Positions 1-64,000 of a stretch of 64,000 nucleotides of DNA are shown here, one piece after another; position 1 is the stretch's first letter; the number at the start of each line of letters is the position of its first letter. Source of the stretch: Phaeosaccion multiseriatum (Eukaryota > Protista > Ochrophyta, other classes); NCBI GenBank assembly GCA_965112735.1, contig OZ218953.1, positions 1,674,001 through 1,738,000 on the forward strand. The letters are read 5' to 3'. The notes under the pieces are model-generated. The model had not been told where the DNA came from. It did not search any database and worked only from the letters and a program-made list of their open reading frames with translations. Made by a program: the position numbers and the translations under genes.

Positions 1-931
1 CTTCAGAACAGGCCCAGACTCCCAACTGGCCGGGCCGTTCTGGGTGCAAGACCGAGATGTGGGTCTCGTGGGAAGCAGCCTGATGGAGCTAATGACGGAG
101 GGCCTTGGGGGACTCGCCTGCAACCCTGAGAACTTCCCCACTTCTCGGATGGAGCCCTTGTCCTCTCACCCAATCTTCACTTCGGGAGCCCTCTGCATCG
201 AGGATGGCGAGGGTAAGTGTGTGGTGATAGGTGGTAACGTTGATGCTGCATGCGGTGTTGGCTACGTGGATGCGTGCGCGTGCGTTTGTAATCTCGAACG
301 GTCCTTACGCTTCCAGATCGAAAAAAAAAGAAAAAAAAAAACGGTTTAGTAATCCCACTCCACCTCCCTGTCGCTCGGTGGCTGGCCGCCACCCCGGCTC
401 TTCGCCTTCTCCAACTTTGCTTTGCCATCCTGCCCCTCCCAGGCTCCTGCACCCCGATGCACACTCCCGATCCTTACGAAGCAGGGTCGTCTGTGAGCCA
501 CTGGAGCGAGGAGTACTTCCGTCCCGGTGATATCGAGAGCCTTCTCACGCCTCTGATGGCGAAAGCTGAAGTTGTCCGGTGTGTCGGCCCCATCACGAAG
601 AGAGGTGAGGACAAAGGCATGATGGGCACTCACGCATGCACACATGCACGCACGCACTCACACACGCACTCACTTCTCCACTTACTCCTCCCCTCCAGTC
701 TTTCGTCAGCTCGGCTACTCAATCTCCACCGACTGCGAGAGTACCTGCTCCAACTTGATGACGGGAGAGCACTCGATTGGTGAGGACTGCGCCGATACCG
801 TGGCCAACCCTGTGCGCCAGGTGGACTCCAACGGGGGCAGCAAGACGAGTAGAACAAGTAGTGCAAGTGTGACCTTGGCCGCGACAGCCCTGGCCGTACT
901 CCTGTCTGCGCTCTACACTCTTGCAGCTTAG
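1..931 (+). CDS. Secreted zinc metalloprotease, paralog 1 (5'-truncated by window), possible GPI anchor
   Basis: Exons ~1-212, 443-604, 699-931 with GT-AG introns. They encode ...LCIEDGEG-SCTPMHTPDPYEAGSSVSHWSEEY..ESLLTP..AEVVRCVG..TKR-VFRQLGYSISTDCESTC, which closely matches the C-terminus of the 3540-5494 gene. Ser/Thr-rich spacer and hydrophobic C-terminal tail. Confidence 0.8.
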
Positions 932-1891
932 ATCGGTATTTGTTTGTTTCGTTTTTTCTCTTCGTCGTATCTAATACTTACATCTTCGCGTGAGGCTCGT
1001 AATAGCGTCTCACGTAAGGAAGGAGGGGGGGATGCTGGCACTCATCGCTGGCGACAGAAAGGATGTGCTATCGGCAGCAGCACTGCAGCAGAGCATAAAA
1101 GAAAGGGCGTGCTAGAATAGACTTCAAGCCTGCAAGCAGCACCACTGCAGCAGAGCACCATAGAACTGAAGTTAGTTAAGAGTAAAATGAAATCGTTGTC
1201 GAGTTCAACACACCCCTGGTAATTGGTAATTTATATTATGTTCACATGAGCTGTTGGGTGCGATTGTTCCCCTCTTCTCTCGAAGGGGAAGGTCCTACAA
1301 GAAGGACCTAACCTAGAAGAAGCAAGCCGATGAAGCTAATAGGAGTGCAAGGCGAGAGCCTGACGTTGCCCGCAGGAGGGAGGGACTGGAGGCCCCAAGC
1401 TTCGGGGGGGGGGGTTGGGCAGTCGAGCCCTCTGGCAATCAATCGATTGGGCTTCCTTCGCCCCCCCCCCCCCAATACATACAGGACTTTGGGACAAGGC
1501 CCCTCTCCCACGAGCAGCACAGGGGCTGGCCCTGTCCAGTCCTGTCCAGTGCCGCCACATGTGCACTACCGCCCGCCTGCCTCTCGCACTACGCTTCACT
1601 ATTCACTAGTCACAACGTCTCGAGGTATCTTCATCTCTTACAACCTGTCGAGGTATCTTCATCTCTTGCTCCCTTATCCTTTAGAGCAAGCAGCAAGCAT
1701 GTGGACAGACCCTCCAAATGGGAGGAGTGCGAAAGGCACGCACGCACGCACGCACGCACACACACACGCACGCGGTAGTGCACAAGCTTCGACACGGGGC
1801 TGAAGGCCAGGATCATGGCCAGGTACCAGTGATTGGGTAGGTCGCAGCACAAGCTACCGTGCTTGCCTCGGAATTATATCCTATCGCTTTC

Positions 1892-2189
1892 CTAGCTCTG
1901 AGTTACCGCCTCAGCCTGCAGAAGATCAGGCTCTCCTCCTGCTCCTCCTCCCACTCCTGCTGCCGCATCTTTCTCCAGCTGCCAGGGCCGCACAGCCATT
2001 CGGACATACAGGAAGGGAAGGAGGAGGGGGGGGGCAAAAGAGGCGAACGAGAGGGGGGCGAGCATGAGAGAGAGAGAGTTCACAAGGGGGAAGGGCGCCT
2101 TAGGGCTACGAAAAAGAGCGACATACCCTCTCCCACGACCTTCGTGTGGTGTGTTTCTCTTTCTTCTTCTCACTCTCTCTCTCTCATTG

Positions 2190-2223
<34 letters not shown>

Positions 2224-3257
2224 CCCCCTTCCCCTAAAGCTCCATTCGAGTGAGGCGTCAAAAAAAAAAAGTCACTCCTCCTGCTCCGCCCGCTTCTCGT
2301 CCTCACCTCACTACAGACCCAGGCCAGTGCTTCCAGCGGGCACTCTTCAAAGCGCACCACCTCCTCTGGTGCCTGGTACAGAAGCCCGTCTTCATGGGCC
2401 CGCTCCAACTGGAGACGGAAGGGCTCGTAAAAGCCGTCCACATTCACCACCGCTATTGGGGTGCGTCGGAAGCCAACGCCCTTCTCACACACCCTGAGTC
2501 ATAGGAGGAAGGGGGGAGGTGTAGGAGGGAAAGGGGAGGGTTTTGAGAGGGGGAAAGTCAGGATGAGGAAGGCCAGGAAGGAGGAGGCGCACACGAGTAT
2601 AGGAGAGCGGCCTTGAGAGTTGTGTGTCTTAGGCTTAAGGCTTGGAGCATCAGGGCGCGGTTGAGGGGGTGCAGGGCGGTGAGGAGAGTACATGGCTGAG
2701 GGTGAAAGAGGGACATGGGTTGGCTGGAGTTCTACTCAAGAGGCGGGGGAGGCCATGAATTCATCACGCGCGTATTCCAATTCCCCCACTCACATTTCCC
2801 ACATTTCATCCCAAGTCCCAGGTCCCCCTGGCAAGACAATGACAGCTTCTGCCCCTTCCTGCAGAGCGCGCTTCCTCTCTCTCAAGTCGTTTCCGTCTGC
2901 CACTTCCAGGGCGTCCTGCTCTTGGATGTAGCTGTGCCCCAGACATATGCAGGCCCACAGCTTGTGGTTCACGCCCCGTACGCGCCCACTACCTTCTTCC
3001 ACGCCGTCGTTCAAGGCTCCCATGCAGCCATGCTGAGAGAAGGGTTGCGTCGTAGTTACAATGATAGATTGAGGTATTCGCCCGAGGTAGGAACAGAGTT
3101 AGAGGGTTTCATCTTTTCGAAACCTTACCTTGCCCGATCCATTGATACACAAATGATTCCCAGCTGCGAGGGCCTTTCCCAGGGTGCGTGCCGCCTCTAG
3201 ATACTTTTCTGGCGTCCTTGGGGAGGAAGAGCCGAACACAACCACGCTGTGTGTCAT
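1892..3257 (-). CDS. LOG family protein (lysine decarboxylase-like / nucleotide phosphoribohydrolase)
   Basis: Exons 3257-3129 (MTHSVVVFGSSS...INGSGK), 3032-2794 (HGCMGA...RERKRAL...VLPGGPGTWDEMWE, the LOG PGGxGTxxE motif), 2493-2307 (PIAVVNVDGFYEPF) and a last exon ~1980-1892. The 3' end is uncertain; further minus-strand exons down to ~1310 are possible. Confidence 0.85.
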
Positions 3258-3539
3258 ATTCTTTTCTTTTGCTGGGATTTCTTGTCTCTCTCTCTCTGTC
3301 TCCCTCAACCAACTGTAAGTGAACGACCAACTGCCTCAGGGATGGCTGCATCATTCATCATTCCATGCGAGCAGCTCCGATTTATGTTTTATCCACGTAC
3401 AATGATATTCCCTGCGATCACAGTAGTTGCAAACACCAGCACTATTCAATGCTCCAAGGCGAGGCGGTGTTTGCAGTGGGGAATGGTTGAAAAAGGAAGG
3501 AGCAGGCGCTCTCTGACCGAGACGCACGATGCGTAGCTG

Positions 3540-5494
3540 ATGCTTGGATTTGTGCGGTTGCTGGCGCTGATAGGACCATGTGGTTGGGTCGGAGCAGAAG
3601 GTGTGGGCGGGACAGAGGAGATGACGATTGTGAGATCTCACAAGCGGATGCCTCTTGTGAGGGACAAGATCCGAACAGCCCCAGCATTCACGTTCGTAGA
3701 AAGCGTTGTAAATATCGAAGTGACCGACGAAGACGGGAGCAGGCGGATTGAGGCAAAGAGAGTGCCAAGGAGATTGGCGGAAGGCTGTGACTACAGCTCA
3801 GTGTTCGATGTGACGTTCGCCCCTAGCCCTGCTCCCACAGCTCAATTGGAAGCTGCAGAGTCTGCTGCAGAAGAGGCGCTTTGCATCTGGTCAAACCTTA
3901 TTGAGCCTGCTCCTTACGGTACGTGACACAGGGATATATTTGCGGCCACCAGTCTCCACGCTTGGATGGCATCTCCTTCCCCCTTTCACCCGCCTTCCCC
4001 CTCCACCCCCCTCCCCCCTCTTTTCCTCGTTCTGAAGGAGGCTAACCGCTTGTTACACGCATCCTTCCCTCCTTTCATCTTCACACACCGCCCCACTCCA
4101 TCTCGGGCATCTCTTTCTCGTTGAAAAGGAGGCATTCGCCTTCGGATTGACCCTGTAGCGGCACTTACTGACCCCACGATCTTGGCCGAAACGGGGCCGA
4201 GCTATCTCATCATCAGAACCACCGAAACCTTAAATGGTGAGGAGACATCCGGACTCGCCCTTTACTCCGCCGCACAGCTCCGGTACGGTGTTCTCGGGGA
4301 CATGAGAGAGAAACTCACAGAGCTTCAACTCAACTACGACGGAGACATCCTCTTCAATTCTGCTGTGTCTTTCTTCTACGGTGTAGACGGGACACACATC
4401 CAGGCCGACGAATTTGACTTTGTCAGCGTAGCGGCCCATGAGATAGGGCATGTGATGGGCTTTGGGTCACTTCTCTTGGGCGACTCGGTATCGAGCTCCA
4501 ACGAAGAAGGGGGGTATGTGGGACCCTTCTGGCTCGAGACATCCGTTCGGCTGGCAGACACGTTTGCTCTGCTCATGGTCGACCAAGCCTCCGGTCTCTC
4601 GCTGACTCCCGAGAACTTTGACACCTCTAAGGCTGCTGGTCAGACGAATACCATCTTTACGGCAAGCACTCTTTGCATCCACGACAGCGTTTGTGAGTTG
4701 AGGGTGGGAAGGGCGGGCTGAGGAGGAGGAGGAGGAGGAGGAGGAGGAGGAGGAGGAAAAGGAGGAGGAGGAGGAGGAGGAGGAGGAGGAGGAGGAGGAG
4801 GAGGAGGAGGAAAAGGAGGAGGAGGAGGAGGAGGAGGAGGAGGAGGAGGAGGAGGAGGAGGAGGAGGAGGAGGAGGCGGCGGAGGAACGCTCGGAGTGTA
4901 ACTGATTGCAACCCCCTCCGTCCATCTCGCTCCCTTTCTTCCTCCCCTCCCTCCCTCCCTCTCTTCCGGCTCTCTTGCTCAGTGGACATGTGCATCCCTA
5001 TCCACACGCCTGCCCCCTTCGTCGCGGGGTCTTCCATGAGTCATTGGGCTGAAGACTTCTACCCTACCGGCTCGTTCGAAAGCCTCATGACACCCTGTAT
5101 CCGAAGCGCGGAGGTAATACGCTGCGTGGGGGACGTGACCAAGAGAGTATTCGGTCGCCTAGGATTCACCATGTCAACCGACTGCCAAAGCACCTGTGTG
5201 AATCTGGTGACGGGTGCGCATAGCTCTGAGTGCGAGGTTGGCTCCGATTTCGATGCCTCCAATAGTGGTGGTGGTGGTGACGGGGACGAGACATTACACC
5301 CTCCTGTTGAGGGTGGAGGCGGTGATGATGGCGACGATAGTGTTACAGTGGTGCCTTTGATGCCTGAGGGGGGTGAAGAAGGATCGCGAGGGGTCACCGG
5401 TCCTACGAACGGTTCAGTATCAAGGGCTGCGGAGGGGAATTTCGTGGCCATTGCACTTGTTACCGTCTTGGCCATGATGACTGTAGCGAGATAA
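3540..5494 (+). CDS. Secreted zinc metalloprotease, paralog 2 (HExxH; leishmanolysin/M8-like layout), possible GPI anchor
   Basis: Signal peptide MLGFVRLLALIG; exons ~3540-3918, ~4129-4692, 4983-5494. Contains AAHEIGHVMGF, a downstream GSSMSHW (candidate third Zn ligand), SLMTP (Met-turn-like) and a hydrophobic C-terminal tail. Confidence 0.8.
4719..4875 (+). repeat. (GAG)n microsatellite, about 50 units, inside metalloprotease intron
   Basis: Near-perfect gaggag run with two gaaaag interruptions. Confidence 0.95.
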
Positions 5495-5755
5495 CAGCAG
5501 AACAGCTTTTCGCCCTGTGTAAATTGTCCTACTACATCAATTTTAAATTAATTTAAGTATCGAAGTTACCCTTTGTGTGTGTCTCTCACTACTCACGATT
5601 GCCATAAACGATTGCCGTTATCATCTTCTATTCTATGTGGTGTGCTGCTGCTTCTAATCAACAAGCTTATCACTTCTATTTCGGGTTACATGATTCCCAA
5701 GAGAACTCAGTACCGGGGAATTTCTCCGGTGCCAGAGGCGAGGCCTGCCGCTGCC

Positions 5756-7170
5756 TCACTCCTCGAGCAAGTTCCCCCTCTTTTTCAATTCTCGCTTGAC
5801 CTTGCGGTTGGGATTATCCGGCGCGTCTGTGCTCTTGCTGCATATTCCCACTGTGTACGGCTCAATCCCAAAATTCTCCACCACGTTCACCTCACAGGGC
5901 CCAATCTACGCACACACGCAAGCACACACACACAGAGAGAGGGAGGGAGAGGGAAGGGGAGAGAGGCACAGCGAGAGGGGGAGAGAGAGATTAAGAGAGA
6001 GCGAGTGTGAGTACGAGGCCACAGACCACAGCCAGAACACTCCCCCTCCTCTCTCTCGGACAAGTCCTTTCCTCCCTCCTTCCTCTTCAAACTCAGAGCC
6101 TCTTTGCCTCCCTCTATCTCACCTTCCTCTCGAGCTCAGCCACGAGTGATTCGGTCCTTCCCTTCTCAATGAAGAGGAACATTCCTCCGGGCTTGAGCAC
6201 TCGCCCCACCTCTCTGATTAGCTTCTTGGCGTTTCCTCGGAAGCCCCGGATACTGTACACGGCGTCCATCAGCTCGTCCCTGCAGTCCAGGCAATCGTTC
6301 CTTTGGGGCCTCACAGAGATCGCTCGGATGGCAGTCTTCTCCGCAGTCTGGTCCATTAGCCCCTGGTCCACCTGCCCCACTGCAGACATGATTACTCGGC
6401 GACACGGAGGAAGGTAATACAGTGATTTCCCATCCGTCGCCCCCATGTACAGGACGTCTGCACCGCCCTCCACCCTGGGCATCCTGTTGCCCAAGAAAGA
6501 AGCGTAAATGTACTGCATGCGCCAGTAAATAAAAATCTTGGCTGGAAAGTGCGGGAAAGAGGGTGGGGATTGGGTGAGGCACAGAGTGACAGCAAGGATC
6601 AAAGCAGAGGAGGGCAGCAGAGGAGTGCAGCAGAGGAGGGCAGAAGGGAGGAGCGAAAGTGTGGTTAAGACATTGAGCTGCAAGGGTCAAAGCAGAGAAG
6701 GGGAGAAGGGAGGAGCGCAAGGGAGAGAGGGTGGTGAAAAGGCGTCACAGACTGAAGAGGAGAGAAAGCCCCTCGGGGGAGGGGGGAGGATGAAGGATGG
6801 GACCTGAAGACTTACCGGCCACGTAAGCCGCCACCAAAAAGACGGTCGTCCCGATCTGTATCGATGCCATATCAATACCACCTCCATCGCTTGCTGTTGC
6901 TGCACTCCCAGCATCCACGACGTCACCTACAGATAGATCGTCCGGGAATAAATTTGATGCTTGCAGAGATGTGAAGGAAAGTTTTGCAAGGCTTCTTCTC
7001 GTCCAGGCCTGCTGCTGAAAGGAGGGGGGTTGCGCTAGGTCAAAAGAGCCTGCGGTGCGGCTTCCTCTCCTCACGCTCACGCTGCTCTTGCTGCTGGGGC
7101 TAAATTGAGGCTGCCATCCCCAGGCCGCATGCACCAGCAATAATAGCGTCAATTGCTTGAGCAATTGCAT
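5756..7170 (-). CDS. Class I SAM-dependent methyltransferase-like protein, probably plastid-targeted
   Basis: Exons ~7170-6816, ~6541-6123, ~5905-5756. Signal peptide MQLLKQLTLLLLVHAAWG-W followed by a Ser/Arg-rich transit-like region; degenerate motif I VLYMGATDG; LIREVGRVLKPGGMFLFIE (typical Methyltransf_11 C-terminal motif). Confidence 0.75.
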
Positions 7171-7334
7171 AAGTTGTGAGGTGTTAAGAGAGGAGAGGAG
7201 GAAAAAGGTGGTTGCCTTAAAGTAATAGTGAGCTGTGATTATTTCGGATCACCAACTCGAGAGGGCGGGTTTGTGGGTACTTCGGAGGGCTGAAAAAAAC
7301 AAAAAACATCTCTGTTTCCCCCTCCCTCTTGCTG

Positions 7335-9324
7335 ATGGCTGAGGAGGGAGGAGGTGGGAAAAGCAGCAGACATGCTTTCGTCACGATGGTCACGAGCGAT
7401 GACTTTGTCATCGGGGCGGAGGCGCTGTTTGCGTCTCTCAAGGTAATAATGTCCGTGATATTTTTTTTTTCATGTGTGAGTTAAAAATGCCTGTGGAGAC
7501 GGGGGGCTTTGAAGCGCGAGGGCATAGACATTCTTGCGTCTTTGAATGTCCCCAATCATCGCTTCCTCTGGTTTGACACCCCAATCGTCGCTGCTCTCAC
7601 ACCTCAGGCCACGGGAACTCGCAAGGAGTTTGCTGTGATGGTGACGGAGGGAGTGACAAAGTATAAGCGGTGCGTAGGAGTGTCTCTCCCTCCATCCACC
7701 TCTTTGATACCAAGCCTCACGGGACCTCCTTTTCCGGGACCTCTCCCTCCTCTCCACTCGAAAGAAAGGTGCTAGCGAATCTGGCCGTCCTGATCGACGT
7801 ACCGACTCTGCTCATCCCCAACGCGAGAAATCTAATCTCGTCGGAACCAGGAGCAGCAGCAGAAGCAGCACACAAAGGATCAGCAGATGGAGAGGAGGGA
7901 GACGAACAGCACCAGGGGCATCCCTCGCCCCCTCCTTCCCACGTGGCGTCGTGGGGGAAGGTGGGCTACACTAAGCTGGCGGTGTGGGGGCTCTCCCAAT
8001 TCACCAAGGTACCATTTAGAGCAGCAGCCCCAAGGGAAGCTGCGGAGGCTTTGAGTGTATTATTCTAGCACTTTCGCCGACGGCTTCACCTTTCACCCCA
8101 CTGCAGGTGGTATATGTGGATGCGGACTGCCTAGTGAGAGAGAACATCGATGACTTGTTCGACTGGGCTGGAGATACGCCCGGCAGCTTCGCGGCTGCTC
8201 CAGATGTGTTTCCTCCCGATCGCTTCAACGGTGCGTCGTCCATCTTCCCTCGCATTCGTTCTGTGTCGTTGGGGGTCGCCCGTCAGGAGCGCAAGGGAAA
8301 AGGCCGGCTTTGAGGGACACTTCCTATGCTATGCTTTTGTGTGCCATCATGTGCGTCTATACACTCTCACCCACCCACACGCACGTGTCCTGTCGATATG
8401 CAGCGGGAGTAATGGTCGTGGTGCCTGACACGAGCCTCCTGGAGACCATGAAGTCGCAGGTGGAGGCCCTTCCCACCTACGACGGGGGAGACACGGGATT
8501 CCTCAACGCATTCTTCCCCCGCTGGTTTCAAGGCAAGTGTGCGTTGTTTGTTTGTGCGACGGGAGGGGTGGGGGAGGAGACAGCAGCAGCAGCAGCAGCA
8601 GCACGGCAGCAGAGCAGCAGTTGGTATCGCCGAAACAAGGGCGTACTCTGCTTGAAATGAGGACGAGGAAAGCTCTGAAGCTCTGGTAGTACGAGACCTA
8701 CCACCCCACTAAGCAAACCCCCTGCTTTCTTTTCACCACTTATCCCACAGGACCTGCGGAGTGTAGGCTGCCGTTTGCCTTCAACGCGCAACGAACGCTC
8801 CACTGGATGACTTTCGAAAAGAACCCGGTGCGTAACGCTCGGGCTGGGCCGGCGCCGCGGTAGACAAGAGGGCTGTCATGAGCACAAGCTCGTACTCGTA
8901 CTGACCCCCCAAGCCGCTCACCTCGTGCTTCTCCATGCTCTATCTTAACTTATCAGGGTTACTGGGAGGCCTGTAAACCAATCAAGGTCAGTCAGGCGTC
9001 ACCTCTCCGCACGCACCCACGCACGGACACACACACACCTGATACACTTGCTTTTGTGCCGCAGCCCCCGCGAACGTCCCGTTGTCAGTCTCTACTCTTG
9101 TCTCTCATTGCCAACTTTTCACTGGGTCCTTTTTGTCCTCCTCCTTCTGGTGCTTTCTCTTGTGTGCGTGTCACTCTCTCTCTCTCTCTCTCTGTCGTTA
9201 GATCATCCACTACTGCTCGAGTCCCAAACCGTGGGAAGACGTGAACAGGAAGGGCTCCTTGGAGCTGCTGTGGTGGGAGGCCTTCACACAGAACAAGATG
9301 GCCCAGCTCATGATGGGGACATAG
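7335..9324 (+). CDS. Glycosyltransferase family 8 (glycogenin-like)
   Basis: About 8 exons: HAFVTMVTSDDFVIGAEAL; YTKLAVWGLSQFTK-VVYVDAD (DxD); FAAAPDVFPPDRFNAGVMV; YDGGDTGFLN; RLPFAFNAQR; IIHYCSSPKPW. Stop TAG at 9322-9324. Confidence 0.9.
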
Positions 9325-10023
9325 CAGATCGAGAAGGGGAAGCAGCGGCGGCTCAGGTCCAACAGGCACCCCTTCCGGACGGCTCCCAAGGGGGAGCAGC
9401 GCAGGTCACGCCCCGCCTTCCCGTCCTCGCATCACCACCCAGGGCTCTTCTCTGTCTGGTGCCTTAAAATGCAAGTAAAGTCGACTCTACTGCCATGAGA
9501 TGTCAGAAGGAAGAAGCAACCGGAGAAAACAAACTCCATGCCTGCTTCTGCTGCTGCTGCTCAGGCTCCCGGCAGGCGGACAGGCCGACTCCCCCCCCCA
9601 TCAAGCATGGGCAAGGTTCTGATGTGGTCCATCGGTTCTGTCCTGCTTCTGCTTGTCGCAGGATGCCGCTGCTCTTGCGCAAAGATGATTCCCCCTTCTC
9701 CGTTTATGTCGTAGATAGCCCGGACTCTCGACTCTGCTGCGATGAAACGTGAGAGCTACGGAGCAAGCCTTTCATCGCGGAGGCAAGAGCTCTAGAAGAA
9801 GTTCGTGGCTCTGCGCTGATGGAGCTTGTTTCTCTCGCGACATGAAAGACTCGGGAGCAAACAGGGCCGGCATTGTCGCGGGAGGGGACGGGCGAGCGAA
9901 GCATGCTCCTTGTCTACAGGCGCCGGCCTCCTTCCTCCTCGTCCGGTATCTTGATAAGGAGCCTCGCTCGTTCACCCCCTCAAGACAACTACTTCATCGG
10001 CCTTTCCCTCACTGGTTGCAGTA

Positions 10024-10565
10024 TCATGGGGAGCCTCCGCCCTTCTCCTCCCCCTCCTCCTCCTCCTCCTCCTCCTCCTCTTCTTCTTCCATTTCCTCCT
10101 CGCCGTCTTCATCAGTGTCCTCGTCCTCTTTTTCGGCCCCAATTTCTGCCTCCTTTTCTCTTATGGCCAGTGCTCTTCCGAACTCCTCCAGCATTTGCGC
10201 CGCTCGCTCTCGCAGTTCGTTGGCTTTCTTCGTCTCTCTGTACGCCGAGTAGAAGAAGACAGGAGGAAGGGTAAGGGTGAAGCTGAAAGGCTTCTCCCCG
10301 ATAAAGAGCGCGACGCTTACCCTTGCAAGTCCAAGCATGCTGCCATCTCCTCCATCACAAGGATGTAGTCGGTATTCATTCGTGGATTCTGTGAGTCGTA
10401 CAGATCCAGCAAACGCTGGTACATGGGAAGGGCTAGGTCCGTCTTCCTCTGCACAGTCAAGACTCGTGCGAGGTGCCCCAGAGCACGCATAGTGACGATG
10501 CTTGTCTCGCCCAGCGTGTCCACTGATAGCTCTGCGGCCTGAGGAAGAGGGAAACCATCAGCAAG

Positions 10566-10605
<40 letters not shown>

Positions 10606-10729
10606 CTCCCTCTTGCCATGGGTTCTTTTTTTTTAACCTCACCTGCGAATAGAGTTCCTCAGCCAGCTCGAAGGATTCCATCTTGACAGCAGCCATAGAC
10701 CTCTCCAGCAGCTGATTGATTTCTTCCAT
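10024..10729 (-). CDS. Small TPR-repeat (kinesin-light-chain-like TPR) protein with acidic tail
   Basis: Three exons: FELAEELYSQ-AAELSVDTLGETSIVTMRALGHLARVLTVQRKTDLALPMYQRLLDLY...; poly-Glu C-terminus. Confidence 0.7.
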
Positions 10730-11411
10730 CTCTTACCCTTCCTCTCACTTAATTTCTCTCCTCTCTCTGCCGATAATTAGTGGGCAGTTGACTTCAGTTT
10801 CCGTTTCAGCTTCGATCGCCATCGGCCCACCCTAAACTCACACCGTCTCGAGAACCTCTCTCTCTCTGTCTCAAGCCAGCAGCTCAAACAGCAAGCCAGC
10901 AGAAGGTGAGCAGGAGTGGACTGTTTTTTCCGTGAGGAAACTAAAGGTTGTGTGCCAAAGATCTGGAATCGGGGGTGCTTATGCAAGTGAGCATGAGAAG
11001 AGGAGGGGGGAGGTGGATTTTCCTCGCCTCGTACGGGTGTGCTCTCTCGCGGCCCTTTGCCCTGGCGATCCACCCCTGGGATCTGCAAGGATTCAGCTGT
11101 TTCCAATTCCTTCCCCTTTGCGAATCTTCGCGTGAACCCGTCCTCCCTTGTTCTCCCTCGCCTTTCCCCTCCACCTTGCCCCTCTTCACTACTGCTGTTC
11201 TTCTCTCCTGTCTTCGTACCTATGCGGGTACACCTTTCTCACCCTGCTGTAACCAACCAACCCTGCTGTCCCCTTGCCCTTCCCACCAGCAGAGAGGGAG
11301 TTATCAGGGCTCCCAGTGTTATTGTTGCCCAAAAAGACAGAGGAGAGGGGGGTGGGACATCGCCGGGGAAGGAGAAGGAGGGGTTGAGAGAGGGGGACTG
11401 GGGCAGCCACC

Positions 11412-12748
11412 ATGCCAGACCTGATGAGCATGCCAGCGCTTGTGTGCGACAACGGCACTGGGTTCGTCAAGGTGGGCTACGCAGGGGAGAACTTTCCAAG
11501 AAGCATATTTCCAAGGTTAGTACTTTTCTTCAGTGTCTCTCAGCAGTTCGGCTGGCCCGACCCATTTCATTGATGGCTCGCCTTCGGCGCAGTCCAGCAA
11601 GAGAAAAGGGGGGGGGCAAAAGCATTCTCAAAGCAAAGCGAACCGGACTTCCTCCCCCACATCTCTTATCGTGCCCCCCCACCCCACCCCTGTCCACTCA
11701 GTATCGTGGGCCGCCCTGTGCTGCGGGCCGAGGAAGTTCTGCAACAAGACATAGCGCTGAAGGATGTCATGTGTGGGGATGAGGCCGCGGCAGTGGCACA
11801 GAGCCTGGAGCTGTCCCACCCTGTGGACAACGGCATCATCAAAAATTGGGAAGACATGGAACATCTGTGGAAGTATACCTTCACGGACAAGCTCAAAATT
11901 GACCCTTCAGAGCACAAGGTTGGTTGGTTGGTTGAGTTTCTGCAGAGCAGCAGCAGCTTCAGCGGTAGTAGCGGCAGCAGCAGCTTGGGCTGAGCGTGGT
12001 ATATCGAACCACGTATACTTGGGGTTAGGCCCATGCATGAAAGCGCAGCGGAAGGCAGCTGCTGTAGCAGTAGTAGTAGTGTAGTAGTGCAGTAGTAGTA
12101 GTAGCAGTAGCAGTAGCAGAAGTAGTAGTAGCAGTAGTAGTTTGGTTGAACGTCCTACATCCTCCTGGTCATCTCACCATTCCGTCCCCTGTGCTCTCTT
12201 TCCCGTGCCTTGCCCTTGGTGCTGGCAATTTGATTCTTCCGTATGCGTGGCGGCTGGCTCCTCCCTCACAGATTCTGCTGACAGAGCCTCCGCTGAACCC
12301 CACCAAGAATAGAGAAGTTATGGTCCAAACGATTTTCGAAAAGTTTGGCTTTGGAGCCGCGAATGTGTCGATTCAGGTAAGTATGGCGGCGAGCAGGGGC
12401 TTGTATATCTTATCGTTCCGCCTACCGCCTTGGCTTGTCTGATAAGTCTGCCTCCCTCCCTCCCTCCCTCCCTCCGCTCCACCAACCTGCATCCATGCAG
12501 GCGATGCTCACTCTTTACGCGCAAGGGCTGCTGAGGGGCGTTGTGGTGGACTGCGGCGACGGTGTGAGCCACGTCATTCCCGTGTTTGACGGCTTCGTGC
12601 CAACGGTGAGAGAGGGAGAGAGGTGGGAGATGAGGGCGGGCGGGGTGGGTGGGAGGGAGGGAGGGAGATGCGAGGGAGTCGCCGCATTGCGCACATGAGC
12701 TTTGCAAACGAAGGCTGTGTCCAGAGGGTCGAGGGAGGAGCGCGAAGG

Positions 12749-12785
<37 letters not shown>

Positions 12786-14180
12786 GTGGTGGTGGTGGTG
12801 GGGGAGTGAAGTAAGCGCAGAGACAGTCAAGGGACTCGTCATCATCATCACCATCATCATTATTATCATCACCTTCCTCCTCTCGTTCTTTTCTGTGTGG
12901 CACCCAAAATCCCCAAGGGAAATAAAAATAACCCACAGTGTGACGCCTTCCCCCCATACGCCTCTGTCTGTCTGTCTGTCTGTCTGTCTGTGGGCAGGAG
13001 CTGACTCGGCGGTTAGACGTGGCGGGGCGGCACATCACGCGTTATCTGATCAAGCTCCTCCTCCTCAGGGGCTATGCCTTCAACAGGTGAGTAAGTAGGC
13101 GACCAAGTCCCGTGCCTCCCACCCCCAGGGGGAACAGGAGGGAATCCACAAACGGGGCGCTTAGCACAAGCCCTCTGTCTGTCTATCCCTTCTCATTCCT
13201 GAACTAGCGTCTGTGTTCCGTGGCTTTTCGTCTGGAGGAACCGTTGGCACTTCACCTTACCCCCCCCTCCTCACCCCCCCTTTCGACCTTTGTTCTATTT
13301 TTCCTTGCTGTCCTTTTCTTCCCCGTGAAACAGGTCTGCCGACTTTGAGACGGTTCGGCAGATTAAGGAGAAGCTTTGCTATGTGGCGCACGACATTGAT
13401 CAGGTAGGGGGAGGGGGTGAGTGATCCAACCTGCCGCCTCAGGAACAGGAGACAAGGCAAGGCAAGCCTCCCCTACCTCCGCTCCCCTCCTGGCAGGCCC
13501 TCTGGCCCTCCGCCGACGAGCCAGCCAGCTCTAACGGGTTGTTGCTGTTGTGGTTTTCTGCTCTGCTGTACTCTTCTCTGGTTCCCCTCTCTCCGTCCTC
13601 TCTTCCTGCCCCCCTCCCCTGCCCTGCCCTGCCCTGCGCACCCACAGGAGCGCAAGCTTGCGCAGGAGACGACAGTATTGGAGGAGCCGTACACCCTGCC
13701 CGACGGGCGAGTTATCAAAGTGGGCAGGGAGCGATTCGAGGCCCCTGAGGCTCTCTTCGAACCCTCCCTCGTCGACGTAGAGAAGCCGGGTGAGTGAGCG
13801 GCGAGAGAGACAGGTGCACAGGGCACAGGGTATTATAGCTTCCTGTCTTCGCACCGACGATCATGATATGAGAGTCGATGTTTCGTTTCCGTTTCGTCCC
13901 TGAAGTCCGTTACTGAGCTCTTGTCTGCTGTATCTTCTCTTGTGCCCGCTCCCTCGCTCACTGCAGGCCTAGGAGACATGGTCTACGAGATGATTCAAAG
14001 CGCCTCGATGGACACTCGGCCGGAGTACTACAAACACATTGTGCTGTCCGGAGGCACTTCCATGTACCCGGGCTTCCCCACGAGGATGGAGAAGGAGATC
14101 AAGGCACGCTACCTCAAGGTCAGTAACAAGGCGAAGAGCGGCCGATGATCCGAGGCCGAAGGACCGCAGAGCTTGCTTGC

Positions 14181-14226
<46 letters not shown>

Positions 14227-14829
14227 TCTGTCCAGGGAGAGTGACTCGACTCGACCAACCAACCAACCAACCAACAACCCACAAATCCGCGAAGGAATGA
14301 ACGTAACCTAACCTCGCAACCTCCAAACAAACGAACACAACAACAAAACGCACACAGGGGGTGCTGAAGGGCGACACGGACAGACTGAAGAAGTTCAAGC
14401 TCAACATCGAGGACCCGCCACGCCGGAAGCACATGGTGTTCATGGGAGGCGCTGTGCTCGCAGATATCATGAAGGGCAGGACGGACTTTTGGCTCACCAA
14501 GCAGGAGTGGGACGTGAGTAGTGGAGTTGTGTGTGCGTGTGTGTGTGTGTGTGTGTGCATGTACGCCGCCTACGCATGCAAAGCTCGTACCCCACTCACT
14601 CGCTCATTCACTCCCTCTCTGCGACAGCATGGCGACAAGAGAATAGAAGCTCCCCTCCTTCCATGGCTCTCGCGACTTTACTTCCCCTCTGTGCATCGTC
14701 CCCGCATGTCCCCCTCTGCTGTTCCTCCTGCAAGCATCATCCCCCGCCTCATCTCTGTTTCTCTTCCATCTCTCTCTTCTTTCCACTCCGCAGGAGGAAG
14801 GCACGCGGGCGCTGTCAAAGTTCAGCTAA
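11412..14829 (+). CDS. ARP2: Actin-related protein 2 (Arp2/3 complex)
   Basis: About 10 exons: [19 protein letters not shown]; [10 protein letters not shown]; [10 protein letters not shown]; [25 protein letters not shown]; [23 protein letters not shown]; [13 protein letters not shown]; [19 protein letters not shown]. These are Arp2-specific rather than actin signatures. Confidence 0.95.
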
Positions 14830-14960
14830 GGGACTAAAGCGGAGGAGAGACCAAAACAGCCCACCTTCAGAACTGTAGAGCGAGTGATTTATATAATTTA
14901 TACAATCGTGCTTCAAAATCTTTGATGGTGAGTTGGCTGTGCGCCCTACACACTACTTAC

Positions 14961-17900
14961 TTATGCGTCATCCGCTGAAAAAAACGGAGCGAGCGAACTC
15001 CATTCCATGAATGCAGCCGATTCATCCTGCTGCGGCTGCGGCTGCTGCTCAAGCTGACTTACACCACTAGAGAACGGCCCTTGCAAAAAGAATGAAGCTG
15101 CTGCTGCTGCTGGGCGTCCGAAGATCGATGCTTCGCCCTCGACTTTGGTGCCTACCTCCTCCTTCTCCTCCTCCTCCTCCTCCTCCTCCGCAGCACCGCG
15201 CTGCGGCTGTATCACCAACTGCTGCTGCACTGGTGGTTGGTGCCCACGAAGCCTGGGGCTGGCCTGCTGCTGCTGCTCATGACCAGTGCCAGAGCTATGG
15301 CCGTATCTATGCTCTGTATGTTGCTGTTGTTGCCAGTAGCACCCCGCCTGCGGCTGGAGCGAAGAGTCTGACGAACGACGAAGTCGCTTGGGTCCGCTTG
15401 ACTTGTCGCCTGCACCGGCGCCATCATCAGCACCAGCTTCCACATCAGCCGACGATGGGATCGAGGACACGGCGTACCGTTCGTCCACCCCCCCCCCCCC
15501 ACCGCCCTCCCTTGGCGACGTCGCAGGGGGGGGCAACGTTCGTCGTCCTCGGTCGAGTACGCTTCGCTGCATGTGGTACTGCTGCACGGGGCGAGGGCTC
15601 AGTGAGACTTTCATGGTCATGCCCTCCGGTGCTGTGGCGGTCGGGCCCCCCTTCATCAGAGCAGAGGGCCGGACTCCGAGCTGGCTCGTAGTGTGCCGCC
15701 GCGCCTGCTGCTGTTGCATGTGGCCCAGTGGTGGTGCCGCGATGGAACGATTGCCACTCTTGGTGCTGCTGGAGGGGCCTGAGGCGGCGGAGGAGGAGGA
15801 GGGAGGAAGATCCTGTTCCGGAGGGGCGCCGGCAGCAACGCCTATGGGGTGGCGGGACGGGGACGCGGACCCGGGGCGCAGCGGTAGTTTCGACGCCCTC
15901 CGTCGCTGCTGCTGCTGCTGCGGCGGCGGCGGCGGCGGCGGAGGAGGCGGAGGAGGATGAAGAGGAGCGCCGAACGGTGGGGTCACAGCAGCACGATCAG
16001 TTGGTGAAACAGCAGCGGCATACCGCCCGACGTTGCCAGCTCCCGGCTGCCTGGGCTGCGGGGCGTGTGGGCGCGTGCTTGGCCTAAAGAGCCCCCCGAG
16101 CGGGTGAAGCCCGCCGCCGGAACGGGGTGAGGATGACGGCTCCGCGTGAGTGCTGCGAATGAGGCGATGGGGAGGGCGCTTACGCCACTCGCTCTCCCCT
16201 CCTGTCGCATCTACCTCTCCCTTCTCTGCCGCTGCTGCGACTGGGGGTTTGCCGCTCCCCCCTTGCTGCAGCTTCCGCTCCTGCTTCCGCTGCTGCTGGC
16301 CGCGGCGGGGGGTGTCGTTGGAGTCTTGTGCCATGCTTGCTCCCCACTCGTGAAGAACGTCGATGGGGTTCAGGCCGGCGTGAAGGTCGTCGATCGCCTC
16401 CGCCCCTTCAATACGCTGGAAGCTGTTGTTGCGTTTTAATCCCTGCGGCGGTGGCCCATATGACTGCTGCTGCTGATACGGTGCCCTGGGTAAGCCGCTA
16501 CCGCCCCCGCTTCTCAGAGCGTCGAAGCTATTCTGATGGCTTAGGCTCCGCGCTGCTGCTGCTCCTCTGCCTTGGAGAGTGTCGAAACTGCTCCTGCGTG
16601 GGGGAAGGCTCTGCTCCGGTGGTACCGTGGGCTGATACCGGCGTTTCCTACGCCTGCCACCCGCCCTCGATTGCCTCTCGTCTTCCTTCTCCTCTTCCTC
16701 GTCCCCCCCATCTGTCCACTCCTTCTCCTCCTCCTTCTCCTCCTCCTCCTCCTCCTCCTCCTCCTCCTCCTCCCCCTCCTCAGCGGCAAGTCTCGCTGCT
16801 CCACCTCGTCGGGCCGAGCGACCACAGAAGCCAGAGCTACCGAGGCCGGTGATGCTGCGACGAAGCAACACCGGCACGGACGCCATGCTGCTGCTGGCAG
16901 TGCTGCTGTCGCAATCCTCGTCGGGAAAGTCCGTCCAAGCACTGCCGAGCGAAGAAGAAGACGACTGAGAGCGAGTGGTCGCGACGGGGGGCCCTCTCCT
17001 CAGCGAGACGGCCTCGATCTCCCTCACTGCCTTGGCTGCCGCTGCGGCCGCGGCGCTTGCACGGAAAGAGGCGGTACTACCGCCCCAAATTCTGTCTCCA
17101 CTGCTGCTGTTGCCGTTGCTACTGCCGTCACCGCTGCTGCTACTACTACTGTCATTGGTGTTCATCCTCTTGCTCCTCCTCTGCTGTCCTGTCGAGTCTT
17201 GCTCTGGCCGCTCCAACCTGAGGCCTACGCCCAGCGACGCAAACAAGCTACCGCTGCCGCTGCTGCTGCTACTACTGGCGGTGATGCTGTTACCGGAAGT
17301 GCTAAGATGATTGCTGCTGCCCTGGCGGCGAAGGAGCGCAGCATCGGCAGGCTGGCCTGAGGAGGAGCGGGGCATCATCGCGTACTCGCTTTTGTCCATC
17401 CTTGCGGTTCCTCCTTGTCCTCCTCCTCCTTCTTCCACCTGCTCGTCGGTGCCTCCCTTCCTCTTGCACTTTCTGCGGCTGACATATTTCAGTACCTCGC
17501 CAAGGTCATAGCTTGTGCTTTTGCTGCCGGTACTCCTCTCAGAAGAGAGAGGACTGTGTGGGGGGCGGGGCAGGTGTGGTGGGGCGCAGAAGAGCAGCGT
17601 GGGGGGCATGGTCAGGGTGACGCAGAGTCAGGTCACCAGCCACGCAGGTTGGTTATTTTTCTGAAAGCAGGGAAGAAGGTGGGGCAGACACTGAGCGACG
17701 CAAGCAGGCAACAAGGGCTGGGTAGCCCACCCCAGTGCTCCTGCGGCCTGCATTGCTGCGGCCGGCCGAGTGAGGCGCACTACCTGACTAACTGCGGTAA
17801 GGAACCCCAGCCAGGCCAGCTGCCTGCCCTGCTTGTAGTCCCCACCTGGTAGTGCTGCCGCCTCCGCCGTCTTGAAGCTGGCACCGCCGCAAGGCCTCCT

Positions 17901-18721
17901 CGTTGACGAACACGCCTGGACTCGAGGTGCCCTTCCCCTCCGTCTTCTTGAAGCCAAAGTAGTTGAGCTGGCGCAGGAACGAGGTGTACTTGCTGTGGGA
18001 GTAGTACTTGCCCAGCACGTCCGTCTCCATGACCTGAGGTTGGTGCACCCGAATGCAGCCTACGGTAGCAGAGCAGAGCGAGTGAGAAGGGGGTGAAGGA
18101 GGAGGGGTGCGCGAGAAGAACACGCATACGAATGGGGGAGGCAGACAAGCAGCGGCATTGAGATACAGAGGCTGAGGAACTAGAAAGAGGCTCGGAGGGA
18201 TGAGAGAACGACGTGGAGCAGAAAACCACAGCTGTGCAAGCCATGAGCGGCCAGAATGGAGGAAGAGAAAGAGGGGGTGGGGGGGATAATCGTGGGGGGT
18301 AGGACAGAGAGCGAAGTGAACGTCTTCAGAGGACAGTCGATGGGAGAGGGTGGGCCGGAGTGGAGGACGAAGCGCCTGGCATGTTTGCAGTGCGGTGGAT
18401 CCAAACCAGCGGGTTTGAGTGAGGCCTGTGTGGGAGGAGGCAAGCGGATGCGCCCTCCTCTCAGTTGCTCTGCCCCGCCCCGCGTCCTCTCGCTCTCTTC
18501 TACTCTCTCCCTTGCCTCTTCTCTCCCTCGCTCTCAAACACACCTTGCGACTTGTCCCACACCACGATGCTGGTATCTTCTTGCAGCAGGATGGCGTAGA
18601 GTTTACGGAGAAAGGCACACGACTGAGTGGGGCCTTCTTCCTCTTCACTTCTTCGCCTCCTCTTCGCATTCGTAGTCCTCTCCACGTTCCGGCGAGGAGG
18701 ACAAGTCCTACGCTGCTCCAT
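14961..18721 (-). CDS. Heat-shock-factor (HSF) DNA-binding domain protein with long low-complexity C-terminus
   Basis: [21 protein letters not shown] (18.6 kb) spliced to [25 protein letters not shown] (18.0 kb), then a ~850-aa disordered terminal exon (poly-S, E, P, Q). Confidence 0.88.
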
Positions 18722-18881
18722 TGGCCTCAAGTGGAGGATGTGGCCTTGGTTGTGTGAGGCCTGAGGCCTTGCCTTGCTGTGACATGGGTTGGTTTTGGAA
18801 GGTTTGCTTGGTGGGCAGGGGCGAGTGGAAGTGAGTTTTTGCTGAAGGGTAACAAAAAAGGGAAAGAAGTAAAGCGGAAAC

Positions 18882-18930
18882 TTAACTCCGAGTGAAACCC
18901 GAAGATGCGAAACTGCTCACCCGGGGTTAA
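18882..18930. repeat. 49-bp TTAA-bounded imperfect inverted repeat upstream of the HSF gene
   Basis: ttaactccgagtga ... tcacccggggttaa, 12/14 complementary. Confidence 0.45.
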
Positions 18931-19336
18931 AGGGTTTCCATCCTTCCTTTTTTTCTTCATCCCCCCCCTTTTTTTTTCTCCGACCATCCTTGACGAATTA
19001 CTGTCACGGATTAGATAATATTGGTTGTGTTTTTGCGCAACGGCGGCCCTCTTAACTCCCAGCGGCACCCAATGTCACGCATAGTTGGCCTTGTTGGATG
19101 TTAGGCCATTTACTTCCACTTAACTTACTTGCTAACTTGCTCCCAGCATGGCTGCTGGGAGCATGCATGACATCATGGCGTGCGTCGGCCGGCCGTGCGG
19201 GCGCCCTTCGCAGATTCTGCGCTTCAGCCGCCCCTCCCCAGGCGCGCATGCTCTCATGCTCTCATCATCAACCCCCTCCACCTGAGCCTCCAATACTTGA
19301 TGGACTCGTCGAGGTAAGGTTGTTTGTTTGTCCATG

Positions 19337-20460
19337 CATTGCTTGGTCTCTGTTTGTCATTCGCCACGGCAACTGCCTGGCGTCTCACGAGCCCCAAGCT
19401 CCCCATTGCTGCACGCCGTCAATTGACCGCTGCCACTTTGTATTGCCTCAGTCCTTGCCAGCAGAGAGAGAAGTGGTGTGGCCGCGTATGCGTTAGTAGC
19501 AGCCGTACAAGACTGGCAACAAGGACTGCCTGAGGCAATACAAAGCGGCAGCGGTCAATTGACGCACGGCGTACAGCAATGGGGAGCTTGGGGCTCGTGA
19601 GACGCCAGTTGCCGTGGCAAGGGGTCGTATGCGAGTACCGATGGTTGTCGGTCTCGAGGATGGATCGGCAGTGGAGGCCGCGTACCCTGGAGAGGCAGTT
19701 CAGCAGGACTTGGCTGCTCTGCTGCGCCTTGTTGGTGGCGGCAACGCACCAGGCGGCCGGTGCCGGCTCTCTCCGCGTCGGAGATGGCGGCGTCGAGATC
19801 TTCGTTGATTTGACGTGCTTGGCTGCGAGTGGTGGGTCTCCTCTCGCCCCCCCGTGCACGCCTAGCGGCCGGTTTTGGCTCTAGGCCGCTAGGCCGCTCG
19901 GCCTTCGGCCGAAATAGGCCTAGGCCGGCGGCCTCCGGCCGCTCTAGGCCGCTCACTTTTCAGCCCTAGGCGGCCTATAGCCAGCGGCATATGGGGCCTA
20001 GGCCGCCGCCTAGGCGGCCTATAAATAGGCCGAGGGCCTACGGCCCTCGCTAGGCCGGGCAATTTTCCAAAATAGGCCTAGGCCGCTAGGCGTGCACGGG
20101 GGCGACTCCTCCGCCGCCTTCTGATGCGACTCACACTCAACGATGCGTAGAGCCGTCTTGATGGTGTTAACTGTCGCCGCAAGTGCGTTAGCCTCGCCGT
20201 GGTAGGGAGCTCCAACTTCGATTGAGGACGCAGAAGTGGATGATCCTAACAAAGGCTCAAAACCTGATGAAGATGTCGGTTCTCCGTCGCTAGATGTAGA
20301 AGAGGTTGTATGCGTCAGTCAGCAGCCGTACAAGATTGGCAAGGACTGAGGCAATACAAAGCGGCAGCGGCCGGTCGATTGACGGCGTGCAGCAATGGGG
20401 AGCTTGGGGCTCGTGAGACGCCAGTGGCCGTGGCGAATCACAAACAGAGAGCAAGCAATG
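19337..20460. mobile_element. Composite non-autonomous element with three ~120-135 bp repeat copies (one inverted, two direct)
   Basis: 19337-19470 is the reverse complement of ~20337-20460. A second copy at ~19486-19619 is inverted relative to the first and directly repeats ~20308-20434. Confidence 0.7.
19851..20100. mobile_element. 250-bp MITE with perfect 20-bp TIRs, nested in the composite repeat
   Basis: TIR cccgtgcacgcctagcggcc (19851-19870) and ggccgctaggcgtgcacggg (20081-20100). The interior is built from many taggcc/ggccta units. No clear TSD. Confidence 0.8.
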
Positions 20461-20892
20461 AAGCAGAAGAGGGAAGGGCGACACTCGATAGTGCAACCCT
20501 ACCTCGAGTCCGTAGAATTTGATAAAGCTCGCAGCAGAGGTGGATTTTTTATTTTTGGTTGTGAGCACTAGTTGTGCTCCTAGTCCCCGAGGGGGGAGAG
20601 TGATCTGCTGCAACTTGCATGCAAGTGCAGGCCATGTCACAGTGTGTGGTCGCAGAAGGCGCAACATTATTCTAATGTACGATACTCATACCTGGCTGTC
20701 TAGGGTCATTCGGTTGGTTGTTCACAGTACAGCCCCCCCACCACGCTAGCTCCATCGCTCGGGGAACCCTCCTCCAAGACATTATTAGAGACACAACTCT
20801 AGCGCTGAAGAGAGGACCCTCTGGTGCCATCTTCATGGTGTTGGATAATAGTAACGGCGCCCCCACAGAAAGGATAATGTAAACCAAACCAA

Positions 20893-23491
20893 ATGGCGCT
20901 GACAGCTTCGTTATTTGCAGATCTCACTCCGTCAGAGGTCATCCATGCGGTCGCTCAAACAGCTCTGCGGCTTCGGCAAAGGAGCGAGGACACTGATGAG
21001 GGTGACTCGGAGGCCTCTTCTTCGTGCTGCTCTCGAGACACCTTTTTTGGGGATGATGACCACCACCACCACCGCCAGCAGCAGCAGCAGGATGGGAGTG
21101 GTAGCAGCCCTTACGAGCGCGGTAGGGAGTGTGAGGAGGAGAGGCGTGAGGGCGACAGACGGCCAGCTGGTGCAGCAGAGGAGGTCAGGGAACTCGATCA
21201 CCCGCGGTACAAGGTCAAGCCAAGGCGGCGACAGGGCAAGGCTCGACGAGCGAAAGGGCCCGAGACGAGGAGCAAATCATCCGTAGTAAAGGATAACCCT
21301 TTTCGTGAGGCCCTCAAGGATGTCCGGGAGGGAAGGAGCAGAGGCGAGAGTGACCCTCCGGGAAGGGCCAAGAACGGGAGGGGGCAGACGAGAGGAAATG
21401 ACCAGGCGGGGAGCGGGAGCAGAAGGGGGCAGCCCTCCTCTGGGGCCAACTTCGGAGAGGGCGGCGGCACAGAGAGGTGAGAACCAGCCAGAGGACCGAG
21501 AGGACTGTGTGCATCCGCCCGTGTGTGGAAAAGCGGGGGGGGGGGGTTGGGTCCCGGGCAGCAAGCTACTACGCGATTACTACTGCAGACACATATAGCG
21601 TCCGTCTTACACCCCTTCCTCTGTTCTTTCCTTGGACAGCAGGAAGAGGCACCATGGCAACAGTGACAATCGCAGAGGGGGTCCGGCGACAGAGGGTCTA
21701 CAGGAGACTCAGCTGAAGCTGCAATTGCGCATCAAAATGGGGGAGGCAACGGCTTTGAGGAAGGAGATAGAGAGCTTGAGGAACTGGAAGGATCGACGAA
21801 CCATACAGAGCAGAGAAGTAGAGCTGGTAAGAGAGGAACGGTGCACAGTGTGCAGCCTCACAAAGGGAATGGGGGTGTGGACAGAAGTGAAGACCCTTCA
21901 GGCCGAGGGGGGGCGATGGGACAGGGCGGAGTGGAGCCGAACGAGAGTACACGTGACAGGGCCAGAGACAAAGCAGGATCGAAGTCTCTCCTTCCGTGTG
22001 TGCTCCGTTTCCGTCCCGTCCCCTCTCTCTCTCTTTCTCTCTCCCTTCTCTTTTCTCTCACCCTTTCGCCGCTGCCGCTACTACCGCTGGCTCAGGTGAT
22101 GCGGGAACTGGAGCGGCATTGTGCTAGCCTTGAGGGAAGCCTATCGCAAACGGAGGCCAGAGCAGAGGCCGCGGAAGGGAGGTTTGAGGCCCTGCTGGAG
22201 TGGGGCAGGGAGGAGGAAGCGCGCAAGAGGGCGGCTGAGGTGAGGCGGCATCTTGCTTCCGGTTCCTTAGGGGGTCATTGTCCTTTGCATCGGAGCTGCG
22301 ATTGGTTGATTCGTTTGTGCTTGCCCTTCCCCCCCCCCTGCGCTGCCGTGTTGGTCCTCCGGTGTCTGCAGTTGGCCGCAGAGGAATGCAACCGAGCCAC
22401 AGAGGAGATGACACGGAGACTGGCCTCCACGGAGGAGGAACTGTCGGGTGCGAATAGCTGGATCAAAGTAAGTAAGGGGGGAATGTTTGTATGTTTTTGA
22501 ACGTTGTACTCACAACCACCAGGGCCCTCCGCGGGCTGGGTGTGGGCTTTTCTTCCACTGTCTGCGGAATAAATTTGCTTCTCCCTTGAGTATATGAGCG
22601 ATTGACTGACCGAGGGGTCGCCATCGCTGATGGGTGGGCACGAGACCCGCGCGTGTGCGGCCTCTACTGCTCCGTGCCGAGGCTTCCCTACTGTGCGCCT
22701 CTCGTCGCCACGCTCACCTGCGTACGCACATAAAACACACACACACAAACACACACGCACACGCACACGCACACACGTCTCTCTGAGGGAAGGTGGCCCA
22801 AGAGCAGGCCGAGGAGATGCAACTCGAGTTCAGGGAGCAGGCGTCAAGGTACGGCAGGGGCAGGCAGGCAGGCAGCCTCTGGGGGCGAAGGGGGGGGGGG
22901 GGGGGGCTCATTTAGACCTTGCCTGGCCTTGCCTTGCCTCGCCTCTTCTTTGTGGCTGAATCGGGGGTTGAGGCTCATCTCATCGCCTGCCCTTTATCCT
23001 CTACCCTCAACCCTCTGCCCTCTGCCCTTTCCCCATCTCAAAAGGCGCGAGGCACTGGAGCATCGCGTGAGCTCTCTCGAGGGCGACAAGAGCACAGTAC
23101 AAAGCCTTGCCGACTCGCGAGAGAGGGAGGTAGAGGAGCTGCGTGAGCGTCTGCGAGCGGTCGTGGAGGAGGCGAAGGCCCTCGCCACCGCCAACGTTGG
23201 CCTGCAGAGGCAGGTGAGGAGGAGTCTCAGTTTCAGTTTTATCGATGTTGCGGATCGACATTCGGTTGTGCAAGCAGGAAAGCCTGAAACCTGAAGTATG
23301 CGACACTCCGCCACTCCCCGCCGCTCTGCCGCCCCTCTTTACCAGCACACCTTCCCCCTGCATGTGTACTCGTACACCTATATACCCATGCACCTCTACA
23401 TACACCTCACCTCCCGTCACCTCCCCTCAGCTTCCTGTGTGGCACTCCTGAGTACCCAGGACACTTACCCTTCTGGCCTTTGTCCGCGCGT

Positions 23492-23588
<97 letters not shown>

Positions 23589-24190
23589 TGTATGTGTGTG
23601 TGTATGTGTATGTGTGTATGTGTGTGTGTGTGTGTTGTGGGCGTGGTTGGGTCAAACGCCCCCCCCCCCATTTGGGAGAAGCTGTCCGAAGCCAAGGTTT
23701 CCCTGGGAGAGCACACCCGCCAGTGGGAGTATAGGACCCTCGAAATGGACAGGGTGGAGCAAGACAGGTGCGAGTCGGATGGGGCGGCGGCGGGGGGGGG
23801 GGGGACTTGCTATTGTAAAGGCTACAGTTACGTACATAGTTACGTAGGCAGCGCTGCGATTCGCCTGGCTGGGCTCAACTCGTCTTGCACGCAGCGGCTC
23901 TGACTGACTGACTGACTGACTGACTGAGTAACTAACTGACTGACTGACTGACTGGCCTTTGATCCGCTTTGTCGCGTTGTTGCCTTGGTTGCCGCACAGG
24001 AAGGAGGAGATGTCAGACCTGCTGTACAGACTGGGTACGGCGGAGGCGAGATGGGACAGTGAAAGGTGAGCAAGCAAGGTCCAGATTTGCTCGTCCCTTC
24101 ATAAAAATTAAAGAGGGAGTACTGGGCGATTCATACACTCCCCTCTCATACCTCTTTCTCTCTCCCTCTCTGTCTCTCTCTCTCCCTCTG

Positions 24191-24247
<57 letters not shown>

Positions 24248-25537
24248 TGCCGTTCCTTAGGGAGAAAAGGGCCAAGGCCGAGAGCCAAGCGGCAAAGGCG
24301 GAGGCATCGCTGAGGCACTGCACGGAGGAAGCGGCAGAGCTGCGCAACGAAGCCGAGAGGCTGCAGAAGTAAGTCAGTGAGTGAAAAGACTCCCTTGCAC
24401 CCCGTGCGCTGCGCCGCCTGACCCTCTCCTTAGTCCTGGAACGAACGATCGAACCAACATCAGCCCCTTTGACTGCCTTACCTGCTGGCCACCTCGTCCT
24501 CGCTCTCTCTCTCGCACACACACACACATACACACACACTCTCTCTCGCGGGCAGTCTCTCCGACGGTGGCACTGCCCAGCGCAGATTCGGTCTTCCGTC
24601 GTCTGCATCACTCTCTGTCAACGACCCTCAAGGCACACCCCTTCCAGCCCCTCCTCCTCCTTCTGCCGCTGCTGCTGCTGCTTCTTCTGCTTCTGCTTCT
24701 GCTGCTGCTGCTTCTGCTACTCCATCTGGTGCAAGCGTTTCGCGGCCTAGCCACGAGGTTTCGGCCCTTTCCCCTCCCGCCGCGCCTTTCGTTATGCCCT
24801 TCGCGGGTAGGGAGATGAATCATTGGACAGACCCAGGAGCACAGCGGGGCGGAGGAGGGCGGGGGGTCATGCTGTTCTCCACTCCGTCGCCAGTCAACCT
24901 TCAGCAGTATCGGGCGGCGCGAGCGGAGGGGGGGGGCACTCCAGCTGCAGCCAAAGATGTGCGACACCGCCAAGCAACGGCAGCAGGAGGAGGAGGAGGA
25001 GGAGGAGGAGGAGGAGGAGGAGGAGGAGGAGGAGGAGGAGGAGGAGGAGGAGGAGGAGGAGGAGGAGGAGGAGGAGGAGGAGGAGGAGGAGGAGGAGGAG
25101 GAGATGGAGGAGGAGGGGGAGGCGTGGTAGGAGGAGGGGAAACGCCACTCACAAGCTCTCTCCTCTTTTCGGACGGCGGCAGTGAGAGGCGCCCCTACAC
25201 GCCGCTGCGCCTCCCCGCGGGATTGCTTGGCAGTGGGGGCCCGACGAGGGCCCTTTACGGCGCCGAGAATGTCGACAATTCGCTCCACTCCCCGTCCCCT
25301 GCAGCTGACCGTGTGTGGGGCGATGAGAAGCGCGAGTCAACAGAAGAAGGTTGGGGCGTGGTGGGGCGTGATAAGCGATCTTCCGGAGGCGCAAGGGCGG
25401 TGCCAGCAGCAGCGGCGGCGGCGGCGAGGATGGGTGTTGATGTTGGGCAAGAGGACTTTCCCTCGCCACACTCACACACGGAACCGTCGCTGCTTTCCGT
25501 CCCAGTCGTGGCGTCGTCCACTCTACGCGTAGGGTAA
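20893..25537 (+). CDS. Long coiled-coil protein of unknown function
   Basis: About 10 exons with heptad-like E/R/L/A content ([27 protein letters not shown]; [33 protein letters not shown]). Terminal exon carries a ~39-residue poly-Gly. Confidence 0.7.
23491..23634 (+). repeat. (TG)n microsatellite, intronic
   Basis: About 140 bp of tg/ta dinucleotide repeat. Confidence 0.95.
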
Positions 25538-25657
25538 GATGAAAAGAAGGAAGACAAGTTGGGGGTTTTCAGGAACTCGTCTGTTTGTTTGTACTTTATC
25601 TACATCGTAAACAAGGAGAGAAGAGAGTCTCTCACTCATGTGCGATAAAGCGAAACC

Positions 25658-26659
25658 CTAATCCAAGGACGAAGTTGGTTTGGGCTCGTCCTTCCGTCCT
25701 TCCATGATGCCAATGAAGCGTTTGAGCATGGGGGGTACGTCCTTCCCCGTCGCCTTTAGGAACAATTGAAGTAGCAGGCCAGCAAAGGCTCCTGGCAGCA
25801 GGATCGCAGCCATCAACAAGTCGCTGACCGTTCTCGGGAGAGCTGGTGCGTTCGATGGTACGTACGCTTTGAACATGCACCAGCTCTGCAGCTCGCTCGG
25901 GGCTCTCCATTTCAGCACAAATGACACTGTCAACATACAAATCATGTTGTTTATGGCTATGCGTCGCAGCCAAGGCTTCAATACCTGAACAGGGTGCGAT
26001 GATAAAAATTGCTGATAGTCGGGCTTCAGCCCAAGCTCTGCCGCGCCCTCGATGAGTAGGTCCATATACCTCTGCGATGGGCACGGGTCCTTGGTCAATC
26101 GCCGATTGGCCTTGGCCCTGAGAGAGATGGCTTGAACAGGCTCCTTTAGCGGGTCGTACGGATAGCACGTCACAATGACTTCTTCGTAGCCTGGATCCTT
26201 CGCTTTGGGGGATATGCCCTCCGAAGCCATCACCTTTTCGTAGTTCTCGGGGCTGAGTTTGATCAAGGCCCCATGGCATTCGGGCAGCTCAAACGCGTGC
26301 ATAGGGAGATTACCCGAATCAACTGGCTCGAGGCTACCCATGCCTGGCTCCAAGGGCAAAAATCCTCGCAGGTTGAAAGACAATCGATGGCCCGGGACAA
26401 CCGCAGGCTCAATATCCATGATCTCAATGCTGGTGCCAGTCGTCCCCCGACCTTCCAGCTTCGATCGCAACATGTTTGAACCCATGCCAAAGTAGTAAAT
26501 TGGTTGCTCCCTGTTCTCGAGGGCCCTTTGCACAAACATGGGCCTCTCAAGCGTGGTGGCGGTGGTACCTGCGCTGGTCCTCAGTGCCACGGCTGTGGAA
26601 AACACAGCCATTGCTGTCGTCAGCAGCAGCCAAGCTGAGGGAACAAGGCCCATCACCAT
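25658..26659 (-). CDS. Gamma-glutamylcyclotransferase (GGCT/AIG2/GliK-like) protein with N-terminal signal; single exon
   Basis: YYFGMGSNM motif, LSFNLRGFLPLEP, CHGALIKL..ENYEKVMASEG, PSQRYMDLLIEGA. First in-frame ATG at 26659. An out-of-frame M-K-A-stop uORF lies at 26688-26677. Confidence 0.85.
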   Translation of the reverse strand: MVMGLVPSAWLLLTTAMAVFSTAVALRTSAGTTATTLERPMFVQRALENREQPIYYFGMGSNMLRSKLEGRGTTGTSIEIMDIEPAVVPGHRLSFNLRGFLPLEPGMGSLEPVDSGNLPMHAFELPECHGALIKLSPENYEKVMASEGISPKAKDPGYEEVIVTCYPYDPLKEPVQAISLRAKANRRLTKDPCPSQRYMDLLIEGAAELGLKPDYQQFLSSHPVQVLKPWLRRIAINNMICMLTVSFVLKWRAPSELQSWCMFKAYVPSNAPALPRTVSDLLMAAILLPGAFAGLLLQLFLKATGKDVPPMLKRFIGIMEGRKDEPKPTSSLD

Positions 26660-27173
26660 TCTGCCGCTTGTGAGCACTATGCCTTCATAGAGGAAGCTTT
26701 ATAAAAAGGGAAGAGGAGGAGGAAAAGTAATTAATGGATTTCCAACGCGTACTGTGATATCCAACTGTTGAGAACACCTTCCCTCTTTTCTTTTTTCTGT
26801 CGGCCTCCTGTCTGATACTCCGAAAGATAACATACATTGAATACTCCACTCCTGACCTCCTCCTTCCTCCCTCCGTCCCACTACCTGTAACCGCCGCTCT
26901 CCTTCCCCCTTTAACTAAGGGAGAGGAAAGGAAAGGAAAGGAAAAGCTGTAAGGCCCCCGAAGCACGGGAAAGGAGCGTTGTACTGCTGCTTGCTCCTCC
27001 TTGCCTGTCCGCGCCCACACTCCTCTATGTACCGCTTCCTCCTCCTCAGCCTCCCCGCGCTACTCAACTCTCCCGCGTCCGAGGGCCCGCGTTCGCAGTC
27101 CTGCCTGCTATTAACACTTGACGACGACGCCTGCGGCTCATCCCATCGGATCGAATTGCTCCCATGCCTGATA

Positions 27174-28227
27174 TCATGTCTCGTCCAGCCAGCTTTGCTC
27201 CACAATCTCCCTCACACGCCTGTTGTACTCCCTCCTGTTCTCCTGATACAGCCGCGAGGCCTGGGGATGGTGGAGGGGCGGGGCAGGGAGCAAAAGAGGA
27301 GCAGTTGGTGATACAGCCCCCCAACACAGCACAGCACGGGGGGTGAGGCTTCAGTTAAGCAAAGACAGGGGAATAGCCTGAATGGAAGCTCTCTATTGTG
27401 ACGTCACCACACGAAACCTATGCACTACACGCCCATACCCCGCCGCTACTCCAAAACTCACAACAGACTCAAGCAGAAGCAAGACGCTCGTTCGCTCACC
27501 TCTGAGTTCGCCGGCGAGGCAGGGTTAGGGTCGCACAGCAGCGACTGAATGGACGTCAGAATGGCGGATATGTCGTAGATAGGACTCCACTGATTTTGCA
27601 AAATGTCGAGGCAAATCTGTCCATTGTTGTAAATGTTGGGATGGAACATGCGAGTGAGGAAGCGCACATTCGGCGGCTTGTTGGGGTAGTCCTCGGTGAA
27701 CTCCAGCACCAGCTTAAAGGTCCCGCCTTCCCAGGGGGTGTCATCCGGCCCGAAGATGACGGCCTGTGTTTATGAGTGTTTTGTGTGTGTGGGATGGGTG
27801 GGGAGTGGAAACCGGACGGAGAGCCGGAGACAAGATAGAAATAGAGAGACAGAGAGAGAGAGAGAGAGAGACGAGAGAGGGGCGGAGTAAGGTCAGAGAG
27901 AGAGAGACAGAAGGGGAGTGAGTGAGTGAGTGAGAAACAGGGGGGCGGACTGGGAGTGGAAATCGAGGAGGTGGGCGTATCATTCGGGCGGAAGAAGGAG
28001 GGAGGAAGGTCGATTAGACGCCATGACCCATCGTCGCAGGCAAGAGGCAAGCGAAGTGCCCGCCCCTCCCTTCCCACCCGCCCACCACTTTGACAGTGTA
28101 CCCACCAGGCACCCACCTGCCAAACCATGATGTTGTTGTCCATTGGCGCACCGGTGACGCCAGAGGGAGGGTCATTTTGGAGGCGGCGGAAATCCCGCAT
28201 GAGCCTCCGTCTCGCTGCTGTGGACAT
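27174..28227 (-). CDS. UBC2: Ubiquitin-conjugating enzyme E2 (Rad6/Ubc2)
   Basis: Exons 28227-28117 ([21 protein letters not shown]), 27763-27500 ([25 protein letters not shown]), 27260-27174 ([24 protein letters not shown]). Confidence 0.97.
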
Positions 28228-29535
28228 GACTGCTGCTGCTGACTAACCTAGCTATGCGTTGGCTTGCCTTGCGGGAGAGAGAGAGCGTCTCAGCCTAGGA
28301 GTATGGCTGGTGCTGGTGCTGGTGCTGGTGCTGGTGCTGCTGGGTATCAGAGTTTTATCCTTTCTCCGCGCGTCGTGTGCCTGGCCACCTACCGTGGCCA
28401 CGCAGAACTGAGAGCTCGGACGCTGCTGGTGCCGTCTCTCTGTAGTACATCGGATTGCGGGCGAGAGATTGGACGAGGAGCGAGGAGGAGTACGGGGTCA
28501 GCGCGAGCAAGCCACGAGCGGGGCAAAGGCATGATGACATGACGGCACCATGACAAAAAAGGTTGGGTGTGCCGCGCACGGGTTTGCACTGCGGAAGCAG
28601 CTGCTACGCAAGTCGCACCGCCATCACCATCACCACCCGGAGCACCAGCAGGAGCATGATACACACAGGCGGGCAGTAGGCGTGTGATTGGGTGATGCAC
28701 CCCGTCTCTCCACGCCGTCTCTCGCGTCCTCTTGTGCTTTACGAAAGGCGCTCGACCGAAACGGGGAAAGCATCACATCATCCACGACCAGCTCAGCCCC
28801 GCAAAGGGAGCTGCTGTCTTGCAAGAGATGAAGCCACACAAGAAGCACCAAGCCAATCAACCATCTCCTCCCCTACCCGCCCCCCCCCTCATTAAAAGAT
28901 GTCATTCGTGTACCCTTCTCTGGTCACACATTCCGGGTTTCCTTCGAGGCTTACCTTAACGCGGCGGAACACCTCCAAAGCAAGACCCGCTGCGGCTGCT
29001 GCGCCGTCCAGCCTCCGACCGCTCTCCTGCACCTCTCCGCTCCTTTCTCCTATTTTTCTTGTTTCTCCCCCTCCTTTCTCCTCTCAAAACAGCGGTCCTT
29101 CTCGTCGCTGCTGCTATCAGCCCTCCTTTCTCACAGTGCAAGACAGGAGGTCGCACCAAGGGAGGAGGGGGAGTACCGCAGATCCACGAGGATTTTTCTA
29201 GAGGCAGGAGGTGCGGAAAGGAAGGAAGGAGCGGACCGACACAGGTGAGCGGCAAGCGCGACGAGAAGAAGAGACGATAGAGAGAGAAAGAGAGCGGGGC
29301 GACAAGCGAGGATAGGGACAATAGGAAGCACTTGCAACCGGGGGCGGGAGTATGATTGTGGTTTATGATGTGGATTTGTGTGTGTGCTGTCGCGGCAGCG
29401 CGCCCCCCCCAATTAAACTGAAACTCACGAAATCGTCGTCCCCTCCTCACTTATAGAGAAGAGGAAAGGCAGAGAAAATATATATCATTTGAAGTGGGGT
29501 GACTTGCTGAAGGTTGCTGCGCATTCCGGGTCCTA

Positions 29536-31281
29536 ATGCCGGTGATGCAAACCGTGGCCGCTCTGGCCCTTCTGGCCTCGCCCTCCGCGGGCTTCGTCCT
29601 TATGCCGACGAGCTCCGCGGCTCTGGGCGGCGTCAAGACCACGCCCAGCAACGGGGGGGCCTCCGGCTTCACTGGGCAATCTGCTATGGTGAGTATACGA
29701 TGCGGCGAGAGCTCGAGGGGAGGGGCGGGGGGCGGAAGAAAGGGGTGGAGTGGTGACGACGGTGGTGATTCTTGGAAGAGGACCACGTGTTCACCTTCGG
29801 CTTGCTGCTGCGGCTTCTCTGGTGCAGCTTCAGGGTAGGCATAACAGCAGTCTGAATGGCCTGATAAAGGCGCTTGTTTTGAATGGAGATGGGCAGCAAC
29901 CGCTCCGCGGCCAAACTTGGAGCGGCCTGTGTAGCTCACGTTCCAGATTTTTGTCCGCACTCCTTAGCTGCACCTGGTCAAACGTGGAGTGAGGCGGCAG
30001 CCAGCCCTCACTGTCCGCGAGCTACACGCCCACCAATTGAAGCACTTCGAGTGAACTGATCCTGGGTGGTACTGACCCGGACACTCTTTCCCTTTTGTGC
30101 CTGTCGTCTCTCCCTCTTCCCCTCGTCTCTTGGCTCTCTATTCTTGCAGCCGTCCTCCACCTCCAACTACCGAGGTGGGCGCGCGTCCTCCGCCATGCAG
30201 ATGAATCTCGCAGACCGCTTCCTCCGAGTCGCCAAGGCCAACCTCAACAGCGTCCTCAAGAATTGGGAAGACCCCGAGAAGGTGTGTGTGTCTGTGTGTG
30301 TGTGTGTGTGTGTGTGACCAGGGGTTCGGTCAATCAGGGAAGAGGGGGAGTAAAAGTCTCGAATGGAATACAGCTGCTGCGCCCCATCAAGTCTGCGCAT
30401 ACGTGCACCCGCCCAACCCGAGCAAACGTGAAACGTGCCGAGGGCGGCACATGTGTGGCACCCTGCCTATGCTCTTTCGCTCCACCGTCTGACAAAGCAA
30501 AACTGCCGCTCTTCCTCTCCTCCTCCCTGTCCCCTATGTGGCTGTGATTGTGCTTGTGTGGCAGGTCCTGGAGCAAGCCACGGAGGACATGCAAAAGGAT
30601 CTCGTCAAAGTGAGGCAAAGCTACGCAGAGGTACGGGGTTGCGCACATCTGCACACAGGCGCACAAGCCGTGTGGTCTTCTTGTGGCTGTCTGAGGACGG
30701 AAAAGTGGTGTGTGGGCGTGGCTGGGATAGGTCTTGTGGATCCGGGCCGTGCGGTGCGCTGTCTCAACGGAGGCGCGGCTTGAAAGCTGCCTTTTGTCAC
30801 CAACTCCTGCGGGGGCTGGTGGTCCTCATCGCCCCCACTCTTACACGCCTCCAATGATGCATGACACACACATGTGCGCACACACGCGCACACACGCACA
30901 CTCACGCGCACTCACAGGTCTCGTCTAGTCAGAAGCGAATGGGCAAGGCGCGAGAGCACGCAGAGAAACTCGCAGACGAGTGGTACCGACGGGCGCAGAT
31001 CGCGCTCGACAAGGGAGACGACAATCTCGCCAGGGAGGCTCTCACACGCAAGCAAGCCGAAGTGGACACCATCAACGGTCTTACGTAAGTGCTGATGGTG
31101 CAGAGGCGGCGTAAGGGTTAGGGAGTCAGGGTAGGTCGAGTCGGCACGGAGGGAGGACTGGCGAGGACGGGCTGCAGGGCTGGCGGATGGACTGATTGAT
31201 TGGGCAAACTTGAGCAGATTGACGTCACGTCACGCGTCGCGTTCGGATATCCCACCTTCACACACACGCACCCCCCTCCCC

Positions 31282-31312
<31 letters not shown>

Positions 31313-32173
31313 ACAGGCAACAGATGGAGATTCAGGAATCAGCCATCAGTAACCTCTTTGAGGCGATGCGCCAGCTTGAGAGCAAGATTCAAGAGGCGAA
31401 GGTAGGTGGGGAGCGGGGCGGGGCGAGAGAGCTGTGGAAGGGGGAAGAGGAGGCCTGACTCCGAGTACGGTTGGACGGACGGATGGACTGATCGGCTGAC
31501 TAACTTCGCTCACCCCTCTTGCGTGCTTCGCTCACTCCTCTTCCTACACAGTCTAAGAAGGACAACCTCATCGCCCGAGCGAGGACTGCGGCGACCACCA
31601 CCAAGGTAAGGTGCACAGGACACACACATACACATACTTCATGTGGACCTGTCTGAATTTGCCTCGCGTCTCTCTCTCTCCGACATTTATCCCTCGCTCT
31701 CCCTCCGTCTATCCCTCTCTCTTTCTCTCCCTCCGTCTATCCCTCTCTCTTTCTCTCCCCCCTCCCTTTCCCTCTCCCCTCCTCCCTATTCTCTCCCTGA
31801 CTTCTGTACCCAGGTGAACGACATGCTGTCGAACGTGGGCGGCACGAGCGGCATGGAGGCCTTCGAGCGCATGGAGGCAAAGGTGGAGAACCTCGAGAGT
31901 ACAGCAGAGGTGAGCGAGGAGAGAGAGAGAGATGATACAAGGGAGAGGAGAGGAGGGAGGAGAGGAGAGGAGAAGGAGAATGGAGAGGAGGGAGGAAAGG
32001 AGAGAAGAGGAGAGGAGAGGAGGAGAGTGGAGAGAAGAGAAGAGTGAGGGGGGGATGAAGAGGGGGAGAGAGAGAGAGGAGAGAGAGAAGATAGATAGGA
32101 AAGTGCAGAGATTTGGAGAGAGGCGTGTGGAAGGAGGAGATTCGGAGAGGGAAGAGGAGCTTCCTTCCCCACT

Positions 32174-32207
<34 letters not shown>

Positions 32208-32973
32208 CACGCACACACACGCACTCTCTCTCCACGCCTCGCCTTCCCTCCCACAGGTTTCTTCTCAGCTGACCGGCACCATGGACGGTGGTCTGGAGCA
32301 GCAGTTTCGCATGCTGGAGAGCGGCAGCGCTGTGGACAATGAGCTCGCCAGCATGAAGATGGCACTCAACCCAAGCACGAAGGAGGCTCCAGCGGCGGGG
32401 GCTGGGGGGGCAGGGGAGCCGGCGTCTGCGGCGAGCAGGTGAGCGGAGAGCTTTCTGGACAGGAGGGGTGGGCTTGAACAGCTACCCCGCCTCTTGGATA
32501 GGAGAGAGGAGAGGGAGGGGGGGGGGGTGGGGAGAGGAGAGGAGAGGAGGGGAGGGGAGGAGAGGAGCAACCACACCGGTGTAGAGCGTGTGTTAGATGG
32601 GTCTGGGCAGCACTAGCAGCAGAGAGGGAGGAGGGAGAGGGAGAGGGAGAGAGGGAGAGAGGGAGAGCGTGGAGGGGCTACGAGTGCGAGCACAGCCCCC
32701 TGGGCATGAATGAGTGCTATCGCTGGGTCTACATAGGGGGATGCCTTTGAGGGCGCTGTGCTCTGCTTCCTCTTGTCCATGGTATTCTCTTTGCGCAATT
32801 CTTTCTTACCCTTTGCCTGCTCGCTTCTCTCCCTCTCCAACTACCACCGCAGCCCCCCTCCCCCGCCTGCCGCCGCCGCCGACCCCGCCGTAGACGACGA
32901 GCTGGAGAAGATGAGAAGAGACATGGCCGCCTCGGCCTCGGGATCAAGCCCCAGCAGCGGGCCCAGTGCGTAA
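29536..32973 (+). CDS. VIPP1: Vesicle-inducing protein in plastids 1 (PspA/IM30 family), plastid-targeted
   Basis: Bipartite leader (ALALLASPSAG-F); MNLADRFLRVAKANLN..EDPEKVLEQA; WYRRAQIAL.KGDDNLAREAL; LIARARTA; AFERMEAKV; extra C-terminal helix VDDELEKMRR. Nine exons. Confidence 0.93.
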
Positions 32974-33348
32974 GCGAGGGAGGAAGGCAGTGTATGCGCA
33001 CCCCTTTGAGCGCTCGCCGTCCTGAGTCGCCTGTATGTAGCCATGCGTACGTAGCCTTACGTATGTAGCAGTAGCCTTAGCCGTTCACTTCGTTCCATCC
33101 GCTCTCGCTCCTCTCTCTCTCGCCTGTCCCACCTATCGTATATCCCACTCCATCCCACCCCACCCAACTCCACCCCACATTTGTGTCTCTCTTCCTCTCT
33201 TCTTTATATGGTATTGCAATTTGTCTTGGGACTTCTTCACTCCCTCACCACCCACCCACACGTGATAGTGGTGCGTGTGTAGTATTGTAGTGAGTAGCAC
33301 ACTTTACAGTAGAGTTTAAAGCGAACGAACAAAAATAGAATGACCTTT

Positions 33349-33522
33349 GCTAGAAGCAGGAAGCAGGCCGGCTTGCGCCGGCCAGAAGCAGGAACCAGCC
33401 TTGGCCCTCATCATTGCCTTATTACATGGCTTTCCCCCAGAACCTGGAACCTGCCTGGCCGGCTGGCGCCAGCCAGAAGCAGGAAGCAGGCCGGCTGGCA
33501 CCGGCCAGAAGCAGGAAGCAGG
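33349..33522. repeat. Dispersed direct repeats of ccagaagcaggaagcaggccggc upstream of the SEL1 gene
   Basis: Four copies of the agaagcaggaa core in two doublets separated by ~70 bp. Confidence 0.75.
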
Positions 33523-33686
33523 GTCGCCTCAGAAGCATGTCAAGGGCGGGCGGGCCGAATTGTTCAACGTTTGTCGTCACAATTGGCGCCTTTCTTCACC
33601 TGTTGGAATACCTGCCCCCCTCCTCAGTCTCTTCCGCGTATGATGAAGAGATGCAAGACGGACAGCGAAGAGCTATACATTCAGTC

Positions 33687-36600
33687 ATGAAGAGTAGGCT
33701 TAGATCTCGAGAGGGAGGAAGCTTCTCTGCTCCGTGGACCTCGCTGCTGCTCGGGCTGCAGTTCCTTCTGTGGGCCGGTGCAGTTGCTGCCGCCGCTCCC
33801 CGCCTTCCTCATGGGGCGGACCCAGGATTTGACGTGTACAGATTTCTGTCCAGCTCAGAGGCGCGGGTGGCAGTGGCCAGCCACGAGCATGTACAGGCGC
33901 AGGGAACACGAGTAGGTGCAGCAGAAGCAGGGGCACGAGCGAGGAGGGGGGAGCGGGGTGAGCTCGCGGACCCAATCCTGAGGAGCCGGGCGCTCTTGCT
34001 GGAGAAGAGGGTGGAGATATTCTTCGAGAATCAGACGGGCGGTAAGCTTGAATGTCTGCGGTAGACTCTGGTGGTGGGCAGCAGCAGGAGGCACGACGAG
34101 AGGGAGGTGGAGCGGAGGGGGGGGGGGGGGGCGGCCTTTGGGCTCAATTGCTCTGCTGCTTCTTGATTCTCGTTATTCATCACGTGCGCTGTTCATGTTT
34201 CTCACTTCCCTTCTCTCCCCCTTCGCCTCTTCCCCTCTTGGCGGCTCAGAGCCGGTGCAGATCTTTTGGGCGGTGAGTGCTACAGAGCATCAGGCGGAGG
34301 GGGAGAGGAGGAAGCGGCGGTGGAAGGGGGTGGGTAGGTGGGATGAGGTGGGAACGGGTAACGCAATTGTGGCGCGTACAGAGTGTGGCGATCTCTCGTG
34401 GCGCTAGCTTGGAGAAGAGACTTGACTCCTTTGTGCTTGGCTGAGTTGACTGAAGCACTGATGTGTTGCATGCTCTTCCTTCCCTGCTGCGGGGCCGTTC
34501 GCTCCAATCGCAGGACTACGATGGCATGATGCACGCGAAGGATGTCATCGCCAATGACAGACAGACAATGCACAGAACGACGTGCGGACGTAAGTCAGAG
34601 CCCACAGAGGCGTGTAGGGGCGGTGGGGCGGTGGGCGGTGGCCCCTCCCACTCCACGACGGTAGTGTGGACGACAGTGGAGGTTGGAATCGTTTTCGAGT
34701 CTATCTGCCGCATCTGCTTCTGCACTGAGCTCTGAGCCTTCAGCCCTGTCCTGTCCTGTCCTGCCCTGTCTGCCCCCCCCCCTGCGCCTTTTGTTCCTCC
34801 TCCCCCTCTTCAACCCCTTTCAGACATCTTTGTCGTCAAGAAGCTTCAACCCACTGTCGTGGTGGTCGACGACGATCAACAGCAGACACAGATGCCCCTC
34901 CCCTCGCAAGCCCCTCGCTTCGAGACCATTGCTGTGTACAACGTGTCCTCCGACCCGCATCAGTACCTAGTGCTGGGGCCTGACGCCGCTTGCGCTCCCC
35001 GCACGCCCATTGGAGGGGCCACCTACTACGAGTATGAGGGTGAGGAGCTTCGCCGTAGTGTCTGCTTCATCGATTGATCGAGTTGATTAGTTGGTTGGCG
35101 GTTTGATTGGCTGCAGCAGCAGGACCAGCAGCAGGAGCAGCTGATCGTGTTGCTGGTGATAGTGGTGGTGGTGGAGGAGGGGGAGGTAGACAGGCTGGTA
35201 CGGAGAAGGGGTGGTTGGAATGACCGCTCACCGCTGCTTTACTGTGTTGGGGGAGACGCGGAGAGGCGCTGCCGTGCCTTGGAACTGTGCTGGAGACGAA
35301 GGCGCATCAAAGCACGCAGTTCTTCAGTTCTTCCTCCTCTCCAACTAACCTTTTCCTTCCTTCCCTCCTTCCCTCCTTCCTTCCTTCCTTCCTTCCTTGC
35401 TTCCTTTCTTCCTTCCTTCCTTCCTTCCTTCCTTCCTTTATCCCTCTCCCTCCTCCCTCCTCCTCCTTTCTCCTCCTCCATCCTCGGCAGGCATGCTGTC
35501 AACGTACCCTTTCTCGGCAGAGGAGATGGAGGCATGGGGTGGCGTCGACCCGACGGGGCTCTACGACTATGGTGGTTACGGCGCAGCGGCAGGAGGGGGC
35601 GAAATGGACCACCTTGAGAGCTTCTTCTCCAACGGTGCCAGCAGCGGCGACCCCGGAGAGTCCCCGGGGGGAACGCCGCAGTCTCAGTCTCAGTCAAGCC
35701 GCGACCCCCCCCCTGGGGAGCCTCTTGAAAGGAGGGCAGAGGTCGACTGGCTGGAGAGGGCGGAGGCGGAGCTGTTGTGGAAGGGGCAGCGGCAGGAGGG
35801 GGGCGGAGGGGGAGGGGGAGGAGGAGCAGCAGAGGGGGGGGGCAAGCACGCGCCGCCCGATCTCGTGCGGGTGCGTGAGTTGTTGCTCAAGGGAAGCGTT
35901 GCAGGCGGGCCTTTGAGCTCTCTGTACCTCGCAGTCCTGCATCTGTCCGGCCTGGCCACGTCTCGAGCAGGGGACAGGGTCCTCACAGAGAAGGAGAGCA
36001 CCCAGCAGGTGAGATCGAGGAGTCGATGGCTGTGGATGGCAGTGGGGATGGCAGTGGAAGGCCCTTGCCTTGCTTTGCCTGGCTGGCCTAGTATTGCCTT
36101 GGTGCCAGTCAGCCAATCTGTCAAGTCAGTCACTTGCCAGTCATCTGGTCAGTCTCACTCGCTCACTCACTCGCTCACTCACTTACTCCCTCCCTTACTC
36201 ACTCCCTCCCTCCCTCCCTCCCTCCCTCCCTCCCTCTGTGTGACCTACGCCTCTGTTGACATAGGGCATCATGTGGGCACGGTGTGCGGCTCTGCAGCGA
36301 GATCCTCACGCCACTCTGCTGCTCGGCTATAGGTGAGGGGGGGAGGGAGGGAAGGAGGGAAGGAGGGAGGGAGGGAGGGAGGGAGGGGTAGAAGGGAGAC
36401 AGAGAGACGAGCCCTCGTCCCGACACCCGCTGTCCCGACACCCTTTACTGACCTTCCATTGCCTTACTCAGGTACCTGCACGGTTACGGCGTGCACAAGA
36501 GCTGTGCGGCATCTGAGCTGTACTACATCGCCGCAGTCGAAGGCAAGTCAAGTGGGGGGTGCTGCTTCTTCCCTACCGACTCACTGACTCACTCACTGAC

Positions 36601-37306
36601 TGACTGACGGACTGACTCACTGACTCACTGACTCACTGACTCACTGACTGACTCCTTGACTGACCTGTGCTTCGGCTGCCCTCTGCTGTCCTCTGCTACT
36701 ACCAATCTGTTACCACACTTCTCTGCGTACAACCAACTCCTCCACTTCAAGACTTTGTGGGACTGTTCGGCCTGGACGATGGAGGCGTGGCTCTGCCGAG
36801 GCGCTTCTTTCGCCTCCAAGACGAGCCCCTGCAGGACAGCAGCGTGCCCTACGCCAGCCTGGGGGAGGTGAGGGAGGGAGGGTGGGTGGGTGGGTGGGTG
36901 GGTGGGAGGGAGGGAAGGAGGGAAGGAGGGAGTGAGGACTGTGTGCTTGTCCGGTCTCCCCCTGCTCTGCTTGTCCGGACCCTTCCCCTGCCCCCTCTAC
37001 TCTACCCCCCCACCCACTCACCCCCTCACCACCCCCATCCCATCCCCCCTATCCTCCTGCAGGCGGATATGGCTCGTGTGGGTTTGACGACGACCGACAG
37101 GGCACAGCTTCTCACAGACCTTCAGGCGGGGGAGGTAGGGGGGAGAAGGAGAGCGGAGGAGGAGAGAGTCCCACAGACTTTCAGGCGGAGGGGGTGAGGG
37201 GAGGGGGAGGCTTACATATGCCCACGTAACATCACATCACAGAGGACTGAGGACTCACATAAGACTGGATTGCCGTTGGCCGACACTTGCGCCGGTCTAT
37301 TTGGTG

Positions 37307-37394
<88 letters not shown>

Positions 37395-39112
37395 CCTACC
37401 TGTCTGTATGTTTGCCTACTCATACGCATGTATGCCTCGCTGAGTACGCCTCCTCCTCCTCCTCCTCCTCCTCCTCCTCCTCCTCCTCCTCCTCCTCCTC
37501 CTCCTCCTGTGCTCCTCCTCCTCCTCCTCCTCTCCTCCTCCTCCTCCTCCTCCAGCCGTGGGCGGAGCTGACCAATGCTTACCTGCACATCGATGGTATG
37601 CCTGAGATGGGCATCGAACGCAACCCCGAGAGGGCCTTCGACCTGCTCTCCTCCGCCCGTGCGAGAGGCATCACAGAGGTCAGAGGCATCGTGCAGTATC
37701 CATGATAGGATTCAGATGACGGTCTCTAAACAGCTGAAACACCAGCTGAAACTCAACTACGAGTGTTGTTTCTTACTTGCGTTGCTCTCTCACTCTCTCC
37801 CTCCCTCTCTCTCCCTCTCTCTCTACCAATACACCTCCTGCACGCCCTCCCCTCCCTTTTTATTTTTCAATCTTTGCTACATGACGCACACATGTGTTTG
37901 CTCTTCTTCTTTATATAGGCTAACACGTACCTAGCCTGGATGCACGAGACCGGCATTGGCGCAGAGGTGAACCGCGTCATCAGTCGCTCGCTGTATGAAG
38001 AAGCCGCCGCCCATGGAGACCCACAGGCCATGGCCAAGCTTGCCACCATCATCATCTATGACGATCATCAAGTGCAGCCGGCGTCCAAGGCTAACAAGGA
38101 GGACTATCGGCGGGTAGGTCTGGAGTGGGGCGGGGGTGGGGGTGGGGGTGGGGGTGGGTGGTTACCTTTATCCTAACTTCTTACCTTCTTACCTTCTTCC
38201 ACTTCGCTTATTTTGTTCCTTTCCGTCAACAACATTGCTCGCTTGGCTTCGGTGGCAGGCTTTCGACCTCTTGACCGAGGCAGTTAAGGCAGGGTTCCTC
38301 CCCGCTCACCAGACCCTGGGCATTGTGTGGAGGTGAGTAAGTGCGCAGGAAGGGAAGGGAAGGGAGGAGAAGGGAGGAGAAGAGGCTGTGGTATGGGAAG
38401 CGGCAGTGGGTTGAGCCCTCGCTGTTGACGCACGGAGGAAGAGGTGTGGCTGGTGGTGAGTGCGGTGTCATGCACGCCTGCCTGCGATTGATCATCGTCC
38501 ATCCCCTCCCCTCCCCTCCTTCCTTCTTTTCTCACCCCGCCCTTCCCCAACACACCCACTTACGTACGTACCTACTTACGTACCTATTTAGATACGGTCT
38601 GATGGGCGGTCTCTCCAACTTCACCAAAGCCCTCGAGCACTTCAATGCTGCTGCAGACGCCGGAGTGAACGGGGCTCTGCTGGAGCTGTCGGAGATGCAT
38701 AGACAGGGCATGGGCACGCAGCCTTCCTGCCGCACGGCCGTTTCGTTTCTGAAACGCTTTTGTGATGATATGATTGACAAGATCGACCTACAGTCCGCCA
38801 AGAGCTTCCACGAGAGCGGCAATGTGAGAGTGAAGAGAGAGAGAGAGGGAGGGAGAGGGAGAGGGAGGGAGAGGGAGGGAGAGAGAGAGAGAGTTGAGAG
38901 AGAGTGAGAGAGAAGGAGGGGGGTGAGGGGGGGGAGGAGGGGTGATGCCTTCTTACGGCCGGAAGGACATTGAGGCCGAACGGATGCGCCGCCTCTACCC
39001 CCTGCGTGGCCGACCATTCCGATCGATATTCCTCCCCATCTCATGTGCTCATGTGATAACGTCCTCCTGACACCCCCTGTCCTGAAACCCTGTTTGACAC
39101 CTTCTGTCCTGA

Positions 39113-39176
<64 letters not shown>

Positions 39177-39716
39177 CTCTTTCCTGACACCCTATTCTGT
39201 CCTGACTCTCTCTCTCTCTCTCTGTGTGTCCGAACAACCTCCGTCCTGATACCCTGTGCTGACCCCTTCTGTCCTGACACCCTATGCTGACCCCTTCTGT
39301 CCTGACACCCGGTCTTTTTTTCCTCCGCAGAACCCGGCGGCGTTCTTTTCCTATCTCCGCGCGGCTGAGGAGGGGAGCAAGGACGGGGCCGCAAGTGGTG
39401 AGTGAGTGAGTGCGTGAGTGCGTGAGAGAGTGAGTGAGTGAGTGAGATAGTGGGTTTGTGAGTGAGTGAGTGAGTGAGTGAGTGAGTGAGTGAGTGAGTG
39501 AGTTAGTGATTGAGTGAGTGAGTGAGTGAGCTCCTTCCTCCTTCCCTTTCTTTTCTTTCTGATGAGCGACTCCTTCCCCCCCCCCCTCGTTCTCTTGGCA
39601 GTGGTGTGGCTGCTAGAGGCTGAGATAGCAGCAGCGAGCACAGGAGGCTGGGACGGCAGCAGCAGTCGAGGGAAGGGAGAAGGGGCAGCAGCAACAGCAG
39701 AAGAGACAGACGGGGG

Positions 39717-39749
<33 letters not shown>

Positions 39750-41641
39750 GGCAGAAGGTGGTGATACAGCGGCAGGGACGCCTTCCCCTCTGTGGAGGAT
39801 GCTCAAGTCTGCAGGCTGGGACCTCAAGGCGAAGGCGCATGCGTACCAGGTATGTTTTGTCTAACGTTCTCAATGTAATCACGGTGGTAGTTAACGGAAT
39901 TTATGGAGGGCAGTTAACTTATGCGCCACCCCTCTCGTTCGTACGCCCCTGCCCCGCGCCGCTGGTCTTAATCCTCTTTTGTTTGTCCTTTCTAACCCCC
40001 CCCCCCCCTCGGCTGTCCTTGTGACCCCATCCGTCGCACCAACACGCCAACATGTAATGGCAGGTGATGGGTGCTGAGGACGGAGATGCTGATGCAAAAT
40101 GCGCCCTCGGGGATAAGGAATACGTGCGATGGTAGGTGGGAACGGGGAGCGGTTTTATTGACTTATAGGAATCAACCTAAGAACGGGGAAGGGGGAAGGG
40201 GAATGGGAGGGGAAGTGGGCACACACGAGGGGAGAAGAGGGGCGAGACGAGACCAATGGAAAAGGGAAGGCGAAGGGGAAGGGCTCCTCCTCCTGCTCCT
40301 CCTCCTGCTGTATCACTCACCATCGAACTGCCGCTGCTGCTGCTGACGCTGTATCACCAACAGGCGATCCCTCAAGGATTCTCACCCCCCCCAGGCTGCG
40401 CTTGCTCTGGCGGCAGCTACTCGTCTTTACTCCCAAGCGGCCCTTGCCCCCCTCTATCCATCCTCCCGCTGCAAATACAACCTGGCCTACCTCAATCAAT
40501 GGGTGAGTGAGTGAGTGAGTGAGTGAGTGAGTGAGTGAGGCGGTGCGTGAGTGGATGGGTGAGTGAGTGAGTGAGTGAATGAGTGAGTGAGTGAGTCAAA
40601 GAGTGAGTGGGTGGGTGGGTGGGTGAGTGAGGGAGTGAGTGAGTGAGTGGGTGATTGCATACGTGTATGTGTGTGCGCGTTCATGCTTCCTTCCAATCTA
40701 GCCGCTTACACACGGGCCATACGCACGCACGCACGCACACACACACACAGGGCATTGGAGTGGAGAGGAACGTCACGGAGGCGCGTCGTCTCTACGTTGA
40801 CGCCAACTCTTCTCCTGCCACACTCGCGCTGTGGGCTATGGAAGCGATGCTTCTCTGGGAGGAGCTCAGGTGGGTTGCAGGGTGGGCATCGTAGCAGGGA
40901 CGACGCAATCATCTTTTTTCTCTGAAGTCGCCTCTAGTGTGTGTTGTGTGTAGTGTTGTTCTTTCGGCTGCCTTCCTTCGTTCATCAGGCGGTGATGTGA
41001 TGGTACGGCGGTACAGCAGTTGGTGACATAGTCGGTACAGGGCGCCGGTAGCTCGCTTCCTCGTCTCACTGCCCTGTCTGTAAGTCAAGTGATGTAAACC
41101 GTAGTACTACCTGCCTACCTACCTACCTACCTATCCACGTATCTGCCTACCTACCTACCTACCTACCTACCTACCTACCTACCTATCTACCGCATACCAC
41201 AGGGGGGCCTTGCTGTGCGCCTTCACTCTCGTACTCGCCGTGCTCGTGGCGAACGTGATCAAGGCCAGAGCGAAGGCCAGCAGAGCACGAAGCAGAGCAC
41301 ATGCAAGAGAAGGGGAAGAAGAGCAAACAAGGGCGGCAGAGGCGGCAGCAGAGGTTGACGCGGCTCAGAACCACCAGCACCAGTCATATCGGCAGCAGCA
41401 GGAGCAGCAGGAGCGTGCAGAGTCCTCGGCTTCAGAGGGTAGACAAGAGGGAGGAGCATTACAAGGAAGGGGCGAGGTTGCTACTGCTGACAGGGACGGG
41501 GAAGGGGAAGAGAGACACGAGTGGGGGTCCGACAACGACAGCGGCAGCGAAGGGAGCGAAGGGAGCAGCGTCGTCTTCGTGGAGCGAGAGGGACAGGAGG
41601 GAGGAGGGCAGGGAGACGCGGGACAGCAGCAGCAGCAGTAG
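33687..41641 (+). CDS. SEL1L/Hrd3-like ERAD component: signal peptide, VHL-beta-like domain, SEL1 repeats, C-terminal TM
   Basis: Signal WTSLLLGLQFLLWAGAVAA; SEL1 repeats (GIERNPERAFDLL, HETGIGAEVNRVISRSLYEEAAAHGDPQAMAKLA, KALEHFNAAADAG); Hrd3/SEL1L-like GMGTQPSCRTAVSFLK..YLRAAEEG..AVWLLE; TM ALLCAFTLVLAVLVANVI near the C-terminus. Confidence 0.8.
39064..39311. repeat. Degenerate ctgtcctgacaccc minisatellite in SEL1 intron
   Basis: Several ctgtcctga(c/t)accc units interleaved with (CT)n. Confidence 0.7.
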
Positions 41642-42285
41642 CAGCCACAGGGAGGAGGTATCTCGGCGGGGAGGCCGAGGGATAGACAGACAGGCGCCCC
41701 CCCGCCCTTAAGTAGGCAGCCCCCGACGCAACCCCCCCCCCCCCCCCCAACTTGCCCCCCCCGGGCCTCCACGTCAGCATCAGGAGGAAGGGGGGAGAGT
41801 TCTATGCCCTTCTTCTCTCCGCCCTCTGATGAGAGCCAGAGAGAGAGAGAGACAAGCGCTGTTCCCTGTCATCAGATTGTTTTATACTTTCAAAACTTCT
41901 GTTGTACTGTAAAAAAAAAAGGATGGGGTGTATTTTTTTGCATCTCCCCCCTCTGATAACATGTACCTCCTATTAAAAGAAAAAAGAGATTTGAGTTGTT
42001 GCAGGAGAGGGCTGAGTCACCCTCCAATCCACCCCCCTTTCAGCGGACAAACCACTCACCATCCCCATCAGCATGAGCATGAGCATGAGCATGCCCGAAA
42101 GAGCACAGGGCAAACACTCCCAAGGACCGATCGGAGAGAGAGAGAGAGAGAGAGAGGAGAGGAAGAGAGACATCTTCGTCGACGTTCGACGCGTCAAGCT
42201 TCTACGCACACGGCACTTGTTTCTTCCGCACACCGCCCCCGACTTCCTCCGCCCCATTCCTCTACAGTCCTGTACTTGCTGTCTC

Positions 42286-42410
42286 TTGTCCTGACACCCT
42301 CTGTCCTGACACCCTCTGTCCTCATATCCTCTGTCCTGACATCCTCTGTCCTGACATCCTCTGTCCTCATATCCTCTGTCCTGACACCCTCTGTCCTGCC
42401 ACCCTCTGTT
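42286..42410. repeat. 15-bp tandem minisatellite (ctgtcctgacaccct) x8 just past the U1-70K stop
   Basis: Eight units with minor variants. Confidence 0.9.
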
Positions 42411-42414
42411 CTCC

Positions 42415-43083
42415 TCAGCGGCGGCTGTACTTGCTGTCTCTGTAGCTGTCCCTCCCTCTGTCCCTGTCCCTCGAACTCGACCTGTCCCGCTTCCTATCTC
42501 TCGTCCGCTCCCTACTGTCCCCTCTCCTTCCTCTGTCGTCACTGCCTCTCCCACCTCCTCCATACACTCGGTCGTCTCGATCCCGCCCCCCACCACCGCC
42601 CCCCCTGTCCCCCCCGTCGTCCCTCCTACTACTTCCGTAGTGTCCGTCTGTGGTTCCCCTGTCGCCACCCCCATAAAAGTCCGGCGGCGGCAAATCGGCC
42701 TTCTTGGGCTTATCCTTCCTCGTGTTGCCAAGCCCCCCTCCCAGCCGCCTCGGTCTCCAGCTCTTGACGGTCCTGCCCCTCTCCACATCCACCATCACCC
42801 GCTTGCCGTCGATCTTCCTTCCATCGGCGGATTTGTACGCGGTGCGCATATCCTGAGGGGTCATTTTGAGTGGAGTGGAGTGGGGTGGGGTGGGGTGGGG
42901 TGGGAAGGATTTGAGTGAATGAGTGTGGAAGCGTGGAGTGAATAAGCGAGTGGAGTGAAGACAATGGAGTGGAGTGCATGAAGGTAGGGCGTCGGGCGTG
43001 AGAAGAAGAAAGAAAACAGTATGGAGCAGGAACGGATATAGAGTCGGTAGCAGCGCAACTGCAAGAGAGAGGTAGAGATAGAG

Positions 43084-43156
<73 letters not shown>

Positions 43157-44242
43157 GAGATGGGGAGGGAGAGAGCAGGGGGGACGGGGCAGGAGGGATA
43201 AACAACCGAAGGCAGGCAAGGCAGACCGCTTGTGATTGCAAGAGAAACACAGCACCCACAACAGTACTGCACACATTGCTTCTCTGGCTCTCCCTACGCC
43301 ACACTCACAGATTCGTTCTCGAACTCAATAAAGGCATACCCTCTCGGATTGCCCTCTTCATCCTCCACCACCCGCAGCGACTTGACCGGGCCATAAGTCT
43401 CAAACTCGCGCCTCAGCTTCTTGTCCGTCGTGTCGTGACTGAGGCGAGCTACAAAGAGGGTGTTGAAGGCATCCCCTCTGTCCCCCCCGTCCGGGTTCCA
43501 GGCCTTGATTTTCTCCTCCAGGGCGGCGTCGTTGGCTGCCATCCTCTCCTTCTTGACTCTCGCCCGTCGCTCCAAGGGCGTCTCATAGGGGGGTGGAAGA
43601 GGCGGGGTCTCCTTCTCGAATAACTCGCTCAGGGGCAGGGCTGTAACCCCAGTCATTGTCTGGGTTTGAGGGGGGAGGGAGGGGGGGGGGGAGTGGGGAA
43701 GGGCACGACATGAATGAAGAAATGGTTAGGGCACGTTCAAAGGGCGCGCGGGGAGGAGGAGAGGAGAGAGAATTATGCCACCAGTGACTAGAGCGGTCCC
43801 AGGTGGAAGCAAGCGGTTCTGCTCCGTATCGCTGTTGTACTCGGTAGCTCTCGGCCACTCTATTCTTGTCGTCAGACCCTTCCATCACTCACCACAGACT
43901 TCTTTTTGGGAATGGGTCTTCGGAAGTCGAGGGCCGGGCGCGGGTCGAAAAGCGCCTTAAGCTCTGTGGGAAGACACGATCATGGAAGGGTATCATAAGT
44001 CACAGGAGCAAACAATACTACACCTTTGGATATGGAGCTGCAGCAGCACAGCAGTAGCAGCCAGCAGAACAGAACGTAGTCAAATGTTAGTGGGAGTATT
44101 CGCTGCACAGCCCCCACCTTATCCCCTTTCTCCTCTTTCTCTCTCCTCTTTCTCACTCACCGGGCGGAAGGGTGGCAATCGCAGGCATGTTATCTCTGCC
44201 CGACATCTGCCCCCGAGGGGTCATTTGCCGACCCCGCGACAT
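42415..44242 (-). CDS. SNRNP70: U1 snRNP 70 kDa protein
   Basis: [15 protein letters not shown]-terminus; [37 protein letters not shown] (RRM); [34 protein letters not shown]; RD/RS-rich tail. Confidence 0.96.
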
Positions 44243-44433
44243 GGCTCCCGCTCCTTTCCCTCCTCTTCTACGCCCTGGGGAGTCTCACTGATCCCTATTA
44301 TATCCTTTGGTATCCTTGTTGTCTTGTTTGGGCTGGCGCGCCCGGCTGAGCCCCCCCCCCCAGAAACTGGCACTCAGACTGAATTTCGTGTGGGTTCCTT
44401 GGTCATTGTTGTTCAACAATAAACACGCTGACA

Positions 44434-47400
44434 ATGACAATGACGATGGCCAGATGGTGTGCACTGAGCAGTGTCTCTGCCGTGGCGGTGCTGCTGGGGA
44501 GCAGCTTCGAGGCTTCTGCCTTCATGCCTTCGGTAGTGCAGCCCTTGGCCGGGCAGGGAGGTGACAGGGCGGGCGGGAGGACAGGTAGATCGTATGCCAG
44601 AGGGGCCGGGCCCATGCGAATGTCGTCTCAGGAGGAAGAGCCCCAGACGCGCCGCGATGTAGTTGCACCCATGTTCGAAGACCAGTGTGACCTGACGGGC
44701 ATCACTCTCTCGCGCTTCATGTGAGTGGAGAGAACCAACAAGACTCAAAGGAGCCGCCTACTTTGTCGCCCTGCCTCCTTATCTTCCTATTATTGCTGCT
44801 GCTACTGCTGATGCTACTGCTACTGCTGCTGCTGCTGGTGGTACTACAGAGAAGCGAGAGAGAGAGAGTGAGAATGGTGTTTACTATCGCTAATTTGCCA
44901 GCCCCGTCGTCCTATACCCCTTCCCACTCATCCAAACTCCAGGGTGGAGGCAGTAGCGGCGAACCCCCATCTACACGAGCTGGACTCCATCATTCTCTCC
45001 GTACAGGTCAGTCATCAGCATTAGCCACGTCCCATTCTCATTCATTTATCATGTCTGGCTGAGTAAAGTCAAAGAGCACGTGAGACAACACAAGAGGGAG
45101 AGTAAAGAGAGGGGCGCCGACTGGAACTACGCTCTTTATGGTCCTGCAGCTGTGGTACAAGTATTGACTCCTCCCCCTTCCAACCCCCTTCCCTCTCCCT
45201 CTCTCTGTCCTCTCCCCCCTTGTATACCCCACAGACCGCATGCAAGACCATTGCCTCCGTCGTAGACCGAGCCCCTCTCTCGGGCCTCCTCGGGCTCGAG
45301 TCCGGCGGCGGCTCCATCAATGTGCAGGGAGAGGAGCAGAAGAAGCTCGACCTCGTCACCAACGATATACTCAAGAAGGCTCTCAAGTACTCGGGAAAGG
45401 TGGGCACCCTGGCCTCAGGTAAGCAAGTGTAGAAGTCAATGGGTAGGTGGATGGAAGGATGGGTGCGTGGGTGCGTGGGTGCGTGGGTGCGTGGGTGCGT
45501 GCGTGGGTGAGTGGGTTGGTGGGTGGGTGGGTGGGTGGGTGCAGATCGAGAGGAGAGAGGAATGAGTGGGTGTGTTCAGTGGATCCATCGGTTCATGTGT
45601 AGGTGCAGGTACACGGGTAGGTGGGGGCTGTAGGCATATGGGCGTAGAGATGGATACATCAGCCTGTAACAGTCAGGGGAAGCCTATGTTCCCTCCCCGT
45701 CATGCCTGTGTACTGACGCGCCCTCTCCTCTACCTCTTGGTGCCTTTCTTCCTCCCCTACTTCCTTCCTTCCTTCCTTCCCTCCTTCCTTTCTTTGTTGC
45801 CCAAACAAACAAACAAAAACAGAGGAGGAGGACGAGCCGGAGGACATGAGCGATGTCAACATTCAGGACAAGTACAGGGACGTGGGCCTCAAGACCACTT
45901 CCTTCAACAAGGACGTCATCATGGAGGAGGTAGGTGGATGCCAGCGTGAGTGCGTGTGCGTGCGTGTGCGTGCGTGGGCGTGTACCGAAGTGTCTTCTTC
46001 CTTAATGCTCTTGTCGTCCTTCATCTTGGTGTTGTTGTTCTTGCTGCATCTTCCCCTCACCCCTCATATGCCTCTAATCCATCCAAGACTGCGGGCAAGT
46101 ACGTGGCGGTCTTTGATCCATTGGACGGGAGGTAAGCAAAGCAACGGACATCACACACACACGTTACCAAGATAAGAGAAGGAGGGGAGGGAGGGGTGCA
46201 TCAGGCGGGCTGGGCACGGGAGCGTGTTTGTTTTGTTCAGTGAAGTTCATCATTTTAGAGTGTCGCCTCTATCCCCCCCCCCCTCTCTCTCTGTCTCTCT
46301 CTCCCGCTCTTCCTGCGTCTACGGATCTATCTCTCATCTCTCCACCCCCCCCCCCCCCGCTCTCTCCCTCTCTCCCTCACCCCCTTTCTCTCTCCCTCCC
46401 TCTCTCTGTCCCTCCCTCCCCCCCCCCTATGGATCTATGACTTGCTCTGTCCTACCCCCCCCCCCCTCTCCCTCCCTCTCTCTCTCTGCCCCCCCAGCTC
46501 CAATGTAGACGCAGGCATCCCCACGGGCACCATCTTCGGAATCTTTGACGAGGACAAGAAGGCCGCAGAGGAGTGCAAGATCGGTAAGTCATTCATTCAG
46601 TATGTCAGTGACTATGTCAGTATGTCAGTCAGTCAATCAGTGACTTAGTTAGGGAGGGAGAGGACAAGAAGGCAGCAGAGGAGTGCAAGATCGGTAAGTC
46701 ATTCATTCAGTATGTCAGTGACTATGTCAGTATGTCAGTGACTATGTCAGTATGTCAGTCAGTCAATCAGTGACTTAGTTAGGGAGGGAGAGGACAAGAA
46801 GGCCGCAGAGGAGTGCAAGATCGGAAAGTCATTCATTCAGTATGTCAGTGACTATGTCAGTATGTCAGTGACTATGTCAGTATGTCAGTCAGTCAATCAG
46901 TGACTTAGTTAGGGAGGGAGAGGACAAGAAGGCCGCAGAGGAGTGCAAGATCGGTAAGTCATTCATTCAGTATGTCAGTGACTATGTCAGTATGTCAGTC
47001 AGTCAATCAGTGACTTAGTTAGGGAGGGAGAGGACAAGAAAGGACAAGAAGGCCGGAAGTCAGTGAAGGGGTGAGTGGTTTGTGATTGAGTGGGTGAGTG
47101 AGTGAGGGAAAAGGGAGGGAGGGAGTGCGTGAGTGAGTGAGTCAGGGAGGGAGTAAGTGCTTACGTGCGCATGGACGCGTGCGTGTATAGAAAGATGGAA
47201 GGAAAGAATCACGTCCTTTCCCGCCCCCCTTGCGCAAAGTCTTCCAACACTCAACACCCAACCCCCTCCTCTCCCGCCCCTCTGCCTCCCCCCTTCTCCC
47301 CTCCCCTCCCCTCCCCTCCTCCCCCGCCCCTCTCCCTCCCCCTTTCCCCCCCCCCCCTCCCCTCACCTCCTCCCCCTCTCCCTCACCCCTTCCCCCCCCG

Positions 47401-47747
47401 CCCCTCTCCCTCCCCTCCCCTCCCCCACTACACAGACCAGGACGGAGACGTGTCTTGCCTAGCCCAGACCCTTCAGCCCGGCTCCTCCCTGGTGGCCGCC
47501 GGGTACTGCCTCTACAGCAGCTCCGTCTTCTTCACACTCACCATTGGCAATGGCGTCAATGTGTTTACACTGGATAGGCAAATTGGAGAGTTTGTGTTGA
47601 CCAACGCCAATATTCAAATCCCCAAGAGGGGCAAGATTTACTCCTTCAACGAAGGTAACAAGATGACAGAGGAAGATTGAGACACGGGCCTATGTGTATG
47701 ATGGATGCAGTAGGGAAGCAAGCAAAGTGGCAAAGGCCTTGCGATGA

Positions 47748-47781
<34 letters not shown>

Positions 47782-49034
47782 GGTGGTGGCCCTGTCCCCG
47801 AAGTCACGACGTTTCGTCCCTTTACCCTGTTGCCCCGAACAGCCAACCGCTGGACATGGGACAAGCCCCTGGCCGAGTACGTGACTGCGATCCAGACGGG
47901 TGCAGGCGAGACGAAGCAGCAATACGCCGCCAGGTACATCGGCTCCATGGTCGGGGACGTACACCGCACTCTGCTCTACGGAGGTACGTTGGTTGCATTG
48001 GGGGGGGGGGGGGGGTGGAGAGAGGAGCCTGCTGCCATTGACGTACGATTAGTAGCAGCAGCAACAGCAGCAGTTGGTGATACCCCCCTCACTCACCCAC
48101 GTACCCACCGTAACCACCAGCTACCAACCCTTCCCTACCTGCCCCTTTACAACAACAGGAATCTTCGGCTACCCCGCTACCACCAAGAACCCGGACGGCA
48201 AGCTCCGACTCTTGTACGAGGCGGCGCCCATGTCCTTCCTCGTGGAGCAGGCGGGGGGCACCTCCCTCACCGGCAAGAACCGCATCATGGACATCAGCCC
48301 CACTGTGAGTGCCAGTTTGAGCTGCAGTTTGAGTTGCAGTTTTATCGCATCTAATCCAAGTGTGATCCTCCATCCCTTCTTCTCGTGCGTTCCTGTCTTC
48401 TATTGCCATTGCATCCTCCTCTTCTCACGTCCCCCACCCCCCCCTCCCCTCCTCTCTTCTCCTCTCCTCTCCCCTCCCCTCCCCCCCTCCCCTCCCCTCT
48501 TCTCCCCTCCTCTCCCCCGCCCCCCTCTCTCCTCTCCCCTCCCCTCCCCCCCTCCCCTCCCCTCCTCTCCCCCGCCCCCCTCTCTCCTCTCCCCTCCTCA
48601 CCCCCTGCCCTCCCCTCCCCTCCCCTCCCCTCCCTTCCTCTCATCCCACCATCCACTGCCATCTAACCTCAGAGCGTGCACCAGCGAGTGCCCTGCATCA
48701 TGGGCAGCACAGAGGACGTCATGGAGGCACGCAAGTACTACGAGGTGAGAGGGGGAGAGGATGGCAGTGGAAGGGAAGGGATGGGATGGCAATGGAAGGG
48801 ACAGACAGACCGGCTCTGCCTCTCGTTTCTCTCCCTCCCTCTCTCTCCCTCTCGAGCGAGAAGCGCCCCGTCATGCGCTTCCCTCTCCATGGAAGGAAGC
48901 TTGTTCTCACCATTTGTTGTGCCGTCTACTGCCATCCACTATCATCTCCTCCTTCCGTGCAGGCGTCCGATGACCCGGAGCTCATTGCCCGGTGCCTCAA
49001 GCGTATGTCGAAGACCGCCAAGGCCACCGCCTGA
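44434..49034 (+). CDS. FBP: Plastid fructose-1,6-bisphosphatase (class I)
   Basis: Leader with EASAF motif; ACKTIAS; [11 protein letters not shown]; ASEEED; [26 protein letters not shown]; redox loop [17 protein letters not shown]; [18 protein letters not shown]; [21 protein letters not shown]. Confidence 0.96.
46551..47056 (+). repeat. 110/130-bp tandem repeat (4+ units) spanning an FBPase exon end and 5' splice site
   Basis: Units start at 46551, 46661, 46791, 46921 and 47031 (partial). They differ by one 20-bp tatgtcagtgactatgtcag subunit. Confidence 0.95.
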
Positions 49035-49800
49035 GTACTTACATCATATGGAAATATGCCAGGCGCCACAGCTACCCCGCCTCTTTACGATGGATTGCTT
49101 TTTACTCCTGTCCCTTTGCACGGGAAGGGAGGGAGAGAGGACGAAGGGAGGGAGATAAGAGAGGGAGATAGAGAGAGATAGAGAGAGAGTGAGAGAGATA
49201 GAAGAGAGGGAGAGAAACTTACTTTTGTTTGAGTTCTTTTAGTTTACTCACGCCCGAAGTGTGGTACCGTACAAGTTTTACACCTAGATACAGTACATGC
49301 CCTAAAACCAACATACGGAGTCTGAAAATTGCAGGGTATGGAGCAAGCTCGCCGTCTGCTGCTGTATATGTGAGAGCAGTGTGTGTCAGGTGTGGGTGCC
49401 CGCACCGCCCAGGGTGGAGAGAGGGGCGGGGGCGGCAGAGGGGAGAGAAAATGGTGGCCCATGGCACAGTTTGAGTTTCATTCTGAAGTTTGTTGACCCC
49501 CTGACCAAATGTGAGGGTAATCAGCTTGGAGGCTTGGCCCTCAACACGCCGCCCCTGTCAGGGTCTCCCTACACCCTATACCCTATACCCTATACCCTAT
49601 ACCCTCTATGTGCACCCCTCCTCCCTCTCTCCTGCTTTCGGTGATACCCCATACAATGTACATACCCTACCCTACCCTACCCTACCCTACGCTCCTCCTC
49701 CTCCTCCTCCTCCTCCTCCTCCTCCTCCTCCTCCTCCTCCTCCTCCTCCTCCTCCTCCTCCTCCTCCTCCTCCTCCTCCTCCTCATGCACACAGTATGTT

Positions 49801-50062
49801 TCAAAGTCTCTGCAGCAGGTGTGATGAGGTGATGGTCACTCAGCCAGCCAGGCAGTGCCATCCACTGCCCTCCACTACCATCCACTGTCATCCTCTACCG
49901 CCCACTGCCATTCACTACCATCGAGGCCACAGAGACGCTCCCCTTGACGGCGTAGAGGCCCACGAGATGGTCACATTTGGCGTGCATCTCGGGGCGGTGA
50001 GACACCACTGCCAGTAGTGGGGAGTCGCACACACACACACACACACACGCACACACACACAC

Positions 50063-50095
<33 letters not shown>

Positions 50096-50548
50096 CAGCG
50101 GGAGGGGAGATGGTGGTATATAGTCAAGAGATGGGCAGTAAGTCTTGAGTAAGTGGTAGGACGAAGGAAGGCACTGAATGGCGCGCTGTCACGCACGACC
50201 GAGGAAAGAAACACATCTGCTTTCATCGTCACTCACTCACTCACTCACTCACTCACTCACTCACCGAGGATCTGCGCGGAGGTGGAGCCGAGCCTGCTGG
50301 CCGTGCTGCCGCCCTCCTCTCCTGCTGCTGCCCCTGCTGCCCCTGCTGCCCCTGCTGCCCCTGCTGCCCCTGCTGCCCCTGCTGCCCCTGCTGCCCCTGA
50401 TGCGCAGCAGCGAATGAGCTCCGCAGCCAGGCTCGAGTTGCGCGTGTCCAAGGCCGCATCGACCTCGTCAAAGATGAACAAGGGAAGCCTGGACACGCAC
50501 TGCAGAGCCACGAGGAGCGACAGCCCGCACATCGCTTGTTGCCCCTGT

Positions 50549-50598
<50 letters not shown>

Positions 50599-51671
50599 CA
50601 AACGCCACACAGCGTTTTGTCACTGGGAAGAAGCGAAAGCTACGCTGGAGCGAGATACTACGGACCAGCAGCGGCCCTCTCAAGAGCCACGGTACCCCAG
50701 CCCCCTTTTCCTTCTTTTCCTCCTTTTTCTCCTCCTCTCTCTCTCGCTCCCTCACCCCTGACAGAAGCCCCTGCTTCCTCCAAGGCTTGCCCCTCTCGGG
50801 CCGAGCCAACAGCTCCAGACCCTCTCTGAAGAGCGAGCCTCTCTCTTTGGAGAACGAAAGGTAGCAGTCCCCAGCCTATACGGAAGCAAACAGATGGAAG
50901 GAGGGAGGGGGGAGGGGGGAGGGGGGGCCGAGAGAGAAGTGATGAGACGCTATCGAGTCTCACTTTACAAACGAACAAGCCAGTCCTTCTCTCCTCGAGT
51001 AGTCCCACTTTACAAACGAACAAGCTAGTCCTTTCTCCTAGAGTGCCGCAGTTGCCGACGAGTGAGTCAAGTGTGTGGCAACTCCTGCTGCTTCAGTTCT
51101 GCTGACTGGCTACCCCCCCTCTCCCTTTCCTCCCGTGTCCAGCACAAAGTGCAAGCAATCAATCAAGAAAGCAAGCCCACTGGTTGCTGGTAGTACTCGT
51201 CTCCTCTCTAAGAGTAATATAGTGTCTACCCCCCACCAACCTTGCCGAAGGACAAGCCTGTCTCTGCCCCTGCCCTCTCTCCCCCTCCTGTGGCACCGCC
51301 GCTGCTCGTCATCGACTTGGCCTCCTGCACATCGAAGTCGACAGAGGGCAGAGGGCAGAGGCAGGCAGTGTACAGCCAACATAGAAGGGACCCAATCCAT
51401 GCACGCACACACATGCGCGCAACACGCAAACACACACATGCACGCACGCACGCACGCACGCACCAGGCGTGAAAGAGCCCCATAGATCCTCCCAATCTGC
51501 GCATTGAGGTCTGTGAGGAAGGCCTTTAATCGGCTGAAGCGCTGCCCCTCTAGGGCCTCCACAGTGCTCCACAGAGCACGCTCTTTGCGCTGACACTCGG
51601 CCGCCTCCACGGAGAGAGACTCCTTTTTGTTTAGAAGGAGGAGGGGAGGGGAGGAAGAGCCATCAAGAATT

Positions 51672-51728
<57 letters not shown>

Positions 51729-54287
51729 CTGCACAACAACGCATGTGCAGAAGCGAGCACAAAAGACGAGAGAAGACTAACTCTGAGATGCTTGGCAGAT
51801 TTGACAGGCGCTCTACATCGCCACTTCATGCGGATCCTCTCTTCCCCTCATACCTGCTCCTCAACGAGTCTGGCGTGCTCTTTCAACGCCTGTCAGAGCG
51901 AAGGGGCCACCGGGGAAGGATATTCAGGTTCAGGGCGGGCGAAGGGGAGGGGGAAAGAGAGAGAGCGAGAGAGCGAGAGAGGGAGAGGGAGAGGGAGCGA
52001 GCGAGAGAGAGAAGAAGATGAGAGAGAGGGGATGAGGGAGAGAGAGCTCAAACATAAAAAACCTAAGCTCACTAAGCAGCCCTGAGGGATGTGTGGGGGA
52101 CGGGCATCCTTCCTTCCTTCCTTCATTTCCTTCCTTCCTTCCCTCCAACCCCCCCTTCCTTCCTTCCTTACCTCATGGTCGATGCAGTCTCGCTGCCCCT
52201 TGATCTCCTTCTCCTGTGCCGTCAGCAATCGCACCTCCTTCGCCACCTCTGCCTCAAAGGCGCGTCTCCCTCTGCGTGCGTACAAGTCCCGCAGCTTCTG
52301 CTCGCGCCTCGCTACTTCCTTTCCACCTACTTGTTGCCGACTCCTGTCCTCCTTTCGCCCCCTATCAACGTCCTTCTCCGCTCTCCCTCCGCGTCCTCCT
52401 CCCCCTCTTCCTCCTGTCCCCTCCTCTTCGCTAGCGGAGCCATCGCTCCTGCAAATCATCATGCTGCTGACCACGGTGTCGTCATCACGCTCCTCTTGCT
52501 TCTCGCTCTCCTCCTCCTTCCTCACACTTGCCAACTCCTTCTGCGCCTCCTTCGCCTCTCTCTTGGCACTCGCCTCCCCCCTGTGACACCTCTCGAGCTC
52601 TGTGGTGAGCTCAGCCCGTTCCGCGGCCGCCGCCGCCAGACTCCGCTTGGTCTTCCGAAGCCCCGCCGAGATCGAAGTGGTAAGGTCTAGCGAGGAGAAG
52701 AAGAGTGACATTGATGAGATGGTATAGATCTACGAGCGATTCCGCACGTAAGCCCGCACACACGCACGCATACACGCACGCACTAACACACACACAAGAA
52801 AAGACCCAGTCGGAAGGAAGCCTGCCTTCGTCTCTTCGTCTTCCACCCATCCCATCCCATCATGGTTTTGGTCCTCCTCCCTCCGTCTGTCGCTCCCCCG
52901 TTGCTTTTCCTGACTCTCTCACCTAGTGCACTCTGAAGCCGACGCCCCTCCTCCTTCAGGTCCTCTTTACCCTCCTTTAGCCGCTCCAGCAGCCTCTCTT
53001 CCTCCTGTCCCCAAGCCTTCGCCTCCACCTCGGCCCTGTGTAGGCGCTCCGTACGCGCTGGGATGTGGCGTTTCACCGCCGACAGCGACAAGCGGGCATT
53101 GAGCAGGTCCTTCCTCAGCGCTTGCTGCTCTGCCTTGATACGGGCGAGCGTCGAAGCATGCGACTCTCTCTCCCCCTCGACTGCTGTGGACTCCCGCTTC
53201 TTCGGCTCCAGCAGTAGCAGTTGCTTCCGTTGCTCCTCCTCCTTGCGCTTCACGGCCACGAGCAGCGCAGCCCCCCCCTGGGCGGCATCCTCACCCTCAC
53301 CCTGTGTGCGCCTCTCTTTGAGCTCGACCAGTTCGGCAAGAGCGCTCCTCACCGCGGCCTCGGACACTCGAGTCGCCTCTTCCAATCGAGCAACAAGCGC
53401 ACCAGTACCGCCTCCTTGCTTCTGCTGCTGTTGGCGGTGGTGCTGCACATTGTTAGAGACGTTGTCGTAAGACTGCTCCAACTCCTCTAGCTCGATCTGC
53501 ACGGCCGACAGGCGCGCCAGCAGCGAGTCAAGCGTGGCGCGGCCTTCTCGGTACTCCTCTGCCATGCGCTGCCATCTCTCCGTCAGCCGAGAGGCCTCTG
53601 CTGCGGCAGCCACGGCTCTTTCTTGTCGCTCCTTCGCTGTGGGCCTCTTCTGCTGTACCACCAACTGCTGCTGCTGCTGCTGCTGGAGGTCATCGCCACT
53701 GTTCTTCTTGAAGGAAGCTTCTCCCTGTAGGGCGAACACCTCTCTGTGCCTGTGATCGCCGCTGAAGCCTGCTTGCCGGGATAGAACCGCTGCACCGTTG
53801 GGGAGAGAGAGACAGAGATAGAGAGAGAGAGGGAGAGAGAGAAAGAAAAGCCTGAATATGTCATTTTGCACACAAGGGGGGCAATCGCACGCACGCACTG
53901 ACCCACTCTTCTCCCAGCCTCAAAACACTACCCCCCGCCGCTGCCACTCGACCCACACCCCCTCAACACAACATGCTCACCTCGCTCTCCGTCAGCCTTG
54001 AGTATCTCCCCGTTTAGAGAGATGATGTTCGGCAGCGAGCGTTTCCCTATGCCGCCCCCGTACCCCTTCCCGTCATGTTGTCGCCCCCTCCTGTGCTGTT
54101 CACGCAGCCGCAGAGCATCCGATCTGGCACCGCCGAAAGGAAGTACAACAGTTTGAAGTTTCGTTTTCGCCCAGCACAGGGAGGAGTACCATTTGGGTGG
54201 GTGGGGTTGGGAGATGGATAGGGGTGTTGGCTTTATTTTTCTCTCACAGCAGTCCCAGACCTATCGCCCGCACCGGCTCCCTCCCTC

Positions 54288-54355
<68 letters not shown>

Positions 54356-57300
54356 AAACACACACACACACACTCACACACACACTCACACAAGCACACA
54401 CGCACACACGCACACACCTGTCCCGGACCAGCAGCCAATGTGCCAGGTGGCGCTCAAAGGCCAAGAGAACATGAGGAGAGGCTGCCACAAAGTCCAGCAG
54501 GGATCTGCCGTGCTCCAACTCCCGTCCGACAGCGTCGATGGCAGCAGACGGAGGCGCCATACCTCGCCCGCTGGTGATCACCCCCTGTGTATGCGGAGCG
54601 GCATGAGTAGGCAAGAGGGAAGGAGAGCAAGAGAGCAAGATGGTAAGATATGATCGATCCACGCTTTGTGAGGCACCATTCATCAGGACAGCGGAACGCG
54701 TGACTGCAGGAAATGTCGAGGGGTACTCAGCTCTCTCTCTCGATGTCTTTCTCTCCCTCTCTCCCTCTCTCTCTCAGCTCTGTCAGCCAACACACTGCAC
54801 CGACCGCACTCACTCACGCGCTTACCCACCCTCTGCTGTGCAGGCCCCTCCTGATGACCGACAAAGGTGCCTCCCCCTAGCCCTGGCCTCGGGCCGAGCT
54901 CTTGAAGTATGTCGCACCGGAGGCTGGACAACCGAAGCTGACGCCCGAGACGGATCACACGCTCGCCATCTGCGCGAGTGGACACCACAACTGGGGGGGG
55001 AGGGGTGGGGGGGCAGCGCACACGCACACGCACACGCACACGCACACGCACCCAGCCACCAACAACAAGCAGCAAGCGTTTAGCTAGCTTGAGGGAGAGG
55101 AGGAGGATGGCTCCGGTCATTAGCCCGACAGGGGAGGGGCAGGGGAGGAGGGCGAGGGGCGCGGGGCGCACATTCATTCAACTCGCGGCATTGTACTCAA
55201 TGAAGTACCTGTGGATCGCAGCAGTCCCGCGCTCCGCAAGACTTTGTTGACCGCACATTGATCGCCGAAAGACCCTCCACTTTCCCCGCTCTTGCTTGCC
55301 GTCCTGGCTTTATCCGCGAGCAGTGACCGCCCCAGATCCACCAGAAGCCCAAGCACCCCCGCCACGCCTCCATTTTGTCCGTCCACCATCCCCCCCTCCT
55401 CCTTCTGCTCCTCCTGTTGTAGGCTGCTGACAAGCTGTCGCATCGTAGCGAGGCGTTGTGCCTCCGTCTGCTGACCTGCCGATCCGACTCGCCCTCTCAC
55501 AGCCCACCCGCCCTGACCCCTCCTCACCCTCCCGCCCTCGGCCCCCTCCGCCCCCTCCTCCTCCTCCTCCTCCTCCTGCTGCTGCTGCTGCTGCTGTTGT
55601 TTCTGCTCTCGTGCGTGGTCTTGCCTCATATCATGGGCTTGCTGCAGTGCAGCGCTTAGACTGGCGTTGTGCTCCTCTGCCCTCTTCAGTCCAGCCTGGA
55701 GCTTACCGCGCTCTTCAAGTAGGAGGGTCCGCCTGAAAAGCAAGACAAAGCAACGCAAAGCAAACTAAAGCATGTCAGCCGTTGAACAAGGACGGGTTGA
55801 TTGCTTGACCGACTGACCGGCTGACCGACTGACCGACTGACCGACCTTGCCTGTGTACGACGGACCTCCTCCTTGGCGAGAGACAGACGCTCCTCCGCTC
55901 TCTCCTGCCTGTGCTCAGCGATTGCAAGCGACGCAGCGACGGGGGAGGTGTGAGGGGAGGGTTGATCGGCGCCTTGCTGAAATGCAAAGCATATGGGGCT
56001 CGACTCAGACGGATGGGCGAACGCGTTCTGATCATGATGGAATGACGACAACAAGGCCGCTCCACAGTCACCAAGACAATTCATATCTGGGCTCTCTGTG
56101 CAGCCGACCACCGATCACACCTGCTCGTCTCCCTCTGGTGCGTGGCTGCTGCCGCCTTGATGGATCTGTCCAGCGCAGCCCTCTGTCTGAGTATATTTGC
56201 CTCTCCCCCTGCCTTCTGCAGCCGCTTCCGCAACACGGCAAGTTCGCCCTGCAGCTCTGGGGAAGGAGGAACAAAACAAGTGCGCGAGGTGCACGCACAC
56301 ACACACACACGGGCGCACGCACCCACATGCACCACAAATACACACATACGCAGGAGCGTAAGCACGCATGCGAGTCCGTCGATGTAGAGAGCTTTTCAGC
56401 AGATGAAGCCCTTCGTTCGACTTTGTACTACCCCTGCTTTTCTCGAGCGACAGATTGAGTACCTTCGAGCTTGCGAGCTGCCTCGGGGTTTCGGACCTTG
56501 GGCTGCGAGGCCGCGAGCGCCTTCTCCCGTTTCACTTCAGCGGTGGCAATGGACGCCTGTGGGAGGAAGATTCGGGGGCGGACGGACGAACGGACCGACC
56601 GATTGATTGACTGACTGACTGACTGAGGTTTTCTGTTGGGCGCATCGTAAGTCATCTCTTGTTCGTCAACAAGCAAAAGGAAGTTATCACTCGGTTGACC
56701 TCTTGACCCACCCACTTAGCACACGCCTCAGCCAGTCCCGCCGCGGAGCCAGTCAGGTGCGCGAACCACTCTCCCACACTCGCAATCAACTCTTCACTCA
56801 ACTCAACGAAAACACGCAATCTCCACTGTGCAACCAAAAACAGTCGTATGTACCGCACTCCCACTCTTCTTGGCACTCTTGTCGTACCTGTCGCTGGAGA
56901 GTCTCTTCTTGGAGGTTCCAGCGCTGCACGGAGCTCTCGAGATTGAGCAACTTGGCCTTGTCCTCCGCCAAGAAGGCTCTTAGCTTCTTTTGGGCCTTGG
57001 TATTGCTGCTCTTGCTGCGCCGGCCCTAGGAAGTAGTTGGTTAGATAGTATAGCAGGGTACCAGAATGAAAGAAGTCGAAACAAAGAGTCGCAGCAGCAA
57101 CAATGAGGGAGAGTCCCCACGACAAAGTCAGGGTTTCGGGGCGGGGGGGGGGTGTAGTGAGGTGAGGGGATAGAGGAGCTATGTTAGGCATGGTGACCAG
57201 TAGTGCAGTGTTCGCTTTGCTAGCTAGACGCAGCCGACCACAGCCACAGTCAATGAATGGCAGTGGATGGGGATGAATGGATTCGGTTCGCCTACTCACT

Positions 57301-59133
57301 TGTGCAAGCTTCGCCTGATGCTCCCCTGTACTTGCGCGCAGGTCCACGACTCGAGTCTGCGCCTCTCGCTCTCGAGCTTTGCCCTGCTGGAGGGCCGCTG
57401 CCTGCTCAGCAGCTTCTTCGGAGAGGGGCTTGTTGTCCTCCTGCCCAACACGCGCACACGCACACGCACACGCACACGCACACGCACACGCACACGCACA
57501 AGAGGAGAGAGCAATGAGGCCACCGCCGAGCAAGCATGCCCTCCTCATGCCTTCTCTGTCTGTCTCCCTCTCCCTCTCCCTCTCCCTCTCCCTCTCCCTC
57601 TTCCTCTTCCTCCCCCCCCCCTCCCTCTCTCACTCCCCCTATCTTTCTCTTGCCCACCCATCAAGCCGCAGAAGCCGGCCCATATGCCTGCCCATATGCC
57701 TGCCCATATGCCTGTCACCCCCCCCCCCCCCCGCCCCCCTCATGCCTCTGCTCGCACCAAGCACACACGCACCTCTTTCCGACGGACTTGAAGGGCGAGG
57801 CTCTTCCCCTCCTTCTCCAGCGCCTCCAGCTTGGTGCGCGCCTCCCGCTCAACAGCCTCCGCCCCAATTCTCCTCATCGCCCACACCTTCCTCCGACTGC
57901 TCCGAAGCTCCTCCTCCGCCCTCTGCAGGCGCTCGAACTGTGCGACTGCGGGGGAGAGGAGGGCTTGGCGTGCAGCCGCCTAGTTGGTCAGTTGGTGGTA
58001 CAGTGTTGTGGGGTATACACATGGGCCATCAAGCATGCCCGCCGGCCAGGAAGAGGAGGCTTAGTGTCAGGATACACAGGGCGAGGAAGGAGCAGGGAAG
58101 GGGCAGGGAAGCGCAAGGGAAGGGCAAGGAAAGGGCACGGGATGTATATCTGCTTGACATGATGCCTGCTGGACACATGTCATCCAGTGTCATCCTTACC
58201 TGCTGGACCTTGACCTTGAGGGAGATTCCGAGGGCATGCAAGTCGTCGATATCGCGATTGGCCTCCACTACGCGCAGTCTCGCCTCCTTCCAATCAAGTT
58301 AAGACCACGTGTCAAACGCCCAGGGGAAGAGTATATGTGCGTGTTAATGTGGGAGATGTATCAAGAAGAGTGTTCATTCGTTGCGCGACACACCAGCCCA
58401 GATGGGGTGTCCACAGTAAGCGAGCACAGCGTCAGCCACCATCACCACAGCCTAATTCGCAACCCGCAGTCAACCCGCCGCCACTTTTCTGCCTCCTTGC
58501 TCCAGCCCCGGAGCAAGCTTCCTTGTTGCCTGCGTTGCCTTTGTTGCCTTTGTTGCCCGCCTGTGCTCTGCTGTGCTCTGCTGTGCTCTGCTGTGCTCTG
58601 CTGTGCTCTGCTGTGCTCTGCTGTGCTCTGCTGTGCTCTGCTGTGCTGTGCTGTACTATACTGTACTCACCTCAGTGCCGGCAATCTTCTCGAAGAAGTT
58701 GAGCAGGGACAGATTGTCCAAGCGCTGTGCGACGGACACCGCCCCCTGCCGCGCCACGTATGCGTCCGTGTTGCGCAAGTCGAACCCCGCAAAGGCGTTG
58801 AGTCGAGTCATCATGCCTCCCAAAGAAGTCGTCGCCGCCGTCCCTGCCTTGTTGTTGCGTCCTCTCTTCGTTCCCACGCGCACGCGCCCTCCTGCGCACG
58901 CTTCTGCTGCTACTCCGGCTGCTGTATCACCAACTGCTTCTATCTCATCACCAGACACTGCTCCTGATCGTGGCTCATCCGTCTGACCTCCCCCCCCCCC
59001 TTCCATCTTCCTCGACCTCTTTCTCTTTCTCGGAGGAGAGGCACATGCGGCGGCTGGTGGCGCGGGGGCGGGAGTCCCGGGCACCAGAGCCTCCTTGGGG
59101 CATCCACCGACCCCTCCATCCCCCTCTTCGCCC

Positions 59134-59191
<58 letters not shown>

Positions 59192-59918
59192 GCTGCTGTT
59201 GCTGCTGCTGCTGCTGCTTCTGGTCCTTCTCCTGCTGTTGCTCCTTCTCCTGCTGTTGCTCCTCACTCCCACCTTCCCCACCATCGTCCGTGAGCCCGAT
59301 CTTTACCCCTCGAGCTACTTCTTCTCCTTCGGCCCCCCAGCCGAAGTCCTCCTCCTTGAGCGAGTAGACGGACTTTCCGGTGTCGTAGGACAATCTCCGA
59401 CCCGCCTCCACTGCTGCTACGAGCCTGCCCGCACCCCACTTCTCAAACCGAACCACAACGGAGGCTTCGACAGAAGCGCCGTTTTCTGTCTTGTTGCTCC
59501 CTCTCTGGCGCCTCCTCTGTTGTTGTTGTTGTTGTTGTTGCTCTTCCTCCCACTCCTCTTCGTCGTCGCCGTCATCCTCCTCACCATCTTGGTTGTTTTC
59601 CTCGTCGCTACAAGCATTGACACCGTCGTCAGCTCCGCCCCCATCTGCTCCTCTCGAAAGGAGATCATTGTGCGCCTTGACGAGGGCCTGGTTCACCACC
59701 TCCTTTACCGATGCACCTCGCCTGCCACTCCCGAGCACAAAAAGTAAGCCTTCGATCACTGCGGACTTGCCCGTGCCGTTTGCCCCCAAAAGACAGGACA
59801 GGGGCGTGGACCGTTGTTGATCCTGCTGCCGCTCCTCCCACCCAGGAAGTAGGTCGATGCTGCATCTATCCTTGAAGCTAAGAAAGCCCTGGAGCTCCAC
59901 GCGACGCAGCAGAAGCAT
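49801..59918 (-). CDS. Divergent SMC-family (ABC-type ATPase) protein
   Basis: [10 protein letters not shown]; Walker [11 protein letters not shown]; Q-loop YVARQG; coiled coils; hinge-like [12 protein letters not shown] ... [14 protein letters not shown]; signature LSG-GQQ; Walker B/D-loop [12 protein letters not shown]; H-loop [11 protein letters not shown]. The stop is either 49801 (spliced) or 49895. Confidence 0.88.
58561..58650. repeat. 10-bp tandem repeat (ctgtgctctg)x9, first SMC intron
   Basis: Perfect tandem array. Confidence 0.95.
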
Positions 59919-60577
59919 TGTTCCTACAACCTGCTCCTTAGGTGGCCTACTGCGTCTGCTGCAGCTGCGGAGGGAAGAGGACCCGGTGTTGTTTGGCGGG
60001 AAGAACGCCTAGGCAGTAAAAAAGGCAGCCCGCTCGCCACACGACGCCTGTCGCGCTGACACGTCCACGACGACCCCTCCCTCTTCTCCTTCTCCGCTAC
60101 TATTGTGTTCAATGCTGAAGGAAGGGAGAGGTCTTGTCCCCTCTCCCGCCGATTGGTCTTCGGCCGGGTCTTGTGGTTCTCCGGCTGCCCGCTGTGAGTC
60201 TGGGCCCAGTTTCAGTTTTTCACCCCCCTTCCTCCTTCCTCCTTCTCTCCTTATAGCAGCGACACACCGAGCAGAAGCAAAGCTCTGCAACGTGGGGAGA
60301 TCAACGGTATTCATCTTAAGCGGGGATTGGGCCGGAAGTTCCAAGTTGATCCGTGGTTGTGAGCTAGACGCAAGCCAAAACAATGGACCAACGGCAACAA
60401 AAGGGAGAAAGTTGAGGAAAGAACAAGTGTGAGGAAAGGCGAGAAGTGAGAAACAGAGGATGGATTGAAAGAGTGGCCTAAGAGTCGGGTGGCTGTGGCG
60501 CGTCGGCTTTGAACGTGGGCGTCCATCTCAGCTAAGCTATACACCTTTGAGAGAGAGGGAGGGCAGTTGGATTCGCC

Positions 60578-63379
60578 ATGCTGCTCAAGATCAGAAAGAG
60601 GTTGGGCAACAACCGCAACACTGTGGACGGAAACAGCAGCCCACCACCTCTGCAGCAGCAGGAGAGCGAGGACTTAGCTTCGCCTACAGCAAGTGGAGGG
60701 AAGAAACCCAGCAGCAGCAGTAGCAGCAGCACCAGCACCAGCAGCAGATGGGGTGGTGTGGGTGGGCGCTTTGGAGGGACCGGTGGACAGGGTCATGTTG
60801 GGGGAGGGAAAGAAAATGCCACTGCGACTACAGCTGCTGATCCAGAGCTTCCTCTGAAGGAGGAGAAGGAGCAGGGGGCGGCCAAGAAGCCAACAAACGG
60901 CTCGGCAGGCTTGACTCCCTCACAGCGCCTGCTAAAGAGTCTGCGCCTGTCCCCTTGCGCGCTGGAAAGCGTCGTAGAGAGTCCTTCGAGCTTCGTGGAC
61001 GGAGAAGGAGTGGCACTGGATGTCGCGAGTCCGCAAAGCTCTGGGAGTGTCTTCACCGTCGACAAGGAGAAAGGGGAGGAGCAGGAGCAGCCGCAGGAGC
61101 GCAAGGCTGGCGAGGCGAGAGATGGTCTCAGCGAAGATGGCATCTTTGGGACTACCGACGACCCTACTCCTACCACGGTGGACTCGATGCTGCCTCTCAC
61201 CACGCACGAACAGAGCGACCACGTGCTACAGTCTTTCTTCTCCACTTCGCCCCCTCCGCACCCTCCTCCTCCTCCTCCCCCCCCTGCTCCTCCTCAAGCC
61301 GCTGATGCGGCAGTCATCATTGGGGGCGGGCCGGGGGTGTTCAACAGTACAGGCGGGACTCGAAGCCTCCCGGGTGGGGGCGGACTCCTCGACCCCGCCC
61401 GCCGGGGAAGGACACTCACCAGCGCGGTGGACTTCCGCGGACGCTTTTCAGAGTCAGGTATGCATGGATGTCGGTCAGAAAAGCATGGCTGACGAGGACA
61501 CACAATTAATCGAGCTCTTCCCTCCAGCTGCCTCACACCGCCCCCTCCGCTTCCAACACCGTGTGTCGTGCTGCTTCTCGGCCTCACGTGACGCCGAACC
61601 TACCCATGAACAACAGAGAAAAGCACGACAGCACCAGCAGGAGGAATAGCAGCAGTTGGTGATACAGCAGCAGCCGCAGCAGCAGCAGCAGAAGCAGCAG
61701 CAGCGGGTGGGGGGAGCGACTCGCTCGCGGCGGGGGCAGCAGGCGTAGGCGGGGACATGGGCCCAGGAGGGAGGAGGTACACCGTCATGTCACTGGATAT
61801 TCCCTGCAGCATCTCCACCACGTCCTCGGTGGACGACAGCAGTGGGCCCTACGGGTACCTACAGACCGGCCTGAGCAGCAGCGTGCTCGGCACCCCCTTC
61901 AACAGCACAGGAGGAAACAGCAGAACGGGTGGTGGTGGAGGAGGGGGGGGTCATGGTACCAGCGGTATCGCACACAGCATGTCGTTCTCGTCGGTCGCCT
62001 CTTCCCCCGTGGGCAAAGCTCACCACCCTCATAGCCAGCGACGGGCAGGAGGGGGCGCGGGAGGGGGAGGGCAGCAGGGCAAATCGGGAGGGGTGGGCAG
62101 TGTCCTGACGAGTGGTCTCTTCTCTCCATCCAAGAGGAGCCGTGGCGGCGGGGCGGGGGCGGGGGCTGGGACTCCTGTTGGCTCCCCCCGGGGGGCGTAC
62201 CTCTCTTCTTCCTCCACTTTGGTGCGATCCAGTTCTGTTTTCTCTTTTGGAAGGAGTGGGGGGGGGGGGGGAGGAGGTTCTGCCTTTCCAGGAGGAGGGG
62301 GAGGAGGAGCAGGCACGTGTAGCAGCAGTAGCAGGGGCAGCAGCAGCAGCAGCAGAAGTAACTTGCTGAGACAGCAGTCCTCGTCGTCGTCTTCGAGCTT
62401 CCACCGCAGCTTCATTCTGGAGACGCAAACGAGGAAGTGGCAAACACGCACGCTTGCCTCATTCTTGCCGGACTTCTTGCTGCGTGACTTTCTGGAGAAC
62501 CACGCCAAGCAGGGCTACGTGTGGGGTCAGGAGCCGGGCATGAAGGAGTGCCATGGCGCCATCGCCATGATGGATCTGTGTGGCTTCACAAGACTGGCGG
62601 AGGACCTGAATCAACTCGACGCGGGAGGGGGGCTCCTGGCACCGCCGCCGCCCCTGAGCGGAGGGGATGGGGCGGGAGGAGGCGCAACCGTTTCAGCCAC
62701 GGCTGCTGCTACAGCTGAAGCGACAATGGCAGCGGCAAGGACAAGGACGAGAGTTGGGGGCACGGCCGGCGACCCCTCTTTTGTGTCTGCTCGTGCTGCA
62801 GATGGGATAGTGGAGGAGAGGGCAGCGGGACAACAGCAGGGCACCCCGGGGGGCAAGAGGAAGCGGCGCAGGAGTAGCGAAGGCTCCCGGGGAGAGGAGG
62901 AGGAGGAGGAGGAGGAGGAGGAGGAGGAGGAGGAGCAACGGGGAGAGACAGCAGCGGAACAAGCCAGCGACCCCCCTTCGGCTGTTGCATCCCACTCAGC
63001 AGCCGCAGCAGTTGGTAATACAGCAGCAGCGAGTGGTGCTAGTGTCGCAAGCAGCTCCATGGGGTGCGTGGGAGGAGGTGGTGTCTCTTATGTGTCCTCC
63101 TCTCGCCCGGAGAGGGTAGGGTCCAGACGCCGCAGTCTGAGTCTTTCGCCGAGCAAAATTGCCATTTGTCGGAGTGGGGTGGGCGGCACATTGGAAGTTT
63201 GTTGTCCGCCGGTGGTGGTAAGTGGTACCTCGGATAACAACGAGAAGGCACAGCACATCGAGCCACCACCCCGTGAGAGTCACAGAGAGCGAGCAGACAC
63301 ACTGCCTTCACACGAGGGCCAGTTACAGAAACAGCAGCAACGGCGGCCTCAGATACCACTCCCGGATCAGGGGGTGATA

Positions 63380-63414
<35 letters not shown>

Positions 63415-64000
63415 TATCAGCCGCGGAGATGTATCCGCGGCAGTGACTGTGGATGGGGAGGAGGTGGTGGTGGTGGTGGAGGAGGAGGGGGACAGTGACA
63501 AGGAGAATCTCGGACAAGAAGAAAGAACGACCAAGGAGGCTAAGAAAAGGCGCTCGAACTCGAACGGCTCTCGCCAAAGCTTTGGGACCACCACCAGCAG
63601 CAACAGCAGTACTAGCAGTACTAGTGGCAGCGGTGATAGCAATGACAGCAACAACGCTCCCGGACCTGCAGCAGGGGGCAAGGAGGCCAAAGCTCTGCCG
63701 CCCCAGCAGGGGGCAGGGAAGGGCGTGCCTAGCTTCAGCGGCAATCAGACCCTTCCCTCACCTTTCGTCGTTGGTCCTCCGCGCTCTTCGCTTGTCTCTG
63801 CCAGGCCGCAAGTAGTCCACCCTTCTCGCGACCGCCCGAGCCTCGGACACTTGGGTCATCGCCACCATCACCACCCCCAAGGACGAGTAGGAGTAGGAGG
63901 ATTAGCAGGAGGCAGTCCAGTCCGTCCCTCCTCCGCTGCGGTGGCTGCTGCTGCCGCGGCGGCTGCAGCCCTCGCGGCCAGCAAGACGGGATTGGGCATG
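60578..64000 (+). CDS. Class III nucleotide cyclase, soluble-adenylyl-cyclase (ADCY10)-like, 3'-truncated by window
   Basis: Exon 60578-61457, intron, then an apparently open frame from 61617 to the window end. It contains TLASFLPDFLL...CHGAIAMMDLCGFTRLAEDL (62450-62608), resembling the sAC C1 start (xAxxP ... GvllFxDISGFTxLxE). Confidence 0.65.

Follow-up and report, generated by a model that had tools for sequence, protein, structure and literature searches.

A divergent SEL1L/Hrd3-type gene model with an orphan N-terminal domain in the ochrophyte alga Phaeosaccion multiseriatum

Does a SEL1L/Hrd3-type gene of the ochrophyte alga Phaeosaccion multiseriatum carry a pVHL-like domain at its N-terminus? 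SEL1L in metazoa, called Hrd3 in yeast and plants, is a conserved protein that serves the ERAD ubiquitin ligase Hrd1 as its adaptor on the lumenal side and acts as the gatekeeper of ERAD in the lumen. Metazoan SEL1L carries an FN2 domain in its N-terminal part, and lineage-specific N-terminal add-ons of SEL1L/Hrd3 are, to our knowledge, poorly understood. The pVHL beta domain (PF01847), a seven-stranded beta sandwich formed by residues 63-154, is the hydroxyproline-binding substrate receptor of a CRL2 ligase in the cytosol or nucleus. Its hydroxyproline pocket comprises W88, Y98, S111, H115, and W117, and the BC-box of the neighboring alpha domain binds Elongin C. A first-pass annotation of a 64,000-nucleotide stretch of DNA (GCA_965112735.1, contig OZ218953.1, positions 1,674,001 to 1,738,000 of the forward strand; hereafter the window) proposed that a domain of this type is fused to a SEL1L/Hrd3-type receptor.

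The gene is missed in six-frame ORF views, as had been pointed out with the proposal. Our model comprises 19 exons on the plus strand (33687-41641 of the window; all features given below lie on this strand) and encodes 1072 aa in one open frame. The locus is intron-rich, and 17 of its 18 introns (139-507 nt in length) have GT-AG boundaries while one is of the GC-AG type. When exon chains were scored with no penalty on introns, the gene was split too finely, and that scoring was dropped. The predicted protein consists, in this order, of a signal peptide, an N-terminal domain of ~120 aa, a linker rich in Gly, Glu, Ser, and Pro, a collinear series of Sel1 repeats, a single membrane helix in the C-terminal part and a charged tail.

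Exon 1 (33687-34041) provides the start codon, ends in phase 1 at donor GTAAGC and has a codon log-odds of +29.3 in frame versus -18 and -11 out of frame. It encodes a signal-peptide-like hydrophobic stretch (aa 19-37), ~70 aa rich in Ala, Gly, and Arg and, from ~aa 105, the first strand of the N-terminal domain. Exon 2 is a micro-exon of 23 nt (34250-34272; EPVQIFWA) between the acceptor at 34249, which is present in all top-scoring models, and the donor GTGAGT at 34273. Exon 3 (34514-34589; 25 codons plus one base, log-odds +16.2 in frame) contributes the middle of the domain and exon 4 (34824-35039; +12.7 versus -20 and -31) the remainder to ~aa 223, including two hydrophobic stretches that resemble strands and an insert rich in Val, Asp, and Gln. 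The donor of exon 4 is GTGAGG at 35040, and the exon had been drawn one base longer in the first-pass annotation. The other junctions put forward there (exon 1 ending at 34041, 34250-34272, 34514-34589, and 34824 onward) all have the AG/GT flanks, and splicing of exons 1-4 reproduces the proposed 50-residue sequence exactly, as aa 109-158 of the model. In exon 5 (35491-36008), a linker rich in Gly, Glu, Ala, Ser, and Pro (aa 224-345) leads into the first Sel1-like helical segment.

The Sel1-like repeats, which run in the same order as those of SEL1L/Hrd3, extend over exons 6-18 (36265-40869). These are exons 6-10 (36265-36332, 36472-36542, 36752-36867, 37063-37134, and 37556-37678), exons 11-14 (37919-38113, 38259-38332, 38592-38823, and 39331-39397) and exons 15-18 (39602-39849, 40064-40131, 40364-40502, and 40751-40869). 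The sole non-GT donor of the model, GCAAGT, belongs to intron 7 (36543-36751), and this GC-AG boundary is needed for the frame that gives SEL1L-like sequence. Exon 19 (41203-41641) encodes a TM helix (aa 928-946), its positive flank, a 125-aa acidic, Gln-rich cytosolic tail and the stop codon. Low-complexity inserts occupy aa 224-345 and ~750-790 of the predicted protein.

The SEL1L/Hrd3 half of the proposed fusion is supported by four lines of evidence, namely PDB matches to human SEL1L, a collinear profile match, placement among eukaryotic proteins and the combination of a signal peptide with a C-terminal TM. Exon 13 alone matches human SEL1L chains in the PDB (E = 2e-21), and human SEL1L is the best PDB match. 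Scanned singly, exons 10, 11, and 13 match Pfam Sel1 (PF08238) with E-values from 0.014 to 2.4e-5; these single-exon scores lie under the whole-protein cut-off because introns split the repeats. Against a profile built locally from 23 Hrd3/SEL1L proteins of eukaryotes (696 positions), aa 341-927 align with profile positions 139-627 in one collinear stretch (167 bits), while 12 bacterial Sel1 proteins match only as 3-10 overlapping hits stacked on the central repeats. In a phylogeny with 12 bacterial Sel1 proteins, the algal protein falls on the eukaryotic side of a branch with 100% SH-aLRT support. Its own branch is very long (2.67 changes per site) and the tree does not fix its place within eukaryotes; orthology therefore rests on collinearity, not on close relatives. 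An MAFFT alignment of one Hrd3 homolog with the exon rows piled the exons on one repeat.

Identity to any retrieved homolog is only ~25-29%, and a two-row alignment query returned 120 Sel1 (Hrd3/SEL1L-like) database proteins, none of them close to the algal protein. Among representative proteins searched with exon 13, none of the best 150 by summed repeat scores exceeds 37% identity, and the N-terminal domain is absent from these 150. A metagenome scan with the same exon found only Sel1 loci, whose identity was 31-37% across the larger part of the query and 72% in matches of 18 residues. Kyte-Doolittle hydropathy peaks only at aa 19-37 and 928-946, the latter followed by a Lys/Arg-rich flank, which suggests a type I topology with a signal peptide, lumenal repeats and one C-terminal TM. 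As there are only two hydrophobic segments, the SEL1 part needs exon 1 for ER entry. The assignment of the predicted protein to SEL1L/Hrd3 is well supported.

The N-terminal domain (aa ~105-223, exons 1-4) looks beta-rich as judged from its hydrophobic pattern only. No homolog of it was found in 281 retrieved proteins, a word-indexed protein database or metagenome contigs: the word-indexed search with exon 4 gave one candidate and no hits, the metagenome scan with the 50-mer no relative, and the ESM Atlas search with exon 4 results below recognition level, that is, noise. Neither the 50-mer nor the whole 122-aa domain matches a Pfam family, and exon 4 is likewise devoid of Pfam and PDB matches apart from a phage capsid protein in the PDB, which with E = 0.79 is a chance match. 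The only Pfam row for the 122-aa domain, Auxin_BP, stays under the cut-off (E = 0.064), and a cupin or auxin-binding protein is rejected on that account; the His-x-His metal motif is absent. N-terminal add-ons differ among the homologs themselves, with fn2 in P0087 and ShK in P0057 from a marine metatranscriptome. A divergent SEL1L/Hrd3 with an orphan, putatively lumenal add-on domain is thus the reading that we consider probable.

The best-surviving alternative is the one originally proposed, according to which the N-terminal domain is a true remote homolog of pVHL beta that has retained part of the hydroxyproline pocket, reads hydroxyproline or a similar mark and passes lumenal proteins to Hrd1. 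The human string used for the comparison was quoted correctly (it is identical to residues 74-121 of PDB VHL chains), and in the gap-free register of 48 residues, which had been set by eye, 8/48 positions are identical and 19/48 positive. In that register W88 and H115 are retained, S111 is replaced by T, W117 by F, and Y98 by K; N78, D-G at 92-93, and G114-H115 are also matched, while the conserved Pro-Gly is replaced by Asn-Asp. The pocket positions W88, Y98, S111, H115, and W117 accordingly read W, K, T, H, and F, a comparison that has meaning only if the register itself is genuine. In this fixed register, none of 200000 shuffles reaches the observed score (z about 6), and the maximum over ~375000 unrelated 48-residue windows is 22-24 versus the observed 29. 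Among the local set of 281 proteins, three VHL fragments are the top three phmmer matches of the domain. Targeted phmmer against these fragments yields 3-4 bits (P ~0.003).

Against this, none of the tests that were run supports the VHL-beta half of the fusion. Neither the 50-mer nor the 122-aa domain returns a VHL row (PF01847) at E <= 10 in Pfam, and a phmmer search of the PDB stays empty at E <= 10. A comparison by hhalign reaches 6.7% probability (P = 0.005) with a VHL profile built from three near-identical vertebrate fragments, which gains little over pairwise comparison. PF01847 occurs in none of the 120 Hrd3/SEL1L-like database proteins. A BC-box pattern is found nowhere in the 1072-aa model, where it would not be expected in a lumenal protein. 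The loss of Y98 and of the Pro-Gly turn argues in the same direction, and either alternative donor of exon 2 breaks the motif. The extrapolated chance of a score of 29 is roughly 2e-6 per window, a rate expected many times per genome by chance and therefore not significant for a scan of a whole genome against all families; in addition, the P values are not independent because the hypothesis arose from the same similarity. The VHL likeness is thus weak, compatible with chance on present evidence and not established. We regard remote homology to pVHL as unlikely, and the fuller claim of a genuine VHL-type beta sandwich residing in the ER lumen on an Hrd1 adaptor as slightly more doubtful still. 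Hydroxyproline reading by the module would be pure inference.

A second alternative, which we consider improbable, places the error in the 5' end of the model: exons 2-4 might lie partly or wholly outside the mRNA, or exon 2 might be longer, in which case the 50-mer would not exist and the N-terminus would consist of a signal peptide and a disordered spacer. Exons 2-4 total 315 nt, and exon 1 spliced straight to exon 5 is therefore also in frame. Three in-frame donors are available for exon 2, with model scores at most 5 bits apart (71.1 for donor 34330 and 71.4 for donor 34348, giving exons of 80 and 98 nt, versus 66.5 for the 23-nt exon). The longer forms would split the 'W-x-D-Y-D-G' motif internally by 19-25 charged residues, and the coding score of the added sequence is about neutral (-1.8). 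The acceptor of the micro-exon ranks 10th in the region and the donor of exon 1 19th, and matches in three RNA runs are confined to simple repeats (microsatellites).

However, a model that omits exons 2-4 is 25-30 bits worse, and all top-scoring paths that connect the ATG with exon 5 run through exons 2, 3, and 4. Exons 3 and 4 possess the best acceptors of the region (34513 ranks 2nd and 34823 1st); among donors, theirs come 3rd (34590) and 4th (35040). Together, exons 2-4 have a strong frame-specific coding signal, with a log-odds of +25.2 bits in frame versus -33 and -22 in the other frames (+33.2 in frame with a stricter training set), while the highest value among 2000 length-matched pieces of intron is -5.5 bits. 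Their 105 stop-free codons with a GC3 of 0.74, as in the SEL1 exons, would be unlikely for an intron. A DNA run agrees with the sequence with zero differences over 34135-35349. Exons 2-4 look coding, and the N-terminal exons may plausibly be part of the same mRNA as the SEL1 exons.

A division into two neighboring genes, one for a small secreted protein from exons 1-4 (with a stop at 35075 reached 12 codons on if 35040 is left unspliced) and a separate SEL1 gene from the ATG at 35493 (2 nt inside exon 5), is very improbable, since the downstream protein would have no signal peptide and the C-terminal TM as its sole hydrophobic segment, yet Hrd3/SEL1L repeats are lumenal, and since the 451-nt gap resembles the other introns of the gene (donor rank 4, best acceptor with 11.5 bits, pyrimidine microsatellite). 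Around the gene, none of the neighboring ORFs on either strand matches a Pfam family, and nothing was found with Rfam within the window.

We therefore return to the divergent SEL1L/Hrd3 with an orphan add-on, and propose the following arrangement, which as a whole we hold to be the probable one. The locus would encode a type I membrane protein that is a highly divergent ortholog of SEL1L/Hrd3, the ERAD adaptor; its solenoid of Sel1 repeats would lie in the lumen and be the partner of the ubiquitin ligase Hrd1. A lineage-specific domain of ~120 aa would precede the repeats on a flexible Gly/Glu/Ser/Pro-rich linker of ~120 residues, and would thus sit where metazoan SEL1L has FN2 and a marine protist homolog has an ShK-like domain. 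Most likely, the domain would serve as an accessory module that binds a substrate feature or a cofactor in the lumen and feeds into the Hrd1 complex.

The firm result is the unusually divergent SEL1L/Hrd3 gene model, while the VHL idea is a lead. An orphan algal add-on on a flexible tether suggests that the N-terminal position of SEL1L/Hrd3 is an evolvable slot for recognition modules. Proline hydroxylation is widespread among the secretory and cell-wall proteins of algae. If the domain were VHL-like, proline hydroxylation would be linked to ER quality control in a directly testable manner. A true lumenal VHL module could be part of a proline-hydroxylation-dependent pathway of lumenal degradation or sorting in an alga, and hydroxyproline readers would then have been paired with ubiquitin ligases a second time, independently.

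How does the predicted protein compare with known systems? Compared to pVHL beta, the algal domain has a similar size and an apparently strand-rich pattern, and the gap-free register would place N, W, D-G, and G-H at pVHL positions 78, 88, 92-93, and 114-115. Unlike pVHL, it lacks a Pfam or PDB match, Y98, the Pro-Gly turn and an alpha domain or BC-box, and it is predicted to be ER-lumenal; moreover, aligning the last strands requires an insert of 16-25 aa. The resemblance to SEL1L/Hrd3 includes the signal peptide, ~600 aa of collinear Sel1-like repeats, a non-repeat segment after the middle repeat cluster, and a single C-terminal TM with a cytosolic tail. The algal protein differs from SEL1L/Hrd3 in its low-complexity inserts, its acidic tail of 125 aa, its low identity and its very long branch. 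Where metazoan SEL1L has FN2, the accessory domain of the algal protein is a different one for which no family is detected. Although the domain is unrelated to those of the FN2- and ShK-bearing homologs and has no homolog in the collections searched, the algal protein shares with them the placement of a small extra, putatively lumenal domain before the first Sel1 cluster.

The locus on the plus strand at 33687–41641 probably encodes a divergent SEL1L/Hrd3 adaptor whose lumenal N-terminus carries an orphan domain joined through a flexible tether; this is the best-supported reading. We read the region 33600–41760, spliced the exons of the first-pass annotation by script and extended them downstream along open frames and splice consensus. 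The resulting gene model has 19 exons in a single frame, codes for 1072 amino acids (aa) and contains introns of 139–507 nt, 17 of which are GT-AG and one GC-AG (36543–36751, donor GCAAGT at 36543). Exon 1 extends from the ATG at 33687 to 34041, where it is bounded by GT, and exons 2 (34250–34272, 23 nt), 3 (34514–34589) and 4 (34824–35039, donor GTGAGG at 35040) are flanked by AG and GT. These previously proposed junctions hold, and their splicing reproduces exactly the 50-residue peptide (50-mer) quoted earlier, now aa 109–158; the end of exon 4 had to be moved from 35040 to 35039 to keep the frame with exon 5. An alternative in-frame ATG at 33651, 36 nt upstream, would add 12 residues with the signal-peptide character unaltered, and the start codon assignment is tentative. 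Almost all introns of the gene contain long microsatellites ((CTGT)n, (CCT)n, (GAGT)n, (CCTA)n, (CT)n, (CCTT)n), read in the sequence at 35340–35480, 37300–37555, 39110–39230, 39400–39530, 40505–40650 and 41110–41195. Pfam searches with long six-frame ORFs from both strands of 27000–33600 and 41700–45000 gave no matches, and Rfam reported no RNA families over the whole 64-kb window.

The predicted protein has a hydrophobic N-terminal stretch (aa 19–37), the N-terminal domain in question (about aa 105–223), a linker rich in Gly, Glu, Ala, Ser and Pro (aa 224–345), a long Sel1-repeat region and one strong transmembrane segment (aa 928–946), beyond which lie a Lys/Arg-rich flank and a tail that is acidic and rich in Gln. 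Exons scanned singly gave Pfam Sel1 matches, and exon 13 (38592–38823) alone matched human SEL1L chains in the PDB (E = 2e-21), above bacterial Sel1 proteins. In local comparisons, the full-length model matched SEL1L/Hrd3-type proteins best (350–410 collinear residues, 23–29% identity). Against a profile of 23 eukaryotic Hrd3/SEL1L sequences, aa 341–927 align in one piece to positions 139–627 (167 bits); 12 bacterial Sel1 proteins stacked their repeats on the central part only. A maximum-likelihood tree puts the model with the eukaryotic Hrd3/SEL1L sequences, separated from 12 bacterial Sel1 proteins by a branch with 100% SH-aLRT, its very long terminal branch (2.67) having no resolved place among the eukaryotes. 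On the PDB match, the collinear profile alignment and the tree side, we accept the SEL1L/Hrd3 assignment of the first-pass annotation.

That the N-terminal domain is of VHL type and reads hydroxyproline, as had been proposed, is possible but unlikely, judged from sequence comparison. The human pVHL string used was correct (residues 74–121), as were the correspondences in the proposed pocket: W88 and H115 are kept, and S111, W117 and Y98 are replaced by T, F and K. In the ungapped register, 8 of 48 positions are identical and 19 of 48 positive. The fixed-register score of +29 was reached by none of 200000 shuffles (z about 6), while shuffling the whole domain with local alignment gave a p of about 0.02 only. 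The same ungapped scoring reached at most 22 in 127714 six-frame windows from this 64-kb window and 24 in 247387 windows from unrelated proteins. With a null tail dropping about five-fold per 10 units, the observed 29 corresponds to roughly 2e-6 per window. Such a value is remarkable when a single domain is compared with a single family, and scores of this size would be expected to arise repeatedly when a whole genome is read against every known family.

None of the sequence-based membership tests supports the VHL reading. Pfam, the check suggested for PF01847, reported no VHL row for either the 50-mer or the whole 122-aa domain, the sole row for the latter being Auxin_BP (E = 0.064, under its cut-off). 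phmmer against all PDB sequences gave no matches at E ≤ 10, exon 4 alone gave no relevant matches in Pfam or the PDB, and the BC-box pattern is absent from the 1072-aa model. Targeted comparison of the domain with three vertebrate VHL fragments yielded 3–4 bits with phmmer (P about 0.003) and 6.7% probability with hhalign (P = 0.005), values that are not independent support because the same similarity prompted the VHL hypothesis.

It is distinctly improbable that the 5′ exons are mis-modeled. A DNA sequencing run matches 34135–35349 with no differences. RNA runs from seawater metatranscriptomes share ~5% of sampled words and cover only intron microsatellites at the locus; thus, codon, composition, splice-site and exon-chain tests were used for exons 2–4. 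Under a codon model trained on exons 5–19 versus intron trinucleotides, exons 2–4 score +25.2 bits when read in the proposed frame, the two remaining frames score −33 and −22, and 2000 random 315-nt intron pieces reach −5.5 at most; training limited to non-repetitive SEL1 exons gave +33.2. GC by codon position (0.63/0.39/0.74) resembles that of the SEL1 exons. With position weight matrices from introns 5–18, acceptors 34823 and 34513 are the top two of the 1.45-kb region, donors 34590, 35040 and 34273 rank 3rd, 4th and 7th, and the acceptor of the micro-exon (10th) and the donor of exon 1 (19th) score lower. Exhaustive enumeration of exon chains between the ATG and exon 5 retained exons 2, 3 and 4 in all top models under three intron penalties. 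Mis-modeling is favored by two rival in-frame exon 2 donors, 34330 and 34348, whose scores differ from that of the 23-nt form by at most 5 bits; they add 19–25 codons of about neutral coding score (−1.8 bits) and, if used, would break the motif underlying the VHL alignment. Exon 1 can also join exon 5 in frame, but this skip scores 25–30 bits worse. Since exons 2–4 sum to 315 nt and exons 1 and 5 share the same phase, the N-terminal domain (34042–35490) could be an in-frame cassette, included or skipped. Two adjacent genes, conceivable as unspliced exon 4 reaches a stop 12 codons on and an ATG lies 2 nt inside exon 5, are very unlikely because the downstream protein would lack a signal peptide though its repeats must be lumenal.

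For the orphan domain of the SEL1L/Hrd3 adaptor, no relatives were found among the best 150 representative-protein matches, for exon 4 in a word-indexed protein database or for the 50-mer in metagenome contigs. Among 120 further Sel1 proteins, none has the domain or PF01847, and the most conserved exon, searched against 1.8 billion representatives, had no match above 37% identity among those listed. The lineage is poorly sampled, and hence the lack of relatives says little for or against. VHL beta domains have been described in animals and some bacterial proteins, and our literature search found no fusion to Sel1 repeats. Five marine metatranscriptome proteins (P0057 and its cluster members P0152–P0155) are Hrd3/SEL1L-like, about 1020–1075 aa long, with a ~580-aa N-terminal extension containing a ShK-like domain and weak Tudor-like matches, which again shows that the lumenal additions of the family vary. 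SEL1L/Hrd3 homologs differ in their N-terminal additions: an animal-type sequence has fn2, whereas P0057 has ShK, and an extra lumenal domain here is therefore a known theme.

What the first reader, a model, noticed from the sequence alone, without database searches (positions are those of the whole stretch)
49801..59918. Full-architecture SMC protein that does not resemble canonical SMC1-6
Seen: all ATPase motifs are intact ([30 protein letters not shown]), with two coiled-coil arms and a degenerate hinge. The usually well-conserved contexts differ: KSA rather than [30 protein letters not shown] before the signature, [14 protein letters not shown] after it, and weak hinge glycine motifs. Established: eukaryotic SMC1-4 heads are highly conserved, and SMC5/6 use DEFD/DEIN-type Walker B variants. 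Inference: an additional SMC1-4-related subfamily with unknown partner and kleisin, i.e. possibly an uncharacterised chromosome-organising or defence complex.
Basis: partly seen in the sequence, partly recalled or inferred. Interest (0 to 1): 0.8.

Follow-up and report, generated by a model that had tools for sequence, protein, structure and literature searches.

The report
Extra fast-evolving SMC protein gene
The window holds an intact 18-exon gene for a chromosome-folding (SMC) ATPase from an undescribed, fast-evolving family found so far in brown algae and their relatives, which looks like a seventh eukaryotic SMC type beside the six textbook ones.

Summary
On the minus strand, 59918 to 49895, 18 exons joined by 17 GT-AG introns give one open frame of 1,700 codons. 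It has the full SMC layout: Walker A, Q-loop, long arm, hinge, long arm, signature motif, Walker B/D-loop and H-loop.

The protein is not a lone oddity. It belongs to a conserved family with orthologues in seven brown-algal species, plus three unplaced environmental or transcript sequences.

In conserved head and hinge columns the family is only 22-25% identical to any canonical class. Orthologues within SMC1, SMC2 or SMC4 keep about 50% across eukaryotic supergroups.

Maximum-likelihood trees (three data sets) make the family monophyletic and place it inside the eukaryotic SMC1-4 radiation, as sister to SMC1+SMC4. By similarity SMC4 is the closest class. A sister relation to SMC4 is not rejected (AU p=0.17).

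I could not search this genome for its canonical SMC4. "Additional" therefore rests on indirect evidence: published Ectocarpus inventories, canonical SMC4 in diatoms, and the family's fast rate. No RNA data were available. Partner, kleisin and function are unknown. I found no description of the family in the searchable literature.

The scan noted a second odd SMC elsewhere in this genome, a possible partner.

The parts
49895..59918 (-). Whole coding region of the SMC-family gene: 18 exons, 17 GT-AG introns, 1,700 codons plus a TAG stop at 49895-49897.
   Evidence: Stop-free pieces, splice-site enumeration, in-frame assembly.
58671..59918 (-). Exon 1: the N-terminal half of the ATPase head (residues 1-416).
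   Evidence: Pfam AAA_23 29 bits and SMC_N 25.5 bits. Canonical N-head HMM 30.6 bits with no shuffle hit. 43% identity to the Discosporangium orthologue over residues 2-80.
59763..59786 (-). Walker A / P-loop GANGTGKS. It is followed by A instead of the usual N.
   Evidence: The family has GKSA/GKSS where SMC1-4 and prokaryotic SMC have GKSN.
58803..59633 (-). Low-complexity insert of about 280 residues inside the N head. It has acidic runs, about 40 Gln in a row, and a basic NLS-like patch (PRKRKRSRK). Brown-algal orthologues lack it.
   Evidence: It may be partly intronic; there is no RNA evidence.
58740..58754 (-). Q-loop (ARQGA).
   Evidence: It aligns with the invariant QG of all SMCs.
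55360..58286 (-). N-terminal coiled-coil arm (residues 417-815; exons 2-9).
   Evidence: 67.8% E/K/R/Q/A/L and 0.7% Pro. The AlphaFold model of family member P0052 has long helices in the matching stretch. Junction choices within this arm are uncertain.
53985..55359 (-). Hinge domain (residues 816-1021; end of exon 9 to exon 12). Landmarks: [41 protein letters not shown]. The terminal GG motif is replaced by G-E-R.
   Evidence: Pfam SMC_hinge matches the orthologues at 44 and 37 bits. The AlphaFold hinge of the Discosporangium orthologue matches solved SMC1 and SMC4 hinges.
51554..53984 (-). C-terminal coiled-coil arm (residues 1022-1500; exons 12-15).
   Evidence: 65.8% E/K/R/Q/A/L and 0.7% Pro; helical in the model of P0052.
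49898..51553 (-). C-terminal half of the ATPase head (residues 1501-1700; exons 15-18).
   Evidence: Canonical C-head HMM 95.4 bits, E 1.5e-31. Pfam SMC_N 42.6 bits.
50536..50785 (-). Family-specific PWR motif and the ABC signature LSGGQQ. The signature is split by a 211-nt intron between the two Gly codons.
   Evidence: W, R and LSGGQ are invariant in all family members.
50446..50478 (-). Walker B and D-loop ([11 protein letters not shown]).
50321..50403 (-). Low-complexity repeat inserted in the C head between the D-loop helix and the H-loop.
   Evidence: After that call no letters of these places were sent to any search tool, and local alignments used a model without them.
49985..50007 (-). 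H-loop (VSHRPEM) at the start of the last exon.
   Evidence: SHRPE is conserved in the brown-algal orthologues and in P0052.

Best explanation
The gene encodes a working SMC ATPase of a lineage-restricted, fast-evolving family. I call the family FAM here. It is present in brown algae, in this brown-alga-related ochrophyte, and in three unplaced sequences.

FAM is an offshoot of the SMC1/SMC4 branch, the SMCs whose head cap binds the C-terminal domain of the kleisin. It is closest to SMC4 by similarity. It most likely exists in addition to the canonical SMC1-6.

Shown:
- Full SMC architecture.
- All catalytic motifs intact and invariant across the family.
- A canonical hinge fold in an orthologue.
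- A position inside the eukaryotic SMC1-4 radiation but outside each class.
- Divergence at the level seen between classes.

Inferred:
- It dimerises through its altered hinge with an SMC2/SMC3-type partner. This could be a canonical one, as DPY-27 pairs with SMC2 and SMC1-beta with SMC3, or a dedicated one such as the second odd SMC noted elsewhere in this genome.
- Its heads engage on ATP and are bridged by a kleisin.
- The complex entraps or loop-extrudes nuclear DNA for a specialised task: a variant condensin- or cohesin-like role tied to the life cycle or meiosis, or silencing of foreign or integrated DNA.
- Basic NLS-like patches and the lack of an N-terminal transit peptide suggest that it is nuclear.
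For: Gene integrity: 18 exons, all introns GT-AG, no internal stop.

SMC head and hinge homology:
-.
- Family profile against solved structures: SMC4 105 bits, archaeal SMC 95, SMC2 about 78, SMC1 about 74, SMC3 about 59; no SMC5/6 and almost no Rad50.
- Folds: the hinge model (pLDDT 77.8, core above 90) matches the SMC1 hinge 6wg4_A (E 2e-10) and chain 3l51_B of the mouse condensin hinge, which I take from memory to be SMC4 (TM 0.81).
- The full-length model of member P0052 shows head, arm, hinge, arm, head. Its best match is yeast Smc4, 6yvu_B (E 6e-32).

Family membership:
- The exhaustive HMMER search with exon 1 found only brown-algal relatives below 1e-10.
- Word searches added Ectocarpus (two species), Scytosiphon, Hapterophycus, Nemacystus, Cladosiphon and Discosporangium, plus the unplaced P0052, P0053 and P0017.

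Trees (LG+C20 PMSF):
- FAM is monophyletic, 100/99.
- FAM+(SMC1,SMC4) is supported at 97/93, 99/95 without the two longest rows, and 99/97 with heads only.
- AU tests: SMC1-4 as a clade excluding FAM is rejected (p=0.02). FAM+SMC1 gives p=0.04. FAM+SMC4 is not rejected (p=0.17).

Divergence: FAM is 22-25% identical to every class, against about 50% within SMC1, SMC2 or SMC4 (SMC3 41%) and 24-31% between classes.

Indirect support for 'additional':
- Ectocarpus is scored present for SMC1-5 (PMC4647503, Table S1).
- Ectocarpus has 7 proteins with an Smc hinge domain, against 2-4 in diatoms (PMC5485032, Table S5).
- Diatoms, in the same phylum, have a canonical SMC4.
Against: - I could not search this genome or a brown-algal genome for a canonical SMC4. 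Coexistence is therefore not shown.
- The published 'present' calls for Ectocarpus SMC4 give no accession and could refer to this very gene.
- SMC4 is the best-scoring class in every similarity test, and FAM+SMC4 is not rejected.
- FAM rows are long branches (window protein 1.6, P0052 2.1, P0053 2.4 changes per column), so the basal position may be a long-branch artefact.
- Only two SMC1 and two SMC4 sequences were available, none from a stramenopile, and there were no SMC5/6.
- No partner, kleisin or function was tested.
- There is no synteny with Scytosiphon.
Confidence: 0.65

Rival explanations
1. It is this lineage's own SMC4: the single condensin subunit, evolved beyond recognition in brown algae and their relatives. 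It would not be an extra gene. The other odd SMC in this genome could then be an equally diverged SMC2.
For: - SMC4 is the top canonical class in the profile search of solved structures (105 bits), in the big-database profile search (fungal SMC4 167 bits, Histomonas SMC4 133 bits) and in Foldseek (6yvu_B).
- W sits six residues before LSGG, and the Walker B context PLY-x-MDE-[IV]-D is as in SMC4.
- The AU test does not reject FAM+SMC4 (p=0.17).
- A second non-canonical SMC is noted in the same genome.
Against: - Identity to SMC4 is 25%, against 50% between a fungal and a parabasalid SMC4.
- All three trees put FAM outside SMC1+SMC4 (92/88, 84/67, 99/95).
- Diatoms of the same phylum keep a canonical SMC4.
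- Ectocarpus has 7 hinge-domain proteins, more than any other stramenopile in the table.
- The altered hinge glycines and GKSA would have to be tolerated in an essential mitotic complex.
Confidence: 0.17
2. It is an ancient third member of the SMC1/SMC4 branch that split off before SMC1 and SMC4 separated (before or near the last eukaryotic common ancestor). It would survive only in ochrophytes and a few other lineages.
For: Taken at face value, the trees place FAM as sister to SMC1+SMC4, with 92/88 to 99/95 support for SMC1+SMC4 without it. P0052 and P0053 branch deeply and come from organisms with very different base composition.
Against: - It requires loss in nearly all eukaryotes.
- FAM branches are very long, which is the typical cause of a false basal position.
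- Only four SMC1/SMC4 sequences were sampled.
- The source organisms of P0052 and P0053 are unknown.
- The exhaustive search with exon 1 found nothing outside brown algae, though that exon is the most divergent part.
Confidence: 0.1
3. It is a prokaryote-type SMC acquired by horizontal or endosymbiotic transfer, for instance for an organelle.
For: After the family itself, the first word search listed only archaeal and bacterial SMCs. Archaeal SMC scores nearly as high as SMC4 against solved structures.
Against: - That ranking is an artefact of the word index. The family's NGAGKS words are shared with prokaryotic SMCs, not with the eukaryotic GPNGSGKSN.
- Trees nest FAM within the eukaryotic SMC1/4 branch. 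A tree with SMC1-4 as a clade excluding it is rejected (p=0.02).
- The gene has 17 spliceosomal introns.
- There is no N-terminal targeting extension, and NLS-like patches are present.
Confidence: 0.02
4. It is a decaying or non-functional gene copy.
For: Very fast evolution, large low-complexity inserts, a weak hinge signal, and no RNA evidence.
Against: - The frame is open across 18 exons, with consensus splice sites.
- Every catalytic residue is kept and is invariant across family members from very different genomes.
- Orthologues are retained across the deepest split of brown algae (Discosporangium against the rest).
Confidence: 0.03

Closest known systems
SMC4 (CAP-C/Cut3), the condensin subunit whose head binds the kleisin C-terminus
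   Same: - Same overall architecture and the same branch of the SMC tree (SMC1/SMC4).
- Best-scoring class in sequence-profile and fold comparisons.
- Trp plus a basic residue six positions before LSGG, and PLY-x-MDE-[IV]-D at Walker B.
   Different: - Only about 25% identity in head and hinge columns, against about 50% among SMC4 orthologues.
- GKSA/GKSS instead of GKSN, and LSGGQ instead of LSGGE.
- The terminal GG of the hinge is replaced by G-E-x.
- Large disordered inserts in both head halves.
- Falls outside the SMC4 clade in all trees.
- Partners unknown.
Lineage-specific paralogues of canonical SMCs: C. elegans DPY-27 (SMC4 paralogue of the dosage-compensation condensin; see PMC11142195) and vertebrate SMC1-beta (meiotic cohesin). 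Their properties as stated here are from general knowledge.
   Same: A taxon-restricted, faster-evolving copy of an SMC1/SMC4-type protein that coexists with the canonical gene and gives a specialised complex by pairing with a canonical SMC2 or SMC3. This is the working model proposed here.
   Different: Those paralogues still group clearly within SMC4 or SMC1, whereas this family is as far from SMC4 as SMC4 is from SMC1. Coexistence with the canonical gene and the identity of the partner are not shown here.
Archaeal/bacterial SMC of the SMC-ScpAB complex
   Same: Same architecture. Profile scores are nearly as high as for SMC4 (Pyrococcus SMC 95 bits). Homodimerisation is a formal possibility for an SMC without a known partner.
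   Different: Trees and the AU test place the family inside the eukaryotic radiation. The gene is intron-rich and nuclear.
SMC5/SMC6 and Rad50
   Same: Coiled-coil ABC ATPases of the same superfamily.
   Different: There was no SMC5 or SMC6 hit, and only marginal P-loop hits to Rad50, in sequence searches of solved structures. The hinge is of the SMC1-4 type. There is no zinc hook.
SMCHD1-type proteins (also noted in this genome by the scan)
   Same: They carry an SMC-type hinge.
   Different: SMCHD1 has a GHKL ATPase and no ABC head. The present protein has both halves of a bipartite SMC ABC head.

Membership tests
SMC proteins in the strict sense (SMC1-4 / prokaryotic SMC type) | N-terminal head half with Walker A and a Q-loop | tested here: met
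   GANGTGKS and ARQGA are present. Canonical N-head HMM 30.6 bits with no shuffle hit. Pfam SMC_N on exon 1 alone scores 25.5 bits, below the cut-off of 40. Orthologue P0001 scores SMC_N 91.7 bits.
SMC proteins in the strict sense (SMC1-4 / prokaryotic SMC type) | C-terminal head half with the LSGG signature, Walker B DE, D-loop and H-loop | tested here: met
   [17 protein letters not shown] and VSHRPEM are present. Pfam SMC_N 42.6 bits, above the cut-off. Canonical C-head HMM 95.4 bits.
SMC proteins in the strict sense (SMC1-4 / prokaryotic SMC type) | Central SMC hinge domain (PF06470 fold) | tested here: met
   Direct evidence is weak: 10.5 bits against a shuffle maximum of 6.0.
Evidence through the family is clear:
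- Family hinge HMM 45.7 bits.
- hhalign of family against canonical hinges gives 99% probability.
- Pfam SMC_hinge scores 44 and 37 bits in the orthologues.
- The AlphaFold hinge of an orthologue matches solved SMC1/SMC4 hinges at target-normalised TM 0.75-0.81.
SMC proteins in the strict sense (SMC1-4 / prokaryotic SMC type) | Conserved glycine motif (G-x5/6-GG) at the hinge dimer interface | tested here: not met
   The window protein reads [11 protein letters not shown]. The family reads G..F....GE[VI], where canonical SMCs have G......GG.
SMC proteins in the strict sense (SMC1-4 / prokaryotic SMC type) | Two long coiled-coil arms of matching length between head and hinge | tested here: met
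   The arms are about 400 and about 480 residues, rich in E/K/R/Q/A/L and with 0.7% Pro. The AlphaFold model of member P0052 has continuous long helices on both sides of the hinge. Antiparallel pairing itself was not examined.
SMC4 | Groups within the SMC4 clade in a phylogeny | tested here: inconclusive
   FAM falls outside SMC1+SMC4 in three trees. FAM+SMC4 is not rejected (AU p=0.17). Only two SMC4 sequences were available, and FAM rows are long branches.
SMC4 | Orthologue-level conservation of the head and hinge (about 50% identity; GPNGSGKSN, LSGGEKTL) | tested here: not met
   25.4% identity to SMC4, against 50.4% between the two SMC4s. The motifs differ.
SMC4 | Pairs with SMC2 and binds the CAP-H kleisin C-terminus | not testable with these tools
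   No multimer prediction, and no access to the genome's SMC2 or kleisin genes.
SMC1 | Groups with SMC1 in a phylogeny | tested here: not met
   The tree with FAM+SMC1 held together gives AU p=0.042. Identity is 23.6%.
SMC2 / SMC3 | Groups with the SMC2/SMC3 branch | tested here: not met
   FAM joins SMC1+SMC4 with 97/93 to 99/97 support. SMC2+SMC3 form the other branch.
SMC5/6 | Sequence similarity to SMC5 or SMC6 heads and hinge | tested here: not met
   There is no SMC5/6 chain among the 42-49 significant hits to solved structures. No SMC5/6 sequences were available for the tree.
Prokaryotic SMC (horizontal transfer) | Groups with bacterial or archaeal SMC to the exclusion of eukaryotic SMC1-4 | tested here: not met
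   Rejected by the AU test (p=0.02) and by the tree topology.

The most novel reading that the evidence does not exclude
The family is one subunit of a fourth eukaryotic SMC complex. It would pair through its rebuilt hinge with a dedicated SMC2/SMC3-type partner, possibly the second non-canonical SMC noted elsewhere in this genome, and use its own kleisin. It would perform a lineage-specific task such as restraining integrated giant-virus DNA or chromatin control specific to a life-cycle phase. In the strongest form of this reading, the lineage predates the SMC1/SMC4 split.
Probability: 0.15. Interest if true: 0.85.

Novelty: new variant of a known kind. Interest (0 to 1): 0.62.

Why it matters
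Eukaryotes are taught to have six SMC proteins in three complexes, fixed since their last common ancestor. Known extra copies (SMC1-beta, DPY-27, plant duplicates) are recognisable members of one of the six classes.

This family is as divergent as a class of its own, yet it keeps a complete and conserved ATPase. It has a rebuilt hinge interface. It has been retained across brown algae, an independent multicellular lineage with UV sex chromosomes, alternating generations and widespread integrated giant viruses.

If it is an extra gene, it points to an uncharacterised SMC complex. That could be tested directly in Ectocarpus, where genetics, Hi-C and life-cycle transcriptomes exist. If it turns out to be the only SMC4, the finding is still notable, because condensin would be evolving about five times faster here than anywhere else sampled.

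Tried and rejected
- phmmer of exon 1 against solved structures returned only poly-Gln matches.
- ESM Atlas look-ups were generic ('SMC') or the machine was busy.
- The look-up of sequencing runs found only DNA-like holders from one coded organism and no RNA run.
There is therefore no expression or splice evidence. 
- Horizontal transfer from prokaryotes was suggested by the hit order. I rejected it as a word-index artefact, and on the trees and AU test.
- Rad50 and SMC5/6 were rejected for lack of hits.
- The metagenome scan gave only distant (27-45% identity) SMC genes, most likely ordinary prokaryotic SMCs, and no new family members.
- The alignment-based word search used words of its first row only. 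It returned canonical SMCs useful for the tree but no new members.
- Synteny with the Scytosiphon orthologue: none. Intron positions in the C head are not shared.
- Searching papers for the two run accessions of P0052 and P0053 gave nothing, so their organisms stay unknown.
- Counting class-diagnostic residues gave too few informative columns (SMC4 2, SMC3 1).
- Six literature searches found no paper describing this family.
Full report
**Observation.** The region is part of a GC-rich (about 58-60%) eukaryotic sequence whose introns are full of GT/CA microsatellites. On the minus strand, stop-free coding pieces run from an ATG at 59918 to a TAG at 49895-49897. Enumerating GT/AG pairs that keep the frame gave one continuous model of 18 exons and 17 GT-AG introns (113-588 nt), coding for 1,700 residues.
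- Walker A GANGTGKS (residues 45-52).
- Q-loop ARQGA (389-393).
- Hinge (816-1021).
- AGDCYLSF...PWR (1531-1563).
- LSGGQQ (1568-1573), split by an intron.
- [11 protein letters not shown] (1593-1603).
- VSHRPEM (1664-1671).

Pfam SMC_N matches both ends. HMMs built locally from 28 canonical SMCs score the spliced protein at 30.6 bits (N head) and 95.4 bits (C head), with no hit among 200 shuffles. The hinge is indeed degenerate: 10.5 bits against the canonical hinge HMM (best shuffle 6.0) but 45.7 bits against the orthologues' hinge. The two arms are about 400 and 480 residues, coiled-coil-like in composition and almost free of proline. Exon 1 carries an insert of about 280 residues of low complexity, including about 40 Gln and a basic NLS-like patch. 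The C head carries a second low-complexity insert.

**A rule followed.** My local alignments used a model with those codons removed. No RNA run was on record. The gene model therefore has no transcript support, and several junctions inside the arms are choices among near-equal candidates.

**The protein is not an orphan.** An exhaustive HMMER search of 1.84 billion representatives with exon 1 found only two proteins below 1e-10, both from brown algae, plus one short fragment. Word searches starting from these extended the set:
- Brown algae: Discosporangium mesarthrocarpum, Ectocarpus sp. 12 and sp. 8, Scytosiphon promiscuus, Hapterophycus canaliculatus, Nemacystus decipiens and Cladosiphon okamuranus.
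- Two deeper-branching sequences from Logan assemblies: P0052 on an AT-rich 3.9-kb intronless contig, and P0053 on a GC-rich intronless 7-kb contig.
- A fragment from a JGI metagenome (P0017).

All share family-specific features:
- GKSA/GKSS after the P-loop.
- TR-x-D[GA] and a conserved Cys in the hinge.
- G-E-[VI] in place of the hinge's terminal GG.
- GG-x-C-[YF]-L before the signature motif.
- An invariant W-R six residues before LSGGQ.
- SHRPE at the H-loop in most members.

The orthologues reach Pfam's thresholds for SMC_N and SMC_hinge. The window protein is 35% identical to the brown-algal members in conserved columns. Discosporangium is 55% identical to the other brown algae. This fits a genome outside the brown algae proper. 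Earlier scan notes call it a brown-alga-related ochrophyte.

**Which SMC is it?**
- *Similarity.* A family profile against all solved structures hits SMC4 best (105 bits). Next come archaeal SMC (95), SMC2 (about 78), SMC1 (about 74), Thermotoga SMC (71) and SMC3 (about 59). SMC5 and SMC6 are absent, and Rad50 appears only through its P-loop. A profile search of the large database ranks a fungal SMC4 (167 bits) and Histomonas SMC4 (133 bits) above all other non-family hits. These scores are far below what orthologues give.
- *Identity.* In 505 head and hinge columns the family is 25.4% identical to SMC4, 23.6% to SMC1, 22.7% to SMC2, 22.1% to SMC3, 23.8% to archaeal SMC and 23.0% to bacterial SMC. 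Two SMC4s from a fungus and a parabasalid share 50%, and SMC1 against SMC4 is 31%. The family is thus as far from each class as the classes are from one another.
- *Trees.* Maximum-likelihood trees (36 sequences, LG+C20 PMSF) recover the accepted backbone: SMC2 with SMC3, SMC1 with SMC4, eukaryotes next to archaea. They make the family monophyletic (100/99) and place it as sister to SMC1+SMC4 (97/93). The result holds without the two longest rows (99/95) and with the heads alone (99/97).
- *AU tests.* They reject a tree in which SMC1-4 form a clade without the family (p=0.02). They marginally reject a union with SMC1 (p=0.04). They do not reject a union with SMC4 (p=0.17).
- *Motif detail.* The Trp position before LSGG and the PLY-x-MDE-[IV]-D Walker B context also resemble SMC4.

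I conclude that the family belongs to the SMC1/SMC4 branch. Most probably it is a fast-evolving derivative of SMC4. Its basal position may be a long-branch effect, since the window protein's end branch is 1.6 changes per column.

**Structure.** An AlphaFold model of the hinge of the Discosporangium member (13-row alignment, pLDDT 77.8, core above 90) has the canonical SMC hinge fold. Its best matches are the SMC1 hinge of human cohesin (6wg4_A, E 2e-10, target-normalised TM 0.75) and chain 3l51_B of the mouse condensin hinge, which I take from memory to be SMC4 (TM 0.81). A full-length model of P0052 (46-row alignment, pLDDT 70) shows an N-terminal head half, long helices, an alpha/beta hinge, long helices and a C-terminal head half. 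Its best Foldseek match is yeast Smc4 (6yvu_B, E 6e-32). These models are of relatives. The window protein could not be submitted whole because it is spliced.

**Additional gene, or the lineage's only SMC4?** This is the key open point, and I could not test it directly. The indirect evidence favours an additional gene:
- A published inventory scores Ectocarpus siliculosus as having SMC1-5 (PMC4647503, Table S1), although it gives no accessions.
- A SUPERFAMILY census gives Ectocarpus 7 proteins with an Smc hinge domain. That is the most among 13 stramenopiles, against 2-4 in diatoms and 3 in Nannochloropsis and Aureococcus (PMC5485032, Table S5). SMCHD1-like genes, also noted in this genome, may account for part of the excess.
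- Diatoms have a canonical SMC4.
- The family evolves roughly five times faster than canonical SMC4, judging from path lengths. That would be unexpected for an essential mitotic subunit.

I put about 0.65 on 'additional, lineage-restricted paralogue'. I put about 0.17 on 'sole, highly diverged SMC4' and about 0.1 on 'ancient third member of the SMC1/4 branch'. Transfer from prokaryotes or a dead gene get very little.

**How it most likely works.** Shown: a complete ABC-type SMC head whose catalytic residues are invariant across very divergent members, two long arms, and a hinge of canonical fold with an altered dimer-interface motif. Inferred from what is established for SMC proteins:
- Dimerisation at the hinge.
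- ATP-driven head engagement through Walker A and the partner's signature motif.
- Bridging of the heads by a kleisin.
- DNA entrapment or loop extrusion.

As an SMC1/SMC4-type protein it should contribute the head whose cap binds the kleisin's C-terminal winged helix. It should pair with an SMC2/SMC3-type partner. That partner could be canonical, as with DPY-27 and SMC2 or SMC1-beta and SMC3 (general knowledge; PMC11142195 for the nematode case). It could also be dedicated: the scan's note of another 'SMC ATPase that does not fit SMC1-6' on another piece of this genome is an obvious candidate that I could not examine. NLS-like basic patches and the absence of a transit peptide suggest nuclear localisation. 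The biological role is open. Candidates are a variant condensin or cohesin for meiosis or a life-cycle phase, or control of integrated viral DNA.

**Novelty.** Six full-text searches found no paper describing this family. The most recent survey of eukaryotic SMCs discusses only SMC1-6 (PMC8665677). I rate it a new variant of a known kind.

**Surroundings.** A fructose-1,6-bisphosphatase gene on the plus strand ends about 1.1 kb from the SMC stop, in convergent orientation. A 304-codon Ser/Gly/Pro-rich ORF with no Pfam match starts 660 bp upstream on the other strand. The Scytosiphon orthologue spans 16.7 kb and has different neighbours.

Noticed in passing
window 47677-48745 (+): Exons of a fructose-1,6-bisphosphatase gene (Pfam FBPase_C, 40 and 68 bits). 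The gene is convergent with the SMC gene and ends about 1.1 kb from its stop.
   Followed up: partly
window 14961-18666 (-): An exon with an HSF-type DNA-binding domain (39 bits, 17788-18666), followed by an 881-codon open frame (14961-17606). That frame is almost entirely low-complexity (Ser, Gly, Gln, Glu, Pro runs) and has no Pfam match. It is probably a heat-shock-factor-like transcription factor with a very long disordered tail.
   Followed up: partly
window 60578-61489 (+): A 304-codon ATG-started ORF, rich in Ser/Gly/Pro and without a Pfam match. It is divergent from the SMC gene, with only about 660 bp between the two start codons, so the two may share a promoter region.
   Followed up: partly
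window 49680-59300, many places: The SMC gene is riddled with simple repeats: (GT/CA)n in most introns, a CAG run coding about 40 Gln in exon 1, and a long GAG/GAA-type run (49680-49835) just 3' of the stop codon. Coding low-complexity inserts sit inside both halves of the ATPase head, and the brown-algal orthologues lack them.
   Followed up: partly
L002 (Logan SRR30872635 contig, 7,016 bp), 1004-6545: The most divergent family member, P0053, is a single 4.6-kb intronless ORF. A YccV-like (hemimethylated-DNA-binding) gene lies only about 110 bp away on the other strand. This points to a compact, GC-rich, intron-poor eukaryote, so the family is not confined to intron-rich brown algae. The organism is unknown.
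   Followed up: partly
literature: PMC5485032 Table S5: Ectocarpus siliculosus has 7 proteins with a SUPERFAMILY 'Smc hinge domain', the highest count of 13 stramenopiles (diatoms 2-4). The paper also mentions unnamed 'Smc-containing proteins' induced by sexual cues in a diatom. Neither point seems to have been followed up in print.
   Followed up: partly
tool behaviour: The word-indexed protein search ranked prokaryotic SMCs ahead of eukaryotic ones. The cause is that the family's P-loop words (NGAGKS) are shared with prokaryotes. With an alignment as query it seems to have used words of the first row only. Hit order there should not be read as phylogeny.
   Followed up: yes
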